A DNA stretch of 64,000 nucleotides from Syntrophales bacterium (GTDB lineage: Bacteria; Desulfobacterota; Syntrophia; Syntrophales; UBA2185), in contig JBKQQP010000053.1 of the NCBI GenBank assembly GCA_052144335.1, forward strand, positions 62,818 through 126,817. Direction: 5' to 3'. The position numbers and the translations under genes were made by a program. Positions 1 through 64,000 of the stretch are shown one piece after another. The notes beneath the pieces were generated by a model. That model saw nothing but the letters and a program-made list of their open reading frames with translations, was not told the DNA's origin and did no database searches. How positions within the stretch are numbered: the stretch's first letter is position 1; each line of letters begins with the position of its first letter.

Positions 1-620
1 CTTTCTATGAGATTTTCTGCAATGGCGGCACAGTTAATCTTGACGAACGGATTATCCCGGCGCGGGCTGTTTTTGTGAATCGCATAGGCTATGAGATCTT
101 TGCCGGTGCCCGTTTCCCCAGAAATGAGCACGGTTGTCGTTGTTGGCGCCACTCTCTTGATCGTATCATATATTTTCAGCATCGGTTCACTGGACCCGAT
201 TATCCCTTGCCGGTCTATATCATCGGGGCTGACAAGCAGCTCTTCCTCATTGAGCCTTTGGGTCCTGATGGCCTTATGGATTGTATTTTTCAATTCATCG
301 CGCTCAAAAGGTTTAGTGATATAATCGAAGGCACCCTTCTTCAGCGCATCTACCGCCGTGGCAATAGTTCCATGAGCTGTGATAATGATAACCGGCGTAG
401 ATGGATAATCACGAATCACCCGCTCCAAAAGACCCACGCCATCGAGCTTCGGCATTCTTAGATCAGTCACGACGACTTGCACGCCGCCGCTCTTAAGGAC
501 CTTCAAGGCCTCGATTCCATCCGATGCCGTGGCCACATCATAACCTTCCTTATTCAGCAGGGCCTTCAGGACCAGCCGCATATTGAGCTCATCATCAACG
601 ACTAATATCTTCTCTGCCAT
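1..620 (-). CDS. sigma-54-dependent response regulator (NtrC/AtoC family), C-terminus cut by window edge
   Basis: Own reverse-strand translation from the ATG at 618-620. It reads [42 protein letters not shown]...[13 protein letters not shown] (receiver domain), then ...[37 protein letters not shown] (sigma-54-interaction AAA+ Walker A). It is absent from the ORF track because the frame runs off the window. Confidence 0.85.
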
Positions 621-661
621 AGTATGCCTTATAATTCCTTACCGTCTTTATCTCACGCTTC

Positions 662-2185
662 TCAAGTCGCGACACCCAGCCTGATATAGAATATGCTCCC
701 CTGAAGCGGTATGGATTTTACCTTGATATGGCCGCCATGATTCTTGATGATCTTCTGGCTAATGGCAAGGCCAAGGCCGACTCCCCGCTCTTTGGTTGTA
801 AAAAATGGTTTAAAAATATTTTTCATTTCCTCTTTTTTGATTCCTTTTCCCGTATCCCTGATGGAAATGCCTATCGCCTCACCGTCACCGCTGCTGATCT
901 TAGATGTCCTGAAAATCAAGGTCCCGCCCTCAGGCATTGCCTCTATCGCGTTGAATGCTATGTTCAGGATTACCTGAACCAGCTGTTCCGCATCAACTTC
1001 GATGAGGGGTATATCCGGGCGCAACTCTTTTTCAATGACGATATTATCTGAACGCGGGCTCGCTTTGATGACCGATATGGCCTTCTCAATAACCTGATTA
1101 ACATCCTGCATCTTCACTTTAAGGGTATACGGTTTGGCATAATTGAGAAACTGGGATACAACGCTGTTCAACCGGTCTACTTCTTCTATTATGACGTCTA
1201 ACAGCTTCTGATGATCGCCGGCGTTCGATTCCGATCTAAGGTACTGGGCGGCGCCTTTGATGGAACCCAGGGGATTTCGTATTTCATGAGCCAACACGGG
1301 CGCCATTTCCTCGAGGAGGAGAGACTTCTCTTTCTCCAGCATTTCATCGAAGGCATAAAGGGATGTGAATACATCCTTCCCTTCCGGGTAGAAATAACTG
1401 AACATCATCTTTAAGACGAGTTTAAATGGTTCGATGGCAATGACAATTATCAGTGAGGCCAACATAATATGGGTGAAGGGGGGCGTTTCGCCCCTTCCGA
1501 ACAATCCCACAATCAGGGTAAATGCAATAGCGGCAAAAAGAGTGATGATAGAGAGTACAAGTGCCCTTCCCATGAGTTCATGCAACTCCGGCAGGCGGGG
1601 GTGTGTAATAAGAATCAGGACAAAATAAAGCAGGATTGCAATAAAGAGGTTGGATACGGGTGGAAAAGAAAATCCATAATAATAGAATATATCAAACGCG
1701 CTGAGGATTGCGGTTGCCCCACAGGCGCAAGCCAGATACACCATCCGGGTTCTTTCAACGCCTACGGGCCTATTTCTAATATACAGGATAAGGGCAACAT
1801 AACAGACAGCAATTGCAGTTCCGGCATATATTAAGAAGACCGTTTCCAGGTAGGGCCAGCTGTAAAGCGGGGAGAAAACGACAACGGCAAGGACAAAACT
1901 GAAGATTGTGCAGGATATGATATCTCTTTTTGTCAAGAAGGTCTGTTCACGAAGGAGAGAGCGTACAAATTTAATCGAACAGGGAGGGATGGCTATCAAT
2001 CCCGCGTATTCTATAATTCTCCAGTTATGACCGGTAAGAATTTCATTGAAAAAGGCGCCGCTCTTATAGAAAAAGATGGCGAGACAAAGTGAAGCAAAAG
2101 CCAGATGGGTAGGAACTTTTTTTTTATTTATAATCAGGGTAAGAGAAATTATCAGGCTGACCGTTGCTAATGTAAAGGTTTCCAT
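662..2185 (-). CDS. membrane sensor histidine kinase
   Basis: 507-aa ORF. The N-terminal half has about 8 hydrophobic segments. It is followed by the H-box HEIRNPLGSIKGAAQYL and HATPase_c motifs (NIAFNAIEAM, RDTGKGI, GVGLGLAIS). The stop lies 41 nt upstream of the regulator ATG at 620, so this looks like an HK->RR operon. Confidence 0.85.
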   Translation of the reverse strand: METFTLATVSLIISLTLIINKKKVPTHLAFASLCLAIFFYKSGAFFNEILTGHNWRIIEYAGLIAIPPCSIKFVRSLLREQTFLTKRDIISCTIFSFVLAVVVFSPLYSWPYLETVFLIYAGTAIAVCYVALILYIRNRPVGVERTRMVYLACACGATAILSAFDIFYYYGFSFPPVSNLFIAILLYFVLILITHPRLPELHELMGRALVLSIITLFAAIAFTLIVGLFGRGETPPFTHIMLASLIIVIAIEPFKLVLKMMFSYFYPEGKDVFTSLYAFDEMLEKEKSLLLEEMAPVLAHEIRNPLGSIKGAAQYLRSESNAGDHQKLLDVIIEEVDRLNSVVSQFLNYAKPYTLKVKMQDVNQVIEKAISVIKASPRSDNIVIEKELRPDIPLIEVDAEQLVQVILNIAFNAIEAMPEGGTLIFRTSKISSGDGEAIGISIRDTGKGIKKEEMKNIFKPFFTTKERGVGLGLAISQKIIKNHGGHIKVKSIPLQGSIFYIRLGVAT

Positions 2186-2282
2186 AAAGAATTGTCTTTT
2201 TAAATAATGATATATGAATGAAGATATAGATAAAAAACGAGGATGTCAAGAAAGACAAGAAGGAGATGATTAAACCGCGGGA

Positions 2283-2327
2283 GAAAAAAGGCCGAGCATG
2301 TTGTAAGCATGCTCGGCCACCTTTTTC
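2283..2327 (-). terminator. rho-independent terminator after the small lipoprotein gene (bidirectional appearance)
   Basis: 11-bp perfect stem GGCCGAGCATG (2290-2300) / CATGCTCGGCC (2308-2318) with a 7-nt loop. The A-run at 2284-2289 is a U-run on the minus strand. There is also a T-run at 2322-2326 on the plus side. Confidence 0.6.
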
Positions 2328-2346
2328 TTTCAAGATATTACCAATG

Positions 2347-2580
2347 CTACTTATGCGCGGGGGCAGCTGGTGCCGGTGCTGGTGCCGGTGGCGCTGGTGG
2401 GGCCGCTGGCGCTCCCGGTGCCGGTGCTGGCGCTCCTGGTGCTGCCGGGGCCGGAGCCGCTGCTTCTTTCTTCGCAGGCTCAGGCGGTTTCTTCTCTGGT
2501 GCTGATGGGCAGCCTACTAATGTAAATGTAACCGCCACGACGAAAAGAATTGATAAAATGATTGCAAGCAGTTTCCTCAT
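2347..2580 (-). CDS. small secreted Pro/Ala-rich lipoprotein (hypothetical)
   Basis: 77 aa. The signal peptide plus lipobox is MRKLLAIILSILFVVAVTFTLVGC. The remainder is low-complexity: PSAPEKKPPEPAKKEAAAPAPAAPGAPAPAPGAPAAPPAPPAPAPAPAAPAHK. A strong SD (AAGGAGG) sits about 8 nt upstream of the ATG and a terminator follows directly. Confidence 0.6.
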   Translation of the reverse strand: MRKLLAIILSILFVVAVTFTLVGCPSAPEKKPPEPAKKEAAAPAPAAPGAPAPAPGAPAAPPAPPAPAPAPAAPAHK

Positions 2581-2909
2581 CGATTCTTACCTCCTTTGTG
2601 AAAAAAGTTTCTGTCGTTGGTAAATCAACCCGTTCCTTGATGCTGGGAAGATACTCCATATATTTTTGCCTTGTCAAGATAAATTTTTTGCCGTTTGAAG
2701 AATACTCCCGAGCAGTTGTGATCAGCAGAAATGGTCTCCAATTTTGCATTATTATATGATGCGTAATCGCATACGCACTGCAAAGAGAATTACGCGTTAT
2801 AAGCCCGTAGCACCCCCTTCTGGAAGCCACCCGGAAAAATCAAATTAATCATAAATTAGTCAATAAATATGGGTCATTATAGTCCACAGAAGGGTGCCAA
2901 ACATGCTCC

Positions 2910-2925
2910 TGGCACGGATAATGCT
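2910..2925 (+). promoter_or_regulatory. candidate sigma-54 (-24/-12) promoter of the lipid operon
   Basis: cTGGCACggataATGCTg compared with the consensus TGGCAC-N5-TTGCW. The invariant GG and GC are present at correct spacing. The element ends 47 nt upstream of the ATG at 2973 and is divergent from an NtrC-type regulator operon. Confidence 0.55.
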
Positions 2926-2972
2926 GGGCGCTTACAAGTTTATGGCAAAAATTTGCACGAAGGATTTCAGTA

Positions 2973-4172
2973 ATGGATTTTAATCTCACAAGCGCTCAAC
3001 AGATGTATGTAGATACAGTTAAGAGATTTGTCAGGCACGGAATTATACCGCAGGTTATGGAACTAGAAAAGAAGCATACTTTTCCCTGGGAAATTATCCA
3101 GAAAGCTTGGAGCCTCGGAATTTTGAATCTGAGCATCCCTGAATCGGTTAAAGGATTTGAGGTTGATCCCGTTTCCACAGCCCTTATTATTAAAGAACTA
3201 TCCTACGGAGATACCGGGATTTCCACGTCGGCAATGTGCAATGACCTCGCAAATACAGTTATTGCCCAACATGGTACGGATGAACAGAAGGCCCTTTTCT
3301 TAGGTCCCTTTGTCGAGAATCCCGTGATGGCCTCTTTCTGCCTGACGGAACCAGGCGCCGGTTCCGACAACTCTGCGATGACGACGTTCATCAAAAAGAG
3401 CCCCGATGGGACGTATGTCCTCAATGGCAGCAAGTGCTTCATCACCAATGCTTCCTATGCATCACAGTTCACCGTTTTTTGTAAAGTCGGCAAACCAACG
3501 GGCAATTTCATGGCCTGCTTAATAGTTCCCGCCCTGCAGGTGCTTCCCTCCAATTCGGATCCGCATCTCGCCCATGGCAAAGAGATGACTCTTCCCACGG
3601 GCGGAAAAATCATCATCGGAAAACCGGAAGACAAGCTGGGACAGCGTTTGTCAAATACGGCCGCCGTCACATTTGAAGACGTAGTTATCAATGAGAATCA
3701 GATAATCGGAGATCGGAGGCAGGGGTTCAAGTATGTCATCGACGTTCTTGACTATGCCCGCCCCATGGTTGCGGCAATTGGCGTGGGGCTCGCCAAACGG
3801 GCATTAGATGTTACTTTGGAATACACAAGAGAGCGCAAGCAATTCGGGCAAAGAATTTGTGATTTGCCGGTTGCAAGAGAGACCTTGGTGCTAATGTGGA
3901 AAAAGGTCGAGCTTGCGGATATGGCGCTCTTGAAAGCGGCTTGCAAGGTTCAGGAAAAAGCCGACGACAGGGGCATGTACGCCTCGCTCGCGAAGAATGC
4001 CGCCGCGGAGGCGGCCTTGTTCTGCGCCAACGAAGGCCTGCATCTCCATGGCGGATATGGATTCATGTCAGAATATGAAATCTCGAAGCTGGCAAGGGAT
4101 GCGCACATCATCGACATTTACGAGGGTGTGCGAGAGGTCCAGAACATGATTATCGGAAGGGAGCTTGTATGA
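2973..4172 (+). CDS. acyl-CoA (or acyl-ACP) dehydrogenase family flavoprotein
   Basis: 399 aa with ACAD-like sequence throughout (FCLTEPGAGSD, ...IYEGVREVQNMIIGREL with the catalytic-Glu context). The stop overlaps the next start (ATGA at 4169-4172). Confidence 0.85.
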   Translation: MDFNLTSAQQMYVDTVKRFVRHGIIPQVMELEKKHTFPWEIIQKAWSLGILNLSIPESVKGFEVDPVSTALIIKELSYGDTGISTSAMCNDLANTVIAQHGTDEQKALFLGPFVENPVMASFCLTEPGAGSDNSAMTTFIKKSPDGTYVLNGSKCFITNASYASQFTVFCKVGKPTGNFMACLIVPALQVLPSNSDPHLAHGKEMTLPTGGKIIIGKPEDKLGQRLSNTAAVTFEDVVINENQIIGDRRQGFKYVIDVLDYARPMVAAIGVGLAKRALDVTLEYTRERKQFGQRICDLPVARETLVLMWKKVELADMALLKAACKVQEKADDRGMYASLAKNAAAEAALFCANEGLHLHGGYGFMSEYEISKLARDAHIIDIYEGVREVQNMIIGRELV

Positions 4173-5161
4173 GTGTACTCTATCTTCACGGTATGGGCCA
4201 TTTCCACCCGGAGAATGTTATCACCAATAGATTTTTGGAAGAGATGGATATCGGAACAAATGAGACATGGATCATGGAGAGGGTTGGTATTCACACACGA
4301 CGCACCGTGCTCCCTTTGGACTATATAAAGGAGACGAAAAATAGAGACCCGAGAGAAGCCTTCGCGGCAGGCCTTTACAATAACGCGCAAACGGGCGCAT
4401 CTGCCGCGCGGATGGCCACCGAGCGCGCCGGACTCAAAAAGGAAGATATCGGGCTTGTCATCTCCGGTAGCTCGGCCGCAGATAATGCTTCACCTGCGGA
4501 AGCTTCCACCATAGCTGCGGAATTGGGAATCGATGTACCCTGCTTCGACGTGAATTCTGCCTGCACCAGCTTTGGAACACAGCTGCATCTTATGAGCCTC
4601 ATGCGGCCCGAGGCGCTGCCGCCTTTTGTCCTTCTGGTTAATCCAGAAAATCTCACGCGCTGTGTGGACTATGCCGATCGTAAATCCGCGGTGCTGTTCG
4701 GTGATGGCAGTTCCGCGGCGGTTATATCAGCCACGGTGCCGTCGCGCAAATCCTTCACGGCATGCGCTTATGAAACGAAACCGTCAGACTGGGATAAGGT
4801 GGGGATACCCCGCATGGGTTACTTCCACCAAGACGGGAATGCTGTCCAGGGCTTTGCCATTCGCAAGACAACAGATGCTATTCGCATGCTGCAAAAGACC
4901 TATGCACTCAACGGCAATCGCTTCATCTTTATCGGCCATCAGGCCAATATGGGCATGCTGAAAACTGTCTGCGAACGTTCGCAAATTACGGAAACCAATC
5001 ATTGGCACAATGTAGAATTTTTTGGCAACACCGGCTGCTCCGGAGCGCCGACTGTTCTCAGCCAACGGTGGAATGATCTCAAGCCGGGGGATCATGTGGC
5101 CATTGCCATTGTCGGGGCGGGACTGTCCTGGGTGCACATGGTCTTACAGGTAGAGGAATAA
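4169..5161 (+). CDS. 3-oxoacyl-ACP synthase III-like (KAS III / FabH family)
   Basis: 330 aa. The Cys-His-Asn triad contexts are present: DVNSACTSF, IGHQANMGML, FGNTGCSGAP. Confidence 0.8.
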   Translation: MSVLYLHGMGHFHPENVITNRFLEEMDIGTNETWIMERVGIHTRRTVLPLDYIKETKNRDPREAFAAGLYNNAQTGASAARMATERAGLKKEDIGLVISGSSAADNASPAEASTIAAELGIDVPCFDVNSACTSFGTQLHLMSLMRPEALPPFVLLVNPENLTRCVDYADRKSAVLFGDGSSAAVISATVPSRKSFTACAYETKPSDWDKVGIPRMGYFHQDGNAVQGFAIRKTTDAIRMLQKTYALNGNRFIFIGHQANMGMLKTVCERSQITETNHWHNVEFFGNTGCSGAPTVLSQRWNDLKPGDHVAIAIVGAGLSWVHMVLQVEE

Positions 5162-5163
5162 TC

Positions 5164-5757
5164 ATGAAGTATGCGGAATTCAGAGAATGTCAGAGCTTCG
5201 GGCTGGAGCAACTCATCGCTTTTTCCTACGGGACACTGGTAGATGATCCGCCTGCAAATTTCGAGGCCCGTTTACCGGCACCCCCCTTTCTTATGGTAGA
5301 TCGGGTGCTCTCATTTTCTACTGTCGGCAGGCAAGGTTCGATCGTAGCCGAACAGGATATTAAACTGGACGCCTGGTATTTTCAGTGCCACATGCCCGGG
5401 GACCCGGTGCAGCCGGGCTGCCTCTGTGTAGATGCGGTGTGGCAACTTCTGGGTTTTTATTGTGTATGGCGCGGTGCCTTAGGCGCTGGCAGGGCCCTCG
5501 GTTGCGGTGAGATTACCTTCAGCGGTCAGATTCGCCCTTATAATAAATGCGTCCGCTACGATATTGAAGTGAGACGTTTCGCCCAATTGAAGGACTCGGG
5601 CGCGAGCATTGCAATTGGAGACGGTAAAGTTTTTGTCGACAATGAACTGATTGCCCACATCAAAGATGCCCGTACGGGTGTTTTCAAGGAGATTATCTAT
5701 CCTGACTATCCGAAAAGATCGGTAAACTCTATCGGCGGCATCATGAGGAGTGGCTGA
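5164..5757 (+). CDS. fabA: FabA-type 3-hydroxyacyl-ACP dehydratase/isomerase
   Basis: 197 aa. From memory it aligns along its length with E. coli FabA. Matches are LPAPPFLMVDRV (E. coli LPAPNMLMMDRV), DAWYFQCHMPGDPVQPGCLCVDAVWQLLGFY ([31 protein letters not shown]) and GRALGCGEITFSGQIRP (GRALGVGEVKFTGQVLP). Confidence 0.8.
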   Translation: MKYAEFRECQSFGLEQLIAFSYGTLVDDPPANFEARLPAPPFLMVDRVLSFSTVGRQGSIVAEQDIKLDAWYFQCHMPGDPVQPGCLCVDAVWQLLGFYCVWRGALGAGRALGCGEITFSGQIRPYNKCVRYDIEVRRFAQLKDSGASIAIGDGKVFVDNELIAHIKDARTGVFKEIIYPDYPKRSVNSIGGIMRSG

Positions 5758-6485
5758 TGAGTGAGAAACCTGTTGCCATTGTAACGGGCGGCGGAAGAGG
5801 AATAGGTGCGGCTTGTTGCCGGGCGCTGTCAAAAGAAGGATTTCTGGTGGGCATTCACTATCGGAGCAGCCAGGAACAGGCAAGAGCTTTGCTCTCTGAG
5901 ATAGGTGATGGCTTTCTTCTTCAGGCTGATCTCACCAATGTGGATCAGGTGGAAGCCTTGGTCAACAAGACAAAAGAGGACGCGGGCCGCGTGGATGTCC
6001 TTGTCAATAGTGCCGGACTATCTCTCAATGCCGATATCGTCAGCATGAAGATCGAGCAATTCGATGCCCAGCGGGCCTTGATGCGCGGCATATGGTTTCT
6101 CACCAAACGCATAATCCGCCTCTTCATGCTGCGTCAGAGGGGAGGCCGCATCATAAATATATCGAGCGTCGTGGGACATACCGGCAATGCCGGCCAGATC
6201 CCATACACCATGGAAAAGGCCGCTCTCGACGCTTTTACAAAGTCCCTGTCGAAAGAACTGGCGGGAAGGAATATCCTCGTCAATTCCGTTGCCCCGGGAT
6301 TCATTGAGACAGAGATGACACAGAATCTCCCCGAAGAGGTGCAGCGGAGGATCCTCGAGAATATTACCCTGGGCCGCATGGGACGCCCCGAAGAGGTGGC
6401 GGAGGTGGTGGCCTTTCTCGCAACAAGGGGTTCCTATATATCGGGAAGCGTCATCCATGTGAATGGGGGGCTCTATGGCGGCTGA
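5757..6485 (+). CDS. fabG: 3-oxoacyl-ACP reductase (SDR, FabG-like)
   Basis: 242 aa with the cofactor motif TGGGRGIG, the catalytic YTMEK (YxxxK) and NSVAPGFIETEM. The ATG overlaps the preceding stop by 1 nt. Confidence 0.8.
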   Translation: MSEKPVAIVTGGGRGIGAACCRALSKEGFLVGIHYRSSQEQARALLSEIGDGFLLQADLTNVDQVEALVNKTKEDAGRVDVLVNSAGLSLNADIVSMKIEQFDAQRALMRGIWFLTKRIIRLFMLRQRGGRIINISSVVGHTGNAGQIPYTMEKAALDAFTKSLSKELAGRNILVNSVAPGFIETEMTQNLPEEVQRRILENITLGRMGRPEEVAEVVAFLATRGSYISGSVIHVNGGLYGG

Positions 6486-6951
6486 TCGGGAAACGATGAC
6501 ACGAATTCTAAATAGTGTTCCTCAGGAGCATCCCTTTCGCTTTATCGACGATATATTGGAACTGGATGATGAACACATTGTAGGCACTTACCGCTTTCGT
6601 GAGGATGAGTATTTTTACAAGGGACACTTCCCCGGCCAGCCGATCACCCCAGGTGTCATTCTCATCGAAGCCATGGCACAGACGGGGGTTGTCGCCTTCG
6701 GCCTTTATCTTCACATGAGGCAGACCCATACAACTGTGGAGGATGCAAAAAAGCTGACTACATTATTTACCCTTGCCGAAGGAGTGGAGTTCACGGGGGT
6801 CGTACATCCCGGTGAGCGAGTGATCGTTAAAGGTCACAAAGTCTATTTTCGCATGGGAAATCTGAAAATGAAGGTTTCCATGGAAAGAGAAAATGGAGAG
6901 ACGGTGAGTTCCGGCATACTTGCCGGGAGGGGAGTGCCTTCCCGGATTTAG
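6463..6951 (+). CDS. FabZ-like hotdog-fold 3-hydroxyacyl-ACP dehydratase
   Basis: 162 aa with HPFRFIDDILELD...YFYKGHFPGQPITPGVILIEAMAQTG, a FabZ-type His context. The start is uncertain between 6463 and the ATG at 6475. Either start overlaps the fabG stop at 6483-6485. Confidence 0.7.
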   Translation: MGGSMAADRETMTRILNSVPQEHPFRFIDDILELDDEHIVGTYRFREDEYFYKGHFPGQPITPGVILIEAMAQTGVVAFGLYLHMRQTHTTVEDAKKLTTLFTLAEGVEFTGVVHPGERVIVKGHKVYFRMGNLKMKVSMERENGETVSSGILAGRGVPSRI

Positions 6952-6983
6952 CGCTTAATGATTTCTATGGAGGTTTACTTTAG

Positions 6984-8276
6984 TTGAAAAGAAGGGTCGT
7001 CATAACCGGGATGGGAATAGCAGCCCCCAATGCCCACGGCTTGGTCAATTTTGAAGATGCCCTGCGGAAAGGCCTCTCCGGCATCCGGTTTTTTCCTGAA
7101 CTTAAGGAATTGAACTTTTCTTGCCAGATAGGCGCGGCCCCGCACGACTTTGACAATATCCGCAAGGGCTATTTTAATGAAGATACACTGATGTCGATGA
7201 ACGAAAATATCGGCTACGCAGCTGTTTCTGCCGTAGACGCATGGACCGACGCCGGTTTCAAGATGCCTGACATTCACGATGATACGGTGGACTGGGATAC
7301 AGGCGTAATTGTCGGCTCCGGAATCGGCGGCATGGATACAATTACAACCATTCTCGTGCCCATGGTCTCCCAAGGAAAAGTGCGCCGCATGGGAAGCCGT
7401 ATAGTGGAGCAGGTGATGAACAGCGGCACAAGCGCATGTATCGCGGGCCTCTTGGCCCTCGGGAATCAGGTGACTTCAAATTCGTCTGCCTGCAGCACGG
7501 GGAATGAGGCGATTGTTGAAGGGATGTGGAGAATACGGAATGGTCTTGCAAAGAGGGTCTTGGCCGGTGGCTCTGAAGGCCAATCCCCTTTTATCTGGGC
7601 CGGATTCGAGGCCATGCGCGTTATCTGCAAGAAGTTTAATGATTACCCGGAGGCTGCTTCACGGCCGATGAGCGCCACCGCATGTGGTTTTGTCCCCGGG
7701 TCGGGTGCTGGAATTCTGGTGCTTGAAGACCTGGAATCCGCGCTGGCACGTGGAGTAAGAATTTATGCTGAAGTTCTCGGAGGCGCTGTCAATTGCGGAG
7801 GGCATCGTATGGGCGGCTCCATAACCGCACCGAATCCCGAGGGTGTCAAACGATGCATCAAGGCCGCCATATCCGACGCATGTATTGTGCCGGCTGATAT
7901 AGACGCAATCAACGGCCACTTAACGGCAACCTTTGCCGATCCTTATGAAGTGAAGAATTGGTCGGCAGCCCTCGAGCGCGGCCCCGCCAATTTTCCCTAC
8001 ATCAATTCCACAAAATCTATGGTGGGGCATTGCTTAGGCGCAGCGGGCGCGATAGAGAGCGTTGCCGTCGTATTGCAATTATACAAGGGTTTCCTCCATC
8101 CTTCCGTTAATTGTGAGGATATACACCCCGATATCGCTGAATTTAAAGATAAGGTGCCACAGAAGTGCATGGATTATCCTGAATTAAATATGATCGCCAA
8201 AGCCGGTTTCGGCTTCGGCGATGTGAACAGCTGTCTCATCTTCAAGAGATGGAATAATAACCAAAGGAGCTATTAA
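6984..8276 (+). CDS. beta-ketoacyl-ACP synthase (KAS I/II family, divergent)
   Basis: 430 aa with a TTG start and GGAGG 10 nt upstream. The Cys-His-His contexts are NSSACSTGNEA, INGHLTATFADP (unusual compared with HGTST) and STKSMVGHCLGAAG. Confidence 0.85.
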   Translation: MKRRVVITGMGIAAPNAHGLVNFEDALRKGLSGIRFFPELKELNFSCQIGAAPHDFDNIRKGYFNEDTLMSMNENIGYAAVSAVDAWTDAGFKMPDIHDDTVDWDTGVIVGSGIGGMDTITTILVPMVSQGKVRRMGSRIVEQVMNSGTSACIAGLLALGNQVTSNSSACSTGNEAIVEGMWRIRNGLAKRVLAGGSEGQSPFIWAGFEAMRVICKKFNDYPEAASRPMSATACGFVPGSGAGILVLEDLESALARGVRIYAEVLGGAVNCGGHRMGGSITAPNPEGVKRCIKAAISDACIVPADIDAINGHLTATFADPYEVKNWSAALERGPANFPYINSTKSMVGHCLGAAGAIESVAVVLQLYKGFLHPSVNCEDIHPDIAEFKDKVPQKCMDYPELNMIAKAGFGFGDVNSCLIFKRWNNNQRSY

Positions 8277-8279
8277 GAA

Positions 8280-8528
8280 ATGGACGAACAGACAATTTTT
8301 AACAAAATGATCGATATCCTCAGGGGCTACACGAAGGACCCGACCTTGCTGGACAAGGCGACAAAGGATACCCACATTCTCAATGACCTCAAGGTCAATT
8401 CCGCCAGGCTGGTAGATGTAATTATAAAGTGTGAAGACACATTCGGCATCACCGTCGAAGATGACGAGGCCGATAAGATAGGTACAGTCGGAGATGCGGT
8501 GGCTATCATCAAAAGCAAATTAGGATAA
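8280..8528 (+). CDS. acyl carrier protein (dedicated)
   Basis: 82 aa with ACP-like helix pattern DLKVNSARLVDVIIKCEDTFGITVEDDE. The probable phosphopantetheine Ser lies in NSA rather than the usual DSL. An AGGAG SD is present. Confidence 0.7.
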   Translation: MDEQTIFNKMIDILRGYTKDPTLLDKATKDTHILNDLKVNSARLVDVIIKCEDTFGITVEDDEADKIGTVGDAVAIIKSKLG

Positions 8529-8536
8529 GGTCAGTC

Positions 8537-9346
8537 ATGAAGAAGATGTTGATGCTCCAGGGCCCTCTGCTGATTCAATACATGCTCGGTCAGATAGCTA
8601 TCTTTGTTATCGCCCCGCTTTATTTTTCAGTCATCTGGCTCATGGGCTACAGGGTGAGGAATATACAGAAGATCAGGCAGGAGTGTTCCCGTTATTTCAG
8701 GAATTACGAGGGGCCGTGGATCATCTGCGCGAATCACCTTACAATGATCGATTCCATGATCATTACATATGCGGTATTTTCTTTCACCCGTAATTTACTG
8801 CACTACCGTGAGCTGCCCTGGAATTTGCCAGAAAGAAGCAATTTCCAGCGGAATACTTTCATGGCAATCCTGTGCTACCTGGCCAAGTGCGTCCCCATCA
8901 ACAGGGGCGGCAATCGTGAAGAGATGAAAAAAACCCTTGATAAATGCACATCGCTTCTCGAATGGAAACAACCATTACTGATTTTTCCTGAAGGAGGGCG
9001 CTCCCGGACCGGCCGCGTGAATACCGAGAGTTTTTCCTACGGTGTGGGCCGGTTCATCAAAGATTTTGAAAACTGCAAGGTAATGTGTATCTATCTGCGA
9101 GGCGATAGCCAGCACTCTTACGGCTTCATTCCCAGATTTCGCGAGCGCTTTACAGTGAATGTGGAAGTCTTTCGGCCCGAACTAACACAAGAAAACGGAC
9201 TCAGGGCTCAGCGCAATTATGCAGAGCAGATCATCAACCACATGGCACAAATGGAGAAAGGTTATTTTGATTCGCATAGGCAACGATATTGTGGATCTGA
9301 CCGATCCGCACAATATGGGGACGAGTCGGAATACGCGATTCATTAA
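8537..9346 (+). CDS. lysophospholipid/glycerolipid acyltransferase (PlsC/LPLAT family)
   Basis: 269 aa with an N-terminal TM segment, the HX4D motif CANHLTMIDS and IFPEGGRSRTG. Confidence 0.75.
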   Translation: MKKMLMLQGPLLIQYMLGQIAIFVIAPLYFSVIWLMGYRVRNIQKIRQECSRYFRNYEGPWIICANHLTMIDSMIITYAVFSFTRNLLHYRELPWNLPERSNFQRNTFMAILCYLAKCVPINRGGNREEMKKTLDKCTSLLEWKQPLLIFPEGGRSRTGRVNTESFSYGVGRFIKDFENCKVMCIYLRGDSQHSYGFIPRFRERFTVNVEVFRPELTQENGLRAQRNYAEQIINHMAQMEKGYFDSHRQRYCGSDRSAQYGDESEYAIH

Positions 9347-9923
9347 CCGAGTTTTCACGACCGGTGAACAAGAACTAATATCCCGTGCTCATAACCAGGA
9401 CACCGTCTTATGGGCGCTCTGGGCAGGCAAGGAGGCAGCGTACAAGCTTGTCAAGAAGCATGACCCCTCCGTCAATTCTGTCCCCAGGTTATATGAAGTG
9501 AGTCTGGATTGCGCGGAGGAATCAGTTGGACCTTCTCCTGGAAGCAATGCCCTTACAGGATTCGTCACTACACCACGCGGCAGGGTTCAGATCAGGATTT
9601 TCATAACGCCCGACTATGTTCATTGTATCGGAACTACATCTGCACTGGATCAGATGGATGCGCTCGTTTGGCATGTGGACCGCATCAGCCCCGATTCACA
9701 GGCCTCTCCCGATTATGAATCGATATTTGTGCGTAAAGCCCTCAAGCTCCGCCTCTCAGAACATTATGATGAATCTCCGGAAAATATCGAAATCTGGCGG
9801 GTGAACAGTCCTTATGGTCTGGGACCGCCATTCGTCTGCATAAGCGGTGAATCCGCGGCAATCGATGTCAGTCTCAGTCATGACGGCCTCTTTACCGCCT
9901 ATGTCTTTGCCGCAAACGCTTGA
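9219..9923 (+). CDS. 4'-phosphopantetheinyl transferase
   Basis: IRIGNDIVDL near the N-terminus and WAGKEAAYKL further in. The start is uncertain. The ATG at 9219 gives a 128-nt out-of-frame overlap with the previous gene. A TTG at 9267 preceded by GGAGAAAGG gives an 80-nt overlap. Confidence 0.7.
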   Translation: MQSRSSTTWHKWRKVILIRIGNDIVDLTDPHNMGTSRNTRFINRVFTTGEQELISRAHNQDTVLWALWAGKEAAYKLVKKHDPSVNSVPRLYEVSLDCAEESVGPSPGSNALTGFVTTPRGRVQIRIFITPDYVHCIGTTSALDQMDALVWHVDRISPDSQASPDYESIFVRKALKLRLSEHYDESPENIEIWRVNSPYGLGPPFVCISGESAAIDVSLSHDGLFTAYVFAANA

Positions 9924-9926
9924 GTC

Positions 9927-10430
9927 CTACGCTGTCTCCCCTTTCAGAAATTTGTCTTCTATGAGATCGGCAATGCCCCGGATATCATCGATATCAAGGC
10001 AGGGTACGCCTTTGTCTACGGGCTCGTCACTCACAATGGCCAAAAGATTATCTTCTCGTGAACAGAGAGGGTCGTGCTTCATTTCCGCTCGCACCACCTC
10101 AATTTTTGGATACGGATTTCTTTTAAAACCTTCGGAAAGGATGATGTCGACGTCACGTATATAGCGATCCCGCAATTCCGCCAATTCAAGGTCCCTGTCC
10201 ACATCCTCAATGACAGCGACGGTATGGGGTGATGCGATGACCGTGAGGCGCGCCCCAGCCTTCTTGTGCCGCCAGCTGTCTTTGCCCTCGTGGTCTATGT
10301 CGAAGCCGTGGATGTTGTGTTTGATCGTAGCCACCTGATAGCCCCTTCGCCTCAGCTCCGGTATCAACTTTTCGATCAGCGTCGTCTTCCCGGTATTCGA
10401 TCGACCGACTATAGATATTATGGGTATCAA
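9927..10430 (-). CDS. mobB: molybdopterin-guanine dinucleotide biosynthesis adapter MobB
   Basis: IISIVGRSNTGKTTLIEKLIPELRRRGYQVATIKHNIHGFDIDHEGKDSWRH. I prefer the TTG start at 10430 (GAAGGGGAAAGG upstream, TTGA overlap with the GNAT stop) over the ORF-track start at 10556. Confidence 0.8.
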   Translation of the reverse strand: MIPIISIVGRSNTGKTTLIEKLIPELRRRGYQVATIKHNIHGFDIDHEGKDSWRHKKAGARLTVIASPHTVAVIEDVDRDLELAELRDRYIRDVDIILSEGFKRNPYPKIEVVRAEMKHDPLCSREDNLLAIVSDEPVDKGVPCLDIDDIRGIADLIEDKFLKGETA

Positions 10431-10951
10431 GTGCCTTTCCCCTTCATACCGAACGCCCGCCGTTCCGCAAGAACGACGGATGTTTCGATCTGACGTTCCG
10501 GTATCGACCAGTATCGTTTCAGCAAGCGATCCTTTTCTTCGGGAGAGACCAGACAAAAGCCATGCGCCTCATAGAAACGAACCGCCCAGACTGCCGCCGC
10601 CCAGGTGCCGATCAGGATCGGACGGGACGCTTTCTTCCGAAGTTCCGACAATAGCCTGCCGCCGATGCCCTGGCGGCGCCTCACCGTACGCACGTATGCA
10701 TGTCTCATCAACGTTACATCCTCTATATCCTGCGTGCCCATGACTCCCAGAAGTTCCCCATTCTTTATATAACTCCAGAATTTTACTCCTTCGTCAATTT
10801 CATGTCGGAGTTCATCTTTCGACATATAGGGTTCCTTCCATCTATCCGTGGGAATGATGCCTCTGTAAGCCTCGGCAGCGTCGTTAATAATCTCATAGAT
10901 AATTTCAAAATCCCTTTCCCCGCAGGGACGGATCTCAAGATGGCTCGTCAT
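10427..10951 (-). CDS. GNAT family N-acetyltransferase
   Basis: 174 aa with the acetyl-CoA binding motif VRRRQGIGGRLL. The start overlaps the upstream stop (ATGA at 10948-10951). Confidence 0.8.
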   Translation of the reverse strand: MTSHLEIRPCGERDFEIIYEIINDAAEAYRGIIPTDRWKEPYMSKDELRHEIDEGVKFWSYIKNGELLGVMGTQDIEDVTLMRHAYVRTVRRRQGIGGRLLSELRKKASRPILIGTWAAAVWAVRFYEAHGFCLVSPEEKDRLLKRYWSIPERQIETSVVLAERRAFGMKGKGT

Positions 10952-11382
10952 TCAGAGTCCTTTTTGTCAGGAAACATCAGGAATGTCGCCGTGCAACGCA
11001 GCACATCCCTGTCATTCTCGTCCTTGACCAGACAATCACCGATAATCAGTGTACGCCCTTTCTTGAATATGCTTGCCTCCGCAATCAGTTCACCCTTCTT
11101 AACCGAGGCCAGGAAATTGCATTTCAATTCGACGGTCGTTATTCCGAAAGAAGGTTCCAGGACTGTCATCGCGGCATGGGCAATGGCCTCATCAGCTAAG
11201 GCTACAATGAGTCCTCCCTGTAAGAAACCTGCCCCTTGCATATACTCGCCTAGGACCGGCATCCGGAAACGCGCATATCCTGCACGCACCTCTTCGAGGG
11301 TTATTTCAAAATAATCGAGATAGGGGTTCAGGTTCTTTTCGCCAGCTTGAAACCGCCGGAGATAAGTCGAGTAATCAGGCAT
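10948..11382 (-). CDS. PaaI-family hotdog thioesterase
   Basis: 144 aa with LQGGLIVALADEAIAHA... and a typical PaaI/4HBT layout. Confidence 0.75.
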   Translation of the reverse strand: MPDYSTYLRRFQAGEKNLNPYLDYFEITLEEVRAGYARFRMPVLGEYMQGAGFLQGGLIVALADEAIAHAAMTVLEPSFGITTVELKCNFLASVKKGELIAEASIFKKGRTLIIGDCLVKDENDRDVLRCTATFLMFPDKKDSE

Positions 11383-11422
11383 AGTCTCATCCTTGTCGAT
11401 AACGCTGACTTCTGAGAGGTTC

Positions 11423-11451
11423 TATTTAACCCTCCTGCTCCTTTATTTCAA
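11423..11451 (-). promoter_or_regulatory. possible sigma-70-type promoter for thioesterase-GNAT-mobB
   Basis: On the minus strand: TTGAAA (11451-11446), a 17-nt spacer, then TAAATA (11428-11423). This lies in the 99-nt gap after the DUF364 gene. Confidence 0.3.
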
Positions 11452-11481
11452 ATAGAAAGATGTATCTGTCTGACTGCATTA

Positions 11482-12249
11482 TTATTTAACGAACAGGTTT
11501 ACGAACCTGAGATAAGGTCGCATCGCCGGTGTGCCGCCGCCTTCGGAGATGATCTGCATGCATTTCCCGGCATCCCTGACTACGGCGCCTCCCAGGTGGT
11601 GGACAGGCGTTCCCTGAAAAATTTCGGGCAGGAGGGGTGTCGAGGGGCCGAGAATGGCTACATGCCTTGGATTGCCCAAGCCATTCAGAACTTCTTCCAG
11701 GGTGTCATTAAGAAGTGCGGTTGCCGTAACAATCGCTACAGTGCATTCCTTCAATATCCTGTCACTGTCTTTTTTATCGAGAACTGCCAGACGGGCGGGG
11801 TTCCGTTCAATGACGGTGAGCTTCGCTCCCGTTCTTTCGATCTTCGGAACCATCGGCGTGAAGAGACCGACCATGGCCACATGATCTTCCGGCTTCAATT
11901 TCATGATCGAGAGGGAGTCTCTTTCATCTTCACCGAATTCTGCATGGAGAACGGCATTCGCAGCAGCAAGTCCTAAGGCTCTTTTTAGGGGATCCTGTCC
12001 TTCCGTGATGTTTATGAGGAGAGAGGTTGCCTTTGATCCGGCCAATCTTCCAGCCTCGGGAAATACGGAGCAGCCCCATGGCAGCTCGTGGAGCAACAGG
12101 GCCGCGAGCCCCACGCATCGGTCATTCAGCATCACCCCCACGTAGCCGAGGCCGATGCGAACCTCTTCGATCACGGCGTTTTTCCCTCTATGAAACACAA
12201 TGTCAAAGAGACGGCGAGCTATTTCACCTTTCGGAAGCATGGCGTTCAC
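11482..12249 (-). CDS. DUF4213/DUF364 protein (annotated elsewhere as a putative heavy-metal-chelation Rossmann-like domain)
   Basis: 255 aa with EEVRIGLGYVGVML...GLAALL...ALGLAAANAVL then VAMVGLF...VAIVTATALLNDTLEEVL...VAILGPSTPLLPE. This is recognised from memory of the family pattern. The GTG start at 12249 overlaps the TGA of the giant ORF (GTGA). Confidence 0.6.
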   Translation of the reverse strand: MNAMLPKGEIARRLFDIVFHRGKNAVIEEVRIGLGYVGVMLNDRCVGLAALLLHELPWGCSVFPEAGRLAGSKATSLLINITEGQDPLKRALGLAAANAVLHAEFGEDERDSLSIMKLKPEDHVAMVGLFTPMVPKIERTGAKLTVIERNPARLAVLDKKDSDRILKECTVAIVTATALLNDTLEEVLNGLGNPRHVAILGPSTPLLPEIFQGTPVHHLGGAVVRDAGKCMQIISEGGGTPAMRPYLRFVNLFVK

Positions 12250-15200
12250 ATCGAATAATGGGTAAATCGCTTGTCGGATGCAAATCCCTCACCCTCCTTT
12301 TTTGCGCCGGTCTTTGTCGGTTTTTTATCATCGGAGATTTTTTCATCGCGTGCGTCTCTCCTCTTTTTCCCCTTACTTTTCTTGTGAGACGCTGGCGCCT
12401 CTCCTAGAGCGTTGCTCCAGGTGTCTACCAAACCGGCCAGCTCTCCCAAATTGGTCAACTCCTCAACCCATACTTCTGTAAATCTTGATCTCAGAGCAGG
12501 TGACAGCAGGTTTCGCGATTGATGCACGGAGGGAGGATTCATTGAAAGAAATATCCGGAAATTAGGATGGGCGTGACAGACATTCTCCTCTCCATCGATG
12601 ACGTAGCCGAAGTCCAGCAGAGTGTTTAAGTATTCGGACAGGGGGGAGAGATTCGCTTCGTCTATGAGGAGCCAGCTGCCCTTCTCCATGGCCATGAACA
12701 GCAGGCCTTTCCTGTAATGCCATTTCCCCTTCTTGTCTTGAGTATAACCGCCCAGAAGCTCCTCCAGTCCCGTATCGGAGGAGAGGTTGACATAGTAGAG
12801 GTCCGTCTCTTTTTGACCGGCCAGATATCTGATGAGAGTGGTCTTTCCTGAAGCGGGATTTCCCGCCACAAGCAGAGGTTCGTTATTTATCAGGGCCTTC
12901 AGGAGGAGATAGAGGATCATGTTCTGCGTCGGCGTAGGTACAATCGCTGCGTCATGTCGGGGAATCAATGCATCTCCCTTTGACGCTGTTAAGGCTGCAA
13001 GCAGGGAATCCAAATCCAAAGAAGCGGACATGAGCACTTCTTTTAGGTCCAGGCCCTCAGCCCGGAAACCAAAATGTGCATCCAAGAGACTGACCACTGC
13101 CTCTCTTTCGGAGCTGTCCCGAAGCCTCCCTATATAAACACTGAAGAACTCCAGGAAAAACTTTTTGAAATATTCCTTGTCGGCTGATCTATTCGCGAGG
13201 AGTGGCTCCAATCTCCTCCCCAGTCTTATTACATCCCTGAGGGTAAATATATACGGGTCTTTTTCCGCCTTGCCGATGATGCGGCTATCCGCCTGATTCT
13301 GTAAAGTGGTGTGGAATCTGGCAATGGGAAGGGCGGAGGCGGAAGTAATCTCAAATAAGGAACTTAGTATCTGGGACAGTTCCTCTTCAGAGAGCTCTTT
13401 CTGGTAAAGGATCTTGAACCTGGACAAGAATACCTCCGAGAGTTTCTGCCTCTGGCTGTAGCTTTCCGGGTTCCCTGTGGCAAAAAGTCTGAAATCGGGA
13501 TGGGGATACAATTCCCTCTGCTCCCCGTTTGCCGAGTAGGATATCCTTCCCGTAATGAGATAGTCATTCATTATCTCGACCACTTCGGAAGATGCCAGGT
13601 TTATCTCTTCGAGAGTCAGCCACAGGCCATCACGCGCTGCATTCAGAAGAATACCGTCCTGCCAGATGAATCTGCCCTCCCTGTCAGGTTTAATGCCTCC
13701 GATTATCTCAAACTTGGAGGTGTAGGGGTTGATGGAATACGAGAGATGCTCATAGCCCAAGACGTGAGCGAGCCATTTAATCAAGAAGCTCTTCCCCGTT
13801 GATGTAGGGCCCAGGAGCAGGACGGAGTGTCTCAAGAGATAGCCTATACATAATGTCTCCAAAATATGGTAGCCGGACTCCGTCATCACGCAGGCAGGTA
13901 TATCGTACCGCTGCTCTGCCCTCTTTAAAAGAAGATCTCCCACTGTTAAAGATTGTTCACCGATCTGCACTTGGCCCGCATGCGTACCTGCTATGGTATT
14001 TCTCATAGGTTCACCGAGCATCTCATTGAAGGAAGCGAGCGCCTTGATAAATTCCTTCTCCCTGCCCGAGATTATATCCGAAAAGATTCTTATTGCCGCC
14101 CGTGCCGCGGCCTGACGGACGGACCAGATCTTATCCTTCAATCTCTTTTCCAGTTTGTTTAATTCGACGTCATTCCCCCGTCTGATAAGGGCGTGTTGTA
14201 TCTGGACCAAGGCAAGTGCGGCAGCCTGGTGTACAAACCAGTTTTCATCCTTCAAGCTTGCTTCCAACTCTTTTGAAGTTACCTTCTTCCGATGATAGCT
14301 GCGAGGCCAGATGCGGCCCAGGGCCTGCGCTGCGGCCTGGCAGACGGATCTGTCCACATCCGCGTCTCTCAATCTGTCTTCCAAATTCCCTAAGTTCACA
14401 TTTTTCCCCCGTCCGATGAGGCCGGGATAGATCTGCCCCAGGGCCTGGCATGTAGCCTGACGGACAGGCCAGCTGGGGTCTTCGAGCCTCTTTTCCAAAT
14501 CTTTCAAAGCCATCCTGCCATGGTAATAGCTGTGGAACCATATCCGACCTAAGGCCACCGCAGCGGCCTGGCGGACCGACCAGTCGTCGTCGTCGAGCCT
14601 TTCTGCCAATTTTCCCAAATTAACATCTCGCCCACGCTTGATGAGGGGCGGATAGACCTGACCCAAGGCCACGGCGACGGTTTGACGGGTCAGTATGTTT
14701 TTATCTTTCAACCTTTCTTCTAACCCCTCCAGGTTGATCTCTATTCCCTTTCTGATAAGAGCGCCGTAGGTCTGCCCCAGGGCCTCGGCCTCGGCCTGGC
14801 GAACAAACCAGTTCTTATTCCACAACCCTTCTTCCAATTTGCCGATGTTCACATTCATTCCCTGTTCCATAAGGGGCGGATATATCCTGCCTAATGCCCT
14901 TGCCGCAGCTTGGCGGACGGCCCAGTTTTCGTCCCGCAGCCTGTGCTCCAATGTCCCCAGCGTTATTTTCCCCTTGCGATAATAATAATACCATATCCGG
15001 CTTAAAGCCTGGGCGGCGGCGCGGCAGACGGACGGATCTTCATCCTTCAGCATTTCCTCGAGCAGACTCAAATCCACATCTTTTCCCTGTTTGATTAGCG
15101 CGAGATAGACCCGGCCCAAGGCTGAGGCTGCGGGCTGGCGGACAGCCCAGCTTTTATCCTCTAATTTTTTCTCGAGCTCCTCGATGGCTATTTCTTTTAG

Positions 15201-17663
15201 AAGTTCGTCGTCAATGACCCGGAAACTCGCTTCCAGTCCAGGGATGCTCACGAAAGCCATGTCAGAGGAACTGATGAGCGACTTCAGCAATGAGAGGGCC
15301 TTCTCGATCTGAGGGTCAGCGTTATTCTTCATCAAAATATCCAGGACGGAAGCCAGGTCGTGCGGAATAGAAGACACACGGGAATCCGTCTGTGAAGACG
15401 CTGAGTGAAATTCCTGCGGCACTTCTTCCCGCGTGAAGTCGGGGAATATCTTCCGTATTTCTTCAATCCTTTCGACGATGAGATCTCTAACCCGCTGGGA
15501 CTGTTCCTGGGTATCTATAAACGCGTATTTCAGGCTCCTTCCGAACGCTTCTCTTGCCTGATAGCCCCGGTTCATCAAGAACCCCATGAGCTCCGACGCC
15601 CTCTTTAGATGTCTCACATTGAAGATCGGGATATTCTGCTTCAGGCAAAGATAGAGAGACGCCAGGAGTTCTGACAAATCCGCGGGCAGGGACGAAGCGG
15701 TATCTTCTTTCTCTATATGGGCCTCATGCCGGGGCGTCAGAAAACTGTCCCAGTATGCATCTTGCGTGACAAGTTTTTCCTCCAGTATGCCTGAGAGGAC
15801 GGACGGCAGTTCTTCCACTGCGTCAATCTGCATGCCGCTGGCGTATCTCTTTATCACCTCCGTTACCTCTTCACCCAAACCCACACCGAGCACCTCTATC
15901 TTTTGATCCAGAGCCTCTTTCTGAAGCTCGGCAAATGTCTTACCGGTTGTATTCACGTTTCCTTCTCCGTCCGTCACCATGATGATCCACCTAGATGACT
16001 CCTCGGGTTGATCTTTCAATATATTCGTCGCTAACTGTAGAGCATCCGCATCGGCGGTGGAGCCTCCCGGTATGCACAGGGAGACCTCATCGAACAATAC
16101 CCGCCTGCCTGCCGTATCCAGCTTCACGCCCAACTCTTTGTGCATTATGGGGCTGTCGGAGAACCCGATTACCCCGTAATCGATACCGATATGATCGAGA
16201 GCCTCCATGAAGACGAGAAGCCCTGCGAGGGCAAATGTCCTTTTGGGTTCGTCCATGGAACCCGATTCATCGAGGGCGAGGATTATTTTGTGGTCTCTCT
16301 GGGTAGGGAGTCTCCTCTTCAGGAAGACCCGCAAATCTTTATCCTGCACCGGAATACCCTCGCTCAATTTCCGGGAAAGCTCCATGGCCCTCCGTAAATC
16401 CGGCTTTTGGCCGGAAGGGAAATAGCCCTTGAAGGAAGGCCTTCTATTTTTCGCGAAGTGATTTTCCAAAATGCCACTTAAGGCGTGGACCAAGGTCGAG
16501 ATCAACCTGTAAACCCTCTCGTACTCGCCTATCTTCGCATCCTGTTCGCGGTCTATTTTTCGCTGCTTCTTGATGAGGTCGCGGAGAGTCTCTATGGGCA
16601 ATGGGGTCGTTCTTTCACCGGAGGCTTTGCCGCCTTCACGGCGCGCTTTTGTTTCTTCCGGGGTCTCCTTCCTGTATTCCTCCGTTTTCCTCGTCTGCTG
16701 CTTATCCGTCTTCGATGATAACTTGTCCGCCAGCTCCCTGGCTTTTAACTCCAATAATTTTCTCGCCTCTTCCTCGATCTCATCCGGGCTCAACTCCTCC
16801 GGGGCGCATTTTTTCTCCTTGACTTGGAGCTGGCCGTCTTTTATGGCCTCCGCCAGCTTAGCAATCGCCAGTCTAACGAGGATTTCATACTCCGGGAGAA
16901 TATTGTCCCTCACCATCAGGGCAGTTTCTTCTGCGAACCTCAGCTTCTCATTTTCGGAGACCGGCCCGGGAGGACAGTGATTGAAGATCACCGCAAAATT
17001 TCCGTGCGTCCGCAGAAGGGCGGCGCCTACTTCCGGATTCATCAATTGGGACGGAAGGTGGCCATACAGCCAGTAATAGCGCATACCCAGCAAGTATTCC
17101 AGGTGCGGATACAGAACATACGGATGGCAGGATGTGCTCGCCCTTTCGGAGATTTCACCCTTCAGATGATCGACATACGACGATCTGGACAAATCCCGGG
17201 GAAGCATTTCGGCGTAGGCAATATTCAGGTAGTGTTTGATCCCTTTGAAAACGCTTATCAGCCAGTTATCGACACGGCTGTCTTCGAAGGCATTCAAGAG
17301 AAGCCTGGTGGATTCCGTGGCGGAGAATGTCTTAAAGACCGCCTTCCTCAAGTTCCGGCGGGATATTTGCCTGTGTCCCGTCTCGTGAGCGCAAAAGGCG
17401 ATGACCTCTTCCACTGAAGAGGATAATAACAATCCTACGGGAAACACAATTTCATTGGTCTCGCTGTTATATCTCCAATTGCTGCCGGGGGCAATTTTCA
17501 GGTGAATATCCTCTCCCAGTCCCGTGGAGATAATCTGCATGAGCGTGAGCAGGCGCTCGTCGATTACCAGCGTTTCTCCCTCGTCAAGTCCTTTCCTGCG
17601 GATCAGTTCTTCTACACACCGCGCCCGCAAACGGCCTTCTTCTGTTTCTGATTTGCCTTTCAT
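12246..17663 (-). CDS. giant multidomain protein: zincin-like (DUF2201_N-type) + vWA/MIDAS + 10 HEAT-like repeats + 2 x AAA_5 (MoxR/midasin-type) ATPase
   Basis: A single open frame runs 12246-17825 (1,859 aa in the ORF track). I place the start at the ATG at 17663 (MKGKSETEEG...) because the first 54 codons look like non-coding read-through. No good SD is present, so the start is uncertain. Domain motifs are listed in the sub-features. Confidence 0.8.
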   Translation of the reverse strand: MKGKSETEEGRLRARCVEELIRRKGLDEGETLVIDERLLTLMQIISTGLGEDIHLKIAPGSNWRYNSETNEIVFPVGLLLSSSVEEVIAFCAHETGHRQISRRNLRKAVFKTFSATESTRLLLNAFEDSRVDNWLISVFKGIKHYLNIAYAEMLPRDLSRSSYVDHLKGEISERASTSCHPYVLYPHLEYLLGMRYYWLYGHLPSQLMNPEVGAALLRTHGNFAVIFNHCPPGPVSENEKLRFAEETALMVRDNILPEYEILVRLAIAKLAEAIKDGQLQVKEKKCAPEELSPDEIEEEARKLLELKARELADKLSSKTDKQQTRKTEEYRKETPEETKARREGGKASGERTTPLPIETLRDLIKKQRKIDREQDAKIGEYERVYRLISTLVHALSGILENHFAKNRRPSFKGYFPSGQKPDLRRAMELSRKLSEGIPVQDKDLRVFLKRRLPTQRDHKIILALDESGSMDEPKRTFALAGLLVFMEALDHIGIDYGVIGFSDSPIMHKELGVKLDTAGRRVLFDEVSLCIPGGSTADADALQLATNILKDQPEESSRWIIMVTDGEGNVNTTGKTFAELQKEALDQKIEVLGVGLGEEVTEVIKRYASGMQIDAVEELPSVLSGILEEKLVTQDAYWDSFLTPRHEAHIEKEDTASSLPADLSELLASLYLCLKQNIPIFNVRHLKRASELMGFLMNRGYQAREAFGRSLKYAFIDTQEQSQRVRDLIVERIEEIRKIFPDFTREEVPQEFHSASSQTDSRVSSIPHDLASVLDILMKNNADPQIEKALSLLKSLISSSDMAFVSIPGLEASFRVIDDELLKEIAIEELEKKLEDKSWAVRQPAASALGRVYLALIKQGKDVDLSLLEEMLKDEDPSVCRAAAQALSRIWYYYYRKGKITLGTLEHRLRDENWAVRQAAARALGRIYPPLMEQGMNVNIGKLEEGLWNKNWFVRQAEAEALGQTYGALIRKGIEINLEGLEERLKDKNILTRQTVAVALGQVYPPLIKRGRDVNLGKLAERLDDDDWSVRQAAAVALGRIWFHSYYHGRMALKDLEKRLEDPSWPVRQATCQALGQIYPGLIGRGKNVNLGNLEDRLRDADVDRSVCQAAAQALGRIWPRSYHRKKVTSKELEASLKDENWFVHQAAALALVQIQHALIRRGNDVELNKLEKRLKDKIWSVRQAAARAAIRIFSDIISGREKEFIKALASFNEMLGEPMRNTIAGTHAGQVQIGEQSLTVGDLLLKRAEQRYDIPACVMTESGYHILETLCIGYLLRHSVLLLGPTSTGKSFLIKWLAHVLGYEHLSYSINPYTSKFEIIGGIKPDREGRFIWQDGILLNAARDGLWLTLEEINLASSEVVEIMNDYLITGRISYSANGEQRELYPHPDFRLFATGNPESYSQRQKLSEVFLSRFKILYQKELSEEELSQILSSLFEITSASALPIARFHTTLQNQADSRIIGKAEKDPYIFTLRDVIRLGRRLEPLLANRSADKEYFKKFFLEFFSVYIGRLRDSSEREAVVSLLDAHFGFRAEGLDLKEVLMSASLDLDSLLAALTASKGDALIPRHDAAIVPTPTQNMILYLLLKALINNEPLLVAGNPASGKTTLIRYLAGQKETDLYYVNLSSDTGLEELLGGYTQDKKGKWHYRKGLLFMAMEKGSWLLIDEANLSPLSEYLNTLLDFGYVIDGEENVCHAHPNFRIFLSMNPPSVHQSRNLLSPALRSRFTEVWVEELTNLGELAGLVDTWSNALGEAPASHKKSKGKKRRDARDEKISDDKKPTKTGAKKEGEGFASDKRFTHYSM
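12456..12878 (-). other. AAA_5 (MoxR/dynein-related) ATPase module 2
   Basis: Walker A LLVAGNPASGKTTL, Walker B SWLLIDEANL, and FLSMNP...LSPALRSRFTEVWVEEL (midasin-like sensor motif). Confidence 0.8.
13401..13823 (-). other. AAA_5 (MoxR/dynein-related) ATPase module 1
   Basis: Walker A LLLGPTSTGKSF (nt 13788-13811), Walker B-like LWLTLEEINL (EE instead of DE), and FATGNP...VFLSRFKILY. Confidence 0.75.
14076..15176 (-). repeat. ten tandem ~37-aa HEAT/PBS-lyase-like repeats (intragenic, ~111-nt period)
   Basis: Repeat cores: DKSWAVRQPAASALGRVY, DEDPSVCRAAAQALSRIW, DENWAVRQAAARALGRIY, NKNWFVRQAEAEALGQTY, DKNILTRQTVAVALGQVY, DDDWSVRQAAAVALGRIW, DPSWPVRQATCQALGQIY, DVDRSVCQAAAQALGRIW, DENWFVHQAAALALVQI, DKIWSVRQAAARAAIRIF. 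Confidence 0.85.
15756..16289 (-). other. von Willebrand factor A domain with complete MIDAS motif
   Basis: KIILALDESGSM (DxSxS at nt 16257-16271), GGSTADADALQLA, and WIIMVTDGEGN. Confidence 0.8.
17196..17558 (-). other. zincin-like putative metallopeptidase module (HExxH)
   Basis: FCAHETGHRQ (HETGH at nt 17373-17387) followed by LLLNAFEDSRVDNWL. This is the HExxH ... A-x-D-x-x-(V/I)-N pattern I associate with DUF2201_N domains of MoxR-partner proteins. Confidence 0.5.
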
Positions 17664-17945
17664 AGCTGTAGTTGTCTTCAAAAAATAGTTTTCATTCCTG
17701 CGCGCAAGAATCCGAAAAGGGAAGCATAGAAGAAAACGGGTGGGTGTGTCAATGGGAAAAGGGCCATCGAATTGTCTCGTAGAAAGAGAAGCTGGATAAA
17801 CCACACAAAGAAACACACCCATCATCCATTCCCTGATCCGAAATTCAGGTTTTTTAAAACTGGATTTTATGAATTCTACGATGGATGAAATTTCTCATCA
17901 GCCTTAGATTTTGCTTGTAATTTGAAAATACCAAGGGGGAACAAA

Positions 17946-18236
17946 ATGGCATATTACGAAAGAGTTAAACCGTTCGACACATTTCTCAATGACATTACGA
18001 GGGAATTTGAAAGCGGGAGGGATAGAGGCCGCGACAGAGAACTAGATGAAATGATCTGGGAACTCGGCGATTATGAAAACGAGGAGCCTCTGATGGAGGT
18101 CCTTGAATTCGGGGAAGAAGCGCCAGTCGAAGAAGAACTTTCGGAAAAGAAGCTTCGCCCCTCCCACGGGAAGACGCCTTTCAAGCATGTCAAAAAAAAC
18201 GGGCGCAAGAGAGCCGCTGCGGGTGCAGCACGGTGA
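17946..18236 (+). CDS. hypothetical small charged protein (acidic centre, basic tail)
   Basis: The ATG at 17946 has AAGGGGG 7 nt upstream; the ORF track starts at a TTG at 17922. Sequence is MAYYERVKPFDTFLNDITREFESGRDRGRDRELDEMIWELGDYENEEPLMEVLEFGEEAPVEEE...KHVKKNGRKRAAAGAAR. I recognise no family. Confidence 0.4.
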   Translation: MAYYERVKPFDTFLNDITREFESGRDRGRDRELDEMIWELGDYENEEPLMEVLEFGEEAPVEEELSEKKLRPSHGKTPFKHVKKNGRKRAAAGAAR

Positions 18237-18421
18237 TTAGTATTCTAATCGAAATAATGCATGCATGGAAAGGCCGCTGGCCCTTATCGCGCCGGCGGCC
18301 TTGCAATTTACGAAACCTTAATGCCTGTGATGGGCGCGTTACTTCTTCACATTGACGGCGTGCTCCCCCTTTCCTAACGGAGTTTTTTGACAAAATAGTG
18401 CAGGACATTGGCCCTGCTAAT

Positions 18422-18485
18422 ACAGAGCACCTAAAGGTACGCACTACATCTAATACGGCACAGCAAACCTGAAGGTCTGCACTAC
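18422..18485 (+). repeat. two tandem copies (one degenerate) of a REP-like hairpin element
   Basis: ACAGAGCACCTAAAGGTACGCACTAC (18422-18447) and ACAGCAAACCTGAAGGTCTGCACTAC (18460-18485). This is the same unit as at 23662-23702 and 24639-24679. Confidence 0.7.
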
Positions 18486-18490
18486 ATTCT

Positions 18491-18556
18491 GTCATTCCCA
18501 CGAAAGTAGGAATCCAGGATTCAAAGAACTAGACTTCCGCCTCCGCGGGAGTGACA
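18491..18556. repeat. composite palindromic element
   Basis: The termini GTCATTCCC (18491-18499) and GGGAGTGAC (18548-18556) are 8/9 inverted repeats. Internal small hairpins are ATTCC...GGAAT and CTCC-GCG-GGAG. Confidence 0.5.
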
Positions 18557-18562
18557 CACTAA

Positions 18563-19672
18563 CTATTTCAGCACTGCCTTCAGCGCGGCAAGAAACCTTA
18601 CAACGTTTTCTTTTCTCGCTGTGTGCCCCATTAGCCCGACGCGCCATATCTTTCCCGCAAGCGGTCCGAGGCCGGCGCCGATCTCAATCTTAAATTCGCT
18701 TCGCAGGCGCTTCCTGACGGCTAGTTCATCCACGCCATCAGGTACACACACGGCATTCAACATCGGCAGTCGATAAGGCTCCTCCACGAGCATCTTCAGT
18801 CCCATATTCTTCAACCCATCCACGAGGGCACGGTGGCTTTCCATGTGCCGCTGGAATACCTTTTCCGGCTTTTCCTCAAAGATGACAAAGAGGGCCTCGT
18901 ACAGACCATAGATCATGTTCACGGGAGCCGTATGATGATAGACTCGATTCTTCCCCCAATAGTTTGCAATAAGCGTAATATCGAGATACCAATTGGGCAC
19001 CTTCGTCTTGCGCCCGTTCAGCTTGGCCATCGCTTTGTCTGAAAATGAAAGGGGCGCAAGTCCCGGCGGGCAGGAGAGACATTTCTGCGTGCCGCTGTAA
19101 AGTGCGTCTATGTTCCAGTCGTCCATCATGACTTTGGTGCCGCCCAGACTGGTGACTGTATCCACCAGGTAGATGGTATCACTGCCCTTAAGGAGAGCGC
19201 CGATTTCGGCAACTGGATTTTTCACTCCTGTGGATGTCTCGGCATGGACCACTGCGATTATCTCGTAGGAATCCTCCTTGATCTTTTTCTCCACTGCCTC
19301 GGGCACAACCGGGGTTCCCCAGGCAAACTCAAGCGCGTCAACCTTCGCGCCAAGCCGACCCGCTACGTCCTGCATCCGTACGCCGAAGACGCCGTTGGCA
19401 ATGATGAGAACCTTGTCACCCGGTTCTACCAGATTTACGAAGCATGCCTCCATGCCGGCAGAACCCGTTCCCGATATGGGGATTGTAAGATTGTTTTTGG
19501 TGTTCATGATACGACGCAGCATTTCCTTGACTTCTTCCATGATGTCCAAGAAATAGGGATCCAGATGTCCCAGGGTTTTGCGGCTCAGGGCCGCATAAAC
19601 CTGAGGAGGCACACAGGAGGGGCCGGGACCCATCAGCAGGATTTCGTCGACATTTTCCAATAGATTGTTCAT
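18563..19672 (-). CDS. class V PLP aminotransferase (alanine-glyoxylate / serine-pyruvate type)
   Basis: 369 aa with LLMGPGPS..., ISGTGSAGMEA, and the PLP-Lys context YSGTQKCLSCPPG. Confidence 0.85.
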   Translation of the reverse strand: MNNLLENVDEILLMGPGPSCVPPQVYAALSRKTLGHLDPYFLDIMEEVKEMLRRIMNTKNNLTIPISGTGSAGMEACFVNLVEPGDKVLIIANGVFGVRMQDVAGRLGAKVDALEFAWGTPVVPEAVEKKIKEDSYEIIAVVHAETSTGVKNPVAEIGALLKGSDTIYLVDTVTSLGGTKVMMDDWNIDALYSGTQKCLSCPPGLAPLSFSDKAMAKLNGRKTKVPNWYLDITLIANYWGKNRVYHHTAPVNMIYGLYEALFVIFEEKPEKVFQRHMESHRALVDGLKNMGLKMLVEEPYRLPMLNAVCVPDGVDELAVRKRLRSEFKIEIGAGLGPLAGKIWRVGLMGHTARKENVVRFLAALKAVLK

Positions 19673-19960
19673 ATCATTTTTCTCCTCGATATAGATAATT
19701 TCGTTAAGGTTTCCTATGCCATCTTAATCGCACAGATTTTATAAATTTTCAATAACAGTCAGAAGGAAAAAAATCAATACCGCAGGGAAGTTAACCATTC
19801 CGAAAGGAACTCTTGCAAAGCGCACCGTGGTTATGTATGTATGAAATAAAATTGAGATTGTTTAATATATATTAGCATTCAATCAGCTGCTTTATCTGAG
19901 TCTTTTCGTCTTACGAAATTTTTGGGAATCTAATCATTCGCTTTCTTAGAGGAGGTCATT

Positions 19961-21823
19961 ATGAGCAACTTATTGGTGAACACGAGAGATCAGCAATTCG
20001 TCCTTCATGAACAGCTCGGCATAGAGAATATTTTCAAGGCTAAGTATGCGGATTATGCGAAAGAGCTGGTGGACATGATGCTTTCCCAAGCGGAGAGGCT
20101 GGCGATTGACGTCATCCTGCCGACATATGTGGACGGCGACAGGGAAGGGTGCACGTTCAAGGACGGAAAGGTTTCCGTGCCGAAGAGCTTCCACGCCGCA
20201 TACAAGAAGTTTGTCGGAGCCGGCTGGCAGTGCGCGATTAAAGACCCAGAGGTGGGCGGACAGGGAATGCCGATAAGCGTTTCCACCGCATGCTTTGAAC
20301 TTTTTCAGGCCGCAAACTACCCCCTCCTCATGTACCCGCTCCTTACGACCGGGGCCGCCTCGCTCATCGAACGTTTCGGCACGGAGGAGCAGAAGAACAA
20401 ATACATGTACAAGATGTTTGCCGGCGAGTGGGGCGGGACTATGTGCCTGACCGAGTCCGGAGCCGGGACTGACGTTGGCGCCCTGAAGACAACGGCAAAG
20501 AAATTGCCCGACGGAAGATACAGCATTACAGGGACCAAGATCTTCATCTCCGGCGGAGACCACGACCTCTGCCAGAATATCGTCCATCCCGTTCTTGCGA
20601 GGATCGAAGGGGATGTGCCGGGAACGAAGGGCATCTCCATCTTCATCGTCCCCAAGTACCGCGTCAACGACGACGGGAGTATGGGCGAATTCAATGACGT
20701 CCGCACGGGAAACATCGAACACAAGATGGGCATCAAGGGCTCCGCCACCTGCACCATCAATTTCGGCGACGACGGGAAATGCATAGGCGAGCTCCTCGGA
20801 AAAGAGAGGGCGGGCATGGCAATCATGTTCCAGATGATGAACGACGCCAGGCTTGAAGTGGGCATACAGGCGCTGGGCGTTGCGACGGCTGCCTATGAAC
20901 ATGCGGTGGCATATGCGAAGGAAAGAATTCAGGGTGTCGCCATATGGGACATGAAAAATCCCGATGCAAAGCCCGTACCTATTATCCAGCATCCCGATGT
21001 CAAACGAACTCTCCTCTGGATGAAGGCCCATGTGGAAGGGATAAGGGTGCTGCTTTATTATACGGCCTATTGTTTCGATATGGCCGATATCTCCGAAACC
21101 AAGATAGAGAAATCAAAGTGGCAGGGATTGGCGGAACTCTTGATACCGATCTGTAAGGCCTATTCCTCGGACAAGGCCATGCAGGTCTGTTCGAAGGCTA
21201 TCGACGTATACGGCGGCTACGGTTACTGCAGCGAATATCCCGTTGAACAGTACATGCGAGACTGCAAGATCACGACCATCTATGAGGGAACGAATGCGGT
21301 TCAGGCCCTTGATCTTGTCGGGAGAAAGCTCGCGCAGAGAAGAGGCGAGTTCATGATGAGCCTGTACAGCGAGGTGTACAGTGTCATAACAAGGAGCAAG
21401 GGATTTGAAGATCTGACCGTGCCGTGCAACTACCTGGAAGAGTCCCTGAAGGCCTTCTCCGATCTGACTACACATTTTTACCGGCTAGGCAGGGGTGCAA
21501 GCTTCCTGATCCCCGTCCTTAATGCTTCTCCATACCTTGAGCTTTTTGGTGATGTTGCTGTTGGATCGCTCCTGATGCAGGCGGCTACGATCGCGAACGA
21601 AAAGTTGAACACCATCTATACGGAAAATGACGCAAAAGGATCAAAGGCAAGACAGAGAGCCCTTATCCATAAGAACAAGGACGTCGCCTTCTATAACGGG
21701 AAGATAGCCGCTGCAAAATTCTTCGCACTGAATATTCTTTCCACGGTCAAGGCCCGGTGCGAAGCGATAAAAGTCGGAGACAGGACCCCCATTGAAATGG
21801 CGGAGGAATTATTCACGATATAA
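19961..21823 (+). CDS. long-form acyl-CoA dehydrogenase (with C-terminal extension domain)
   Basis: 620 aa with MCLTESGAGTDVG and TIYEGTNAVQALDLVGRKL, plus about 170 aa of C-terminal helical extension. A GAGGAGG SD is present. Confidence 0.85.
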   Translation: MSNLLVNTRDQQFVLHEQLGIENIFKAKYADYAKELVDMMLSQAERLAIDVILPTYVDGDREGCTFKDGKVSVPKSFHAAYKKFVGAGWQCAIKDPEVGGQGMPISVSTACFELFQAANYPLLMYPLLTTGAASLIERFGTEEQKNKYMYKMFAGEWGGTMCLTESGAGTDVGALKTTAKKLPDGRYSITGTKIFISGGDHDLCQNIVHPVLARIEGDVPGTKGISIFIVPKYRVNDDGSMGEFNDVRTGNIEHKMGIKGSATCTINFGDDGKCIGELLGKERAGMAIMFQMMNDARLEVGIQALGVATAAYEHAVAYAKERIQGVAIWDMKNPDAKPVPIIQHPDVKRTLLWMKAHVEGIRVLLYYTAYCFDMADISETKIEKSKWQGLAELLIPICKAYSSDKAMQVCSKAIDVYGGYGYCSEYPVEQYMRDCKITTIYEGTNAVQALDLVGRKLAQRRGEFMMSLYSEVYSVITRSKGFEDLTVPCNYLEESLKAFSDLTTHFYRLGRGASFLIPVLNASPYLELFGDVAVGSLLMQAATIANEKLNTIYTENDAKGSKARQRALIHKNKDVAFYNGKIAAAKFFALNILSTVKARCEAIKVGDRTPIEMAEELFTI

Positions 21824-21996
21824 AGACGCCGTGTTGTACAGTCTATTGCAGCTTTCTGATCTCTCACGGTAGGGCATCCTTTCGCATGATGATTGAGTGA
21901 TTATTTCTTGCACCTACCAACTGTTTAGCAGTTGTGATTCATTCAAGCTAAGTATTACAGAAAGAAAGCCCTCTGCCATCTAATAGGCATTGCATC

Positions 21997-22869
21997 CTAT
22001 CCGAACTCAGGGCCGAGGGAGGCGCAAAGCAACTCTACTTGGCCAGCATACCCGTTCGTTCCACGGAACATCCTAGTTAAAGGACGTGAGAATTCGAAGC
22101 CGCGAGCTTTAAGCAGAGGAACTGCCCAGGGATTCATCCGCAGACAATCGATAAATATAAGTTCTCTCGACGATCGGAGTAAAAAAGAATTCAGCAGCCT
22201 CTCCGCCGCGTCTTCATTGCGAGCAACCCATGGCCCCATGTGATCGGCACGCGAACCCAGCCGACCGAAACTGTATCCGGTAATTTCCCCTTCTTGTTGA
22301 TCTACCAAAGTGAGGTGTTGTGCCTCTTGAGCAAGAGAACGGAGAAGTACGCTCCTATTGGCTCCGAATATTTTCCGGTCCATTCGCAGTACATCTTCTA
22401 TCGATACTGGCACATTCTTCGCCGCTTTCTCTTTTGCAGTGCGACTTAGCATCCAGCGCTCGATACCGTATTCGCTCATGAAGCCAAGTTTTTCATAAAG
22501 GGGTTTGCCCTGCGGTGTGGCATCGAGCTTTATGGTGGGGATCTTTTGCGAATCAAGGAAGTGTATTGCATGTTCGAGCAGAGCAGTTCCAATACCCTGA
22601 CCTCGATACTGTTCGTCAACGATTAGCATCCCAATCCACGAAAATCTGCCATCGTATGAGATTGTCGCAGACGTACCTATCACATTGTCATGACATTCCA
22701 TAACAAAGCACCCTTCAGGACTGGCCGATATAAATCGAGCCCAATCAGCAGTTGTCTGATTCCAACCGGCTGCTTCTTTCAATCGAATTACGGCGGGGAT
22801 GTCCTCAAAGGTCATCGTTCGCAATCTGAAATTCATCAGTTTAAGTCCCAGAGAGTTTCTTAATTTCAC
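21997..22869 (-). CDS. two-domain GNAT acetyltransferase
   Basis: 290 aa with VDEQYRGQGIGTALLEHAI and a second GNAT-like C-terminal half. The start may be one of the internal Met codons (MNFRL / MTFEDIP). Confidence 0.75.
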   Translation of the reverse strand: MKLRNSLGLKLMNFRLRTMTFEDIPAVIRLKEAAGWNQTTADWARFISASPEGCFVMECHDNVIGTSATISYDGRFSWIGMLIVDEQYRGQGIGTALLEHAIHFLDSQKIPTIKLDATPQGKPLYEKLGFMSEYGIERWMLSRTAKEKAAKNVPVSIEDVLRMDRKIFGANRSVLLRSLAQEAQHLTLVDQQEGEITGYSFGRLGSRADHMGPWVARNEDAAERLLNSFLLRSSRELIFIDCLRMNPWAVPLLKARGFEFSRPLTRMFRGTNGYAGQVELLCASLGPEFG

Positions 22870-23010
22870 ATATTCTACAATTATTTATTTCATCGTTCAA
22901 TATTAAGCCATCTTTTCGTACCTTGGTGACGAACAATTGCAATCGTAATGTTGCATGCCGCAAATCATTTGAGAAAACAACATTACAAGGAAGGTTAGAT
23001 TAGAAACTTT

Positions 23011-23646
23011 TCAGACCAATGCAGCACCCTTGTCTTGTATCGTTATCCCGTCAAGATGATCCATCTCGTGCTGGATAACCCATTCCGGATTGCTGTATGA
23101 CGAATATATGGGATCCTCCCCTGAGTAAAAGTCCTTTGATCCGTATTCTAATTCAATGCGCTCTTTCTCGATAGTATATCCGGAGATTAATACATACGGT
23201 TTTCTTCTGACTATATAGACTTTGTTGGGTATTGAACCGCATGCCTCCACGTAATTATTATCTTGCCCCTCCAGCTTCAGAATCTCCGGGTTTATAACGG
23301 AGATATATTTTCTTTCCGTTGTCGGAATGAGTATTTGCCTGATTGGCGTCTGTGTCAAGTTCCAGTATATATTGTTGGAGCTTACGCCGACAAACTTATA
23401 CATGTCTCTCATATGTCTCATAATTCTATCCAGGTCTTTGGCCACATGCAGTTCTTTATCCAGATCTACTTCGCGCGCCTTGGCTTTCACCCAATCGTTA
23501 TCATCGACGATAGTTGCTATCCTGAGTCCATCTTCATCCCACATGCGATGGATGCTGGTTGCTTCAAGACTTGAAGTCTTTTTGTTTTTCTTCTTGAAAA
23601 ACATAATCTGTCTGTACGAAAGCGGTGCCTGGATTCCCGTCTGCAC
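23011..23646 (-). CDS. atypical, C-terminally short peptide deformylase homolog
   Basis: Motif 3 QHEMDHLDG is canonical. Motif 2 is EACGSIP (usual EGCLS). Motif 1 is FVGVSSNNI (usual GxGxAAPQ). The start is uncertain among GTG 23646, ATG 23604 and ATG 23544. The last gives a PDF-like N-terminus, MWDEDGLRIATIV. Confidence 0.65.
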   Translation of the reverse strand: MQTGIQAPLSYRQIMFFKKKNKKTSSLEATSIHRMWDEDGLRIATIVDDNDWVKAKAREVDLDKELHVAKDLDRIMRHMRDMYKFVGVSSNNIYWNLTQTPIRQILIPTTERKYISVINPEILKLEGQDNNYVEACGSIPNKVYIVRRKPYVLISGYTIEKERIELEYGSKDFYSGEDPIYSSYSNPEWVIQHEMDHLDGITIQDKGAALV

Positions 23647-23661
23647 GGGAACGATGTCTGA

Positions 23662-23702
23662 TTTTAGATATCAGCTACAGCAGACCTGAAGGTCTGCACT
23701 AC
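23662..23702 (+). repeat. 41-nt REP-like element, copy A
   Basis: TTTTAGATATCAGCTACAGCAGACCTGAAGGTCTGCACTAC, containing the hairpin GCAGACC-TGAA-GGTCTGC. It matches copy B at 40 of 41 positions. Confidence 0.8.
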
Positions 23703-23757
23703 GTTAAATATTGTGGGATAGCGAATGGGCTTGCCGTCCACCACAGATGTGAGGATT

Positions 23758-24498
23758 TTATACCTTCACCGTTCGGCCGTCTTCAGCATATTCATATTCA
23801 GTTTTATCTGACATAGCGAGCATGTCTGAACTCATGTGGATCAGCATCAGGCGCTTTGCCAGGGTCCTGGGATAATTCTGTTTCAGCGTCATATAATCCA
23901 TATGCCCCTTGATCTTCTTTTCATAAAAGTATGCCTCGGCTATGAACAGGTCTGCACCGGCGGCTGCTTCACAGAGCATTTCTGTCCATTCTGTATCGCT
24001 CGAATAGCCAATGACTTTCCTGTCACACTCTATTCGCAGGGAAAAGGATGAATCGCCGTGATGAAGGTTCGAATAAGGGGTTGCCGTAACATCTCTTATA
24101 GTCTCGGGGCAGCGATCCTTGAACTCGATGATTTCAAGTGGGAACCGCCTATTCACCCGGGAAGAGCCGGGAAAAAATATTTCCATCGCCTGAGAAATCC
24201 ATTCCTTCATACCCGGAGGTCCCACGATCAGAAGGGGTTCGCTTCGTTTGTACAAGAGCTGCGAACCGATCAGGAGAAAGGGAATTCCGCCGCAGTGATC
24301 TCCATGCAGGTGGGAAATGAAAATCATGTTTATATCATTCGGGTCGACGGCGTACCGGTTTATCCCGATCAAAGCGGATGCACCGCAGTCGATCAGAAAT
24401 CGGCCGCGGGTGTACCGGACAAGAACGCAGCTCTGGAGCCTCCCGCCGCTTCCAAAGGCGTCACCGCTGCCGAGGAATTTGATTTCAACGTTACTCAT
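23758..24498 (-). CDS. MBL-fold metallo-hydrolase
   Basis: 246 aa with ISHLHGDHCGG (HxHxDH) and downstream His/Asp ligand contexts. Confidence 0.8.
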   Translation of the reverse strand: MSNVEIKFLGSGDAFGSGGRLQSCVLVRYTRGRFLIDCGASALIGINRYAVDPNDINMIFISHLHGDHCGGIPFLLIGSQLLYKRSEPLLIVGPPGMKEWISQAMEIFFPGSSRVNRRFPLEIIEFKDRCPETIRDVTATPYSNLHHGDSSFSLRIECDRKVIGYSSDTEWTEMLCEAAAGADLFIAEAYFYEKKIKGHMDYMTLKQNYPRTLAKRLMLIHMSSDMLAMSDKTEYEYAEDGRTVKV

Positions 24499-24638
24499 GA
24501 TATACCGCCCGTTATGAAATTTGTTTGCTTTTCGTCTGGATCAGAATGTTGGACCGCATCCCTGTTGCCTTTGCAGTCAACTGTTTGCACTTGATGTATC
24601 TTTCCTGTTCCCCAGGCTTTCGAGGATGAGTGAACAGT

Positions 24639-24679
24639 TTTTAGATATCAGCCACAGCAGACCTGAAGGTCTGCACTAC
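24639..24679 (+). repeat. 41-nt REP-like element, copy B
   Basis: TTTTAGATATCAGCCACAGCAGACCTGAAGGTCTGCACTAC, in the same orientation as copy A. Confidence 0.8.
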
Positions 24680-24737
24680 CTTCAACAATGAGAGAAATTG
24701 CCGCGGCGCGGCGCGCCTCCCAGTGATGGTGTGCTTT

Positions 24738-25223
24738 CTACACCTCTTGTACTTTTACGCGCAGTATTTTGTCTCCCTGCTGAATTGCATCGACTACGTC
24801 CTGGCCGCTCACCACTTTACCGAATACGGTGTGTCTGCCGTTCAGGTGCGGTTGTGGGGAATGCGTGATGAAGAACTGGCTCCCGTTCGTGTTCGGTCCG
24901 GAATTCGCCATGGAGATCACCCCTGTTTCATGCTTCAAGGGATTTTCCTTCAACTCATCGACAAACTTGTAGCCGGGGCCGCCCCTTCCCGTGCCTGTCG
25001 GATCTCCGCCCTGTATCATGAAATTTTTTATCACCCGATGAAAGGATACGTCGTCATAGAAACCCTCTTTCGCGAGGAAGACAAAGTTATTGACCGTTTT
25101 GGGTGCATGCTGCGGATATAGCTCCAGTTCAATGTCACCCCTGCTCGTTTCAATGAAGGCCTTGTATCTCTTGGCCAGATCGATCTGCATTTCAGGTGGA
25201 TTTTTCCATTCCATATTTTTCAT
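24738..25223 (-). CDS. cyclophilin-type peptidyl-prolyl cis-trans isomerase
   Basis: 161 aa with [27 protein letters not shown] and [10 protein letters not shown]. Confidence 0.9.
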
Positions 25224-25312
25224 CAGTTATTCCTCCTTGACACGATTGCTTGGGAAAACCGGGGACAGCAGTCTTGATTCGCAGAACGATATCTGAAACG
25301 GCTTTTTACAAT

Positions 25313-27403
25313 TTACCACAATATCCGGGCGTCCACGGCAATACATCTGTTGCTCGTCGCTATAACAGGATTGATGTCCAGCTCCGAGATATCCGATAGT
25401 GTGCTTGCAAGAAACGATAGCCTTTCCAAAATGTCGACGAGACCCTTCCAGTCAATGCCTGCCTCGCCCCTCAATCCTTTCAATATAGGCGCTATCTTGA
25501 GAGATGAGAGCATACCATCGGCCTCTTCCTGATCGACAGGGACAATCGCCCGACTGATGTCCTTGAAGACTTCCGTATAAATACCGCCAAGGCCGCAGGC
25601 GACAACGTGACCGAATTCATGGTCTCTCTTCAAACCCAAGAGCAGTTCATGCCCATGGATCTGCTCCTGAATCTGCACGGCTTCGACCTTAGCATCCGGC
25701 TGGCGCGCGCTCGCGTTATGAAGAACCCGGTCGAAGGCGCGATGAAGATCTTCCACACTCCTGATTCCCGTCACGACGCCCCCCCATTCCGTCTTGTGCA
25801 GGAATGCGGCCCCGGTCAACTTCAGCACAAGCGGGTACGTCATAGATGATGCGATGTTTTCCAATTCTTTGCGACTTCTAGCGATGCCGCTCTTGACAAC
25901 GGGAATGCCGAAGAGATCCAATAGCAGCAGCGCCTCATCTCCGACCAGGAGCTTCTCTTTCCTACCCTTCTCGGCGAAAGGACGCAGTTTTTCAAGATCG
26001 ATGGGGAACGTCCTTTGCAGAGGAATACGGCGTTTCATAGCTTGGTGATATCTGTAGCAGAATGCAAGCCCATGCACCGTCTGCTCTATGGTATTAAAAC
26101 AGGCCACTCCGGGAATACTCTCAAATTTATCGATAATGGAAGAAGTGTCCAAGTAAGGCCATAGTGCAAGCGGCTTTCTATTGCCTGCATTTTTTCTTGA
26201 TTCCTTGACGGATTCAACCATGTTGAGAATCTGATGAAGCGGAGAGTTTGACGTAGGCAGGATGGCCAAGACCCCATCCACCTCCTTGGAGCGCAGTAAT
26301 TCTGTCAGCGCTGTGCCGAATGATCCGGTATAATTGCCGCCAATCATGCCAATGGGCCAGATGTCCACCGGATTGCCGACATGAATCCAGTCAGGCAACC
26401 CACCAGAAAGTTTATCCGCCAGCCCTTCGGGGATCTTTGCCAATTCCAGTCCATAATCTTCGCAGGCATCCGCCGTCATGATACCACCTGCGCCCGTTAC
26501 GCTCACCACTCCGAGCCGCGGTCCTTCCATCTCCTCCATGAGCAGAAGGGCATGAATCGCGTCAATTAGTTCAATCCCGCTTTTCACCCGGATTATGCCG
26601 GCCCGTTTGCAGCCAGCATCAAAGACTTGATCCTCTCCGACCAGTGAACCGGTATGAGAAAGTGCGGCTTTGGCGCCTGCTTGGCTGCGGCCTGACTTAA
26701 ACACAATGACAGGTTTATTAAGCGTAACCCGAGATATAATCTTCAGAAAATCAGAGCCACGTTTAACCCCTTCCATGTGAATGACAATAATTTTTGTCTC
26801 CGGGTCGTCTGCGAGATAAGCGAGAGAGTCAACCGCATCAATGTCACAGCCGTTGCCTATATCGATTGCCTTTCCCCAATCTCTATATGCCATGTTCTGC
26901 GATGCAACTTGAATGACTCCCGTCTGGGCAATCAGCGAAACCGGTGAAAAGGTCTCGGGTCGAACCACATCAATAAAAGAGGTGGTAAATTTTCTGAAAT
27001 TATTTAGAACTCCCATCGTGTTGGGGCCCAGGATGCGCACGCCATTTGCCTTGGCTTTTGCTACGATTTCTTCCTGCAGTTTCTTGCCTCTTTCGTCTGC
27101 GTCGGCAAAGCCCTGTGTGATAATGATCATCCGTCTGGCACCGGCTGAAATACACTGATCAAGCATAGGAATCACCCGTTCTCTGCCAACAGATATCACG
27201 GCCAAATCGGCGGTCTCCGGGACATCAGCAATAGAAGGATAAGTCTTGAGACCGCAAATTTCCGTGGTGTTTGGATTAACGGGAAATATCTTTCCCTCAT
27301 AGCCGTAACGCAAAAGTGTTTCTGCGTTGTTGAAAGAACCGTTGCCGGTGTTACGCGGGACACCGATGAGAGCAACTGACGCGGGGTCAAGAAATTTCTG
27401 CAT
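25313..27403 (-). CDS. ADP-forming acyl/acetyl-CoA synthetase (CoA-binding + ligase-CoA + ATP-grasp)
   Basis: 696 aa with N-terminal PASVALIGVPRN and the typical three-domain ACS(NDP-forming) layout. Confidence 0.85.
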   Translation of the reverse strand: MQKFLDPASVALIGVPRNTGNGSFNNAETLLRYGYEGKIFPVNPNTTEICGLKTYPSIADVPETADLAVISVGRERVIPMLDQCISAGARRMIIITQGFADADERGKKLQEEIVAKAKANGVRILGPNTMGVLNNFRKFTTSFIDVVRPETFSPVSLIAQTGVIQVASQNMAYRDWGKAIDIGNGCDIDAVDSLAYLADDPETKIIVIHMEGVKRGSDFLKIISRVTLNKPVIVFKSGRSQAGAKAALSHTGSLVGEDQVFDAGCKRAGIIRVKSGIELIDAIHALLLMEEMEGPRLGVVSVTGAGGIMTADACEDYGLELAKIPEGLADKLSGGLPDWIHVGNPVDIWPIGMIGGNYTGSFGTALTELLRSKEVDGVLAILPTSNSPLHQILNMVESVKESRKNAGNRKPLALWPYLDTSSIIDKFESIPGVACFNTIEQTVHGLAFCYRYHQAMKRRIPLQRTFPIDLEKLRPFAEKGRKEKLLVGDEALLLLDLFGIPVVKSGIARSRKELENIASSMTYPLVLKLTGAAFLHKTEWGGVVTGIRSVEDLHRAFDRVLHNASARQPDAKVEAVQIQEQIHGHELLLGLKRDHEFGHVVACGLGGIYTEVFKDISRAIVPVDQEEADGMLSSLKIAPILKGLRGEAGIDWKGLVDILERLSFLASTLSDISELDINPVIATSNRCIAVDARILW

Positions 27404-27508
27404 TTATAAACTCACTTTCCATTGCTTTTGGGTAAGCCCTGATTTGCGCGACTTTCTTCCTCCTCCCGTCGCGGGCTTATACATACTTCTTTTCTCAATC
27501 ACGGTATA

Positions 27509-27536
27509 GAAAAAAATTCCCGCCTCGCGGGAATTT
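27509..27536 (-). terminator. rho-independent terminator after the methyltransferase gene
   Basis: Stem AATTCCCGC (27515-27523) / GCGGGAATT (27527-27535) with a 3-nt loop. The A-run at 27510-27516 is a U-run on the minus strand. Confidence 0.6.
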
Positions 27537-27579
27537 CCTGGCGAGTGCAACTTTTTTGAGTCGGGGATAGGTTTTGTGC

Positions 27580-28260
27580 TCAGGGCTTGAGCCATCGCAC
27601 GGCAGCAAACGCGCCTGTCATCAATCCCATGGTATGACCTTCACGCTCCGTCTCCACAGCTTTTTCAGGTGCATCTTCCTTGTCAAAATGGATGGCCGTT
27701 CTCACCACGCCCTGGACAGATGAAAGGGAGAGCAGGTCATCAGGCGATCTCAAGACGGCCTGGCTGAAAATGGAATGTCCTTTTCTTGCCTCCTCCCTTC
27801 TACGGGCTGCCCAAGGGCTCCCGCTGTTGAGGGTTGCCACTACAACGACCCCGCCTCTTTGTACAACACGAAATAACTCAGCCACAGCAGCTTCGGCCTC
27901 GGCAATAAATTCGAGGGCAGTGATGGAGACAACCTTGTTGAAGGACTCTGCACGAAATGGCAGAGTTGATATATCGCCCCGCACCGCACGGAAGGGAGAC
28001 CTTCCGAACTTTTCCCTTGCGCGCCAAAGCATGGGAAAAGATATATCGATCCCTATTACCTTTGATCCTCTCGAGATAATATCGCGCGTAAACACCCCCG
28101 TGCCGCAGCCTGCATCAAGAGTTATTTCTCCGGGAGCAGGATTCAAAAAGTTCAATATAAGTTCGCTTTCGTATTTTCTTACGAGGGAACCGACAGGGGT
28201 CGTGAACCACAGGTCATATTTTTCAGGCCATTCGTCAAAAATAGCTTTCTCTCTTGTCAT
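27580..28260 (-). CDS. class I SAM-dependent methyltransferase
   Basis: LDAGCGTGVFTRDI motif. I prefer the ATG at 28260 (MTREKAIFDEW..., GGAGG 11 nt upstream) over the ORF-track start at 28350. Confidence 0.75.
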   Translation of the reverse strand: MTREKAIFDEWPEKYDLWFTTPVGSLVRKYESELILNFLNPAPGEITLDAGCGTGVFTRDIISRGSKVIGIDISFPMLWRAREKFGRSPFRAVRGDISTLPFRAESFNKVVSITALEFIAEAEAAVAELFRVVQRGGVVVVATLNSGSPWAARRREEARKGHSIFSQAVLRSPDDLLSLSSVQGVVRTAIHFDKEDAPEKAVETEREGHTMGLMTGAFAAVRWLKP

Positions 28261-28346
28261 GGATAAACGGTACCTCCAGCATTTGCCTCTATGGTTCCAC
28301 TCGCAATTACGAATACTTAATAAGCTATCACCTTTTTCAGAGAGGG

Positions 28347-28682
28347 TCAATTTCGTTTGGGAGCGTGCGCGGTTTCATCAATGGATATATGCGGGTAGTT
28401 CAGCTGCGTCCACAATGGCGCTCTATCTCGTATTCCCAAATAGCCCTTGACATTCAAATACATTTTATTTACTTCTCTTGCAGAAGTGACTGACCAAAGA
28501 AACCCAATAATGACATGAGAGCCGGAAATAAGCCGCATGATGCACTTGAGAGCCTTGTCCGCGTCTTTGAAGCCAAAGGATGGCTCAATCAGACGCTCCG
28601 CGTCAGGCATCGTGACAGAAGATATCGGATATTCTGCAGCAAGAAGAAATTCCTTGCCTACCGGATAAACGATAACAGTCAT
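28347..28682 (-). CDS. hypothetical protein
   Basis: The ORF track gives a TTG start at 28733. The first ATG (28682) gives MTVIVYPVGKEFLLAAEYPISS... I recognise no motif. It looks more protein-like than the overlapping Arg-rich plus-strand ORF at 28515-28832. Confidence 0.3.
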   Translation of the reverse strand: MTVIVYPVGKEFLLAAEYPISSVTMPDAERLIEPSFGFKDADKALKCIMRLISGSHVIIGFLWSVTSAREVNKMYLNVKGYLGIRDRAPLWTQLNYPHISIDETAHAPKRN

Positions 28683-28839
28683 GTCCCGCACGGTTTTCCC
28701 GGCTGGCCCGTGTGTATCATCACCGTTGATCAAATCATTGACGATTACGAGATGTCTCGGTTCCCATCAACTGAGCCCAGTGCGCGCGACTGGCTACGTT
28801 GCATCAACGAAGGCGACTTCGAAGTGATCTGAGAGGCTC

Positions 28840-29769
28840 ATGAATATGAAGATAATCGTTTCCGGGTCTCTGGCATACGACAGGATTATGGATTTCCCGG
28901 GACACTTTTCGGATCACATCCTTCCCGGGAAGATCCACGTCTTGAATGTCTGCTTCCAGGTTAACGGCATGAGGGAGAAATTCGGCGGCACGGCAGGAAA
29001 TATTGCCTACGCTCTGTCTCTCGTAGGCGAAAAGCCGATCATATCCGCCGCTATCGGTCATGATCATCACAGGTACTTCGACTGGATGGCGAAGAACGGG
29101 ATCCCCACAGACGACATCAAAATCATAAAAGATGAATTCACGGCATGCGCCTACATAACTACCGACCTTGCCGACAACCAGATCACCGGCTTCAACCCCG
29201 GCGCCATGAAATATTCTTCATCTCTCGATTTCGACAAGCTCAACTCTGAGGATACTATCGCCATCATCTCTCCCGGCAATCTCGAAGACATGGTAAACTA
29301 TCCGCGCATCTGTAAAGAAAGAGGAATCGGCTACATCTTTGATCCCGGACAATCTCTGCCCGTGCTCAATGCCCCGGATGTTGCAGACGCCATAGACGGG
29401 TGCCGGATCCTGATATCCAATGATTATGAATTGGACCTGATCACGAAGAAGACCGCTTTAGACAGGAATGATTTGATACGGCGGGCCGGGACTGTCATTG
29501 TCACCTTAGGGGAGAAGGGTTCGCAGGTTCTCACGGCGGGCGGCGAAATAAATATCCCTGCCATTAAGCCGAGGAAGGTCGAAGACCCGACAGGCGCCGG
29601 CGATGCATACAGGGGCGGGCTGATAAGCGGACTGATCAAAGGCAAGGATATCGAAGAGTGCGCCAGGATGGGGAGCGTATGCGCCTCTTTTGCGGTGGAG
29701 AGTTATGGAACGCAGGACTACAGGTTCGGCCCTGAGGAATTCGAGGAGAGACTCAACAGATCATTGTGA
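28840..29769 (+). CDS. PfkB-family carbohydrate/nucleoside kinase
   Basis: 309 aa with the C-terminal signature DPTGAGDAYRGGLI. The start is 28840 or 28846. Confidence 0.8.
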   Translation: MNMKIIVSGSLAYDRIMDFPGHFSDHILPGKIHVLNVCFQVNGMREKFGGTAGNIAYALSLVGEKPIISAAIGHDHHRYFDWMAKNGIPTDDIKIIKDEFTACAYITTDLADNQITGFNPGAMKYSSSLDFDKLNSEDTIAIISPGNLEDMVNYPRICKERGIGYIFDPGQSLPVLNAPDVADAIDGCRILISNDYELDLITKKTALDRNDLIRRAGTVIVTLGEKGSQVLTAGGEINIPAIKPRKVEDPTGAGDAYRGGLISGLIKGKDIEECARMGSVCASFAVESYGTQDYRFGPEEFEERLNRSL

Positions 29770-29815
29770 TATAACGAGTAGGCCCGGCATAAAAATAACG
29801 TCAGGAGAAAATACC

Positions 29816-30253
29816 ATGGCAAAGATGAAAACGGTAAGCATCGAGGCAAAGTCTGATGATAGATTCAAGGTTGAAGTAAAGGCGGGAAACCATACGCTCT
29901 ATGTCGACCAGCCGACAACGGGCGGTGGAAAAGATACGGGACCGAACCCCATCGAATACATGTTCACGTCCCTTGCGGGCTGCATCGCCACGGTGGCAAG
30001 AATCATTGCCATCCAGAAAAGACTTAAGCTTAACGGCATGCAGATGAGGGTGGAAGGGACATTTGATCAGGAGACGATACTCGGCAAAAGCAAGGAGAAC
30101 AGGCCCGGAGTCGAAGGCATAAATGTTACCTTAAGCATCGATGCCGAGATGACGAAGGAGGAAAAAGAGGCCTTCGTGCATGAAATAGAAAACAGGTGTC
30201 CTGTTTCGGACAACCTGTCCTGTACAACTCCCATTAAAGTTGAATTGGTGTGA
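29816..30253 (+). CDS. OsmC-family peroxiredoxin-like protein
   Basis: MAKMKTVSIEAK...GGGKDTGPNPIEYMFTSLAGCIA...CPV. AGGAGA lies upstream of the ATG at 29816. The ORF-track start at 29690 overlaps the previous gene. Confidence 0.8.
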   Translation: MAKMKTVSIEAKSDDRFKVEVKAGNHTLYVDQPTTGGGKDTGPNPIEYMFTSLAGCIATVARIIAIQKRLKLNGMQMRVEGTFDQETILGKSKENRPGVEGINVTLSIDAEMTKEEKEAFVHEIENRCPVSDNLSCTTPIKVELV

Positions 30254-30354
30254 TTCTCAGAACAAAAGTGATTGATCGATTTCACGGGCGATGGGAGGAT
30301 TCTTCGACCACCTTTACTCTTTTCATTCTACCCTGACAGAAAAGAAGGCGCGGA

Positions 30355-30738
30355 TCAGCCGTATCCGAGCTCCGCAAGCCTTTCCTCACTGATTCCCAAA
30401 AAATGCGCGATTTCATGCACCACGGTAATTTCTATTTGTTCCTCAAGTTCGTCTACCGTGTTGCACATTTTTTCTAAAGGCTCCTGAAACAGAATAATGG
30501 TATCCGGGTAAAGGGGCGGATAGAACACGGAACGATCCATGAGTGCTGTACCCCTGTAGATGCCAAGCAAAGGTTCATTCCGATGAAGGCCCATCTCCTG
30601 GAGAATTCCCTTAGAAGGACGCTTCTGAACGGAGATGACGATATTTTTTAGATGGCGTCTTATCTCCGATGGGATGCGGTTGATCGCTCTTTTTACAGCC
30701 CGATCAATTTCCGTCTCGCCCAGCTTTAGAGTCTTCAT
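30355..30738 (-). CDS. small zincin-like metallopeptidase family protein (DUF1025 type)
   Basis: 127 aa with LLGIYRGTAL...IILFQEPLE...ITVVHEIAHFLGISEERLAELGY. Confidence 0.7.
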   Translation of the reverse strand: MKTLKLGETEIDRAVKRAINRIPSEIRRHLKNIVISVQKRPSKGILQEMGLHRNEPLLGIYRGTALMDRSVFYPPLYPDTIILFQEPLEKMCNTVDELEEQIEITVVHEIAHFLGISEERLAELGYG

Positions 30739-30807
30739 AATAGGTCCACTATAACAGCAGGACTAAAGCCATGCACTGCGTTCCCTAAAATCCCCCTGCA
30801 TCCCCCT

Positions 30808-32802
30808 TTATGAGAGGGGATTGATAGAAGATGCTTCGTGGGTTGCAATTTTTTTGGTAAGCGTTTCCCATGAAGAGTACAAATTTTCGAGTTCGCTGGT
30901 AATATCATGCAGCTCCTGACTCAGGATTTTGATCTTCTGCGGATCCCTGTGAATGCCTGGTTCACAAAGAATCTTTTCGTTGTCCGCCTTCTTCTCTTCG
31001 AGGTCGATAATGTGATTCTCCAGCGCCTTGAGTTTCTTCTTAAAGTCGCTCATGATTCGCGAATGCCGATTTCTTTCCTCCGCCTCCAGCCGTTTCTCCT
31101 CCTTCGTCTTAAAAGGCTTGCGGCCGGGTGTCATCTCAGTTACTTCCGGCAGCGAGGCCGTTGCAGAAGGATTGCCGGTCACAGATGCCGCGGCCATTTC
31201 ACCGCGCTTCTGGATGAAGTAAGAGTAGTTGCCAAGATATTCGTAGCATCTCCCGTCGCGAATCTCGATCACCCTGGTCACGAGGCGATCCAGAAAATAG
31301 CGGTCGTGGGATACGATCACAACCGTACCCGTATAGCCGAGCAGGGCATTCTGGAGAATCTCTTTTGTTTTCATGTCCAGATGATTGGTGGGCTCGTCGA
31401 GGATCAGCAGGTTGGAATCCTGGAGAAGTATTTTCAACAGGGCGAGGCGAGACTTCTCCCCGCCGGATAGCACGGAAATCTCCTTGTAGATGTCATTCCC
31501 GGAGAAGAGAAAAGTCCCGAGGAGGTTCCGTCTTTCCTGATCATTGCTGCGACCGCCAACCAGGCAGACATCGTCCCAGATGGTACGCCCGTAGTCGAGG
31601 TTCTGGGCGCTTTCCTGAGAAAAGAAGGCCATGCTCACGTTGAGGCCATAGGTGACCGTACCGGAAGATGGCTCTTCTATGCTGCCGAGAATCCTGGCCA
31701 TGGTGGATTTACCTGCCCCGTTGACACCAACAAGAGCGATCTTTTCGCTCCTGTGGATTGTCAGGTCAAAGGAATTGAAAACGCAGAGGTCCCCATAGCT
31801 TTTCCCGACCTGTCTTACAGATACAACATCCCTGCCACTTTTAGGCGCTTCGGGAAATCTGATATGAACCTGTCTTCGGCTTCTTTCGCTTTCAATGACT
31901 TCAAACCGTTCTAGCATCTTGATGCGGCTCTGAACCTGCTTGGCCTTGGTGGCTTTATATCGGAACCGCTCGATGAATTCCTGCGTCTTCTTGATCTCTC
32001 CGCGCTGAAGGGCCATCTGTTTTTTCAAGGCCTCCAGACGCCGTTCCTTCTCCGCGAGATAGTAGGAGTAGTTTCCCTTGTAGACGGTGAGGCGATGATT
32101 GGCGAGCTCCACTATCTGATTGACCATCTTATCCAGGAATACGCGGTCGTGCGCAATGGCAAGCAGGGTGCCGTGGTAATTCTTCAGATAGCTTTCCAGC
32201 CACTCCATGCTTTCCGTATCCAGGTGATTGGTCGGCTCATCGAGGAGCATGATATCCGGGGCGGACAGTAAGATCAGGGCAATCAGGATGCGCATCTTCC
32301 AGCCGCCGGAAAATTCAATGCAGTTCTTGGAGAAATCCTTTTCGCGGAACCCGAAGCCGTTTAGTATCTGCTTCGCCTTTGCGTCGAAACGGTATCCCTC
32401 GGCAGTCTGAAAGCAGGCAGTCGTGGCTTCATATGCCTTCAGTATCACCTGATACTCGGTCGAGCCAGGATCACAGTGGGACATATGTCTTTCCTGATTT
32501 TTCAGGGTCTGCTCAATATCTTCGATGCCACTCTTCTTACGCAGATATTCTATGAGAGGAAAAGGCTCCAGTTCTACCAGGTCCTGGGGCAGATAACCTA
32601 TTGTCCTGTTCCTTCTATTCGGAATCTCTATGCTGCCCCCGTCGATATCGACCATCCCCAGGATGGCCCGGAAAAGGGTGGTCTTCCCGGTGCCGTTATC
32701 ACCTACGAGACCGATCCTGCTTTTTTCTGGAATCATCCAGGTGATGTTGTCGAAGATCCTGTTGTCGGCAAAGGACAGGGAAATGTTGTTTAGATAAATC
32801 AC
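30808..32802 (-). CDS. ABC-F family ATPase (two ABC domains, coiled-coil C-terminus)
   Basis: 664 aa with GLVGDNGTGKTTL / LSGGWKMR / LLDEPTNHLD and GVNGAGKST / LSGGEKSR / ILDEPTNHLD. It has no TM domain. Confidence 0.9.
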   Translation of the reverse strand: MIYLNNISLSFADNRIFDNITWMIPEKSRIGLVGDNGTGKTTLFRAILGMVDIDGGSIEIPNRRNRTIGYLPQDLVELEPFPLIEYLRKKSGIEDIEQTLKNQERHMSHCDPGSTEYQVILKAYEATTACFQTAEGYRFDAKAKQILNGFGFREKDFSKNCIEFSGGWKMRILIALILLSAPDIMLLDEPTNHLDTESMEWLESYLKNYHGTLLAIAHDRVFLDKMVNQIVELANHRLTVYKGNYSYYLAEKERRLEALKKQMALQRGEIKKTQEFIERFRYKATKAKQVQSRIKMLERFEVIESERSRRQVHIRFPEAPKSGRDVVSVRQVGKSYGDLCVFNSFDLTIHRSEKIALVGVNGAGKSTMARILGSIEEPSSGTVTYGLNVSMAFFSQESAQNLDYGRTIWDDVCLVGGRSNDQERRNLLGTFLFSGNDIYKEISVLSGGEKSRLALLKILLQDSNLLILDEPTNHLDMKTKEILQNALLGYTGTVVIVSHDRYFLDRLVTRVIEIRDGRCYEYLGNYSYFIQKRGEMAAASVTGNPSATASLPEVTEMTPGRKPFKTKEEKRLEAEERNRHSRIMSDFKKKLKALENHIIDLEEKKADNEKILCEPGIHRDPQKIKILSQELHDITSELENLYSSWETLTKKIATHEASSINPLS

Positions 32803-32890
32803 TGATTAAATACCGATATCAACCCTATTTCGAGGTGAGGAGTATAATGAAAAAAGACGGGGGTGTCAATACAAGGGAGGTCATCACATC

Positions 32891-33457
32891 TTAAATAACG
32901 AGTCGGCTTACTCTTCTGATCTTCCAGATATAGTCGATTGTTTCGGGGTCAAATCCATTGTTCAATCCGTTTCCCACTTTACCTGGGCCAAGGTTGTAAG
33001 CTGCCAAAGCCAGTTCTCTGTCCTTAAATTTATTGAGCAACATCTTATAGTATTTTGTCCCAGCCTTGAGGTTATTAAGAGGATGGTCGATATCATCAAA
33101 ACCCATTTCCTTGCCTGTCGTTCGTTTAACTCCCATCAGACCTATAGCGCCGGCACTGGACGCGGCATTCTCATCAGTCAAAGACTCGACAATAGCAATG
33201 GCCTTGATATCTTCTGGACGAGCGTAATACTTTCTTGAAATCTGCTCAATTTGGCTGCCATATTTTTTCTCTATGATCTGGGCCAATCTGCGAATCTCTT
33301 CATCGGTGGCCCATACTGTAGATTTCACTATCGCCCTTTCTACTCTATTGTCACGGGCTTGCTGATATGAAGGGGCTTCCCCTTTAAATCCGCAGTTCAG
33401 GGCTACTATAAAAATAATAGCCGCAGCTACGATAAAAGAAATTGAAAGTTTGCGCAT
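32891..33457 (-). CDS. secreted lytic transglycosylase (SLT domain)
   Basis: 188 aa with a signal peptide, the catalytic context AIAIVESL and SSAGAIGLMGV, and AAYNLGPG. Confidence 0.75.
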   Translation of the reverse strand: MRKLSISFIVAAAIIFIVALNCGFKGEAPSYQQARDNRVERAIVKSTVWATDEEIRRLAQIIEKKYGSQIEQISRKYYARPEDIKAIAIVESLTDENAASSAGAIGLMGVKRTTGKEMGFDDIDHPLNNLKAGTKYYKMLLNKFKDRELALAAYNLGPGKVGNGLNNGFDPETIDYIWKIRRVSRLVI

Positions 33458-33577
33458 GATCTACTCTCCTGCATCTGGAGCTACCCTCCCAATGAGCCGG
33501 ATTCGTCGGTTATGCCCGCTCCCAAGCCGTAACCGAAATAAGTTAGAATGGGACCATTTTACGTATGGTCTTATACA

Positions 33578-33623
33578 AAGCAAAAGGCACTCGTCTATAG
33601 TTGCCTATAGACCTGAGTGCCTT
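33578..33623 (-). terminator. terminator hairpin after the cold-shock gene
   Basis: Nested stems AAGGCACTC (33584-33592) / GAGTGCCTT (33615-33623) and GTCTATAG / CTATAGAC, followed on the minus strand by TTTTGCTTTG. Confidence 0.55.
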
Positions 33624-33647
33624 ATTTGTTTCCTGGCAATTGCGCTT

Positions 33648-33848
33648 TTACAGGGCCTTCACATTGCCTGCTGCTGGGCCTTTCTTGCCCTGCTCAACGT
33701 CGAAGCTTACTCGCTGACCTTCATGCAACGTCTTGAATCCCTCGGCTTGTATGGCACTGTGATGGACAAACACGTCGCCCCCATCATCCTTTTCGATGAA
33801 GCCGAATCCCTTCTGCTCATTAAACCACTTTACTTTACCTTCTGGCAT
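33648..33848 (-). CDS. cspA: cold-shock protein (CspA family)
   Basis: 66 aa: [33 protein letters not shown], with RNP1/RNP2 motifs. An AAGGAGG SD is present. Confidence 0.95.
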
Positions 33849-33902
33849 CGCTTAAATCCTCCTTTCTCAAAATTTTCTCAAAGTCGGATTGCAGCTTTGA
33901 CA

Positions 33903-33942
33903 GAAAGAAAAAAGCCACCAAGACCTAAAGGGCATGGCGGCC
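33903..33942 (-). terminator. terminator-like hairpin + U-run inside the 437-nt cspA upstream region
   Basis: Minus-strand RNA reads GCCGCCA...UGGUGGC (33941-33935 / 33920-33914; one G-U pair) followed by UUUUUUCUUUCU. It lies about 65 nt upstream of the cspA ATG. Confidence 0.4.
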
Positions 33943-34285
33943 AACCTTTGCACTTCAATATGTCTGATCCAACTTCTACTGCGCCCTATCATTTCCAGGG
34001 GCGCAAATGTTAAATGTTAAGATGTATCTAGTACGACCAAAGCCGAAAGTCAAGGATTATTTCATTTATTTCCAACAGCCCCATATTCTTGATCACGCTC
34101 GATACTGTATGCTTTCATCCACAACATTGGAATTACTACACTTCTCAGTATGATGCTACATTGAGAATCCGGCACATGACGAAAGCTGTTAAGCCTTCAT
34201 TGCATCTGCTTCTCTCTTATTTATCGTGAATGCCTTCTTAGCAATGGAATGTGTACGAGCAATTGTAGGGTTCTCAGCTCTTTCA

Positions 34286-35341
34286 TCATTTTTTGAAATG
34301 CCGTGTTATCTTTCCAATGCCTTTCTGATAAGGGGGGAAGACAACGCCCGCTTCGGTTATAATGGCAGTGATGTAACGGTTTGGGGTAACATCAAAGGCC
34401 GGGTTATACACATGCATCCCCTCTGGCGCCACTCTTACACCCCGAATGGTTGTGATCTCCTCCGCGTCTCTTTCCTCGATGGGGATCTCATCGCCATTTT
34501 GAAGCGACACGTCTATAGTAGATAAAGGTGCCGCCACATAAAAAGGAGCGTTATGCTCTTTGGCCAGGACAGCGAGGGAATATGTGCCGATCTTGTTTGC
34601 CACATCACCGTTGGCGGCGATCCGGTCCGCCCCGACGATGACTTTGTTGATCTTTCCCTGCTTCATTAAGAATCCTGCCATGCTATCGGCTATGAGCGTA
34701 GCCGGTATCTTCTCTTTCATGAGTTCCCAGGCTGTGAGCCGCGCCCCTTGGAGCACAGGCCGTGTTTCATCGACAAAGACGTGAATTTTCTTCCCTTCCT
34801 CCCAGGCGGCCCTGACCACACCCAGGGCCGTGCCGCAGCCGGCCGTAGCCAGGGCACCAGCATTGCAGTGGGTAAGGATTTTGTCGCCGTCCTGAATTAG
34901 TGGCCGTCCGTTAATGCCGATTGTCTCATTTATGGCGATATCCTCCTCACAGATGCGTATGGCTTCTTCCACAAGAATCCTTTTAATCTGATCCGTGGGT
35001 GCGGATAATGCTTCGTCGAAACGCCTTTTCATCCTCTCTATGGCCCAGAAGAGATTTCGCGCCGTGGGCCGGGTTTGGGAAAACTGATCACAGATTTCGA
35101 GGAATGAGCGCTTGAAGTCTTCTTTCGATGAGACGGCAAGATGGAGTGCGCCAAGCGCAATGCCCATTGCAGAGGCCACCCCGATTGCCGGGGCGCCGCG
35201 GACAGTCAGATCTTTGATTGCCGCCATGACATCCTTATAATCAGTAAACCTCAGTTGGCGCTCTTCATTAGGAAGGGCCTTCTGGTCGATCATGACGACC
35301 GCATCATCTTTCCAGAAAATGGTCCTGATGGCACTGCCCAT
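34286..35341 (-). CDS. mtnA: S-methyl-5-thioribose-1-phosphate isomerase
   Basis: 351 aa in the eIF-2B alpha/beta/delta-like family. Motifs include [15 protein letters not shown]..., [10 protein letters not shown], and [19 protein letters not shown]. Confidence 0.9.
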
Positions 35342-35591
35342 CTTACAAGTTTTCCCCCTCTAAATGTAAAAAGGTTCTTTGTCCTGTTCACTGTTCTTGC
35401 AACGACAAAATAATTTCCTGCAAATCATTCGGATAAAGTTCTCAGGGGCGAGTCAAAAATGTTTTCTTGACTAGATCTATACAACAGTTCACTGCCGCTC
35501 GGCATATTGATCAAAACTGTAATATGGGTAAAAAAAGATTTCGAGCCCCAAGGCAGCTTCTGAGAAATCCGCTGATTAGGGCGCGGGATGA

Positions 35592-37025
35592 TTAAGACCC
35601 TGCCAACACCTTTTTCAGAAGGTCGTTGATGAGTTGCGGATTGGCCTTTCCCTGGGTTGCTTTCATTACCTGACCTACAAAATAGCCAAAGAGTTTCTCT
35701 TTCCCTCCCCGGTACTGCTCAACCTGCGCCGTATTCGCTGCCAGGATCTTGGCAATAGTTTCTGCAAGCGCGGCCTCGTCAGTAATCTGAACCATGCCTT
35801 TCTCTTCAATAATCATCTTCGGCGGCTTGCCTGTCCTGTACATCTCCTCAATAATATCCTTGGCCATCTTCCCGCTGATGGTTCCATTTTCAATAAGCTG
35901 AATCATTTCCGCGAGTGATTTGGGCAGAATGGGACACTCCTTTATATCTCGCTTTTCCTCATTGAGGAATCGGAGGATGTCCCCCATGACCCAGTTGCTC
36001 GCTGCTTTCGGTTTTCCGGAAAGCCTCGCCACATCTTCGAAGTAATCAGCAAGTACTCGGCTCGATGTCAATACACCGGCATCATACGAAGGGAGCTGAT
36101 AATCTCTCATAAACCGCTCCCGTTTCGCCAGTGGAAGTTCAGGAAGGTTTCTCTTGACCTCCTCCACCCATGACTCGTCTATTACTATAGGAACGAGATC
36201 GGGATCTGGGAAATATCGGTAATCGTGCGCCTCTTCTTTTCCCCGCATGGATAGGGTTACCCCCTGTGCATCATCCCACAGCCTCGTCTCCTGAATCACG
36301 GCCTGGCCGCTCTCCAGGATATACTGTTGACGCTTGATTTCATAATCCAGGGCGCGCTGGACATTCCGGAAGGAGTTCATGTTTTTCAGTTCTGTCCGTG
36401 TACCGAAGGCTTCTTCTCCCCTGGGCCTGATGGATACATTGGCATCACAGCGAAAGCTACCCTCTTCCATGTTCCCGTCGCAGATCTCCAGATAAACGAG
36501 TATTTCATGCAGTCTTCTCAGATAGGCGGAGGCCTCTTCGGCGCTTCTCATCTCCGGCTCGCTCACAATCTCAATGAGCGGCACGCCTGTCCTGTTGAGA
36601 TCAATGTAACTCGACGGCATATGCTCATCGTGAATCATTTTACCTGCATCTTCCTCCATGTGGATCCGCGTTATGCCAATCCTCTTCTTTCCTCCGTTCT
36701 GTTCAATATCGATATATCCATGTTCGGAAAGAGGCTGGGCATACTGGGAAATCTGATACCCTTTGGGGAGGTCAGGATAGAAATAGTTTTTCCTCGCAAA
36801 ATTACATGACTTGTTTATTGGGCAGTTGGTCGCGAGCGCCATTTTAATCGTATACTCAACCACCGTCTTATTCAAAACGGGAAGGACACCTGGCATCCCC
36901 ATACACACCGCACAGGTGTGGGTATTGGGCTCCGCCCCGAACAGCGTTGAGCAGCTGCAGAATATTTTAGATTTTGTAAGAAGCTGGGCATGTACCTCCA
37001 GCCCTATGACGGGTTCATATGCCAT
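35592..37025 (-). CDS. gatB: Asp/Glu-tRNA amidotransferase subunit B
   Basis: 477 aa with [15 protein letters not shown]...SKIFCSC... and a full-length GatB pattern. Confidence 0.95.
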
Positions 37026-38482
37026 CAGAGCTTTGGTCTCCTCTGCTTTACGTTTGCATGCTTTTCAAATGCAGCGGCAATTTGAAGCAACTTCCCTTCT
37101 TCAAAATGCCCTGCCAGGAACTGGGATCCTATAGGGAGTCCTTGCCGCGTAAATCCGCACGGCACGGATATGCCCGGTATGCCTGCGAGGTTTGTTGATA
37201 TAGTGAATATATCAGAGAGGTACATTTGCAGTGGATCGTCCATCTTCTCGCCGATCTTGAAGGCAGGGGTGGGGGTTGTCGGCGTAAGGATTACGTCGCA
37301 ATGTTTCAATGCCTCTTCAAAATCCCGCTTGATCAGCGCCCGCACCTGGGAAGCCTTCTTATAGTAAGCATCGTAATAGCCGGAAGACAGCGCATACGTC
37401 CCTATCATTATCCGTCTTTTTACCTCGGCCCCGAAACCGGCGGAACGGGTCTTCTTGTACATATCCAGAAGGTCTCTGCAGTCCTCCGCCCGGAATCCGT
37501 ACTTCACGCCGTCATATCGGGCGAGATTGGAACTCGCCTCCGCCGGGGCAATGATGTAATAGACAGCCAGGCAATATTCCGTATGGGGGAGGGATATCTC
37601 GACACACTTTGCTCCCAGTCCTTCGATGGCCTTCATGGCTCCGTTCATGGCCTCCGTTATCTCCCGGTCAATGCCTTCGATGAAGTACTCCTTCGGAATC
37701 CCGACTGTGAGGCCATCAATCCCCCGTGAGAGAAATGCCGTGTAATCGGGCACGTCCAGGGGAACAGATGTAGATTCCCTTGGATCATATCCGGAAATAA
37801 CATTCATCATGATGGCGCAGTCTTCCACATCTTTCGCAAAAGGACCAATCTGATCCAGGGAGGAGGCAAAGGCGATGAGTCCGTACCGGGATACCCTTCC
37901 GTAGGTTGGCTTCATTCCCACAACACCGCATAAGGCTGCGGGTTGTCTGATGGAGCCACCCGTATCGGAACCGATGGAGGCAATGCACTCATCAGCGGCC
38001 ACAGCGGCGGCCGACCCGCCGCTCGACCCGCCGGGTATCCTGTCGAGTGCCCAGGGATTTTTGGTTATCCCAAAATATGACGTCTCCGTGGACGACCCCA
38101 TGGCAAATTCATCCATATTCGTCTTGCCGGTGAACACAGCACCGGCATCCCTTAATTTCTCCACCACTGTGGCATCGTAAGGAGGGATATAGTTGTACAG
38201 GATGCGCGACCCGCAGGTCGTCAAGAAAGCCTTCGTGCAGACGATATCTTTGAGGGCGATGGGTATGCCCGTCAGCGCTTGAATGTTTCCTTCTTTGATA
38301 CAGCGGTCTGCTTTGGCGGCCTCTGCGAATGCATATTCCTTCATTAGGGTAATATATGCATGAACACGGCCTTCTACAGCATCGATCCTCTGGAACACGG
38401 ATTTAACTATGTCTGAGGAATTTACCTGCTTCGACCTGATCAATTTCTGCAACTCGTGTATTGTTAACTGATGGAGTTCCAT
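37025..38482 (-). CDS. gatA: Asp/Glu-tRNA amidotransferase subunit A
   Basis: 485 aa with the amidase signature [13 protein letters not shown]...[13 protein letters not shown]. Confidence 0.95.
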
Positions 38483-38494
38483 GCCGCCCCTATC

Positions 38495-38782
38495 CTATTC
38501 TATCACTTTTGGTACCCGGAAGAACGGGCCCCTTGCTTCCGGGGCATTGGACAGGGAAAGTTCATGGCTGAGGGAATCTCTGACTGTATCGTCTCTGAAG
38601 GCATTCTGAAGGGCAATGGCATGACTCATCGGTTCGATACCGGCTGTGTCCACCTCATTGAGCTTATCCATATACATCAGTATATCGTTGAGCTGTGAGG
38701 TGAATTTCACCTTTTCTTCTTCGCTGAAATCGAGCCTCGCCAGATGAGCCACGTACTCAACTTCTTCTTTTGTGATTTTCAA
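38495..38782 (-). CDS. gatC: Asp/Glu-tRNA amidotransferase subunit C
   Basis: 95 aa with MKITKEEVEYVAHLARLDFSEEE, located immediately upstream of gatA. Confidence 0.9.
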   Translation of the reverse strand: MKITKEEVEYVAHLARLDFSEEEKVKFTSQLNDILMYMDKLNEVDTAGIEPMSHAIALQNAFRDDTVRDSLSHELSLSNAPEARGPFFRVPKVIE

Positions 38783-38812
38783 CGCTGTATCCTCGTAACT
38801 TCAAGAATCAAC

Positions 38813-39868
38813 TTACGACAGCCGCCAGTAAGGATTTACCTGATCAACTACTTTCTTGATGACGGGATCCGTATTGCTGTCCGCCTCTTTTGCGATCCGC
38901 TCAAGCTCATCATTCGTCACATGCGTGCCGTCCCTCATTTCGATAAGCACCGCTTTTATCGAATCTGCGAGCCCGCCGATGTGGTATCCGCCTTCCAGGG
39001 TCGCGACAACCTTTCCGCCGCAGCACTGATCGGCAACATCCATGAGGATACGTGTCAGACAGGCAAACCCAGCGGGCGTAACTTTCATTCCTCCCAGGGG
39101 ATCCTTGTAATAAGGATCGAACCCGGCTGAGATAAGGACCAGCTCGGGCTTAAACTTCATGGAGACGGGATAAATAATTTTTTTGAAAATCTTGACATAC
39201 TGAGAGCTATCCGTACCGGGTCTCAGAGGAACATTGATATTGTAGCCGATGCCTTTACCTCGCCCTATTTCTTCTATCGCGCCTGTACCCGGATAATATG
39301 GATACTGGTGGGTTGAGAAATACAAAACCCTCGGGTCCTCATAGAATTGCGCCTGGGTTCCGTTACCGTGGTGCAGGTCCCAGTCGACTACTAGAATCCT
39401 CTCCATCTTGTGCCTGGTAATAGCATGCATGGCGCCTATGGCAACATTATTGAAGAGGCAGAAGCCGGCTGCATTGGATACTCCTGCGTGATGTCCGGGA
39501 GGTCTGACAAGGGCAAAGGCATTGTCAACTTCACCCGATACGACGCTGTCAATGGCGCTAAACAGTCCCCCCACCGCCAACTTCGCAACATCATATGATT
39601 CCGGTGTGGCGGCCGTGTCGGGATCAAGGGGAACAAATATCTTCCCTGCCGTAGAGGCCACAAGATTTATGTAAGAAAGAGAATGAATCAAGGCAATCTC
39701 TTCATGGGTGGCATATCGCGGCTCAATTTCGACAAACTGTCCGGCCATATCATTGGCTTCAAGCATAGCGTAGGTCGCTCCCAGCCTCTGTGGCGATTCG
39801 GGATGTCCAAATCCGGCGTCATGCTTTAGATACCTTTCATCCTTAACGATACCCGTTTTTCGAGACAT
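38813..39868 (-). CDS. histone deacetylase-family (acetoin utilisation/deacetylase) protein
   Basis: 351 aa with RPPGHHA and DWDLHHGNGTQ. Confidence 0.85.
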   Translation of the reverse strand: MSRKTGIVKDERYLKHDAGFGHPESPQRLGATYAMLEANDMAGQFVEIEPRYATHEEIALIHSLSYINLVASTAGKIFVPLDPDTAATPESYDVAKLAVGGLFSAIDSVVSGEVDNAFALVRPPGHHAGVSNAAGFCLFNNVAIGAMHAITRHKMERILVVDWDLHHGNGTQAQFYEDPRVLYFSTHQYPYYPGTGAIEEIGRGKGIGYNINVPLRPGTDSSQYVKIFKKIIYPVSMKFKPELVLISAGFDPYYKDPLGGMKVTPAGFACLTRILMDVADQCCGGKVVATLEGGYHIGGLADSIKAVLIEMRDGTHVTNDELERIAKEADSNTDPVIKKVVDQVNPYWRLS

Positions 39869-39983
39869 TGGTCACCATCCCTGGAAGGGTTTTTTTACAT
39901 AGGCCCAAGCTATTAGCATAAAAGCCATGAGAACGCAAAAATTTTCCAAACCCAGAAGGGCTGCCCCCGTTTTTGGAAAAACA

Positions 39984-40011
39984 TTGACAAATGCATAAAA
40001 CTATATATATT
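39984..40011 (+). promoter_or_regulatory. sigma-70-type promoter upstream of tatA
   Basis: TTGACA (39984-39989), a 16-nt spacer, then TATATT (40006-40011). This is about 32 nt upstream of the ATG at 40044. Confidence 0.45.
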
Positions 40012-40043
40012 TAATGCCATTTAGCGAACAAGAGGTTAGATTC

Positions 40044-40355
40044 ATGTTTGGCATCGGTTTGCCGGAACTCATGGTAATAGCAATGATTGCGTTGCTCGTT
40101 GTGGGTCCCAAGAAACTCCCAGCCCTCGCCAATTCTCTGGGTAAAGGCCTCTCCGAATTTCGCAGGGCGGCTGATGATGTAACGGAGAACGTGAGAGAAA
40201 CGCTGAAGCCGGAAGACCTAAAGAAAGAAGTCAATGACTTTAAGGATTCACTACTGTATCGTATGGGAAATGACCCTCAGTACTCTCCCCCGCGCGGAGA
40301 CGATAGAAGAGACTCCGCACGCAAAGATTCCACTTCTAATAAAGCTCAATCTTGA
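40044..40355 (+). CDS. tatA: twin-arginine translocase TatA/TatB-family subunit
   Basis: MFGIGLPELMVIAMIALLVVGPKKLPALANSLGKGLSEFRRA. The ATG at 40044 follows AAGAGG. The ORF-track start at 40014 adds 10 unlikely residues. Confidence 0.85.
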   Translation: MFGIGLPELMVIAMIALLVVGPKKLPALANSLGKGLSEFRRAADDVTENVRETLKPEDLKKEVNDFKDSLLYRMGNDPQYSPPRGDDRRDSARKDSTSNKAQS

Positions 40356-40407
40356 TTTCACACATCGATATAGAGTTCATTTTGAAAGGAGCGGCGATAA
40401 TTAATCT

Positions 40408-41178
40408 ATGGAAGAGCCTGTAGAAGAAAGAATGCCTTTCACCGCTCATCTGGAAGAATTACGGACCAGAATCATCCGTATAGTGATTGCAGTTTGTGTG
40501 GGTTTCGGCGTCTGTTGGTTTCTTAGGGAATGGCTTTTCCAGATCATTACAAGGCCTCTGTACCAGGTCCTGCCCCCGAACAGCTTTATGATATATACAA
40601 GCCTGCCGGAGGCTTTTTTCAACTACATGAAAATATCTTTCTACGCATCCCTCTTTCTTACAAGTCCCTACATACTTTATCAACTGTGGAAATTCATCTC
40701 ACCTGGTCTCTATAAGTCAGAGAGAAAATACATGCTTCCCTTCGTTATCTCTTCCACGATTCTGTTCATCTGCGGTATACTGTTCGGATATTATCTTGCC
40801 CTTCCTCCCGCATTCAGCTTCTTTGTGGAATTTTCGTCAGACTTTCTCAAGCCCATGTTTTCACTGCGCGAATATCTTTCACTCTCCCTGAAGCTCCTGC
40901 TGGCATTTGGTGTGTCATTCGAACTACCTGTTGTCATCTTCTTCTTAGCCAAAATCGGCATCGTCAGTTCAAAAATGTTGTCGCGAAATAGGCGATATGC
41001 AATCCTTATAATATTCATCGCTGCTGCCATCCTTACGCCTTCTCCCGATGCTCTCACCCAGATTATCATGGCTGTGCCCTTGATAGGTCTTTATGAGATT
41101 GGTATAATTGTGGCGAAATTTGCCGAAAAAAAACGCCCTAAAGCAGAAGATTTGAAAGACGATCAAAAGGAAATATGA
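40408..41178 (+). CDS. tatC: twin-arginine translocase subunit TatC
   Basis: 256 aa with MPFTAHLEELRTRIIR and six hydrophobic helices. Confidence 0.9.
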   Translation: MEEPVEERMPFTAHLEELRTRIIRIVIAVCVGFGVCWFLREWLFQIITRPLYQVLPPNSFMIYTSLPEAFFNYMKISFYASLFLTSPYILYQLWKFISPGLYKSERKYMLPFVISSTILFICGILFGYYLALPPAFSFFVEFSSDFLKPMFSLREYLSLSLKLLLAFGVSFELPVVIFFLAKIGIVSSKMLSRNRRYAILIIFIAAAILTPSPDALTQIIMAVPLIGLYEIGIIVAKFAEKKRPKAEDLKDDQKEI

Positions 41179-43217
41179 GATTTAAAGACAAAAAAAGGAA
41201 ACCAAAACGCTCCCGCCTGGGCACAGTACTGTTGGTAGTCACACTATGCTTTGTCATTCTGACGATTATAGTAAGCAGTATCTTGTACTATGTCCTCCAA
41301 CAGGAATTGCCCAGTATTGCTGCCTTAAAGGACTACCGTCCCAGCATCGCCACGCGCGTGTACGCAGACAATAATGAACTAATCGATGAGTTTTTTATGG
41401 AAGATAGAAAAATCATTAGGTTGTCCGAAGTTCCAAAGGTGGTCATTCAGGCCTTTGTGGCTGCGGAAGATGCAAGATTTTATCAACATACTGGCTTCGA
41501 TTTGGTGAGTATGACAAGGGCTTTTTATAAAAATATCGAAGCCGGTCACATAGTTCAGGGGGGCAGCACCATAACGCAGCAGGTGGCTAAATCACTCTAT
41601 CTGTCTTCGGAAAAAAGCTACATGAGAAAAATCAAGGAGGCCATCCTGGCCTATAAGATTGACAGGTATCTTTCGAAAGACGAAATTATGAACTTATACC
41701 TAAACCACATATATTTGGGGCACGGCACTTACGGCATCGAGGCAGCATCACAAGGGTATTTTGGAAAAAGTGCCAGGCATCTGACCCTAGCGGAAGCCTC
41801 ACTCCTGGCCGGTCTTCCCAAGGCGCCCAGCAGCTATTCTCCTTTCTTCCATCTCGACCGCGCCCGCCAGAGACAGGCCTACGTACTTGAAAGGATGGTT
41901 GAAGATGAGTACATCACCACGGCAGAGAAAGAGCGAGCCCTTGCAGCGCCCATAATCCTCAAATCCATCAGGCCTAAAGAAAAGATTGCCCCTTATTTTG
42001 TGGAGAACATCCGGAAATACATTATGGAAAAATACGGGAGCGATGTACTTTACAGGGAAGGTCTTGAAGTCTATACGACCCTTAACATAGAAATGCAGAA
42101 AGCGGCACGGGACGCAGTGGAAAAGGGACTTCAAGAATTGGAGGAGCGGGAGAAGTATGAGAAAGGACTCGTTCAGGGTGCTCTTCTTTGCATGGAGGTG
42201 AAGACAGGCGCTATCACGGCTATGGTCGGAGGCAGGGATTTCAAGAAGAGTGAATTCAACCGCGCCACCCAGTCGCGAAGGCAGCCTGGATCGGCATTTA
42301 AGCCATTTATCTACACAGCCGCCTTCGACAAGGGAATGACGCCATCAACACGCATACTGGACGCTCCCATTGTCTTTGAAGATAAGTCATCTCCTGATGG
42401 TTTCTGGAAACCAAGAAACTTTGACGGAAAATTCAATGGGCCCACGACTCTTAGAAACGCCCTCGTGCAGTCGCGAAATATCATTACTATAAAGATCCTC
42501 CAGGAGATCGGCGTCGATTATGCCGCCTCATATGCCACGAATATGGGGATTACTTCTCCCCTCTCCAAGAATCTCTCCTTGGCTCTGGGGACGTCAGGCG
42601 TAACCCTTCAGGAAATGGTTAGGGGATATGGCGTCCTGGCAAATCAGGGTAAACGAGTCGTGCCTTTCTTCATCAAGAAGATCGTTGATCGAACGGGTCA
42701 TATCTTTGAAGAAGCCCAAGTAAAAAGTGAAGAGGTCATCGACCCCCGGATAGCGTTCATGACATCATATGTTATGCAGGATGTCGTGGAAAGCGGGACG
42801 GGGAGACGAGTTAAGAGCATCGGCAGGCCTGTTGCAGGTAAGACGGGAACGACAGATGACACGAGAGATGCCTGGTTCATAGGCTTTACACCGTCTCTGG
42901 TGGCAGGGGTATGGGTTGGGTTTGACCAGGAAACCTCTCTCGGTAGAGAAGAAGTGGGGGGCAGGGCAGCAGCGCCCATATGGCTCTATTTCATGGAAAA
43001 AGCCCTACAAAACAGGGCCAGGGAAGTTTTTCCCGTCCCGGACGGGATTGTCTTCATCAAGGTGGACCCTCACACAGGCATTCCCGCTACACGGTCGACC
43101 CAGGACGCCATATTCGAGAGTTTTCTTGAGGGTACAACAGGGACTCGTGCAGTACCCATAGAGATCAAGGAAACGCAGGATGAGATAGACAGGCGCGATA
43201 AGGACAATTCCCGTTAA
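41175..43217 (+). CDS. mrcA: class A penicillin-binding protein (PBP1A; glycosyltransferase + transpeptidase)
   Basis: 680 aa with GT51 motifs EDARFYQHTGFD and GGSTITQQVAK, and transpeptidase motifs SAFKPF, SRN and KTGTT. Confidence 0.9.
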   Translation: MRFKDKKRKPKRSRLGTVLLVVTLCFVILTIIVSSILYYVLQQELPSIAALKDYRPSIATRVYADNNELIDEFFMEDRKIIRLSEVPKVVIQAFVAAEDARFYQHTGFDLVSMTRAFYKNIEAGHIVQGGSTITQQVAKSLYLSSEKSYMRKIKEAILAYKIDRYLSKDEIMNLYLNHIYLGHGTYGIEAASQGYFGKSARHLTLAEASLLAGLPKAPSSYSPFFHLDRARQRQAYVLERMVEDEYITTAEKERALAAPIILKSIRPKEKIAPYFVENIRKYIMEKYGSDVLYREGLEVYTTLNIEMQKAARDAVEKGLQELEEREKYEKGLVQGALLCMEVKTGAITAMVGGRDFKKSEFNRATQSRRQPGSAFKPFIYTAAFDKGMTPSTRILDAPIVFEDKSSPDGFWKPRNFDGKFNGPTTLRNALVQSRNIITIKILQEIGVDYAASYATNMGITSPLSKNLSLALGTSGVTLQEMVRGYGVLANQGKRVVPFFIKKIVDRTGHIFEEAQVKSEEVIDPRIAFMTSYVMQDVVESGTGRRVKSIGRPVAGKTGTTDDTRDAWFIGFTPSLVAGVWVGFDQETSLGREEVGGRAAAPIWLYFMEKALQNRAREVFPVPDGIVFIKVDPHTGIPATRSTQDAIFESFLEGTTGTRAVPIEIKETQDEIDRRDKDNSR

Positions 43218-43296
43218 AGACAGTAACCCAAAAATTCCTTGACAAATCTGAATTCTTGTATAAAAGTACTGTGCATTAACGAGTAAAGGTAAGCAG

Positions 43297-43386
43297 ATGA
43301 CCTCTTACAGCCTGAGCATCAATCTCCCTATCGTAGCCGTAGTAGTAGTATCTGTACTTCGGGGGACCGCTGCTCGGTTTCTGTGA
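43297..43386 (+). CDS. Val-rich leader peptide of ilvBN-1 (attenuator)
   Basis: atg..tga encodes MTSYSLSINLPIVAVVVVSVLRGTAARFL (29 aa; 6 Val, including four consecutive GTA codons). It lies 20 nt upstream of a strong terminator and 127 nt upstream of ilvB. Confidence 0.6.
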   Translation: MTSYSLSINLPIVAVVVVSVLRGTAARFL

Positions 43387-43406
43387 TGGAATGACATAGA
43401 ACTTAG

Positions 43407-43439
43407 AGCCGCGGGCCCCGATGACCCGCGGCTTTTTTA
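43407..43439 (+). terminator. attenuator terminator upstream of ilvBN-1
   Basis: 9-bp GC-rich stem AGCCGCGGG (43407-43415) / CCCGCGGCT (43425-43433) followed by a T-run to 43438. Confidence 0.7.
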
Positions 43440-43512
43440 TGCCTTACAGGCCGCTGCACAGATGAACTGGCGGCTTTTCTATTTTCTAAACAGCAAGGAG
43501 CACGTAGCAAAT

Positions 43513-45186
43513 ATGGGAACCATTGGCGCAGAAATAGTTATACAAATCTTAAGGGAGGAGGGAGTCGATGTAGTCTTTGGATACCCGGGGGCGAACACCC
43601 TACCCCTTCATGACCGGTTGATAAACAGCCAGATCCGCCATTACCTCATGCGGCACGAACAGGGTGCAGCTCATGCGGCTGATGGCTACGCTCGCGCTAC
43701 GGGAAAGGTAGGCGTCTGCATCGCCACGTCCGGGCCCGGTGCTACCAACCTGGTGACAGGGATTGCCACGGCCTTTATGGACTCAACGCCCATGGTCGCC
43801 CTTACTGCACAGGTTAGCACGAGCCTCCTCGGGCATGACGCCTTCCAGGAGACGGACATCATCGGGATAACCTTGCCTATCACAAAACACAGTTACCAGG
43901 TGCATGATGTGAATAATCTCGGGGCAACGCTGAGGCAGGCATTTGAACTCGCCAAGACGGGCAGGCCAGGTCCGGTCTTAGTGGATATCCCCCGCGATGT
44001 TCTGTCGTCGAAATGCCCCCTCGCAGAAAAGAAAGCTACCACTGCGCTGAGGACGAACTACAAGACTGAAGAAGATCGTGAACAACTGGAGATGATCGCC
44101 AAGACATTGAATCAGAGTGAAAGGCCCATCCTCATTATCGGAGGAGGAGTCAAACTTAGTAATGCCTTTCGTCTGATACGCGAGCTGATCGAAAAGGCGA
44201 AGATCCCCTTCGTTACAACAATGATGGGCATTGGTTCCGTTGACTCCGTCAATGGCTACAACCTGGGGTTGATAGGAACGCACGGTAATGAACTTGCGAA
44301 CCGGATGGTACATCAGTGCGATTTTATCCTAGCTATAGGTACACGCTTCTCAGACCGCAGTACAGCACTTATTGAAGAATTCGCGCCCCTGGCAAAAATT
44401 GCCCAGATAGATATCGACCCTACTTCGATCGGAAAGAGCATCAAGATTAATCTACCTTATGTGGGGGATATTCGCGATGCGCTGACGGCCTTGCTGCCTC
44501 TGATAGATGCAAAGGAAAAGTCGGAGTGGCTTCAAAGAATACAGTCTGAGCGTGACGCCATCAACGGAAAAGTCGCGGACACGGGATGCGGACCGGCAGG
44601 AGATTTCATCCGGATGGTACAGAATGCCATGCCCGTCGAAACAACGGTGACTGCGGATGTGGGATTGAATCAGATATGGACAGTGCGCACATGGCAGGCA
44701 CGAAGCCCGCGCAGTCTCATCACCAGCGGCGGCATGGGTACAATGGGATTCAGCCTGCCTGCAGCCATCGGCGCTAAGGTCGGCACTCCGGAGAGGGCAG
44801 TCGTAGCTATCACAGGCGACGGAGGATTCTACATGAACATCCAGGAACTGGCCACTGTTAGCTACTACAATTTACCAATAAAGATCGTAGTTATCAATAA
44901 CGGCCATCTGGGGATGATCCGCCAGATTCAGGACCTTTTTTACAATGCCCGTTTTAACACCATTGATTTGGGGAGCAAGGTTGATTTTGTAACTGTTGCC
45001 CGGGGCTTCGGCATCCCGGGGAGCAGAATTGCCGTAGATAAAGACCCGAAAGCCGGCATTGAAGCTATGGTAAAGGCCGACGGCCCGTATCTTCTGGAAG
45101 CCATTGTTGATCCGGAAAACTATGTCTATCCCATCATACCGCCGGGATGTTCGAATATCGAAATGATGTACGATAGACTTGACTGA
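43513..45186 (+). CDS. ilvB: acetolactate synthase large subunit, copy 1
   Basis: MGTIGAEIVIQILREEGVDVVFGYPGA...RHEQGAAHAADGYARATGKVGVCIATSGPGATNLVTG...; ThDP motif GDGGFYMNIQELAT...NNG. The start at 43513 follows AAGGAG (43495-43500). The ORF-track start is 43462. Confidence 0.9.
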   Translation: MGTIGAEIVIQILREEGVDVVFGYPGANTLPLHDRLINSQIRHYLMRHEQGAAHAADGYARATGKVGVCIATSGPGATNLVTGIATAFMDSTPMVALTAQVSTSLLGHDAFQETDIIGITLPITKHSYQVHDVNNLGATLRQAFELAKTGRPGPVLVDIPRDVLSSKCPLAEKKATTALRTNYKTEEDREQLEMIAKTLNQSERPILIIGGGVKLSNAFRLIRELIEKAKIPFVTTMMGIGSVDSVNGYNLGLIGTHGNELANRMVHQCDFILAIGTRFSDRSTALIEEFAPLAKIAQIDIDPTSIGKSIKINLPYVGDIRDALTALLPLIDAKEKSEWLQRIQSERDAINGKVADTGCGPAGDFIRMVQNAMPVETTVTADVGLNQIWTVRTWQARSPRSLITSGGMGTMGFSLPAAIGAKVGTPERAVVAITGDGGFYMNIQELATVSYYNLPIKIVVINNGHLGMIRQIQDLFYNARFNTIDLGSKVDFVTVARGFGIPGSRIAVDKDPKAGIEAMVKADGPYLLEAIVDPENYVYPIIPPGCSNIEMMYDRLD

Positions 45187-45209
45187 AAAATAATTGCGGA
45201 GGTTCTGCC

Positions 45210-45722
45210 ATGTTAAGAAAAGCACGCGAAAAGGAACAGACCGTTTCCATTCTGGTAAACAATCAGCCGGGTGTGCTGTCCCGTGTGGGAGGCGTATTTG
45301 GCCGACATGGATACAACATCAAAAGCCTTTGCGTAGCGGAAACGACGAACCCAGATGTTTCGAGAATCACGCTGACCAGCGAATCGGATCCTGACTTTAC
45401 TGAAAAGATAAAAAAACAACTGGACAAGCTTGTAGATGTAATCGATGTCTCCGATGTCTCAGGACAGTCCTACATTCAGAGAGAATTAATGTTGATCGGC
45501 GTCAATGTCAAAGAGGGAGCCTATCAAGAAATCCTGCGGGCGATTGAAGTGTTAGGCTGCAGAATCGTCACCATGACACCGGATTATTTCATCCTGGAAT
45601 TGACGGGTCAGCCGGATGAAACGGCCGCATTCCTGAAATTCTTTCAATCATTCGGCGTAGAGGAAATAAATAGAACTGGCCTAATCGCCCTGCAAAGAAC
45701 CAGGCCCAAGAGAAAAGTCTAG
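45210..45722 (+). CDS. ilvN: acetolactate synthase small (regulatory) subunit, copy 1
   Basis: 170 aa with an ACT domain, VSILVNNQPGVLSRVGGVFGRHGYNIKSLCVAETTNPDVSRITL. Confidence 0.9.
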   Translation: MLRKAREKEQTVSILVNNQPGVLSRVGGVFGRHGYNIKSLCVAETTNPDVSRITLTSESDPDFTEKIKKQLDKLVDVIDVSDVSGQSYIQRELMLIGVNVKEGAYQEILRAIEVLGCRIVTMTPDYFILELTGQPDETAAFLKFFQSFGVEEINRTGLIALQRTRPKRKV

Positions 45723-45797
45723 AACAATTACAAAAATATTCTTGACAATACTATGGGAGGCTGTTAAGAAGGTCCCATAGTGAGGATTGATAACGAC

Positions 45798-45875
45798 ATG
45801 CACGCGCTTACCATCGCAAACATCATCATAATTATTATCGGCGTAATCATTCCCTTCCATAGGGAGGCTGGATGA
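45798..45875 (+). CDS. Ile-rich leader peptide of ilvBN-2 (attenuator)
   Basis: Encodes MHALTIANIIIIIIGVIIPFHREAG (25 aa; 9 Ile, with six consecutive). GAGGA lies 11 nt upstream and a terminator lies 35 nt downstream. Confidence 0.65.
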   Translation: MHALTIANIIIIIIGVIIPFHREAG

Positions 45876-45910
45876 TGGTTTGCGTTTAGCACATAGTTCG
45901 CAGTTAAAAG

Positions 45911-45943
45911 ACCGTTACCAGCCAAAGGTAACGGTTTTTTTTT
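45911..45943 (+). terminator. attenuator terminator upstream of ilvBN-2
   Basis: Stem ACCGTTACC (45911-45919) / GGTAACGGT (45927-45935) with a 7-nt loop, followed by a run of 9 T. Confidence 0.7.
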
Positions 45944-46047
45944 GGAGAAATATCCCTACAGGTATTAAGCAGGGAAGGATCCCATCCTCGACGCCATAAT
46001 GTCGCGGGGCGCTGACGGCGGGATTTTAAACAAGGGGGTAGAGAAAA

Positions 46048-47736
46048 GTGAAGTTAACAGGAGCGCAAGTCCTTTTTGAGGCCTTGCAAAAGGAGGATGT
46101 CGATACGATCTTTGGGTTTCCCGGTGGAGCCGTTCTCGATATATTTGATGAACTGTACAGAAGAAAGATTAAAAATATTTTAGTCCGGCATGAACAGGGT
46201 GCCATACACGCAGCCGACGGATACGCGAGGGTTTCTGGCAAGGTTGGCGTATGCCTAGTCACGTCCGGGCCGGGAGCTACAAACACGGTAACTGGCATTG
46301 CCAATGCTTTCATGGATTCCATCCCCGTCGTCGTACTTACAGGTCAGGTGGCAACCTCTTTGATTGGCGGCGACGCCTTTCAGGAAGTGGACATCACCGG
46401 TATTACAAGACCATGCACGAAGCATAATTTTCTGGTTAGGCGGATTGACGACCTGGGACGCATCGTCAGGGAGGCCTTTGACATCGCCCGCTCAGGACGC
46501 CCCGGTCCTGTTCTTATCGATATTCCCAAGGATATCACTAGATCCTTTATAGAAGATTCTGATGTATCCTGGACATCAAGCCTCCCTAATAATAACAAGA
46601 AGACTTCTATCGAAGATGCATGCATTAAAGCACTTGACATGATCAGGAAGGCAGAAAGACCGCTTATCATCTCAGGCGGCGGCGTACTGCTCGGCCGGGC
46701 CTGGGACGAGTTGAGAACATTTGTGAAAATGCTCAACGTGCCCATCACCTCGACCCTTATGGGGCTCGGGGCCTTCCCCGCATCCGATCCACATTGGCTC
46801 GGTATGCCGGGTATGCATGGCACGTATTACGCCAATATGGCAATCACTAATTGCGACCTTTTGATCGCCCTGGGCGTCCGTTTTGATGATCGGGTCACGT
46901 CGAAGCTTGACGCCTTTGCGCCCCATGCTAAGGTCCTTCACATCGATATTGACCCTGCGTCCATCGATAAATTTATAAAGACGCACCTGTCGATAGCAAG
47001 CGATTGCAAGCCCGTATTGCAACTACTCAATAAGTGGATTTCGGATAAGAGTTTTGCAATCACCGGGAAGCAAACAAAGGCATGGCTCGAGCAAATTCAG
47101 AAGTGGAAAGCGTTCGCACCCATGACGTACTGTCAGTCTGATAAAATCAAGCCTCAATACGTCGTGGAAACACTTTATCGCCTCACGGAAGGAAAAGCGA
47201 TCATCTCGACAGAAGTGGGGCAGAACCAGATGTGGGCGGCCCAGTTCTACCATTTCGATTACCCCAATTCATTCATTACATCGGGCGGCCTGGGAACAAT
47301 GGGTTATGGATTCCCGGCTGCCATCGGTGCGCAGGTTGCCCGCCCTGACAACGTTGTCGTAGATATTGCCGGAGATGGAAGCATCCAGATGAACATACAG
47401 GAGCTCGCAACGGCTGTTAATTATAGCCTTCCCGTTAAGATAGTCATCCTCAATAACGGCTTCTTAGGCATGGTTCGCCAATGGCAGGAACTCTTCTACG
47501 GGAAGCGTTATTCCCACAGCAATATATCCAATGTGCCTGACTTTGTGAAGCTGGCCGAAGCTTATGGCGCTGTTGGCCTACGGGCGACACGCCATGAAGA
47601 GGTGGAGGCCACCTTAAGGAAAGGCCTCGATACTGCAAAGACCGTCGTGATGGATTTCCATGTTGAACCTGAGGAGGGCGTATATCCCATGGTTTCACCG
47701 GGTGCGGCGATCTCAGATATGGTCTTGAGCAAATAG
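46048..47736 (+). CDS. ilvB: acetolactate synthase large subunit, copy 2
   Basis: 562 aa with a GTG start. Motifs include MKLTGAQVLFEALQKEDVDTIFGFPGGAVL...RHEQGAIHAADGYARVSGKVGVCLVTSGPGATNTVTG and GDGSIQMNIQELAT. Confidence 0.9.
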   Translation: MKLTGAQVLFEALQKEDVDTIFGFPGGAVLDIFDELYRRKIKNILVRHEQGAIHAADGYARVSGKVGVCLVTSGPGATNTVTGIANAFMDSIPVVVLTGQVATSLIGGDAFQEVDITGITRPCTKHNFLVRRIDDLGRIVREAFDIARSGRPGPVLIDIPKDITRSFIEDSDVSWTSSLPNNNKKTSIEDACIKALDMIRKAERPLIISGGGVLLGRAWDELRTFVKMLNVPITSTLMGLGAFPASDPHWLGMPGMHGTYYANMAITNCDLLIALGVRFDDRVTSKLDAFAPHAKVLHIDIDPASIDKFIKTHLSIASDCKPVLQLLNKWISDKSFAITGKQTKAWLEQIQKWKAFAPMTYCQSDKIKPQYVVETLYRLTEGKAIISTEVGQNQMWAAQFYHFDYPNSFITSGGLGTMGYGFPAAIGAQVARPDNVVVDIAGDGSIQMNIQELATAVNYSLPVKIVILNNGFLGMVRQWQELFYGKRYSHSNISNVPDFVKLAEAYGAVGLRATRHEEVEATLRKGLDTAKTVVMDFHVEPEEGVYPMVSPGAAISDMVLSK

Positions 47737-47780
47737 GATATACTAGAATATATCAAATTCATTGTGAGGTGAATGAGCTT

Positions 47781-48266
47781 ATGGAAGTAAAAGAGAATAC
47801 CATTTCCATCTTGGTAAATAACAGGCCCGACGTTCTGGCCAGAATCGCGGGCACCTTTAGTGGCCGTGGCTTCAACATCGAAAGCATCTCCGCAAATATC
47901 ACGAGAAATCCTGAATTTACCAGAATCATTATTACTACTCTCGGTAACCGCGAGACCGTCATCAAACTTGAGAAGCAGCTGACAAAAATTATCGATGTCC
48001 TGGAAGTGAAGGATCTGACCCGCGCCAACGCGGCCTGCCGCGAAATGGTGCTGGTGAGGATGAAATTAAGCGATGTGAATCAGGTGAAAATCATGCAGAC
48101 TGTTGACACGCTTAAGTGGAAGATTGTAAAGATGGACGCTGACACCTGTATATTAGAGGTAACGGGCGGCAAAAAGGAAATCGACGACGCCCTTGCTCTT
48201 TTGGAAAAGATGGGTATGGATGACTTTACAAGAACCGGCGTTGTCGCTTTGGAGCGTCAGAAATAG
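47781..48266 (+). CDS. ilvN: acetolactate synthase small subunit, copy 2
   Basis: MEVKENTISILVNNRPDVLARIAGTFSGRGFNIESISANITRNPEFTRIIITT. The ATG at 47781 lies 8 nt after GAGGTG. The ORF track starts at a GTG at 47769. Confidence 0.85.
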   Translation: MEVKENTISILVNNRPDVLARIAGTFSGRGFNIESISANITRNPEFTRIIITTLGNRETVIKLEKQLTKIIDVLEVKDLTRANAACREMVLVRMKLSDVNQVKIMQTVDTLKWKIVKMDADTCILEVTGGKKEIDDALALLEKMGMDDFTRTGVVALERQK

Positions 48267-48342
48267 ATGCAAACTAGTTTTAGGAGCGGACACCACACAA
48301 TACTATAAATAATTTAATTCATAACAATAAGGAGGAGCTAAT

Positions 48343-49389
48343 ATGCCTAAAATCAACATTGGCGGGGTCATGGAAGAGGTTGTGACATCAGAGGAGTTTA
48401 CCCTCGAAAGGGCGCGCAAAGTGCTCAAGGATGAAACGGTTGCCGTGATAGGTTACGGCGTACAGGGACGCGGCCAGGCCTTAAACATGAGGGATAACGG
48501 AATCCGTTGTATAGTGGGTGAAGGCGACTTCAACTGGCAGAAGGCCATTGATGAAGGCTTCAAACCCGGCGAGACGCTTTTTCCACCCATAGAGGCTGCA
48601 AAACGCGGTACCATTATTCAGTACCTTATGTCAGATGCAGGCCAGAAGGCTATGTGGCCGGAACTCAAAACCCAGCTGACAAAAGGAAAGGCTCTCTATT
48701 TTTCTCATGGATTCTCTATCGTGTATAAAGATCAGACTGGCGTAATCCCCCCCTCTGACATCGATGTTATATTGGTAGCGCCAAAAGGTGCCGGCCGTAC
48801 CGTGCGCGACAATTTTCTTGCCGGAAGCGGCATTAATTCGAGTTACGCAGTTTTCCAAAACGCCACAGGCAAGGCACTGGAAAGAACTCTTGCCGTCGGC
48901 ATTGCCATAGGGTCGGGATATCTGTTCCCTACCACCTTTGAACAGGAAGTTTACAGCGACCTCACAGGGGAGCGCGGTGTCCTCATGGGTTGTCTCGCCG
49001 GTGTCCTGGAGGCGCAGTATAATATTCTTCGTAAGCATGGACACAGCCCCAGTGAAGCCTTCAATGAAACCGTCGAGGAACTGACCCAGAGCCTCATGCC
49101 GCTTGTCGCCCAAAATGGTATGGACTGGATGTATGCCAATTGCAGCACAACTGCCCAAAGAGGCGCTTTAGACTGGAAAAACAGATTCCGTGATGCTGTT
49201 GCACCCGTATTTGATGAACTGTATGACAGGGTGGCATCCGGCAAAGAAACTGCCATTGTCCTGGAAGTCAACTCCGCACCCGATTACAGGGAAAGACTGC
49301 AGAAAGAACTCGATACCATGAGAAACAGCGAAATGTGGCTGGCTGGCGCCGTGGTTCGTTCATTGAGACCAGAACGAAGAAAAAAGTAG
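48343..49389 (+). CDS. ilvC: ketol-acid reductoisomerase
   Basis: 348 aa with VIGYGVQGRGQALNMRDNG. An AAGGAGG SD is present. Confidence 0.95.
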   Translation: MPKINIGGVMEEVVTSEEFTLERARKVLKDETVAVIGYGVQGRGQALNMRDNGIRCIVGEGDFNWQKAIDEGFKPGETLFPPIEAAKRGTIIQYLMSDAGQKAMWPELKTQLTKGKALYFSHGFSIVYKDQTGVIPPSDIDVILVAPKGAGRTVRDNFLAGSGINSSYAVFQNATGKALERTLAVGIAIGSGYLFPTTFEQEVYSDLTGERGVLMGCLAGVLEAQYNILRKHGHSPSEAFNETVEELTQSLMPLVAQNGMDWMYANCSTTAQRGALDWKNRFRDAVAPVFDELYDRVASGKETAIVLEVNSAPDYRERLQKELDTMRNSEMWLAGAVVRSLRPERRKK

Positions 49390-49465
49390 GAAATGACTAA
49401 GCGGAGGAGTAGCAACATGCGACTGTATAACTTCCGCGCATTGCAAAAAATATAAGGAGGAAAAC

Positions 49466-51127
49466 ATGCGAAGCGACCTGATGAAAAAGGGGCTTGAACG
49501 GGCGCCCCACAGATCTCTTTTTAAAGCCATGGGGTATACGGATGAAGAAATTGTACAGCCTTTGATAGGCGTGGTGAATTCCGCCAATGAAATCATACCC
49601 GGCCATATTCATCTGGATCTCATAACTGAAGACGTAAAGGCAGGCATCCGCATGGCAGGCGGAACGCCGGTCGAATTCCCCGTCATCGGCGTTTGCGACG
49701 GGATTGCCATGGGACATACGGGCATGAAATACTCCCTTGCCAGCCGCGAGCTGATCGCCGATTCCATTGAAGTCATGGCAATTGCCCATCCCTTTGATGC
49801 CTTGGTCATGGTCCCCAACTGCGATAAGATCATTCCCGGAATGTTGATGGCGGCGCTTCGCCTCAACATTCCTACCATCTTCATCAGCGGCGGTCCCATG
49901 ATGGCAGGAACCCTGGAGGGCAAGACCGTTGATCTCATAAGCGTCTTCGAAGGTGTGGGGAAGGTAAAATCCCGCCAGATGAAAGAAGAGTATCTGAAGG
50001 CGCTGGAAGATTGCGCCTGCCCCGGTTGCGGGTCCTGCTCAGGGATGTACACGGCCAATTCCATGAACTGCGTAACCGAGGCTTTAGGCCTGGGCCTCCC
50101 CGGAAATGGCACCGTACCTGCCGTCAATGCGGCCCGACGGCGCCTGGCGAAGCAGGCCGGCATGAAGATCATGGAACTTCTCAAGAAAGATATTCGTCCG
50201 CGGAAGATCGCGACACTATCAGCCTTCAAGAATGCCATCGCCGTGGACATGGCACTGGGCTGCTCGACCAATACGGTCCTCCATATTCCCGCCATCGCCC
50301 ACGAAGCGGGAATTAAACTGGACCTCGACCTCTTTAATGAGATTAGCAAGAAAACGCCTAATCTCTGCAAGCTCAGCCCAGCAGGGCCGCACCACCTGGA
50401 AGACCTAGACATGGCAGGCGGAGTTCAGGCGGTGATGAAACAAATCAGTCAGCTCGGCGTCATCGATATGAAGTCCTTGACGGTCACGGGGAAAGTGGTG
50501 GGCGCAAACCTTAAAGGGGCTGCGGTGCTGAACAGCGACGTCATCCGGCCTCTTAGCAACCCCTATTCGAAAGAAGGGGGAATTGCCATCCTGAGGGGTA
50601 ATCTGGCCCCCGATGGCGCCGTCGTCAAGCAGTCCGCTGTGGCGGAAAGAATGCTCGTCAACGAAGGCAAGGCCCGCGTCTTTGACTCCGAGGACGATGC
50701 AATTGCCGCCATCCTCGGCGGTAAGATCAAACCGGGCGATATTGTCGTAATCCGCTATGAAGGTCCGAAAGGCGGTCCGGGCATGCGCGAGATGCTCGCT
50801 CCAACGTCGGTCATCGCCGGTATGGGCCTCGATACAACGGTGGCACTCCTGACTGACGGAAGATTCAGCGGCGGCACCCGGGGCGCGGCTATCGGACATA
50901 TCTCTCCCGAAGCTGCCGAAGGAGGGCCCATAGGTCTTGTCAGGGAAGGTGATATTATCGCCATCGACATACCGAAAAAAACAATCTCTCTCAATGTCAG
51001 TCCGGACGAATTGAAGAAAAGGCAGGCTAAGTTTAAACCGAGACCACCGGCAGTCAAAAGCGGTTACCTGGTACGGTATGCCGGACTTGTGACTTCCGCA
51101 AGCACAGGCGCCATTTTAAGAGACTGA
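49466..51127 (+). CDS. ilvD: dihydroxy-acid dehydratase
   Basis: 553 aa with [32 protein letters not shown] and [13 protein letters not shown]. Confidence 0.95.
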
Positions 51128-51164
51128 TAAATATATCTTCAACTCAGGCCTGTCTCAAACGAAC

Positions 51165-51203
51165 AAAAAGAGCGTCCATTTTATGCTGATGGACGCTCTT
51201 TTA
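51165..51203. terminator. bidirectional terminator between convergent ilvD and thioesterase genes
   Basis: 11-bp stem AGAGCGTCCAT (51169-51179) / ATGGACGCTCT (51189-51199), with an A-run before and a T-run after. Confidence 0.7.
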
Positions 51204-51225
51204 CTTCTGAAATACCGGGGAAAAA

Positions 51226-51630
51226 TCAGGCGGGAAGCACCATTTGCGTTTGAATGACGACGGCGCAGAGCTTGCCGTTCTCGGACTTCACGCGTGTCTG
51301 CCATACCATCGTGGTCTTGCCACGGTGCAAGGGGATGCACTCGCCGATGATACGAGTGCCAACGGGCATGGCGCCGAGGAAATTAGTCTTCGACTCAATG
51401 GTAGTTGTACGTGCGCCGTTTTCGAGGTTGACAAGCGTCGCTATCCCGCCAAGGGTGTCCGCAAAGGCCATGAGTGCGCCGCCGTGAAGTATCTCTCCGA
51501 CGGTACATAGATCCGGACGAACCTCCATGGACGCAATAATTCTTTCAGGCGTAACCTCCATGAGCTGCATTCCCATTAAGCCGGGAAACAAAGGCTTGAT
51601 AAGTTCTTGAATGAACGCGATGGCACTCAT
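51226..51630 (-). CDS. PaaI-family hotdog thioesterase
   Basis: 134 aa with LHGGALMAFADTLGG. Confidence 0.75.
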   Translation of the reverse strand: MSAIAFIQELIKPLFPGLMGMQLMEVTPERIIASMEVRPDLCTVGEILHGGALMAFADTLGGIATLVNLENGARTTTIESKTNFLGAMPVGTRIIGECIPLHRGKTTMVWQTRVKSENGKLCAVVIQTQMVLPA

Positions 51631-51683
51631 ATGCCGCTTCCCGTTGAATTAGTGACTGGGTTGGAGCGTGAATTGCTATAACG

Positions 51684-52619
51684 TCATGATCCGGTGAAGG
51701 CGCGCCTATACTTCTCGTCTAGGAGCTTATTGATGTTTTCCATGACGATTTCCGTCACCTCTTCAAACTGTCTCTTGTACTTCTTTTGCGATTCCTTGGA
51801 AAACAGCTTGAACGGTTCATCTATCGCGAATTCCCGCAACTGATTGTCCAGAGAGAGAGGCTCTCCCACGCGATAGACAATCCTTCCGCTTTTGGCGAAG
51901 GGCAGGCTCCCCGTGTATAACTGATCTGAATTGTTACACCCGACGGGAACGATCTTTTTCCCTGTGGATAATGCAAGCTGCGCAACGCCGGTCCTTCCTT
52001 CTCCCAACTGGGCGCCCCTCGTACCTTCAGGGAAAATGATGAGGTTGAGTTTTTTTTCGGAGAGCGCCGTCCGGCTCAATTCCGCCACCCGCTCCATCAT
52101 GAGATCATAGTAACCCCTGACAAAGTCAGCAAACTGTTCCCCTAATGCATTGAGCGCCTCTGCAGCCTTCCGCGGGTAGGCTTCGATACTTTCATACTTC
52201 CCGTCAATGATATCTTTAATAGCTCTGTAAACATTCTTATCGAGCCGCTGTTTGAATTTCCTCCTGTAGAATTCCTCGATCAAATAACCCATGGAGGGGA
52301 CGGGGATGAGGTTACACAGGTCGAGCGCTTTGGCAAGCAGTACATTTCTATAGTACTTTCCCTTAACCCAGACCGTGGTATATGAGAAACATTTCATACT
52401 CCAGAGTTTATATTGGAAAGGCCAGTAATTGAAACGATCCGTGTGATTCATCGCAATGATCACATTCTCGTCTCTCGGAATACGCTCGATATTTTCGATC
52501 TGGATATCTACGTTGGCGAAAATACGGTAATTAGGAAACAGCAATAAAGTCGCAACGAGCTGCTGACCCAGAGGTGAGGTTACCAGTTTGATCTTCTTCA
52601 AATAATCAATATCTATCAT
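51684..52619 (-). CDS. PlsC/LPLAT-family acyltransferase
   Basis: 311 aa with AMNHTDRFN (HX4-type motif) and IFPEGTRG. Confidence 0.7.
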   Translation of the reverse strand: MIDIDYLKKIKLVTSPLGQQLVATLLLFPNYRIFANVDIQIENIERIPRDENVIIAMNHTDRFNYWPFQYKLWSMKCFSYTTVWVKGKYYRNVLLAKALDLCNLIPVPSMGYLIEEFYRRKFKQRLDKNVYRAIKDIIDGKYESIEAYPRKAAEALNALGEQFADFVRGYYDLMMERVAELSRTALSEKKLNLIIFPEGTRGAQLGEGRTGVAQLALSTGKKIVPVGCNNSDQLYTGSLPFAKSGRIVYRVGEPLSLDNQLREFAIDEPFKLFSKESQKKYKRQFEEVTEIVMENINKLLDEKYRRAFTGS

Positions 52620-52632
52620 TCATCCTTCCTGT

Positions 52633-53379
52633 TTACGCTTTCCCCTTTGCTTCGAGGAGGCGCCTAACCCTCTCCAGTTCCCGGGGTGTATCAACTTCTA
52701 CAGAGTCGTAAGGCGTCTCCACAACCTTGATCCTGTATCCATGCTCTATGGCCCTCAGCTGCTCAAGTGCTTCCAGTTTCTCAAGATTACTTTCAGGAAG
52801 CTTGGTAAACTCTTTCAGAAATGCCCTTCTGTAGGCGTAAATGCCGTGGTGCTTGTAATATGAAGCCTTTGCGCCGCTGTCTCTTGCGTAGGGAATTGTT
52901 GCCCGGGAAAAGTAAAGGGCAAAGTGATCCTGATCAAAGACGACCTTCACTGCATTGGGGTGGGTAATCTCTTCTTTCCTCACGATTTTATATATAAGGG
53001 TGGACATGGGAATGACCTGGTCGTCCAAAAGCGGCTGCGCCACTTCGTCAATCTGCGAAGGTTCGAAGAGAGGTTGATCGCCCTGAATATTAACCACGAT
53101 ATCAGAATCATCGATATCGAGGCGGGAAGCTGCTTCTGCTATGCGGTCTGTCCCCGACCTGTGTGACACTGCCGTCATAATGGCGCGGCCTCCGAATCTT
53201 TCCACAGCAGCGATGATCCTTTCATCATCAGTCGCCACAGCGGCCAAGGATACTGTACCGGCCCTCAACACACGCTCGTATACGTGCTGGATCATCGGCT
53301 TTCCCAAGAGATCCGCAAGGGCTTTCCCTGGAAAGCGAGTGGAAGCATAACGGGCAGGAATGATGCAGAAAACTTTCAT
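52633..53379 (-). CDS. kdsB: 3-deoxy-manno-octulosonate cytidylyltransferase (CMP-Kdo synthetase)
   Basis: 248 aa with MKVFCIIPARYASTRFPGKALADLLGKPMIQHV. Confidence 0.9.
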   Translation of the reverse strand: MKVFCIIPARYASTRFPGKALADLLGKPMIQHVYERVLRAGTVSLAAVATDDERIIAAVERFGGRAIMTAVSHRSGTDRIAEAASRLDIDDSDIVVNIQGDQPLFEPSQIDEVAQPLLDDQVIPMSTLIYKIVRKEEITHPNAVKVVFDQDHFALYFSRATIPYARDSGAKASYYKHHGIYAYRRAFLKEFTKLPESNLEKLEALEQLRAIEHGYRIKVVETPYDSVEVDTPRELERVRRLLEAKGKA

Positions 53380-54347
53380 AGATGCGGATCAGGTTTTTTT
53401 AAGTAGTTCACCACGTAGTCTTTAACAGCGTCTTCCAATGGAGCAAAGTTGAGTGGACATCCTGTCGCAAAGAGCTTATCCATTTTTGCCTCCGTCAGAT
53501 ACTGGTATTGGTCTCGTAGCTCCGGCGGCATGTCGAAATACTCTATCTTGGGTTTCATTTCCATGGCAGAAAAAAGGGCATGGATCAGGTCATTCCATGT
53601 ACGGGCCTTGCCTGTCCCTAAGTTGAAGATGCCGTTTATCTCCGGATGTTCAAAGAGCCACCACAAAACATCGACGCAGTCTTTGACGTAGACAAAATCA
53701 CGCATCTGTCCACCATCTTTGTATTCAGATCTATAAGACTTGAAAAGCTTGACCTTTCCCGTGTCCCTGATTTGTTCAAAGGCCTTATGGACAACGCTCC
53801 GCATGTCACCCTTATGGTACTCGTTGGGACCAAAGACGTTGAAAAATTTTATGCCCACCACCTGCGTATCTACTTGTTGCCGCAGCACCCAAAGGTCGAA
53901 GACCTGTTTTGAATACCCGTACATATTCATGGGTCGGAGCGTCGGTGTTGCGGAGCTGTCATCGGAAAATCCCCGGGAGCCATCGCCATACGTGGCGGCC
54001 GAACTTGCATAGATAAAGCGAATTTTCTTCGGCAGTGCCCACTCTGCCAGCCGGCACGTATAGTGGTAGTTGTTGTCCATCAAATAGTCGGCATTACGCT
54101 CTGTTGTGGATGAACACGCCCCCATGTGGACGATGGCCCGCGGCGTGAAAGGCATCTGTTCGTTGCGGATCATCCTGAGGAAGATGTCTTTGTGTATGTA
54201 CTCAACGTAACGCCGGTTCACCAGATTCTTCCATTTGCCCGATTCGCCGAGTTCATCAACTATTAAAATGTCGTCGATTCCTTCTTCATTGAGCTTCCAT
54301 ACAAAGGCACTCCCGATGAATCCGGCACCGCCGGTGACGATAATCAT
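53376..54347 (-). CDS. hldD: ADP-L-glycero-D-manno-heptose 6-epimerase
   Basis: MIIVTGGAGFIGSAFVWKLNEEGIDDILIVDEL...ACSSTTE...YASSAATYG...YGYSK... aligns from memory with E. coli HldD (RfaD). The ATG at 54347 follows GAGGGG. The ORF-track start at 54404 overlaps the upstream gene. Confidence 0.9.
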   Translation of the reverse strand: MIIVTGGAGFIGSAFVWKLNEEGIDDILIVDELGESGKWKNLVNRRYVEYIHKDIFLRMIRNEQMPFTPRAIVHMGACSSTTERNADYLMDNNYHYTCRLAEWALPKKIRFIYASSAATYGDGSRGFSDDSSATPTLRPMNMYGYSKQVFDLWVLRQQVDTQVVGIKFFNVFGPNEYHKGDMRSVVHKAFEQIRDTGKVKLFKSYRSEYKDGGQMRDFVYVKDCVDVLWWLFEHPEINGIFNLGTGKARTWNDLIHALFSAMEMKPKIEYFDMPPELRDQYQYLTEAKMDKLFATGCPLNFAPLEDAVKDYVVNYLKKPDPHL

Positions 54348-54357
54348 AGACCCCTCT

Positions 54358-55560
54358 CTATAGACTCTTTGCTGCCTTCTCAATCCCTTCTCTGATCTTC
54401 GCAAATTTTTCTTTGGGCATTATCACTGATATATTCATGACCAGCGTACGGCCGAGGAGATCCTCCGCCCGGGGTATGGTTGATCTGTCGTAGTTAACCT
54501 TTCCTTTGTAAGACGGGTCCGTAAAAGGGTATTTTTTCGAGTTTGCTGTTGACCGCGCCAGAAAATGCTCCCAGTTGGGAAGATAGTGCCAGAGATTTTT
54601 TTTGAAGCAGACGGTATCGACTCCTTCACCAGAGAGGGCCTTCTGAAACCGCGCTGCTGTATTTTCATCAGACAGATTGAACGCCAGAAAGGTTGCCGTA
54701 TCTCCATCTGGATCTGGGATGTCCCTGAACTTAATGCCCTTGACCGCGCTGAGGACATCTTTAATCGCTTTTTTATTTTTTCTCTGCTCGGCAATAATCG
54801 TATCAAGTTTCCTCATCTGGGCAAGGCCGAGGGCGCCCTGAAGTTCATTCATGCGGTAATTAAAGCCCAGAATCGTCCGCCCTTCAAGGGCTCTGCCGAC
54901 ATTGGGGTTATGGTCATGGCCATGATCGTGGTACCACTCGGCACGGAGATAAAAATCTTTATTATCAGTCAAGACCATTCCTCCTTCGCCTGTGGTCAGG
55001 GTCTTATAGTAGTCAAAACTAAAGATGCCCATGTCGCCGAATGTTCCTAGCTTTTTCCCACGATAGCTGCCACCAGAGGCCTGGGCATTGTCTTCGAGGA
55101 CGAGGAGTTTATTCTTTCTTGCCACAGCCATGATCTTGTCAATCTGTGCCGGTGCACCGCACATGTGCACGGGGATGACGGCTTTCGTGTAGGGTGTTAT
55201 CCTCTTTTCTATATCACCAGGATCCATATTCAAGGACGCATCGATGTCGGCCGCGACGGGAAGCGCGCCGACTTCCAATACTGCCTCGTACGTGGCGATG
55301 AATGTGAAGGCCGGCACGATAACCTCGTCTCCCGGTCCTACATCCATTGCCGCCAGGGCTACTTTGAGGGCTGTGGAGCCGGATGTAACGCCCAGGGCAT
55401 ATTTTGCCCGGCAGTAGCCGGCGAACGCCTCTTCGAATTCCCGAACCTTAAAGACGCCCTTTCTTTCCTTGTCAAATCCGTATCTCATGAGGATGCCCGT
55501 TTCCATGACATCCATAATTTCTTTTATCTCTTCTTTTCCAATTAGCTCCGCACCGGCCAT
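54358..55560 (-). CDS. DegT/DnrJ/EryC1-family PLP sugar aminotransferase (KdnA-like?)
   Basis: 400 aa with TSGSTALKVAL and the PLP-Lys context FSFDYYKTLTTGEGG. Confidence 0.85.
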   Translation of the reverse strand: MAGAELIGKEEIKEIMDVMETGILMRYGFDKERKGVFKVREFEEAFAGYCRAKYALGVTSGSTALKVALAAMDVGPGDEVIVPAFTFIATYEAVLEVGALPVAADIDASLNMDPGDIEKRITPYTKAVIPVHMCGAPAQIDKIMAVARKNKLLVLEDNAQASGGSYRGKKLGTFGDMGIFSFDYYKTLTTGEGGMVLTDNKDFYLRAEWYHDHGHDHNPNVGRALEGRTILGFNYRMNELQGALGLAQMRKLDTIIAEQRKNKKAIKDVLSAVKGIKFRDIPDPDGDTATFLAFNLSDENTAARFQKALSGEGVDTVCFKKNLWHYLPNWEHFLARSTANSKKYPFTDPSYKGKVNYDRSTIPRAEDLLGRTLVMNISVIMPKEKFAKIREGIEKAAKSL

Positions 55561-55710
55561 ATAACTACCTCCACTGCCTTATTATCAACCAGCATCGATA
55601 CATGGCCACAGTTCTCTTTACCGTCATTTCTCTCTTCGCTAAGTTTCTTTGAAATCGCTTTTTATTATCTCTATACATATACATCGAAAAGATACTCTGT
55701 GGCCTTTCGC

Positions 55711-56871
55711 TTAATATGCCTCTCCGTATATGTCTATGGCATCCTCTATCGTTAATTTCCGGGGATTGTTCTCCAAGGGCCTTAGAACAGTCATTGCCAC
55801 CTCGGCAAGCTCCGGCAGGGCCTCCTCGGGTATACTCAAGTCCTCCAGGGTAGTGTAGATGCCGCAATCTTCGATCAGGGCCTGCACCGCTTCTACGGCC
55901 ATGAACGCGGCTTCGCGCAGCGGCAGCGCATCGATGACCTCTCCCATCGTTTCGGCGATGATGGCAAATTTGTCGAGGGCTCCCGGCAAATTGAAGGCCA
56001 TCACATGCGGCAGCATGATGGTGTTCGCGAGCCCATGAGAGACACCGTATTTCCCGCCGAGTGGATAGGAGAGCGAATGAACAGCGCCTACCCCGGCGTT
56101 AGCGAGCCCCAAGCCCGCATAAAGACTTCCCAGGAGCATATTTCCCCTTGCCTCGAGATTGCTGCCGTCATGGACGCATGTGCGGAGATTCGACGAAATC
56201 AAATAGATTGCCTCCAGGGAAAGTAGTTCACTCATAGGAGAGGCATTAATAGATATGTAGGATTCTATGGCGTGACAGAGTGCGTCTATTCCTGTTGACG
56301 CAGTGGAAACAGAAGGGAGAGAGAGTGTAAGGGTCGGATCGAGGATCGCAAGCTCAGGATAAAGGTGTGGGCTATTCATCCCTTCTTTTTTCTTCAAATT
56401 CTGTCTGACAAAAACAGCCGTAAAGGTGACCTCGCTTCCCGTTCCTGCCGTGGTAGGGATCATGATCTTGGGAAGCCCCGGCCCGGGAACTTTGTTTAGC
56501 CCTAAATAATCCTTAGCCCTGCCGTTATTGGCTGCCAGGACGGCAACGGCCTTTGCCACATCCATGGCGCTTCCGCCGCCGATGCCGACGACGATGTCAC
56601 ATTTCCCCTTCTGGGCCGCCTTGACCCCCTCATCGGCTACCTCAAGCCTTGGCTCGGCTTCAACCTTCTGATCGAACAGAGTCGCCTTCAGACCGCCGTC
56701 ACCAAGGATATCCAAAAGTCTTCCTTTGAGGTCTGTCTTGGCTAGATTCCTATCGAGGACAATGAGGGGACGGCTCGCCTTCAGTTCACGAACATGCTCT
56801 GCGACAGACTCCAAGGCACCATTGCCAAATATAATCTTCTTGGCGCCCGTGAAGGAGAAATTCTTATACAT
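55711..56871 (-). CDS. iron-containing alcohol dehydrogenase family protein (KdnB-like?)
   Basis: MYKNFSFTGAKKIIFGNGAL..., GIGGGSAMDVAKA, and His-rich metal-site contexts. The ATG at 56871 follows GGGGGTG. The ORF-track start is 56895. Confidence 0.85.
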   Translation of the reverse strand: MYKNFSFTGAKKIIFGNGALESVAEHVRELKASRPLIVLDRNLAKTDLKGRLLDILGDGGLKATLFDQKVEAEPRLEVADEGVKAAQKGKCDIVVGIGGGSAMDVAKAVAVLAANNGRAKDYLGLNKVPGPGLPKIMIPTTAGTGSEVTFTAVFVRQNLKKKEGMNSPHLYPELAILDPTLTLSLPSVSTASTGIDALCHAIESYISINASPMSELLSLEAIYLISSNLRTCVHDGSNLEARGNMLLGSLYAGLGLANAGVGAVHSLSYPLGGKYGVSHGLANTIMLPHVMAFNLPGALDKFAIIAETMGEVIDALPLREAAFMAVEAVQALIEDCGIYTTLEDLSIPEEALPELAEVAMTVLRPLENNPRKLTIEDAIDIYGEAY

Positions 56872-56923
56872 GATTGCACCCCCATGGAATTTCAATGAGT
56901 AATAAGTTTCTGTCGATGGAAAG

Positions 56924-57661
56924 TCAAGTCTTTTTGTTTTTCAGATACCAGTCTAACTGCCGACAGATACCCCTGATAATCTTCACTTCCTTGGAGAAGA
57001 GATTTGTCCTGGAAAGGAAACGGCGGATATGCATCATCCAGAAATCCGGGTTCTCCGGATTCAGAAAGCCGATCTTCATCAATATCTCCCTTATATGTTC
57101 ATACATCCCTTCGAGCTCTGCCGATTGGGCAAGACGAGGTGTAAATGCCTCCAGGGATTCCATAGGGGCCACAAATATCTCATAGCAGAGAATCATCACC
57201 GCATGAGATAGGTTGATAGATTTGTTATATCTGGAGGTGGGTATGGTTACCAAGAGGTGGCAGAACCGCAGATCGTCGTTCGACAATCCTGTATCCTCCG
57301 GCCCGATGAGGAGCGCCACTTCATTCTCCTGTGATATATCCACGATGCGTGCCGCCATCTCTCGGGGAGAAACAACTGGGCCTCGCGCAGAGCCGCGTCT
57401 CGATGTTGCTCCGACGATATACTGAAATCGCGCCAAGGCATCGTCCAAGGCATCGAAATATTGAATATGGTCGACAATTCCGGCAGCAAAATGGGTGGCC
57501 ATCTGTTTCATCTGCGCAGGGGCAAGGTCTCTATTACCTACTACGGAGATTCTTTCGATTCCCATGTTTCTCGCACACCTCGCCACGGACCCGACATTGC
57601 CCGGATATTTCGGCTTGTTCAGAACGATGGTGATATGTTCAGTTTTCGCTCTTTTCCGCAT
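56924..57661 (-). CDS. SpoU/TrmH-class RNA 2'-O-methyltransferase (TrmJ/LasT-like)
   Basis: 245 aa with IVLNKPKYPGNVGSVARCARNMG and LLIGPEDTGLSNDDL. Confidence 0.8.
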   Translation of the reverse strand: MRKRAKTEHITIVLNKPKYPGNVGSVARCARNMGIERISVVGNRDLAPAQMKQMATHFAAGIVDHIQYFDALDDALARFQYIVGATSRRGSARGPVVSPREMAARIVDISQENEVALLIGPEDTGLSNDDLRFCHLLVTIPTSRYNKSINLSHAVMILCYEIFVAPMESLEAFTPRLAQSAELEGMYEHIREILMKIGFLNPENPDFWMMHIRRFLSRTNLFSKEVKIIRGICRQLDWYLKNKKT

Positions 57662-57798
57662 CTTCCTTTTAACTCTGTTGCATTTATTAGATAATGAATA
57701 TTATTTCTACTAAAAAATTGCACGGAAATCAGTTCAGACGATTCGAACCAGGATAAGAAAAGATTGACATGCCCAGCCACCTCTGAAAGAAGTAACCA

Positions 57799-58467
57799 AT
57801 GGAAAAGAGTGTATCGCAAATATTTTCCGAGGCTGCAAACACGATGGGGATAGCCCTTGGAGACAGGGAAACATCCATGTTCACAATCTATTACCATGAG
57901 CTTGTTGCCTGGAACAAAAAGATAAGCCTGATCTCCACGAAATCAGAACGGGACATTATCATAAAACATTTCATTGACTCTTTAACGCTGTTGCCGTATA
58001 TCAAATCTGAAACCTGTCGGGTTCTCGATATCGGCTCAGGAGCCGGATTCCCCGGTATCCCTTTAAAGATCGCGGTAAATTCACTGAAGGTCTTCCTCCT
58101 TGAGTCATCAAGAAAAAAATCGTCTTTTCTGAAGCATGTGATCCGGAGTTTGGGCCTCGCAGATACCGTGGTCATCCACGACCGAGCCGAATTTCTGATG
58201 GAAGACGAAACCTGCAAAGATTTTTACCAGGTGGTCACATCCAGGGCTGCATTTAAACTGCCACAGTTCCTCCGAATGGGCGCATTTTTTCTCGCCCCGA
58301 AAGGTTCCTTGATAGCAATGAAAGGGAAAATATCCGATCAAGAACTGACAGATGCCGCCGGGATATCTCGTAGGCTGGGATTAGAATACACCGGCAGCCA
58401 TGATTTGACGTTGCCTATAACCGGTGATTTTCGAAGAATTATAATTTATGAAAAACTTTCTTTATAA
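57799..58467 (+). CDS. rsmG: 16S rRNA (guanine527-N7)-methyltransferase
   Basis: 222 aa with VLDIGSGAGFPGIPLKI. It is positioned before parAB, as is typical for gidB. Confidence 0.9.
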   Translation: MEKSVSQIFSEAANTMGIALGDRETSMFTIYYHELVAWNKKISLISTKSERDIIIKHFIDSLTLLPYIKSETCRVLDIGSGAGFPGIPLKIAVNSLKVFLLESSRKKSSFLKHVIRSLGLADTVVIHDRAEFLMEDETCKDFYQVVTSRAAFKLPQFLRMGAFFLAPKGSLIAMKGKISDQELTDAAGISRRLGLEYTGSHDLTLPITGDFRRIIIYEKLSL

Positions 58468-58557
58468 GGTAAATATTCCTTCTAAAGATTCGTGTTTTAT
58501 GCTAACGTTTCTCCAAAATTTGCGTATCAAAATGCCGGTTGTGTGCTTTGCTAAATC

Positions 58558-59328
58558 ATGCGTAAAATCATATGCATAGCGAATCAAAAGGGGGGGGTCG
58601 GCAAGACAACCACTGCCATAAATCTTGCCGCAACTCTGGCAGCGGCGGAAAAGAGGACCCTGCTCATCGACTGCGATTCTCAGGGCAATGCTTCGAGCGG
58701 CATGGGCATCGATAGGGAAACAATCAGCAAGAAAAATCTTTATCATTCTCTCATCGGTAGGGTTCCCTTAAAAGAGGTGATTATTGGCACCCAGTTGCCC
58801 TATCTTGACGTGGCGCCTGCCAACCAGGATTTGATAGGGATCGAGGTGGAATTCGTAAATCTCGAAGACAGGGAGAAAAAACTCCGCGATCTGTTGAAGA
58901 GCCTTGATACTGCGTATGACTACATCATCATCGATTGTCCGCCATCTCTCGGATTCTTGACGGTAAATGCCCTTGTTGCATCTGATTCCGTTATCATCCC
59001 TCTGCAGTGTGAATATTTTGCTATGGAGGGCCTCGGATATCTGCTCAATACTGTCAAGCTTATTAAAGCACGGCTGAATCCATCCTTGTCTCTGGGAGGC
59101 ATTCTGCTCACTATGTTTGATACGAGAAATTCGCTGTCCCACAGGGTGAGCGAGGATGTGAGAAGGCATCTGGGGGGGAAAGTTTTTAATACGATTATAC
59201 CGAGAAACGTCAGATTATCGGAAAGTCCGAGTCATGGCCTCCCCATTATTCTCTATGATATTAAATCCCGCGGCGCTGTTTCCTACATGGACCTCGCTCG
59301 AGAAATCCTGGTAAACGGGAGGATTTAG
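58558..59328 (+). CDS. parA: chromosome partitioning ATPase ParA/Soj
   Basis: 256 aa with the deviant Walker A IANQKGGVGKTTTAINLAA. Confidence 0.9.
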   Translation: MRKIICIANQKGGVGKTTTAINLAATLAAAEKRTLLIDCDSQGNASSGMGIDRETISKKNLYHSLIGRVPLKEVIIGTQLPYLDVAPANQDLIGIEVEFVNLEDREKKLRDLLKSLDTAYDYIIIDCPPSLGFLTVNALVASDSVIIPLQCEYFAMEGLGYLLNTVKLIKARLNPSLSLGGILLTMFDTRNSLSHRVSEDVRRHLGGKVFNTIIPRNVRLSESPSHGLPIILYDIKSRGAVSYMDLAREILVNGRI

Positions 59329-60201
59329 ATGCAGCCAAAAAGTTCCCTCGGCAAGGGTCTAGGTGCATTGTTCCCTGACCTGCTTGATAATGTCAGCACT
59401 AGACCTGCGTACATTGTATGCGGAATTGAAGAGCTTTCCCCCAACCGATTCCAAGCCCGCAAGGATTTCAGCGACAGCGAACAGAAAAAACTCGTCGCAT
59501 CCATAAAGAAGAATGGCATTATTCAGCCCATCGTTGTGCGGAGATCCGATTCGGGATATGAGATCATAGCCGGAGAGAGACGCTGGCGGGCCGCTCAGGA
59601 AGCAGGCCTCAAGGAAGTGCCGGTTATTATCAGGGAGGCTGCCGACGAGGCGGCGGCAGAATTGTCTCTCTTAGAAAACCTGCTGCGTGAAAATTTGAAT
59701 CCTCTCGAAGAGGCCGAGGCTTACCAGACTCTTATCAATAAGTTCAGCCTGTCGCAGGAGGAGGTCTCTGCCAGGGTGGGAAAGGATCGCTCAACCGTTG
59801 CCAACACATTAAGGTTGCTAAAACTACCCCGGGAAATCAGGTTGGCCCTGATTAATAAGACCATTAGTCCCGGGCATGCGAGATCCATACTCATGCTTAA
59901 TTCGCCCGGGGAACAGATTAGATTCCTCAATCTCATCATGAAAAAGGCTCTCAGCGTCCGGGAAACTGAAGGCCTGATTCAAAAATTGAGAAAAACGCCC
60001 TCGGAAAAAAAGATCAATAAAAAGGACCAGTTCCTTCTCGATATTGAAGAAGAGCTTTCTTCAACGCTGATGACAGAGATTCATATTCGTCAGCGCAAGA
60101 ATAAGGGGTCAATAGATATTAAGTTTAAGACAGCGGAAGAACTGAATAGACTCGTGACATTACTGATGAATGCCGTCGACAGTAAACGAATTTCCAGGTA
60201 A
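59329..60201 (+). CDS. parB: chromosome partitioning protein ParB/Spo0J
   Basis: 290 aa with IQPIVVR and IIAGERRWRAAQEAGL, plus an HTH region. Confidence 0.9.
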   Translation: MQPKSSLGKGLGALFPDLLDNVSTRPAYIVCGIEELSPNRFQARKDFSDSEQKKLVASIKKNGIIQPIVVRRSDSGYEIIAGERRWRAAQEAGLKEVPVIIREAADEAAAELSLLENLLRENLNPLEEAEAYQTLINKFSLSQEEVSARVGKDRSTVANTLRLLKLPREIRLALINKTISPGHARSILMLNSPGEQIRFLNLIMKKALSVRETEGLIQKLRKTPSEKKINKKDQFLLDIEEELSSTLMTEIHIRQRKNKGSIDIKFKTAEELNRLVTLLMNAVDSKRISR

Positions 60202-60207
60202 ACTGAT

Positions 60208-60239
60208 TTATCAACAGGTGTTGACAACGTTGTTTATAA
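60208..60239. promoter_or_regulatory. three DnaA-box-like 9-mers upstream of dnaA
   Basis: TTATCAACA (60208-60216) matches TTATCCACA at 8/9. TGTTGACAA (60219-60227, reverse complement TTGTCAACA) matches at 7/9. TGTTTATAA (60231-60239, reverse complement TTATAAACA) matches at 7/9. Confidence 0.4.
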
Positions 60240-60250
60240 GGTGATTAGTA

Positions 60251-61606
60251 GTGGACATGCTTTGGGAAAAGAGTATTCAAATCATTAAAGAAAAGGTCAG
60301 TCCACAGAACTTCGAGACGTGGATTAGGCCCGTCAAAATGTCTTCTCTGGAGGGGAACAATGTTACCCTGAATGTTCCCAATAAGTTTTTCAAAGACTGG
60401 CTTATAGAAAACTACCACCATGTCATCAAGGAGGCCATCGCTAAGGTGGCGGGAATCGACCTCAAGGTAGAACTTCAGATAGGCCAGGAAATGAAAAAGA
60501 GCCAAACTTCTGTTCGCCGTCATGGAGAACATCAGGAAAAGGCTCGCTCTCAGAGCAAGCGCGTCCGCTCAGGGATTAATCAGTCCTTGAATCCTCATTA
60601 CAGTTTTGAAAGATTTGTAGTAGGGCCTTGCAACCAATTCGCTCATGCCGCATCCGTATCTGTAGCGGAACAGCCTGCGAAGAATTATAATCCCTTGTTT
60701 ATCTATGGCGGAGTTGGTCTCGGAAAAACACATCTGCTTAATGCCATCGGACTCCGTGCGCTGTCGCGCCATCCAGACATGAACGTCGTGTATGTCTCAG
60801 CAGAAGAATTCATGAACGAATTGATTAACTCGATCAGGTACGACAGGATGCCGAAGTTCAGAGAGAAATACAGAAACATTGACTGTCTTCTGATTGATGA
60901 CATTCAGTTTGTTGCCGGGAAGGAAAAAACGCAGGAGGAATTTTTTCATACCTTTAATACGCTGCACGATTCCGGCAAGCAGATCGTCGTCTCGAGTGAC
61001 AAGTTCCCCAAGGACATACCGAATATGGAAAACAGGTTGCGTTCAAGGTTCGAGTGGGGCCTTATCGCCGATATTCATCCTCCGGAAATTGAGACGAAAA
61101 TCGCCATCCTGGAAAAAAAGGCTCAGGAAAATAATCTGACCCTGCCGACTAACGTGGCGCATTATGTAGCATCCCAAGTGGAATCAAATATCAGGGAACT
61201 TGAGGGTTATCTCATAAGAATTTCCGCTTTCTCCTCTCTCACGGGTAAAGAAATTGATATAAACCTTACCAAAGAAGTCTTAAAAAGGATTCTGAAGAGA
61301 ATTGAAAAGGAAGAAGTCACAATTGAGGAAATTATAAAAGCCATAGCCGCGAAACTCAATGTTAAGATATCAGACATCAAATCACAGAAGAAGAATAAGA
61401 ATCTTGTATTTGCGAGACAGATTGCCATGTATCTTGCCAGAAAGTTAACTGCCTTATCATTCCCCGACATCGGGGAAAAAATAGGCGGCAGGGACCATTC
61501 TACGGTCATTTATGCAAACAATAAGATGAAGAAAGGTTGTGACGAAGATAGAAATCTAAAAAAAATCATCCAGGAAATTGAGGAGGCATTGCAACAGAGA
61601 GGTTAA
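60251..61606 (+). CDS. dnaA: chromosomal replication initiator DnaA
   Basis: 451 aa with NPLFIYGGVGLGKTHLLNAIG, LLIDDIQF, and the C-terminal DNA-binding region with DHSTVIYA. The start is a GTG at 60251, 7 nt after AAGGTGA. Confidence 0.95.
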   Translation: MDMLWEKSIQIIKEKVSPQNFETWIRPVKMSSLEGNNVTLNVPNKFFKDWLIENYHHVIKEAIAKVAGIDLKVELQIGQEMKKSQTSVRRHGEHQEKARSQSKRVRSGINQSLNPHYSFERFVVGPCNQFAHAASVSVAEQPAKNYNPLFIYGGVGLGKTHLLNAIGLRALSRHPDMNVVYVSAEEFMNELINSIRYDRMPKFREKYRNIDCLLIDDIQFVAGKEKTQEEFFHTFNTLHDSGKQIVVSSDKFPKDIPNMENRLRSRFEWGLIADIHPPEIETKIAILEKKAQENNLTLPTNVAHYVASQVESNIRELEGYLIRISAFSSLTGKEIDINLTKEVLKRILKRIEKEEVTIEEIIKAIAAKLNVKISDIKSQKKNKNLVFARQIAMYLARKLTALSFPDIGEKIGGRDHSTVIYANNKMKKGCDEDRNLKKIIQEIEEALQQRG

Positions 61607-61756
61607 CAACATTTGTCCTCACAGGTTATCAACAACAATGTTTGGTCTATCTTCGCGGGACAATAGAAGTAAGTACACGTATGAACAATCACAACAGGGA
61701 CTATTACTATGACTATTATATTTAATAAATAATATAACTTAAAATATAGGGAGGGT
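61607..61756. other. candidate oriC segment (dnaA-dnaN intergenic)
   Basis: A TTATCAACA box lies at 61626-61634. Around 61700-61748 there is a roughly 85% A+T tract (ctattactatgactattatatttaataaataatataacttaaaatata) containing the repeated CTATTA. Confidence 0.4.
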
Positions 61757-61762
61757 ATGGTA

Positions 61763-62887
61763 ATGAAATTTAATATACTAAGAGATTCTTTCTTGGAAGG
61801 TATCCAAAAGACGCTCAGCATCGTGGAGAAAAAAACAACCATGCCGATCCTCAATAATGTTCTAATCAGGGCGGAAAAAAATAAAATAACAATTGTGGCA
61901 ACCGACAGGGAGATAGGATTGGTTGCAGACTATGAAGCAGAAATCATAAGTAAAGGCGATGTTACTATTTCTGCAAGAAAACTCTATGAAATGATCAGAG
62001 AGATCGAGGGCGATACTGTTCAGTTTGAAGCAAACGAGAGCCACAGGGTAACACTGACATCTCAGAAAATAATCTATAAAATACCCGGCTTACCTGCAGA
62101 TGATTTTCCCAGCGTTGCTGATGGCCGCAGTGAATTGAATTTTTATAAGATCAAAGGATGCTTGATTGAAAGATTAATTCGTAAGACATCCTTCGCCATG
62201 TCGGCCGATGAAATGAGGAAGAATTTGAACGGTGTTTTTTTTGAAACTATAAACGACGGAGACAAGAATAAGCTACGCATGATCGCAACGGATGGTCATC
62301 GCCTGGCTATGGCTAATGTGGACACAGAAGGGACGGAGTTCTTAAAGATGGAAAAGGGAGTTATAATTCCCAGAAAAGGATTGGGTGAAATAAGAAGGCT
62401 CATCGAAAGTGCACCGGAGGATGTCTTCGTAGGGGTGCGTCAAGGAATGTGCGTCATCAAAACGGACAGCACCATGTTAAAGGTTAGCTTGGTAGATGCG
62501 GATTATCCGGACTATAAGCGGGTTATACCCACGGAGAAAGGGGTCCTCGTGCGATTTGATAAAGACACAATTCTGCATGCCTTAAGAAGGATGAGTGTCA
62601 TCTCAAGCGAAAGATACAGTGGTGTTATAATCAAATTAGAAAATGGCAGAATGGTGTTGGAATCGGCAAATCCGGATGTGGGAGAAGCCAAAGACGAACT
62701 TGAAGTAGACTATCACGACAGTGAGTTCTCTGTAGGTTATAACGTCAAATACTTGATTGATGCCATAGAGGTGATCGATGAGAAAAAGGTCATCTTTGAA
62801 ATAGGGGCGGGCATGAAGCCGGGCATTATAAAGCCGGCTGAGAACGATGATTACCTGTGTATTGTCATGCCGCTGAAGCTTCAATGA
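61763..62887 (+). CDS. dnaN: DNA polymerase III beta sliding clamp
   Basis: MKFNILRDSFLEGIQKTLSIVEKKTTMPILNNVLI... The ATG at 61763 lies 7 nt after AGGGAGGG. The ORF-track ATG at 61757 is too close to the SD. Confidence 0.95.
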   Translation: MKFNILRDSFLEGIQKTLSIVEKKTTMPILNNVLIRAEKNKITIVATDREIGLVADYEAEIISKGDVTISARKLYEMIREIEGDTVQFEANESHRVTLTSQKIIYKIPGLPADDFPSVADGRSELNFYKIKGCLIERLIRKTSFAMSADEMRKNLNGVFFETINDGDKNKLRMIATDGHRLAMANVDTEGTEFLKMEKGVIIPRKGLGEIRRLIESAPEDVFVGVRQGMCVIKTDSTMLKVSLVDADYPDYKRVIPTEKGVLVRFDKDTILHALRRMSVISSERYSGVIIKLENGRMVLESANPDVGEAKDELEVDYHDSEFSVGYNVKYLIDAIEVIDEKKVIFEIGAGMKPGIIKPAENDDYLCIVMPLKLQ

Positions 62888-62994
62888 GAGATGGCATGTG
62901 CCGTGGCAATCCCGGAGACTGCCTCGTGCAGCCCGCCTCGCAGTGACAAAGAGCAGGAAAGCATTTTGGAAGAAGTGGAAGGAATAAGGAAAAT

Positions 62995-64000
62995 ATGACA
63001 GAGCGGTACGAGGCAGACAGTATAAAAGTATTGGAAGGTCTTGAAGCCGTGCGCAAGAGACCCGCCATGTACATAGGCAGCACCGGTAAAGATGGTCTGC
63101 ACCATTTGGTGTACGAAGTCGTTGATAACAGCGTTGATGAAGCAGCAGCGGGGTTTTGCGATACTATCGATGTCCGCGTCCGGGCCGATAACAGCGTCAT
63201 GGTAGATGACAACGGCCGCGGTATTCCCGTGGACATGCACAAGGAAGAAGGAATTCCGGCGGCCCAGGTTGTTCTCACCAAGCTTCACTCTGGTGCGAAG
63301 TTTTCTAACGAGAGCTACAAGATTTCCGGCGGTCTTCACGGCGTCGGCGTTTCCGTCGTCAATGCCCTTTCCTCATACCTCGAGCTGGAAGTGAGGAGGG
63401 AGGGGAAGGTTTACAGGCAGTCTTACTCAAGGGGTGAACCCACAAGCGAGTTGGAGGTTGTGGGGAAGACTCGTGGCCGAGGAACGAAGGTCACCTTCAA
63501 GCCCGACGACGAGATATTCGAGGAAGTTGAGTTCAGTTTCGATGTGCTTTCCAACCGTCTCCGCGAATTAGCCTTCCTGAACAAGGGACTTAAAATAACT
63601 CTGACGGACGAAAGGGACGGCAAGAAGAGCGAATTCTTTTACAAGGGCGGGATCGTATCCTTCGTAGAGTACATCAACCGCAACAAAGGCGTCCTTCACA
63701 AGAAGCCAATATATTTTGAAGGGGAGAAGGAAGATTGCTATGTGGAGGTCGCACTCCAATATAACGACACCTACGCAGAGGGCATCTTTTCCTATGTAAA
63801 CAGCATCAATACTACAGAAGGCGGAACACACTTAAGTGGTTTCAAGTCCGCTCTGACCCGTGCAATCAACAATTACGCGGCCAACAATAACCTTGTGAAA
63901 AACGGAAAAGACTCCATCCGGGGCGAAGATGTCCGGGAGGGGCTCTCCTGTGTCATCAGCGTTAAGCTGAAGGAACCCCAGTTTGAAGGGCAGACCAAAA
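62995..64000 (+). CDS. gyrB: DNA gyrase subunit B (N-terminal part; runs off window)
   Basis: Own translation from the ATG at 62995: MTERYEADSIKVLEGLEAVRKRPAMYIGSTGKDGLHHLVYEVVDNSVDEAAAG...DNGRGIPVD...GGLHGVGVSVVNALS. It is not in the ORF track because there is no stop within the window. Confidence 0.95.
   Translation, partial: MTERYEADSIKVLEGLEAVRKRPAMYIGSTGKDGLHHLVYEVVDNSVDEAAAGFCDTIDVRVRADNSVMVDDNGRGIPVDMHKEEGIPAAQVVLTKLHSGAKFSNESYKISGGLHGVGVSVVNALSSYLELEVRREGKVYRQSYSRGEPTSELEVVGKTRGRGTKVTFKPDDEIFEEVEFSFDVLSNRLRELAFLNKGLKITLTDERDGKKSEFFYKGGIVSFVEYINRNKGVLHKKPIYFEGEKEDCYVEVALQYNDTYAEGIFSYVNSINTTEGGTHLSGFKSALTRAINNYAANNNLVKNGKDSIRGEDVREGLSCVISVKLKEPQFEGQTK

Follow-up and report, generated by a model that had tools for sequence, protein, structure and literature searches.

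A nine-gene operon in this Syntrophales DNA is probably driven by a classical enhancer-dependent switch, made up of a sensor kinase and its NtrC-type regulator, a double dyad and a sigma-54 promoter. We consider this reading well founded; the elements, their conservation across the order, the protein domains and the gene linkage were traced in silico, and the operon would be conditionally expressed. The kinase's 7TM-type sensor would sense a stimulus in or at the membrane, and the kinase would, as is usual in its family, phosphorylate Asp-53 of the regulator. Regulator dimers on two abutting 18-bp dyads (TGCGNA-N6-TNCGCA, 2760-2796) would then form an active AAA+ ring, and looping of the ~113-nt spacer would bring its GAFTGA loops into contact with the closed complex of sigma-54 holoenzyme at TGGCAC-N5-ATGCT (2910-2925). 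ATP hydrolysis would open the promoter, transcription would begin near 2936, and a single mRNA would span the nine genes (2973-9923). The earlier note had proposed that the kinase/regulator pair activates this lipid cluster in response to a membrane-sensed signal. A comparison with 41 loci supports the activation, but the signal we infer solely from the 7TM-type region. The design of the switch is textbook; the regulon, in uncultured Syntrophales bacteria, was previously undescribed.

The control region, numbered from the first nucleotide of the window (the whole 64,000-nucleotide stretch analyzed), contains the following predicted features.

2760-2777, no strand: enhancer dyad 1, TGCGTA-N6-TACGCA, 10/10 to TGCGNA-N6-TNCGCA and conserved in orthologous loci
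2779-2796, no strand: enhancer dyad 2, TGCAAA-N6-TACGCG, 8/10, 1 nt past dyad 1
2797-2908, no strand: looping spacer from the enhancer to the -24 element, 113 nt up to the TGG at 2910
2909-2926, plus strand: sigma-54 promoter CTGGCACGGATAATGCTG, predicted from consensus match and conservation

The -24/-12 element previously claimed at 2909-2926 is indeed present on the plus strand with correct spacing, its GG (2911-2912) and GC (2923-2924) being exactly 10 nt apart. CTGGCACGGATAATGCTG matches 12 of 13 positions of YTGGCACG-N4-TTGCW, with ATGC in the -12 element against TTGC in the consensus. Such a match is unique in the 64 kb, where about 0.23 would be expected on both strands; the simple sigma-54 consensus with up to two mismatches is not enriched there (35 found, 28 expected). 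The motif also lies just before the first operon ATG, as had been stated, with 46 nt between it and the ATG at 2973, which is preceded by a ribosome-binding site (GAAGGA, 2959-2964). Standard sigma-54 geometry predicts the start site given above and thus a 5′ UTR of ~37 nt. No rpoN gene was found in the window or in the 9 kb to its left.

Upstream, the inverted repeat TGCGTA-N6-TACGCA described in the earlier note exists but turns out to be only half of the enhancer, the second dyad following at 2779-2796. Together the dyads form a ~37-bp palindrome, whose outer arms (2755-2767 and 2789-2801) were also recovered by an independent inverted-repeat analysis. Dyad 1 by itself is unremarkable: the 392-nt intergenic region has 10 inverted pairs, this one included. 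The double dyad scores 18/20, and 30 shuffles of the whole window peak at 15. The spacer is mildly AT-rich (0.58 versus 0.51 for the window). Comparison of orthologous loci revealed no conserved IHF site in it, and the enhancer-promoter gap has no clear helical phasing among these loci. Neither promoter nor repeat is decisive alone; it is the comparison with 41 orthologous operons that makes both so.

These operons come from Syntrophales genomes and yield, with the window's own, 42 upstream regions. Requiring at least 15/20 for the double dyad and at least 8/11 for a GG-N10-GC element located 80-120 nt downstream on the operon strand, we found the two together in 30 of the 42 regions and in none of all five control sets, among them reverse-complement, coding, shuffled, and non-orthologous sequences. 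The double-dyad arrangement is alike in 34 of the 42. In 33 loci the dyads are 87-113 nt away from the -24 element, and these loci share the promoter consensus TGGCAYG-N-AT-NN-TGCT. Here GG and GC are invariant in 33/33 loci, as are the core positions, with variable spacer and flanks; picking motif positions in the relatives by best score inflates this apparent invariance, an effect that the control sets address. Four loci seemingly devoid of the promoter have variant -24/-12 elements at the expected place. In most relatives fabD, which is missing in the window's lineage, heads the operon, and the module is consequently located ~1.05-1.4 kb upstream of the acyl-CoA dehydrogenase (ACAD) gene. 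As the module is kept ahead of fabD, it tracks the start of the operon rather than the ACAD gene.

The two-component system and the elements on its side of the control region are all encoded on the opposite strand.

1-620, minus strand: 5′ part of the response-regulator gene, 206 of 456 codons visible, identified by Pfam domains
662-2185, minus strand: sensor histidine kinase, 507 aa, from Pfam and hydropathy profile
2221-2249, minus strand: predicted sigma-70-like promoter TTGACA-17-TATCTT before the kinase gene, 10/12 in a consensus scan
2290-2318, minus strand: hairpin terminator GGCCGAGCATG...CATGCTCGGCC followed by a T-run, from a terminator scan
2347-2580, minus strand: small ORF, 77 aa, between kinase and control region, from the ORF list and translation
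2648-2677, minus strand: sigma-70-like promoter TTGACA-18-TATCTT, directed away from the operon, from a consensus scan

In the regulator, a receiver domain (279-608; Pfam Response_reg, 3.6e-33) with Asp-53 at 462-464 is followed by a sigma-54 AAA+ domain running from 203 down to the window edge (Pfam Sigma54_activat, 1.3e-20, first 67 profile positions), with the Walker A motif GETGTGK at 99-119. The previously described sigma-54 AAA+ response regulator is thus confirmed in its REC and AAA+ domains, but its gene runs off the window. The full 456-aa protein is found on the source contig (L002, 11566-12936), its N terminus identical to the window's part, and contains the GAFTGA motif (residue 215) and the HTH_8 domain, both of which lie beyond the window edge. 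By its sequence, the regulator lacks no part of an NtrC-family activator, as REC, AAA+ (GETGTGK, GAFTGA), and HTH_8 are all there. Its closest solved full-length structures are Aquifex NtrC-family proteins (4l4u, 1.3e-109; 1ny5, 2.3e-107), and AtoC, NtrC, and ZraR are its best matches. Regulators with the recognition helix SRKGLQLKM go with TGCGTA/TACGCA sites; in L012, L014, and L015 the helix reads SRKGLHLKL and the sites TGTGTA/TACACA, a covariation limited to one clade and thus representing a single evolutionary event. TGTGTA sites occur also in L027 and L036, whose regulator is not among the sequences seen. The one other enhancer-binding protein seen, in L026, is not an orthologue.

The kinase gene is separated from that of the regulator by 41 nt. 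As the earlier note had it, this is a multi-TM histidine kinase on the other strand, with ~8 predicted helices joined by short loops in residues 1-258 (window 1412-2185; hydropathy profile), a HisKA domain (1133-1312; Pfam, 4.9e-15) carrying the H-box HEIRNP with His-300, and a HATPase_c domain (674-994; Pfam, 2.1e-23). A HisKA_7TM match (1e-4) falls under the cut-off; among 10 orthologues scanned, six have a weak match to this family, and one exceeds the cut-off. No solved homologue covering residues 1-270 was found, and the sensor region has no extracytoplasmic, PAS, or HAMP domain. The pair was said to be divergent from the promoter. It does lie upstream on the opposite strand, but the 77-aa ORF and a terminator intervene, and the two are therefore not immediately divergent here. 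This ORF encodes a signal peptide, a lipobox (LVGC), and a Pro/Ala-rich tail, has no Pfam match, and is limited to the closest relatives (tblastn matches in L005-L007 only). The hairpin after it parts it from the kinase gene. Read on the minus strand, this hairpin has 11 pairs, of which 8 are G-C, and ends in a T-rich tail; on the plus strand it has 13 pairs. The -35 element of the promoter at 2648-2677 (GTCAAG on the plus strand) recurs near the dyads in many relatives, directly before the kinase gene.

Does the adjacent pair act on this module? The promoter and dyads could be functional but serve a different enhancer-binding protein encoded elsewhere, with the pair controlling other genes. 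About 16 loci keep dyads and promoter with no kinase/regulator pair within 6 kb, the upstream genes varying by locus; the pair thus need not be a neighbor of the module, and their cognate link relies on the synteny of the other loci. Related bacteria encode such activators by the dozen: Syntrophobacter fumaroxidans has 31 (PMC3570798), and Desulfobacteria have as many as 69 (PMC12316311). We nevertheless regard a foreign activator as unlikely. The pair adjoins the module, upstream and on the opposite strand, in ~21 of 41 loci (kinase identity 44-92%), in most of which 80-240 nt separate the dyads from the start of the kinase gene. The recognition helix shifts together with the half-site in the three loci named above, and none of the loci links the module to any other activator gene.

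The dyads might instead be the operator of a factor that is no enhancer-binding protein, or serve mainly in autoregulation, acting on the divergent sigma-70 promoter that precedes the kinase/regulator genes. Palindromes of 18 bp are targets of many regulator families, and in compact loci the dyads are only ~20 nt from a conserved TTGAC(-35)-like element facing the kinase gene. Their distance to the -24 element is however fixed in the 33 loci, whereas that to the divergent gene ranges from 80 nt to >1.5 kb, and no other regulator gene is conserved nearby. Moreover, the standard enhancer, like those of AtoC and NtrC, consists of two abutting dyads that precede the sigma-54 promoter by ~100 nt or more. 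We thus find it quite improbable that the dyads are not the operon's enhancer; a dual role in activation and autoregulation would be compatible with the enhancer-dependent switch as well. Finally, the -24/-12 match could be fortuitous or a relic, with the operon transcribed from an ordinary sigma-70 promoter. The lack of enrichment of the loose consensus would allow for this, and weak sigma-70-like matches are found on the plus strand at 2637-2664 and 2894-2922 (each 9/12). Yet the invariant GG and GC keep their exact spacing across 33 loci in which the spacer varies, so that the GATAAT inside it is not conserved, the module is missing from every control set, and an intact GAFTGA activator is encoded next door. 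A chance or relic match is hence very hard to believe.

The operon controlled by the proposed switch was described earlier as a nine-gene array, and we indeed find nine tightly packed genes on the same strand.

2973-4172, plus strand: gene 1, acyl-CoA dehydrogenase, MCAD-like, 399 aa (Pfam; PDB MCAD, 2.4e-70)
4169-5161, plus strand: gene 2, KAS III (FabH-like), 330 aa, Cys-His-Asn triad intact, under FabH cut-offs
5164-5757, plus strand: gene 3, FabA-type dehydratase/isomerase, 197 aa (Pfam FabA, 3.7e-38)
5757-6485, plus strand: gene 4, 3-oxoacyl-ACP reductase (FabG-like), 242 aa (profile matches)
6463-6951, plus strand: gene 5, second hot-dog dehydratase (FabZ/ApeI-like), 162 aa (profile matches)
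6984-8276, plus strand: gene 6, KAS I/II, 430 aa, Cys-His-His triad intact
8280-8528, plus strand: gene 7, divergent acyl carrier protein, 82 aa (Pfam PP-binding, 1e-4)
8537-9346, plus strand: gene 8, PlsC/LPLAT-family acyltransferase, 269 aa, HX4D and FPEGG motifs, hydrophobic N terminus
9219-9923, plus strand: gene 9, the last, 4′-phosphopantetheinyl transferase, ACPS superfamily

The junctions are gaps or overlaps of at most 32 nt, catalytic motifs are intact, no convincing internal terminator was found in the array, and a convergent mobB gene (9927-10556) lies past gene 9. The catalytic glutamate of gene 1 sits in a YEG motif, gene 3 scores 195.9 bits against NCBIfam PRK05174 (cut-off 124), gene 6 encodes 430 aa when read from a TTG codon or 421 aa if translation begins further on, and gene 7 reaches 22.9 bits for PP-binding (cut-off 20.8). 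To judge by their sequences, the nine genes supply a type II fatty-acid-synthase-like pathway that is self-contained, together with an acyltransferase. The product is most likely a special acyl chain, possibly an unsaturated one in view of FabA, that is then attached to a lipid acceptor.

We compared this locus to known systems. In the Bacillus subtilis bkd operon, BkdR and SigL (sigma-54 with an enhancer-binding protein) govern the supply of lipid building blocks. Unlike the Syntrophales pair, BkdR is a one-component activator of PAS type, and it acts on a catabolic dehydrogenase complex. In Desulfovibrio vulgaris, the enhancer-binding protein DVU2934 works with sigma-54 on a lipid A gene (DVU2934-DVU2917; PMC4641369); a broader proposal has sigma-54 govern the cell exterior in general, phospholipid precursors included (PMC3162934). 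DVU2934 controls this gene alone, and neither it nor BkdR drives a full fatty-acid-synthase-like operon that includes an ACP, an acyltransferase, and a phosphopantetheinyl transferase of its own. In B. subtilis DesK/DesR, a kinase with an essentially all-TM sensor controls des, which alters membrane acyl chains. The likeness is one of functional analogy only, bilayer sensing by our kinase being hypothetical: DesK belongs to another kinase family (HisKA_3) and DesR to another regulator family (NarL type), a different sigma factor is used, and the target is a desaturase, not a synthase operon.

The paradigm for the switch itself is NtrB/NtrC at glnAp2, along with Aquifex NtrC1/NtrC4, with a phosphorylated receiver, tandem dyads, looping, and GAFTGA contact at GG-N10-GC. 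Our regulator scores 463 bits against the NtrC equivalog, below the cut-off of 559. NtrB is a soluble kinase answering to PII, unlike the Syntrophales kinase; the NtrC half-site is TGCACC/GGTGCA, from which TGCGNA/TNCGCA differs; and the NtrC regulon serves nitrogen assimilation, not lipid synthesis. In a layout like that proposed here, the two-component genes of ZraS/ZraR-zraP (E. coli and Salmonella) diverge from a target with a sigma-54 promoter, and the regulator's sites fall in the intergenic region between them. Among solved kinases, the catalytic core of ZraS comes closest to ours (9jfj, 2e-44). ZraR ranks with our regulator's top matches, at 426 bits but below the cut-off of 760. ZraS, however, reads periplasmic zinc via a periplasmic domain, and zraP encodes an envelope-stress chaperone rather than a lipid pathway. 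Transcription of zraSR is itself sigma-54-dependent, whereas on the kinase side of our locus only sigma-70-like promoters are seen.

AtoS/AtoC-atoDAEB of E. coli also combines a membrane kinase and an NtrC-family regulator (REC-AAA+-Fis-type HTH) with a sigma-54 promoter and a fatty-acid-related operon. AtoC is said, in 2007 work by Matta et al., to use two adjacent palindromic sites located >100 nt ahead of the transcription start. In AtoS, two TM helices are combined with periplasmic and PAS domains; the Syntrophales kinase has a 7TM-type block and no other sensor domain. atoDAEB is catabolic, acting on short-chain fatty acids, while the Syntrophales operon is biosynthetic in make-up, and gene order and site sequence differ. 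AtoC (485 bits) and AtoS (234 bits) are the top-scoring named NCBIfam families for the regulator and the kinase core, respectively; both scores lie under the equivalog cut-offs (714 and 646 bits), so the Syntrophales proteins are not their orthologues.

We analyzed the 392-nt intergenic region in front of the nine-gene operon (2973-9923, + strand), for which an earlier note had proposed a sigma-54 promoter and control by the neighboring kinase/regulator pair. The -24/-12 motif CTGGCACGGATAATGCTG (2909-2926, + strand) contains GG at 2911-2912 and GC at 2923-2924 with exactly 10 nt in between, and it agrees with the core TGGCAC-N5-TTGCW in 10 of 11 positions and with the longer YTGGCACG-N4-TTGCW in 12 of 13. 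It is the sole 12/13 match to this longer form in 64 kb, where ~0.23 are expected over both strands. The start codon of the operon (ATG, 2973) is located 46 nt past the motif and is preceded by a GAAGGA ribosome binding site at 2959-2964. In the window, the simple sigma-54 consensus at two or fewer mismatches is not enriched (35 found versus 28 expected), and ten inverted pairs occur in the intergenic region, one of them being the 6+6 inverted repeat TGCGTA-N6-TACGCA at 2760-2777; neither motif can thus serve as evidence alone. This repeat, previously put forward as the enhancer site, is indeed present but accounts for only half of the element. A second dyad of 18 bp (TGCAAA-N6-TACGCG, 2779-2796) had been overlooked 1 nt past the first, and the two together form a palindrome of ~37 bp, whose outer arms were picked up independently by a repeat finder. 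The double dyad scores 18/20, the maximum in shuffles of the whole window being 15. Its centers lie at about -167 and -148 from a predicted transcription start near 2936, and a mildly AT-rich spacer of ~113 nt separates the dyads from the -24 element.

We compared this arrangement with that of related operons. Scanning species-representative genomes with the first operon protein, an acyl-CoA dehydrogenase (ACAD), yielded 41 orthologous loci, nearly all from Syntrophales MAGs, with identities of 72-95% in 40 loci and of 61% in L043, a locus from Margulisiibacteriota; the nine genes occur in identical order in orthologous loci. In a joint search for the best double dyad and then for the best GG-N10-GC element downstream of it, 30 of 42 upstream regions contained the combination, with a gap of 87-113 nt and in every case on the operon strand. 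The combination occurred in none of five control sets, which included reverse complements, 3.5 kb of downstream coding sequence, shuffled sequences and 38 non-orthologous ACAD loci. Among the apparent exceptions, four have a variant -24/-12 element where one would be expected, and in two the dyads are spaced differently. Over 33 loci, core positions are invariant or nearly so and spacers and flanks vary freely. The enhancer consensus reads TG[C/T]GTA-N6-T[T/A]C-N-CA, one nucleotide, TGC[G/A]AA-N6-TAC[G/A]CA (in simplified 37-bp form TGCGTA-N6-TTCGCA-N-TGCGAA-N6-TACGCA), and the promoter consensus reads TGGCA[T/C]G-N-AT-NN-TGCT, with GG and GC present in 33/33 loci around a variable spacer. With respect to the first gene of the operon, the promoter is placed in the relatives as it is in the window. 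When we compared the window with L008, the most distant relative of the same layout, intergenic conservation was concentrated in a sigma-70 -35 element, the dyads, the -24/-12 element and the ribosome binding site.

When the scan was limited to the 500 nt in front of the ACAD gene, the promoter had seemed poorly conserved. This proved to be an artefact, because in most relatives a fabD gene precedes the ACAD gene and the module is thus found ~1.05-1.4 kb upstream. A sigma-70 promoter for the operon was also considered and rejected, as the candidate GATAAT hexamer, which lies inside the sigma-54 spacer, is not kept in relatives. The sigma-54 promoter proposed in the earlier note is supported by its 12/13 match, its correct GG-N10-GC spacing, its orientation along the operon strand and its retention in relatives. 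The -24 element is also part of a perfect 6-nt inverted repeat (GTGCCA 2894-2899, TGGCAC 2910-2915), which is probably due to chance, since it is not kept in relatives. Enhancer-promoter gaps cluster at ~88, 97-100 and 108-113 nt; a Rayleigh test, computed over loci that are not independent of each other, gave no specific 10.5-bp signal of helical phasing. The spacer contains no conserved WATCAANNNNTTR match for IHF, the best candidates reaching 7-8 of 9 positions at varying places. We found no second double dyad within the 64 kb that would mark further regulon members, and a single 9/10 dyad at 58559-58576 was dismissed as a regulon site, being at chance level.

In most Syntrophales relatives, the first gene behind the sigma-54 promoter is a fabD-like malonyl-CoA:ACP transacylase with a VFPGQGSQ motif (L012, L021, L024, L027, L028, L031 and L042; for example L024:4844-5839). 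It is missing in the window lineage, where 2927-2972 holds no such gene, and in L030, L034 and L037; we found no copy in the window, in the closely related locus L002 or in the examined parts of L030 and L034. In L031, fabD and the ACAD gene are separated by a further gene, of 483 aa. In L043 (a Candidatus Margulisiibacteriota MAG), a related operon at 6001-11525 encodes the 61% identical ACAD, FabA, KAS III, a dehydratase, a KAS and an acyltransferase. There, dyads, sigma-54 element and kinase/regulator are all absent. The presence of the operon in another phylum without the control module suggests that the pathway is older or more mobile than the Syntrophales circuit.

The following features are found on the other side of the intergenic region.

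Genes and elements upstream of the operon
From 620 to beyond the window edge (- strand): response regulator, 206 residues visible, comprising the receiver and the initial third of the sigma-54 AAA+ domain
2185..662 (- strand): histidine kinase, 507 aa, 41 nt before the regulator gene
2290-2318: strong hairpin terminator, after the small ORF and before the kinase gene
2580..2347 (- strand): small ORF, 77 aa, with signal peptide, lipobox LVGC and a Pro/Ala-rich tail of PAPAPA-type repeats

As the regulator is cut by the window edge, we read the full 456-aa protein from L002 (Syntrophales MAG GCA_052145055.1, contig JBKQPI010000203.1), which encodes an identical kinase. The receiver (Response_reg, 3.6e-33) has an acidic pocket and a phospho-acceptor Asp, with D9/D10, D53, T81 and K103 read from the sequence. 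It is followed by a AAA+ domain matching Sigma54_activat and AAA_lid_14, with Walker A GETGTGK at residue 168 and GAFTGA at 215; only residues 140-206 of this part are inside the window. The C-terminal HTH_8 domain (PF02954) lies outside the window, and its helix (...LGLSRKGLQLKMIKYNL) is kept in orthologues. Aquifex NtrC-family proteins are the closest solved structures. The named NCBIfam families that match best all score below their equivalog cut-offs: AtoC (485 vs 714), NtrC (462.9 vs 558.6) and ZraR (425.9 vs 760). We therefore classify the protein as a group I enhancer-binding protein of the NtrC family without an orthologue among the named regulators. The kinase has a HisKA domain (4.9e-15; HEIRNP, His300) and HATPase_c (2.1e-23), and its core resembles that of ZraS (2e-44). 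For residues 1-258, about eight hydrophobic helices joined by only short loops are predicted. This region scores 22.6 bits against HisKA_7TM (PF16927; gathering cut-off 28.6). Among ten orthologues scanned, six match HisKA_7TM (five sub-threshold, L030 with 34.8 bits) and three give weak matches to 7TMR-DISM_7TM. It is solely this architecture that leads us to propose that the kinase may sense its signal within the membrane.

The pair had been described as divergent from the promoter. It is located on the opposite strand, as stated, but is not immediately divergent in the window, because the small ORF and the terminator intervene. The small ORF is confined to the closest relatives (L005-L007). 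The small ORF and the kinase gene each have a sigma-70-like promoter (TTGACA-17/18-TATCTT) in front. The one before the small ORF corresponds to the conserved TTGACA promoter that drives the kinase gene in other species, and in the window the kinase gene has its own second promoter (TTGACA-17-TATCTT). Across the compared loci, the pair is found upstream on the opposite strand in ~21 of 41, with kinase identities down to 44%. The kinase start codon is usually only 80-240 nt away from the dyads, making the compact divergent layout the prevalent one. About 16 loci have the module and no kinase/regulator in its vicinity; here the upstream genes are unrelated and include no substitute activator, and the pair would have to be encoded elsewhere in these species.

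We related the recognition helix of the regulator to its putative sites. Loci with TGCGTA/TACGCA sites always have the helix SRKGLQLKM, and the three with TGTGTA/TACACA (L012, L014 and L015) have SRKGLHLKL. Such a co-change is what a cognate protein-site pair would be expected to show; it is confined to one clade and hence represents a single event. The substitutions (Q to H and M to L, QLKM to HLKL) may point to the residue that reads position 3 of the half-site. The proposal that the pair controls the operon thus gains support from the order-wide conservation of the module, from the linkage in about half of the loci and from the helix/half-site co-change.

The operon genes are tightly packed on one strand, and no convincing terminator lies between them; the gene that follows, mobB, is convergent.

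Genes of the operon (2973-9923, + strand), in order
Gene 1, 2973-4172 (+ strand): MCAD-like acyl-CoA dehydrogenase with catalytic YEG glutamate
Gene 2: KAS III, Cys-His-Asn triad
Gene 3: FabA-type dehydratase/isomerase, passes NCBIfam PRK05174
Gene 4: FabG-like reductase, from domain and family searches
Gene 5: FabZ/ApeI-like dehydratase, from domain and family searches
Gene 6: KAS I/II, Cys-His-His triad
Gene 7: divergent ACP, from domain search
Gene 8: PlsC-family acyltransferase, HX4D and FPEGG motifs
Gene 9: phosphopantetheinyl transferase, from domain search

The gene 1 product is closest to MCADs (E 2e-70), with acyl-ACP or prolyl-PCP dehydrogenases at 1e-36. With KAS, ketoreductase, dehydratase and ACP encoded by separate genes and the catalytic motifs intact, this is a type II fatty-acid-synthase-like operon, and its earlier description as a lipid operon is a fair one. 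The FabA-type protein scores 195.9 bits with PRK05174 (cut-off 124) and stays below the fabA model TIGR01749 (157 vs 238). The KAS proteins do not reach the equivalog cut-offs of housekeeping FabH and FabF. Since these scores are sub-threshold and the ACP is divergent, the operon looks like an accessory fatty-acid synthase and not like the housekeeping system. It lacks an enoyl reductase of the FabI/K/L/V type. The ACAD might act as an enoyl reductase in reverse, or it might join beta-oxidation intermediates to synthesis.

The best-supported reading, with strong comparative evidence, is a textbook enhancer-dependent sigma-54 switch. The kinase would sense its signal and phosphorylate Asp53 of the regulator, dimers of which would occupy the two dyads and assemble the AAA+ ring. 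Looping of the ~113-nt spacer would then allow the GAFTGA loops to remodel the sigma-54 holoenzyme at the -24/-12 element, with transcription predicted to start near 2936. AtoSC-atoDAEB, ZraSR-zraP and NtrBC-glnAp2 work in the same way; the Syntrophales system appears to share with them the NtrC regulator family and the sigma-54 promoter class and has no orthologue among the named systems. We found no rpoN gene in the window or in the 9 kb to its left, and no RpoN box in any compared locus. That the genome has rpoN is supported indirectly by the intact GAFTGA activator encoded close by and by the RpoN gene reported for Syntrophobacter fumaroxidans, which belongs to another order (PMC3570798). 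In general, lipid-related genes are known to come under sigma-54 control (PMC3162934; PMC4641369; PMC12316311). The operon would be a further instance of this link of sigma-54 with envelope or lipid synthesis, leaving the picture unchanged in concept. Our literature search found no description of the nine-gene operon, its regulator, its enhancer or its regulation.

A more far-reaching reading, which we consider unlikely when all of its parts are taken jointly, is a syntroph-specific lipid-homeostasis circuit. Here, a 7TM kinase would read a property of the bilayer, or a fatty acid or hydrocarbon dissolved in the membrane, and would induce a dedicated synthase through sigma-54. The ACAD would act together with FabA, KAS III, a private ACP and the acyltransferase to feed chains derived from beta-oxidation into a special, possibly unsaturated, lipid. 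If true, the circuit would parallel DesK/DesR, with sigma-54 as the means of control and with a new enzymatic route.

Syntrophales are key degraders of fatty acids and aromatic compounds in methanogenic peat, sediments and digesters, and are mostly uncultured; to our knowledge, almost nothing is known about gene regulation in this order. The enhancer-dependent switch would provide a complete regulatory unit conserved order-wide, consisting of sensor, activator, 37-bp enhancer consensus, promoter consensus and target operon. The module lends itself to direct tests, by reporter or with purified protein, and it may be useful for reading metatranscriptomes, where it would flag an accessory, conditionally expressed fatty-acid synthase.

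No Rfam or tRNA matches were found anywhere in the window. A giant ORF of 1859 aa (12246-17825, - strand) combines a VWA domain, many HEAT repeats, and dynein/MoxR-type AAA_5 domains with a midasin-like lid. A branched-chain amino-acid cluster (43462-51127, + strand) encodes two acetolactate-synthase-type TPP enzymes (574 and 562 aa), ketol-acid reductoisomerase and dihydroxy-acid dehydratase. The dnaA and dnaN genes are found side by side at 60251-62887 (+ strand), and the chromosomal replication origin is thus probably located near 58-60 kb of the window.

Follow-up and report, generated by a model that had tools for sequence, protein, structure and literature searches.

A conserved pair of adjacent genes, encoding a DUF4213+DUF364 protein and then MobB, recurs in both Syntrophales and Nitrospirota. 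We interpret the gene chain analysed here, which lies in a 64,000-nucleotide stretch of DNA from a Syntrophales bacterium (the window), as probably a rearranged form of this older DUF364-MobB module. The module would serve late steps in the supply of the molybdenum- or tungsten-pterin (bis-MGD) cofactor, most likely for formate dehydrogenases. The context evidence for it is all genomic. The giant AAA_5/VWA/HEAT gene at the head of the chain adjoins the module upstream in one lineage only, and is no more than a possible member of it.

The order on the minus strand is giant gene, DUF4213+DUF364, a 99-nt gap, hotdog thioesterase, GNAT and MobB. These features and their surroundings, with the evidence used for each, are:

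12246-17825, minus strand: longest open reading frame of the giant AAA_5/VWA/HEAT gene, probable extent 12246..17663 (Pfam, homologue lengths, motifs, synteny)
11482-12249, minus strand: DUF4213+DUF364 gene (Pfam, PDB relatives, 81 related loci and a neighbour-joining tree)
11383-11481, minus strand: intergenic gap of 99 nt between DUF364 and the thioesterase (sequence, promoter/terminator scan, alignment, RNA folding, Rfam)
10948-11382, minus strand: hotdog-fold thioesterase gene, 144 aa (Pfam, NCBIfam, locus comparison)
10427-10951, minus strand: GNAT acetyltransferase gene, 174 aa (Pfam, fusion proteins, GNAT-MobB pairs elsewhere)
9927-10430, minus strand: MobB gene, 167 aa from a TTG start (PF03205, TIGR00176, locus comparison)
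9219-9923, plus strand: PPTase gene, convergent with the MobB gene, stop codons 3 nt apart
2973-9923, plus strand: ACP/ketosynthase/PPTase lipid cluster, convergent on MobB
18563-19672: Aminotran_5 gene upstream of the giant gene, an AGXT/PhnW-type transaminase by score

The domain calls for DUF364, the thioesterase, GNAT and MobB all exceed curated Pfam cut-offs. The Aminotran_5 gene was also considered as a cysteine desulfurase supplying sulfur and rejected, as NifS/IscS models scored below 35 bits.

The gene junctions described in the earlier sequence-only reading are present as proposed. The GTG start of DUF364 overlaps the TGA of the giant gene (GTGA, 12246-12249), thioesterase and GNAT overlap in ATGA at 10948-10951, and GNAT and MobB in TTGA at 10427-10430. 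The TTG start of MobB is backed by homologue alignments that begin at residue 1-3. Most DUF364 homologues begin at an ATG three codons further in (12240 in the window), and from this start the DUF364 gene would lie 5 nt from the giant gene rather than overlap it. Either the overlap or the 5-nt spacing is found in the window and seven relatives. Four-nucleotide start/stop overlaps of this kind suggest co-translation of neighbouring genes. Apart from MobB, no molybdenum cofactor (Moco) gene was found among the approximately 50 open reading frames scanned, comprising most of the large ones in the 64-kb window; mobA, moeA, mod, tup and molybdoenzyme genes were all absent, in agreement with the earlier reading.

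MobB scores 168.2 bits against PF03205 (cut-off 26.6; residues 4-135 on a 133-position profile) and also passes the NCBIfam equivalog TIGR00176 (157.2 bits against 76.2). Residues 9-16 of its 167 aa form the Walker A motif (GRSNTGKT) of an N-terminal P-loop. By these matches it is a predicted P-loop GTPase adaptor of molybdopterin guanine dinucleotide synthesis. MobB had been described as an orphan, but it lies directly downstream of DUF364 in 25 genomes that lack the giant gene.

This pairing emerged from a comparison of 81 DUF364 loci from other genomes, 66 of them giant-less and 15 giant-linked. In 25 of the 81 (Syntrophales, Nitrospirota and Thermodesulfovibrionales), all among the giant-less loci, MobB directly follows DUF364 on the same strand at a distance of 15-367 nt. 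The MobB proteins of these loci, from two phyla, are 42% to 73% identical to that of the window. Judged from this gene order, MobB is the ancestral partner of DUF364. A neighbour-joining tree (unsupported) places the giant-linked DUF364 sequences, those from the 15 loci with the giant directly upstream, in one clade nested within the MobB-linked clade. In the nearest DUF364 clade, the gene stands behind a ModABC transporter and FmdE, beside selenocysteine formate dehydrogenase genes. This ModABC-FmdE-DUF364 arrangement, the Smithella type, accounts for 41 of the 81 loci and is usually near selenocysteine formate dehydrogenase; FmdE lies at most two genes upstream in 34 of the 41, ModA or ModB is present in 29 and a molybdopterin oxidoreductase in 32.

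The two contexts meet in L048 and L058, where the DUF364-MobB pair is flanked by FdhA/FdhB/FdhE and by ModE, a MoCF-domain gene and ModABC. The order in L048 (Thermodesulfovibrionales) is FmdE, FdhA, FdhB, FdhE-like, DUF364, MobB, ModE domain, MoCF-domain gene, ModA, ModB and ModC. Here FdhA is split by TGA (TIGR01553, 1161 bits), MobB scores 132 bits with TIGR00176, the ModE domain 101 bits (cut-off 98.5) and ModA 196 bits with TIGR01256. In six loci, a rhodanese similar to the MoeB rhodanese domain precedes DUF364-MobB. The genomic association of MobB with Moco functions is thus present for the orthologues in L048, L058 and others, and is absent from the window and the 15 giant-clade loci, where no molybdate or tungstate transporter, FmdE or molybdoenzyme gene occurs within 10 kb. 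This weighs against our preferred explanation: MobB alone still points to Moco in the window's lineage. The conserved synteny that had been proposed as a check holds in part: both the DUF364-MobB and the giant-DUF364 adjacency recur, but the tie to the giant is confined to one Syntrophales clade.

The four small genes of the chain do not make up one old unit; in a single lineage, insertion of the thioesterase and GNAT separated DUF364 from MobB. The thioesterase is seen only in giant-clade loci; it is absent from 66/66 other DUF364 loci and from L085, L087 and L088, which have GNAT-MobB pairs but neither DUF364 nor the giant. By its distribution, it is a lineage-specific insertion between DUF364 and GNAT-MobB. 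It matches 4HBT (PF03061; 54.8 bits, cut-off 20.6) and passes the generic hotdog model TIGR00369 (61.3 bits against 36.6). The name PaaI, given to it earlier, is too specific, since the PaaI equivalog TIGR02286 yields 36.8 bits against a cut-off of 118.9; by its scores, the protein is PaaI/YdiI-like in a generic sense only.

GNAT matches PF13673 (Acetyltransf_10; 46.3 bits, cut-off 23.6) and has the acetyl-CoA motif RRQGIGG, which fits R/Q-x-x-G-x-G/A, and the NCBIfam models assigned it to no equivalog subfamily. It lies directly upstream of MobB in all examined loci that have both genes. In L002 and L016 the two are fused, in proteins of 353 and 352 aa, a hint that regulation or modification acts here at a level not reported before. 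A search of the 150 best cluster representatives of MobB turned up no such fusion; it belongs to a small subclade only. Standing against our preferred explanation, sequence accounts for the function of neither GNAT nor the thioesterase.

The 99-nt gap contains a ribosome-binding site, AAGGATGAG, ahead of the thioesterase ATG. A weak sigma-70-like promoter had been proposed in the gap, but the promoter/terminator scan detected neither a promoter nor a terminator there; over the whole region, it returned three promoter-like matches against 2.1 expected. The sequence TTGAAA-N17-TAAATA within the gap is kept among eight close relatives, which are 89% identical there anyway. RNA folding (z = -0.09) and an alignment fold that lacked covariation support gave no sign of a riboswitch or attenuator in the gap, and an Rfam scan of the whole window matched no family, the Moco riboswitch included.

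The DUF364 protein, 252 aa long if translation begins at the 12240 ATG and 255 aa if at the GTG, has a two-domain architecture, with both profiles above cut-off: DUF4213 (PF13938; 59.5 bits, cut-off 23.5, residues 20-101) and DUF364 (PF04016; 135.3 bits, cut-off 23, residues 113-251). Its PDB relatives are 3NPG (E = 9.7e-11) and 3L5O (E = 2.5e-7). Residues invariant in 82/82 sequences include C60, N98, G128, E148, C169, T175, T177, H218 and E236. The pocket of the DUF364 protein Dhaf4260 is formed by GxG, an Asn, a Gly-aromatic pair, a Glu after beta-2 and Thr/Asp/Thr after beta-4 (PMC2954201). Its counterparts here, mapped by motif and HMMER alignment to 3L5O and not by structure, are G33/G35, N98, G128-x-F130, E148, T175/T177 and N181/T183, again invariant in all 82. 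An AlphaFold model from a 12-sequence alignment, made with an enolase-N-like plus Rossmann-like fold in view, reached a mean pLDDT of 38, too low for use. We suggest that the protein has a Rossmann-like, adenosyl-type pocket with invariant Cys and His residues.

An alternative reading turns on the chemistry of this family, in which a single protein out of more than 4000 has been characterised. The only biochemically characterised DUF364 enzyme, Orf5 of the bonnevillamide cluster, is a 4-methylazetidinecarboxylate synthase that cyclises 4''-methyl-SAM in a Streptomyces peptide pathway, with Tyr61 and Glu204 as catalytic residues (PMC12930334). DUF364 chemistry therefore need not involve metals, which weighs against our preferred explanation. 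The context of the orthologues points to molybdenum or tungsten cofactor handling. With an enzyme of the Orf5 kind in mind, a SAM-using DUF364 protein, the thioesterase, GNAT and the lipid cluster could together make an acylated or amino-acid-derived metabolite, with MobB as a bystander. A thioesterase and an N-acyltransferase would suit acyl-carrier chemistry, and the lipid cluster converges on MobB to within 3 nt, a layout kept in L085, L087 and L088. But in those loci it adjoins GNAT-MobB without DUF364 or the thioesterase, and the open reading frames scanned in the window yielded no cobalamin radical-SAM methylase, which is Orf5's partner. Furthermore, the window's DUF364 falls within a clade that has MobB as its constant partner, and in the sister clade the ties are to ModABC, FmdE and formate dehydrogenase rather than to biosynthetic clusters. 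We regard such a pathway as highly improbable.

The giant protein probably starts at M55 (17663), as homologues are about 1800 aa long; from there it has ~1805 aa. An invariant HExxH lies in its N-terminal region (17373-17387), followed by a VWA domain (Pfam, 30.6 bits) with the MIDAS motif DESGS at 16257-16271. The protein carries about 10 HEAT repeats, and its two AAA_5 modules have their Walker A motifs at 13788-13811 and 12840-12863; Pfam detects AAA_5 at 128 bits in two stretches, plus AAA_lid_7. The motifs GPTSTGKS, GNPASGKT and LLIDEAN are present, and the first Walker B reads LEEIN. The giant thus has the AAA_5 (Walker A/B) and VWA-MIDAS feature of MoxR/VWA systems. For its N-terminal 466 residues, an AlphaFold model was of moderate quality (pLDDT 63.6) and Foldseek gave no match with E < 1 in the PDB. 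PADLOC-DB defence models returned generic P-loop and HEAT noise only (mad8, 28 bits, no stretch passing alone; a HEAT model, 17.6).

Giant and DUF364 adjoin on the same strand in 18/18 loci of the giant clade with at least 61% identity, and this adjacency outlasts rearrangement on either side as well as an IS200 insertion that parts the two genes in one case. More distant giant homologues (42-47% identity) are found without DUF364 or MobB; downstream of them lie genes for a peroxiredoxin and a lactamase_B-rhodanese protein. Relatives of the giant's AAA_5 or VWA regions are absent from 66/66 giant-less DUF364 loci. These patterns make the link between the giant and the cofactor depend on one evolutionary event, within a single Syntrophales clade. 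The earlier suggestion that the giant is part of a metallocofactor system thus stands in part: DUF364 and MobB suit molybdenum or tungsten cofactor handling, but the giant's own part rests on one lineage. For the giant, our result mainly limits what can be claimed to a suggestive neighbourhood and a single lineage-specific event.

Could the whole chain, giant included, be one metallocofactor insertion machine, with the giant as ATP-driven remodeller and DUF364 and MobB as accessories? Arguing for this are the persistence of the giant-DUF364 adjacency, the overlap or close spacing of the two genes, the intact MIDAS motif and paired Walker A motifs, and His54 of DUF364, which lies beside invariant Cys60 and is fixed solely in the giant-linked clade. 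CoxD/CoxE, moreover, matures the active site of a molybdoenzyme. Counter to this, the association arose once, and the giant's distant homologues, the giant-less DUF364 loci and GNAT-MobB pairs all exist apart from it. None of the giant loci has a candidate client enzyme within 10 kb, and no metalloenzyme client was found beside the giant in the window, 15 related loci or three distant loci. Scores against curated equivalogs are far below cut-off (CobS TIGR01650, 25.7 against 558; cobaltochelatase TIGR02442, 27.4 against 779; GvpN, 29.4 against 267). We therefore consider a single machine unlikely.

It seems decidedly unlikely that the giant was recruited in one Syntrophales clade as an ATP-driven chaperone working with DUF364, the GNAT-coupled MobB and the Mo/W-bis-MGD pathway. 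If true, its client would be a tungsten or molybdenum enzyme, for example a syntroph's formate dehydrogenase, which it would load or repair as a one-polypeptide analogue of CoxD/CoxE or NorQ/NorD for a pterin cofactor enzyme. In this reading, a zincin-like domain, a MIDAS-VWA domain, a HEAT solenoid and two AAA_5 modules are fused in ~1800 residues.

At the other extreme, the chain could be an inherited order of unrelated housekeeping genes in a shallow Syntrophales lineage, in which only the old DUF364-MobB relationship is meaningful. Full-chain loci are indeed all close kin, with giants at least 84% identical and the transaminase and lipid cluster also conserved. The GNAT family is also very large: a homologue search gave at least 8000 matches, the matches listed offered no insight into architecture beyond close stand-alone homologues, and one of these, in L086, stands alone in an unrelated context. 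However, the giant-DUF364 and GNAT-MobB adjacencies outlive all others in the region when the flanks are rearranged, the GNAT-MobB fusions argue for physical cooperation, and the 4-nt overlaps are suggestive of co-translation. We find an order inherited without shared function very doubtful.

Under the preferred explanation, a rearranged DUF364-MobB module, MobB would act as a GTP-dependent adaptor at the MoeA/MobA step of metal insertion and guanylylation, a role shown for tungsten formate dehydrogenase in Methylorubrum extorquens (PMC13197769). DUF364 probably acts just upstream, on the oxyanion that is imported or on an intermediate of the cofactor. The pair lost its ModABC, FmdE and formate dehydrogenase context in the window's lineage, gained GNAT directly before MobB and the hotdog thioesterase before GNAT, and ended up immediately after the giant gene. 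A probable task for GNAT is to modify or regulate MobB or the client of MobB. The giant would be co-transcribed with DUF364 in its clade, and remodelling of a client enzyme is one possibility for it. The presence of the pair inside a formate dehydrogenase/ModABC/ModE locus places DUF364, we suggest, at late, metal-specific steps in assembly of the pterin cofactor, a testable role for syntrophs that rely on tungsten- or molybdenum-selenocysteine formate dehydrogenases.

Among known systems, the MoxR(AAA_5)/VWA maturation pairs include CoxD/CoxE, NorQ/NorD, CbbQ/CbbO, CobS/CobT and BchI/BchD. The giant resembles them in joining AAA_5 modules (Walker A/B) with an intact-MIDAS VWA domain. It differs in having all parts in one ~1800-aa polypeptide, where the VWA domain precedes the ATPases, in its added HEAT repeats and HExxH domain, in the lack of a client enzyme gene nearby and in its low CobS and chelatase scores. 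Orf5 belongs to the same Pfam family as the window's DUF364, and both plausibly have a Rossmann-like pocket that binds an adenosyl group; the partners of Orf5 are cobalamin radical-SAM methylase and NRPS genes, in contrast to the MobB, ModABC and formate dehydrogenase genes found here.

Closer parallels come from transporter operons. In Methanococcus maripaludis, DUF364 lies in a modABC operon (MMP_RS02675) that is cofit with nifH (bioRxiv 10.1101/2024.03.05.583561), and adjacency of DUF364 to tungstate and molybdate transporters was noted with the Dhaf4260 structure (PMC2954201). Neither paper demonstrated a DUF364 function, and polar effects were not excluded (PMC2954201; bioRxiv 10.1101/2024.03.05.583561). 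In these contexts the same DUF4213+DUF364 protein occurs in or beside a molybdate/tungstate ABC transporter operon, as it does in 29/41 Smithella-type loci; the window's DUF364 has lost this context. The MobB partnership seen here in 25 loci is unmentioned in either paper.

In Methylorubrum extorquens AM1, MobB is encoded in a moeA1-mobB-tupBCA cluster and is indispensable for maturation of the tungsten formate dehydrogenase; against our preferred explanation, E. coli, as stated in the same paper, can do without MobB (PMC13197769). Our loci differ from this cluster in that the neighbour of MobB is DUF364 (and GNAT) rather than MoeA, that the transporter of related loci scores as ModA (TIGR01256) rather than TupA, and that the window has no transporter, MoeA or formate dehydrogenase gene. 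In both cases, MobB is found beside an oxyanion ABC transporter and serves, or here would serve, formate dehydrogenase: the orthologous DUF364-MobB pairs of L048 and L058 sit amid FdhA/FdhB/FdhE, ModE, the MoCF-domain gene and ModABC.

Five ORFs follow one another on the minus strand (9927-17825), headed by a giant AAA_5/VWA/HEAT gene:

12246-17825, minus: giant ORF; Pfam VWA, HEAT, two AAA_5 modules and AAA_lid_7
11482-12249, minus: DUF4213+DUF364, 255-aa ORF, its GTG overlapping the giant's TGA
11383-11481, minus: intergenic gap, 99 nt
10948-11382, minus: thioesterase (4HBT), 144 aa
10427-10951, minus: GNAT, 174 aa, ATGA overlap
9927-10430, minus: MobB, TTG start, TTGA overlap

The sequence-only reading had named DUF364, a PaaI thioesterase, GNAT and MobB downstream of the giant. 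DUF364, GNAT and MobB all lie above curated Pfam cut-offs, as named, and for MobB the NCBIfam equivalog TIGR00176 agrees (157 vs cut-off 76.2). The thioesterase likewise clears its Pfam cut-off and passes the generic NCBIfam hotdog model, but fails the PaaI equivalog (36.8 vs 118.9), so only the broader half of that name stands. ORF coordinates agree with the ATGA (10948-10951) and TTGA (10427-10430) overlaps and the 99-nt gap. They also contain the GTGA overlap of giant and DUF364, but its start codon fares less well: most DUF364 homologues start at an ATG three codons downstream, and thus the junction may be a 5-nt gap. Because giant homologues span 1790-1810 aa and cover 97% of the ORF, its true start is probably Met55 at 17663. 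The weak sigma-70-like promoter proposed for the gap was not detected by a consensus scan, nor was a terminator; the gap has no Rfam match, no covariation and ordinary folding energy (z = -0.09). As had been noted, Moco genes are absent nearby: no Moco, molybdate/tungstate transport or molybdoenzyme gene occurs among about 50 further window ORFs scanned, a set that takes in most large ORFs.

Conservation of the DUF364-MobB pair extends to genomes that lack the giant at the locus. Scanning one genome per species yielded 80 loci with DUF364 relatives (49-85% identity). We compared them by tblastn with the window proteins and by clustering all neighbour ORFs; with the homologous locus L002 added, they form three groups.

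Groups of DUF364 loci, with DUF364 identity to the window
Group A, 15 loci, 67-85%: giant directly upstream (0-222 nt), one copy disrupted
Group B, 25 loci, 53-60%: no giant; MobB 15-367 nt downstream, same strand
Group C, 41 loci, mostly Smithella, 49-56%: adjacent MobB absent

Group A has no Mo-related gene besides MobB within 10 kb at any of its 15 loci. Group B spans Syntrophales, Nitrospirota and Thermodesulfovibrionales; at nine of its 25 loci a molybdopterin oxidoreductase lies no more than 10 kb away, and in six a rhodanese like that domain of MoeB precedes DUF364-MobB. Group C has FmdE at most two genes upstream (34/41), ModA/ModB (29/41) and molybdopterin oxidoreductase (32/41). The fullest arrangement is on a Thermodesulfovibrionales chromosome (L048): FmdE, FdhA, FdhB, FdhE-like, DUF364, MobB, ModE, a MoCF-domain gene, ModA, ModB and ModC. 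Here FdhA is interrupted by an in-frame TGA (TIGR01553, 1161 bits), MobB scores 132 bits (TIGR00176), the ModE repressor domain 101 bits (cut-off 98.5) and ModA 196 bits (TIGR01256). A Smithella locus (L070) reads FdhA, ModA, ModB, ModC, FmdE, DUF364. DUF364 and MobB thus occur repeatedly in contexts of Mo/W uptake, cofactor and formate dehydrogenase. In L048 (5225-8275), L070 (4190-6898) and many Smithella loci FdhA is divided between two neighbouring ORFs in the same frame (about 190 + 800 aa, or 356 + 529 aa), which, as read from sequence, is the signature of TGA-encoded selenocysteine. At ten group B loci, including L021 (11432-11743) and L041 (7903-8235), MobB is directly followed by a small protein (93-124 aa) with a lysine-rich tail and a single transmembrane helix at the N-terminus (WVLIVLLAGFIGQFGKS); it lacks Pfam and NCBIfam matches and is absent from the window.

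In a midpoint-rooted neighbour-joining tree of 82 DUF364 sequences, which carries no branch-support values, group A is one clade nested within group B. Group C is mostly a separate clade; L020 and L054, classed as C, fall inside the group B clade, and the L020 contig ends 140 nt past DUF364. The simplest history would begin with an ancestral DUF364-MobB pair; one Syntrophales sublineage would then have gained the giant upstream of DUF364, and there too GNAT, with or without the thioesterase, would have been inserted between DUF364 and MobB.

GNAT and MobB are themselves coupled. Wherever a giant-clade locus shows both genes, GNAT immediately precedes MobB, and the two are fused in L002 and L016; in L002 a 64%-identity giant homologue is followed by DUF364 and a single 353-aa GNAT-MobB protein. 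In L085 a rubrerythrin gene and an opposite-strand toxin-antitoxin pair separate giant-DUF364 from GNAT-MobB. L087 and L088 keep GNAT-MobB, with overlapping stop and start, in the absence of giant, DUF364 and thioesterase, the last being restricted to the giant clade. There the pair converges on an ACP/ketosynthase/PPTase cluster, as in the window, where nine lipid genes (2973-9923, plus strand) run towards MobB with stop codons 3 nt apart: acyl-CoA dehydrogenase, KAS III, FabA-like, FabG, FabA-like, KAS, ACP, acyltransferase and PPTase. The cluster resembles an aryl-polyene type, since relatives' FabA-like genes have ApeI/ApeP-like Pfam hits, and it stays beside GNAT-MobB in L085, L087 and L088, also where DUF364 and giant are missing. 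The 150 top-ranking MobB cluster representatives all lack this GNAT, so the fusion is local; one close GNAT homologue is solitary in another context. Three of the closest representatives (P0276, P0277, P0400) show different MobB architectures, none with this GNAT: a tandem MobB-MobB (349 aa), a C-terminal extension of ~150 aa (315 aa) and an N-terminal one of ~190 aa (351 aa).

The giant family is tiny, with 35 proteins among 5.8 billion clusters, forming two clades (61-92% and 42-47% identity); the source labels of homologues suggest uncultured Syntrophales. An HExxH motif (HETGH, 17373-17387) is invariant in its N-terminal domain, which has no Pfam or PDB fold match. The MIDAS motif DESGS (16257-16271) is intact, and the first AAA_5 module's Walker B (13599-13619) reads LEEIN, not the usual DE. 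The giant matches no known defence system and has no equivalog-level match to any characterised MoxR/VWA system. On the contig of P0026, a 61% homologue (JGI 3300075153), an IS200-type Y1 transposase has inserted between giant and DUF364, after which come NifU_N and an aminotransferase of class V (Aminotran_5); further on lie a TIR/SEFIR protein, a serpin and an ankyrin-repeat protein. In the window, a class V aminotransferase lies upstream of the giant (18563-19672, minus); it is a transaminase of AGXT/PhnW/pyridoxamine-pyruvate type, not a cysteine desulfurase, and is kept only in the closest relatives (at least 84% identity). Elsewhere in the window, gidB, parA, parB and dnaA in a row (57799-61606) indicate the chromosomal replication origin region, and the GC skew sign changes nearby. 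Two tandem ilvB/ilvN-like gene pairs for the large and small subunits of acetolactate synthase (43462-45722 and 46048-48266) precede ilvC and ilvD.

Linkage of the giant to DUF364 holds in the close clade; three distant-clade loci (L001, L003, L004) have neither DUF364 nor MobB, and the giant is followed there by peroxiredoxin and a lactamase_B-rhodanese gene. The distant giant of L001 (2,585,060-bp contig) lies ~1.1 Mb from the contig start; a Syntrophales chromosome (L043, OY761459.1, 2,586,994 bp) has a DUF364-MobB pair 3 kb from its start. If these are the same organism, giant and pair would coexist unlinked. The earlier proposal that the giant belongs to a metallocofactor insertion or maturation system is thus partly supported, through the contexts of DUF364-MobB, but giant linkage is confined to a single clade. 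That the giant remodels a Mo/W enzyme is a reasonable reading given the CoxD/CoxE precedent; we consider it unlikely, as its evidence is one inherited adjacency without independent recurrence, a nearby client gene is absent and distant giants lack the partners.

We suggest that the DUF364-MobB pair serves late supply of the Mo/W-bis-MGD cofactor. At the step of MoeA/MobA, MobB would be the GTP-dependent adaptor; the imported oxyanion or a cofactor intermediate would be handled just before that by DUF364, and GNAT may modify or regulate MobB or its client. Cys60, Cys169, His218, Glu148 and Glu236 are invariant in 82/82 DUF364 sequences, as are the counterparts of the Dhaf4260 pocket residues (PMC2954201) in the window's family; His54 is fixed in the giant-linked clade only. 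By sequence, the PDB relatives are two unannotated DUF364 structures (3NPG, 3L5O), and the predicted structure is of low confidence (pLDDT 38).

Among 13 papers mentioning DUF364, none reports the pair. Its conservation makes a role of DUF364 in maturing Mo/W cofactors testable, which, like the local GNAT-MobB fusion, is a modest but concrete addition. The 2010 structure paper listed tungstate, molybdate, vanadium and iron transporters as DUF364 neighbours and left MobB unmentioned (PMC2954201). In Methanococcus maripaludis a DUF364 gene within modABC is cofit with nifH, with polar effects possible (bioRxiv 10.1101/2024.03.05.583561), and the family's first reported enzymatic activity is that of Orf5, which cyclises 4''-methyl-SAM (PMC12930334). 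The MobB of Methylorubrum extorquens, encoded in a moeA1-mobB-tupBCA cluster, binds MoeA1 and is essential to the tungsten formate dehydrogenase but not to the molybdenum branch (PMC13197769).

Follow-up and report, generated by a model that had tools for sequence, protein, structure and literature searches.

The region upstream of ilvB1 in a Syntrophales bacterium very probably acts as a classical ribosome-mediated leader-peptide transcription attenuator of ilvB1-ilvN1. Comparative and thermodynamic analyses suggested that it most likely switches ilvB1 on when valine or leucine is scarce. The whole stretch of DNA that was analysed is called the window here and spans 64,000 nucleotides. A translatable leader ORF, a cluster of codons for amino acids of the pathway, a terminator, an antiterminator strand past the regulatory codons and an anti-antiterminator were found upstream of ilvB1 (Table 1). 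In computation, all of these parts exist, are conserved across the order and fold as an attenuator requires.

Table 1. Features of the ilvB1 leader region, in order of position in the window
Feature	Coordinates	Strand	Basis
-35 region: A-rich tract CAAAAATTCC, then TTGACA (43239-43244)	43229-43244	+	sequence; conserved in relatives
Candidate -10 TATAAA, spacer about 14-15 nt; weak, uncertain assignment	43259-43264	+	sequence
Shine-Dalgarno-like AAAGG, 7 nt 5' of leader ATG	43285-43289	+	sequence; AAGG/GGAG-like motifs at same spacing in alignment
Leader ORF, 29 codons + TGA (ATG 43297; TGA 43384-43386), encodes MTSYSLSINLPIVAVVVVSVLRGTAARFL	43297-43386	+	sequence; ORF kept in relatives
Region 1, anti-antiterminator strand, GAGCA..CUCCCU	43314-43329	+	pairs region 2 in MFE without ribosome
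Regulatory codon block GTA GCC GTA GTA GTA GTA TCT GTA	43333-43356	+	six Val codons, all GTA
Region 2, antiterminator 5' strand, CGGGG-GA-CCGC-U-GCUC	43360-43375	+	duplex scoring, RNAalifold
Stop-codon hairpin GUUUCUGUG / CAUAGAAC, leader UGA (43384-43386) in 5' arm	43377-43402	+	per-sequence folds
Terminator T1: regions 3 (43406-43420) and 4 (43425-43434), then U6 (43433-43438)	43406-43438	+	folding, conservation
Candidate 4:5 helix: GCGGCUU 43428-43434 (T1 3' arm + first U) with AGGCCGC 43448-43454	43428-43454	+	RNAalifold consensus
Terminator-like hairpin T2: regions 5 (43448-43454) and 6 (43470-43476), inner CAG/CUG, then UUUUCUAUUUU	43448-43485	+	folding, conservation
ilvB1 Shine-Dalgarno AAGGAG (43495-43500) and start ATG (43513-43515)	43495-43515	+	sequence, TIGR00118, tblastn

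The gene order of the cluster was tatB-tatC-PBP1A-(leader)-ilvB1-ilvN1-ilvB2-ilvN2-ilvC-ilvD. The ilvB1 product was identified as acetolactate synthase by NCBIfam TIGR00118 (E = 8e-199). The tblastn matches of its relatives began at residue 1 of the protein that starts at 43513. The in-frame ATG at 43462, which is the start in the open-reading-frame list, falls inside T2, and the true ilvB1 start is 43513, not 43462. About 60 Syntrophales ilvB1 loci shared the promoter, the Shine-Dalgarno sequence with the ORF, T1, region 2 and the stop-codon hairpin. The leader ORF, T1 and T2 lay upstream of ilvB1 orthologues with 63-95% amino acid identity in about 60 Syntrophales genomes, and they were absent from the next-closest homologues (39-44% identity). 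The element stayed with ilvB1 at loci that had different upstream genes.

Of 56 related loci, 55 had the A-tract and TTGACA 54-65 nt 5' of the leader ATG, and TATA-like hexamers followed 14-17 nt past TTGACA in the relatives. The site was absent from a consensus promoter scan because its spacer is about 14-15 nt and its -10 element is poor. T1 was missed by a simple terminator scan because the loop limit of the scan was 8 nt and the T1 loop has 9 nt. Since both the promoter and T1 had been missed by scanning, folding and comparative conservation were used. The T1 stem was formed by AGCCGCGGG (43407-43415) and CCCGCGGCU (43425-43433), plus a G-U pair at 43406:43434, and was followed by the T6 run. 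T1 alone folded with -20.5 kcal/mol (z = -4.1), and none of 200 shuffles was equally good. Both strands of the window together contained only 6 hairpins of this strength (terminator-like, dG <= -12, followed by T5 or more), T1 being one of them. T1 was seen in all parsed Syntrophales loci, with 87% of alignment cells paired and compensatory changes at inner pairs. An earlier note on this DNA, made from the sequence alone, had described TTGACA at 43239-43244, a 29-codon ORF with four consecutive GTA codons at 43297-43386, a 9-bp GC stem with a T-run and ilvB at 43513. All of these were borne out, with the hexamer kept in 55 of the 56 loci and a poor -10 element.

The leader ORF carried the codons of the pathway. 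The run of four GTA codons was at 43339-43350. Outside the block around it, no stretch of 8 residues in any of the six frames of the 64-kb window reached 6 Val, and GTAGTAGTAGTA occurred only once in the same frames. GTA is the rarest Val codon in 33 window genes, at 17% of Val codons. However, it supplied 6 of 6 leader Val codons in the window and 254 of 354 (72%) across 58 leaders. Despite indels, none of the 58 aligned relatives had lost the open frame, which was 20-33 codons long, and the ATG and Shine-Dalgarno columns were conserved in the alignment. This answered the conservation check that had been proposed for the Val-rich ORF. The leader codons of these 58 relatives were Val at 22%, Leu at 17% and Ile at 4.5%. 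This composition suggests that the residues sensed across the family are Val and Leu, and that a role for Ile is confined to the Syntrophus genus clade. The earlier note had held that valine (and Ile/Leu) tRNA charging controls read-through before the first ilvBN copy; the core of this reading was strongly supported by the comparative and thermodynamic analyses, with the family-wide composition as a refinement of its Ile part. Four representative leader peptides matched no Pfam or NCBIfam family at E <= 10, a search limited by the difficulty that very short, low-complexity peptides pose for HMMs.

The integrity of the ORF, the Shine-Dalgarno sequence and the start codon through indels also bears on an alternative in which the ORF is incidental and the RNA acts as a riboswitch that binds a ligand or tRNA, resembling a T-box or a BCAA-related motif. 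There are highly conserved nucleotides 5' of a terminator here, and T-boxes control ilv-leu genes in Firmicutes, as cited in PMC5794164. However, no Rfam family matched at the gathering threshold in the whole window. Positions 43100-43600, searched at E <= 10, gave chance-level Rfam matches only (E = 0.21 and 0.47). The best of them was ncS54, with 17.6 bits against a cutoff of 43 bits and E = 0.21, which reflected terminator shape only. In addition, the region from the promoter to T1 is about 160 nt, and the ORF fills nearly all of it. We considered the riboswitch explanation exceedingly improbable.

The pairing partners of T1 were compatible with an attenuator. CGGGGGACCGC (43360-43370) was complementary to GCGGGCCCCG (43411-43420), and the region 2:3 pairing continued with GCUC (43372-43375) and GAGC (43406-43409). 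The resulting antiterminator had 13 bp in three blocks and was capped by the conserved stop-codon hairpin, which is the apical part of one long antiterminator hairpin. About 340 upstream 20-nt windows per locus were scored as partners of the T1 5' arm, and region 2 came first in every one of the 63 loci. Its duplex had a median of -24.3 kcal/mol, against -7.3 kcal/mol for the median window. The RNAalifold consensus picked the region 2:3 helix. As specified by hand, this helix had 89% of cells paired and showed compensatory changes at 142:178 and 134:187, and a chain covariation from C-G-C to U-A-U was found at alignment columns 134/187/206. The same strand encodes the conserved peptide tail RGTAAR, and the regulatory codons sit 4-27 nt 5' of it. 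Region 1 paired with region 2 (43314-43329 with 43361-43376) in the MFE structures of both 43270-43445 and 43297-43434. A candidate antiterminator had been proposed before; its pairing was present, and the helix was longer than had been described.

The stop-codon hairpin was kept in each clade with different stems. The pairs were GUUUCUGUG/CAUAGAAAC, CGUCUUU/AAAGACG, GCGUCUUU/AAGGAUGC and CCAUU/AAUGG. The MAFFT columns were out of register between clades at this hairpin, and per-sequence folds were therefore used. The mean z was -2.4, and z was below -1.64 in 44 of 61 loci. Because most paired columns were invariant, strict covariation gave thin support to T1, the antiterminator and the 4:5 helix, and conservation by itself is no proof of pairing. 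The parts of the earlier anatomy remained in place, to which the stop hairpin, the 1:2 helix and T2, all overlooked before, were added.

Folding was performed with the ribosome modelled as a mask. Without a mask, the MFE structure of the window sequence consisted of 1:2 and T1 (-47.3 kcal/mol). When the RNA was free from 43354 or 43358, the MFE structure was the antiterminator with the stop hairpin (-33.1 and -32.6 kcal/mol, respectively), and T1 with the stop hairpin reached -23.4 kcal/mol in the same masked states. With the ribosome at the stop codon, T1 formed. In the window, the antiterminator won only if the ribosome edge was no further 3' than about 43358, the situation of a ribosome stalled at V13-V17; for a stall at V18 or V20, the masked folds predicted T1. 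The fold check that had been suggested, with and without masked Val codons, thus gave the expected states, with the antiterminator under an early-Val mask and T1 otherwise. Across the relatives, the unmasked MFE structure contained T1 in 51 of 61 loci, and T1 formed in 61 of 61 with the ribosome at the stop. With region 2 free, the antiterminator was the MFE structure in 41 of 61 loci. The whole-region fold of 43270-43445 was unremarkable (z = -0.95), as is to be expected where structures compete, and only sub-elements were significant. The equilibrium fold through T2 (43354-43480) gave long-range pairings that were uninformative on co-transcriptional behaviour.

In the remaining 20 of the 61 loci the equilibrium antiterminator was not the MFE structure. 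This would fit a leader ORF that regulates ilvB1 without a terminator choice by tRNA charging, either as a uORF acting on translation or mRNA stability or because the conserved RNA is the target of a protein or of Rho factor. Such regulation has been argued for some actinobacterial ilvB leaders. According to PMC1262725, substituting the candidate regulatory codons of the Streptomyces coelicolor ilvB leader left regulation unchanged, and leader-like anatomy is therefore no proof of classical attenuation. The Corynebacterium ilvB element has been called a conserved uORF motif (PMC10272879). However, the four-strand geometry (1:2, 2:3, 3:4) was conserved here, with the codons placed just before region 2. 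The terminator is a canonical intrinsic one with U6, and the ilvB1 Shine-Dalgarno site lies outside every helix of the element. Regulation independent of charging was judged very unlikely, and the attenuator was retained as the preferred reading.

How the ribosome stalls on this attenuator, how folding is timed against transcription and how the cell responds are inferred as follows. Transcription would start about 25 nt 5' of the leader ATG from the A-tract/TTGACA promoter, and a ribosome would translate the 29-codon leader. A shortage of Val-tRNA (and Leu-tRNA) would stall the ribosome on the GTA run at 43333-43350, where it would cover region 1 and leave region 2 free. Region 2, with the stop-codon hairpin as a cap, would then pair with region 3 before region 4 is made. 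The 2:3 helix would block T1, and RNA polymerase would read into ilvB1. Under good charging, the ribosome would reach the UGA at 43384 and cover the 3' part of region 2, so that T1 would form and transcription would stop at about 43438. If the leader is not translated, regions 1 and 2 would pair and T1 would form again.

A second terminator-like hairpin, T2, followed T1. Its outer GCCGC/GCGGC stem was nearly invariant, and 97.7% of cells were paired in 60 loci. The hairpin energies ranged from -11 to -23 kcal/mol, and U6-7 followed in most loci. T2 was located 27-40 nt 5' of the ilvB1 start codon in most loci. Expression of ilvB1 would need a bypass of T2, since the only conserved promoter is on the far side of T2 from ilvB1. 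A small ORF past T1 (ATG 43440, MPYRPLHR) was considered as a controller of T2. It had neither a Shine-Dalgarno sequence nor BCAA codons and was conserved in the closest relatives only, and this role was rejected.

T1 and T2 might also be ordinary unregulated tandem terminators that end the PBP1A transcript or insulate ilvB1, with the ORF arising by chance or encoding an unrelated hydrophobic micro-protein. PBP1A (mrcA-like) ends at 43217, and no terminator belonging to it precedes the leader. The leader peptide is hydrophobic, as many small membrane proteins are, and T2, whose stem is flanked by an A-tract and a U-tract, has the look of a bidirectional terminator. However, the leader is separated from PBP1A by a conserved promoter, and the leader, T1 and T2 were kept with ilvB1 even where neither tatC nor PBP1A was present within 4 kb upstream. 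The skew of Val codons to rare GTA and the coincidence of the conserved peptide tail with the RNA strand that best pairs the T1 5' arm, at every locus scored, also argued against this explanation. Constitutive stops 30-75 nt 5' of the start codon would silence ilvB1. Unregulated terminators were judged a very unlikely account.

Regulated terminators in tandem would allow T2 to take part in the attenuator. We tentatively propose, with slightly less than even confidence, a two-terminator relay in which one stall decision is passed along the helices 1:2, 2:3, 3:4, 4:5 and 5:6. Formation of 2:3 would free region 4 and its U-tract for pairing with the A-tract and region 5 (4:5), and T2 would be prevented. 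In the repressed state, T1 would form, and T2 would also form and catch read-through. The candidate 4:5 helix had 86.6% of alignment cells paired, and region 5 paired with region 4 in the MFE structure of the segment from region 4 to region 6 in about 46 of 63 loci. The window's own 4:5 helix was weaker than its T2 (-9.9 vs -11.3), and in the clade of the window the stability of T2 equalled or exceeded that of 4:5. A comparison of 4:5 with T2 at position 239 gave a mixed result. G239 paired with C207 and was mismatched in T2 in about 22 loci; A239 did the reverse in about 14 loci, pairing within T2 and mismatching in 4:5. Complementarity of the 4:5 type arises automatically between any two adjacent terminators that have GCCGC/GCGGC stems in common. 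If the relay is true, the near-invariance of both stems across the order would arise because each strand has two partners, and the leakages of T1 and T2 would multiply, giving a tighter off state at no cost to induction. No leader-peptide attenuator of this tandem-terminator relay design was found in the searchable literature, the coverage of which is incomplete.

The element was compared with known leaders. The E. coli ivbL-ilvBN leader (the AHAS I leader, annotated 'ilvBN operon leader peptide') has 32 codons, MTTSMLNAKLLPTAPSAAVVVVRVVVVVGNAP, vs 29 here. In both, the ORF is directly 5' of ilvB and contains Val runs and Leu codons, a GC-rich intrinsic terminator comes next with a short spacer to ilvB, and Val/Leu charging sets read-through, which is predicted here. 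However, no sequence similarity was found, and the leaders here had no Pfam or NCBIfam match. The Val codons of ivbL are GTG/GTC, whereas those of the window leader are all the rare GTA. E. coli ivbL has one terminator, compared with T1 and the conserved terminator-like T2 here, and the covarying hairpin over the stop codon of the Syntrophales element was a further difference. The resemblance to the enterobacterial IvbL/IlvL leaders is functional, not homologous, as judged from the sequences. The E. coli ilvGMEDA leader (ilvL) is a multivalent Ile/Val/Leu attenuator, and E. coli thus has, for one BCAA pathway, several leaders of different amino-acid emphasis. The same arrangement was found in the window, where a Val/Leu leader precedes ilvB1N1 and an Ile-rich leader with a terminator (45742-45944), also overlooked in the earlier note, precedes ilvB2N2-ilvC-ilvD. 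In contrast to ilvL, the two attenuators of the window are 2.5 kb apart in one cluster, each before its own AHAS isozyme. The parallel with E. coli seems to have arisen independently, because there is no sequence homology.

Leader attenuation of ilv genes had been regarded in the earlier note as little documented outside Gammaproteobacteria. This premise of novelty was wrong, because such attenuation is already documented in Actinobacteria and Staphylococcus. For ilvB leaders, it was either predicted or demonstrated in Corynebacterium, Mycobacterium and Streptomyces (PMC1262725; PMC10272879; PMC11857589), and it has been reported for the ilvD leader of Staphylococcus aureus (PMC5794164). The Proteobacteria at large were treated by Vitreschak 2004, as cited in PMC1262725. 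As far as the available portions of PMC11857589 and PMC1262725 describe them, Corynebacterium glutamicum ilvBNC (a three-hairpin model) and actinobacterial ilvB share with our element a BCAA-rich leader 5' of ilvB as well as terminator, antiterminator and anti-antiterminator hairpins, and a second terminator is not described for them. They belong to another phylum, and their sequences are unrelated to our element. The S. aureus ilvD leader has a 26-aa Ile/Leu-rich peptide, a Shine-Dalgarno sequence, a terminator and an alternative antiterminator, with support from suppressor mutations (PMC5794164). Its antiterminator sequesters the poly-U tail and leaves the stem intact, whereas the terminator 5' arm is taken here, in the classical trp-type manner. 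No specific description of Syntrophus or deltaproteobacterial ilv leaders, or of amino-acid attenuators in Syntrophales, was found in the searchable literature.

The Syntrophales ilvB1 attenuator does not overturn existing understanding. The ilvB1 leader would be a known kind of switch in a little-studied lineage, possibly in a tandem-terminator variant. If the relay is real, it would offer a simple natural way of sharpening an attenuator that is reusable in synthetic circuits. For annotation, the small ORF should be read as a leader peptide, not a hypothetical protein, the ilvB1 start should be set to 43513, and two conserved terminators should be placed within the operon leader. From their leaders, the two acetolactate synthase isozymes of this organism appear to be wired to different signals, Val/Leu and Ile. 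The ilvB1 leader would provide an example of classical attenuation in Syntrophales (Thermodesulfobacteriota) that is cleanly conserved throughout the order.

The Val-rich leader in front of ilvB1 had strong computational support as a real regulatory element, an attenuator of the classical kind in an under-studied order. Every feature named there by the earlier note was recovered at its position in the window sequence. NCBIfam scans gave the gene order tatB, tatC, PBP1A, leader, ilvB1, ilvN1, ilvB2, ilvN2, ilvC, ilvD, with two copies of acetolactate synthase (AHAS). The leader terminator (T1) folded by itself at -20.5 kcal/mol (z = -4.1), and it was absent from the consensus scan only because of the loop-size limit of the scanner. 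Across the 64 kb, the leader held the sole 6-of-8 Val window in any of the six reading frames. Counted over both strands, strong terminator-like hairpins numbered only six, T1 among them. The leader/T1 signal exceeded chance.

Coordinates of the two leader regions and their genes (window positions)
Feature	Position	Strand	Source or location	Detail
PBP1A end	43217		NCBIfam scan	
Promoter-like TTGACA	43239-44	+	window sequence	
Leader ORF	43297-43386	+	window sequence	29 codons, peptide MTSYSLSINLPIVAVVVVSVLRGTAARFL
T1	43406-15 with 43425-34	+	window sequence	GC stem of 9-10 bp, 9-nt loop, U6 tract
T2 hairpin	43448-43476		window	followed by UUUUCUAUUUU
ilvB1	43513-45186	+	window sequence (start); NCBIfam scan	
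A-tract/TTGACA promoter	45742-47	+	ilvN1-ilvB2 spacer	
Ile-rich leader ORF	45798-45875	+	ilvN1-ilvB2 spacer	MHALTIANIIIIIIGVIIPFHREAG
Terminator	45911-44	+	ilvN1-ilvB2 spacer	ACCGTTACC (45911-19)/GGTAACGGT (45927-35) and T9
Candidate antiterminator	45866-80 with 45910-23	+	ilvN1-ilvB2 spacer	
Putative ilvB2 attenuator, overall	45742-45944	+	upstream of ilvB2	
ilvB2	46048-47736		NCBIfam scan	start codon GTG 46048

The automatic ORF listing began ilvB1 at an in-frame ATG at 43462, within a second terminator-like hairpin (T2). The matches in relatives began at ATG 43513; a spacer of 12 nt, which is rather long, separates this ATG from AAGGAG.

Relatives were collected using IlvB1 as the query against species-representative genomes. 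Orthologues were found at 67 loci with 63-95% amino-acid identity, labelled nearly all as Syntrophales, Syntrophaceae, Syntrophus or Deltaproteobacteria; one of them is in the complete Syntrophus buswellii DM-2 genome (L042). The homologues ranking next had 39-44% identity and came from other phyla. The 450 nt 5' of each orthologue were inspected by script. The leader arrangement was common to essentially every Syntrophales locus and occurred in 0 of the upstream 450-nt regions of the distant homologues. It accompanied ilvB1 also where the upstream neighbours differed from tatC/PBP1A, and therefore it belongs to ilvB1 rather than to the upstream gene's 3' end. The leader ORF, 20-33 codons long, was open in 58/58 aligned sequences. 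Its peptide was ..IVAVVVVSVLRGTAARFL in the clade of the window, ..SLLLVLGVVVLVRTGAAARRL in a larger clade and MLKNILLILGIITVVIVRRGTAARFL in Syntrophus proper, and the overall composition was 22% Val, 17% Leu and 4.5% Ile. GTA made up 254 of the 354 Val codons across leaders and all six in the leader of the window; it accounted for 17% of Val codons in 33 window genes, where it was the rarest Val codon. TTGACA with an A-tract in front of it lay 54-65 nt 5' of the leader ATG in 55/56 loci, and the -10 element was less distinct than the -35.

Two loci, L053 and L052, were atypical. In L053 (a S. aciditrophicus MAG), a distance of 378 nt separated T1 and T2 from ilvB1, and the aligned column showed no leader start. 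L052 carried T1 and lacked a recognisable T2. On a contig labelled 'uncultured Caldisericales' (L016, CAZVYK010000005.1), leader, T1 and T2 of the Syntrophales type were all present together with ilvB1N1-ilvB2N2, at 77-81% identity; this contig is probably mis-binned or mislabelled. In L017, the ilvB2 match (6638-8115) was in three pieces in differing frames, which could reflect either a pseudogene with frameshifts or faulty assembly.

The antiterminator proposed in the earlier note, pairing CGGGGGACCGC (43360-70) with GCGGGCCCCG (43411-20), was complementary as described, but the predicted helix was longer: CGGGG-GA-CCGC-U-GCUC (43360-75, region 2) with GAGC-C-GCGG-G-CCCCG (43406-20, region 3). 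When about 340 upstream 20-nt windows were compared per locus, the segment 41-54 nt upstream of the T1 5' arm formed the best duplex with that arm in 63/63 loci (median -24.3 kcal/mol vs -7.3 for the median window). This 2:3 helix was also the RNAalifold consensus of the 60-sequence leader alignment. In T1 and T2, 87-98% of cells were paired; in 2:3 and in the 4:5 helix, which joins the T1 3' arm with the T2 5' arm, the share was 87-89%. Covariation statistics were weak because most paired columns were invariant, which fits strands having two partners each. The few clean compensatory changes were CG to UA at 142:178 and the chain 134/187/206, C-G-C to U-A-U. Between the antiterminator strands lies a hairpin, GUUUCUGUG/CAUAGAAC (43377-43402), which includes the leader stop codon. 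Its pairing was retained while its sequence differed among clades (mean z -2.4; z < -1.64 in 44/61). This stop-codon hairpin capping the antiterminator is an uncommon extra.

Folds of the window's leader with a ribosome mask were calculated. Without a ribosome, 43314-29 paired with 43361-76 and T1 formed, at -47.3 kcal/mol. With RNA free from 43354, the MFE was the antiterminator with the stop hairpin (-33.1; T1 with the stop hairpin, -23.4), and the same structure was found from 43358 (-32.6). T1 was obtained when RNA was free only from 43364 or later and when the ribosome was on the stop codon. In toeprints, the ribosome edge falls about 15 nt to the 3' side of the P-site. Given this edge, a ribosome stalled with V13-V17 in the A site would leave region 2 free, and stalls at V18 or V20 probably would not. 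Across loci, T1 formed in 51/61 unmasked folds and in 61/61 with the ribosome at the stop; the antiterminator formed in 41/61 with region 2 free.

A T2-type hairpin with U4-U7 followed the T1 U-tract by 12-20 nt in nearly all loci. Its outer stem, GCCGC/GCGGC, was almost invariant and the same as that of T1, and the inner stem was variable. T2 sits downstream of the only conserved promoter and ahead of ilvB1, usually 27-40 nt short of the start codon, and therefore ilvB1 expression would need T2 read-through. Region 4, made up of the T1 3' arm and U-tract (CCGCGGCUUUU), was complementary to region 5, made up of the A-tract and the T2 5' arm (AAAAGCCGCGG). RNAalifold chose the 4:5 helix along with 2:3, and when region 3 was treated as sequestered, region 5 preferred region 4 over the T2 3' arm in about 46/63 loci. 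Formation of 2:3 would free region 4, whose pairing with region 5 would block T2. However, 4:5 complementarity is expected for any hairpin pair with common stem sequences, and the position-specific evidence was mixed. In the clade of the window, 4:5 (-9.9) did not exceed T2 (-11.3 to -14) in strength, and the U-tract after T2 was weaker. We tentatively rate control of the second terminator by this T1-T2 relay at slightly below an even chance. The conserved second terminator, which may be relay-controlled, is another uncommon extra.

The working model for the ilvB1 leader matches the E. coli ivbL-ilvBN attenuator, which has the peptide MTTSMLNAKLLPTAPSAAVVVVRVVVVVGNAP and a single terminator in the MG1655 record. 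The leader peptides matched no Pfam or NCBIfam leader-peptide model and the leader RNA matched no Rfam family, so that no homology to known families is apparent from sequence. The earlier note held that such attenuation is little documented outside Gammaproteobacteria. This is contradicted by reports of ilv leader-peptide attenuation in Actinobacteria (PMC1262725, PMC10272879 and PMC11857589) and in S. aureus (PMC5794164), and therefore its novelty premise fails. In the searchable literature, whose coverage is incomplete, no paper was found on ilv leaders of Syntrophales or other deltaproteobacteria or on tandem terminators in leader-peptide attenuators.

The putative attenuator before ilvB2 was kept in about 26 of the 33 related loci having ilvB2 after ilvN1. 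A near-identical promoter-like string, AAAAAT(T/A)(C/T)CTTGACAA, precedes both leaders (43229-43244 and 45732-45747), which suggests a shared promoter type or UP-like element. With a Val-rich leader before ilvB1 and an Ile-rich one before ilvB2, the two AHAS isozymes seem to be wired to differing amino acids. In the Syntrophus-genus loci (L027, L039, L042, L043 and L058), the leader was Ile/Leu/Val-rich (MLKNILLILGIITVVIVRRGTAARFL), and its distance of 220-330 nt to ilvB1 downstream greatly exceeded that in other clades. Only about 90 nt separate ilvN1 from ilvB2 in this genus, with no Ile leader in between. Therefore, a single multivalent attenuator may serve both AHAS copies in Syntrophus.
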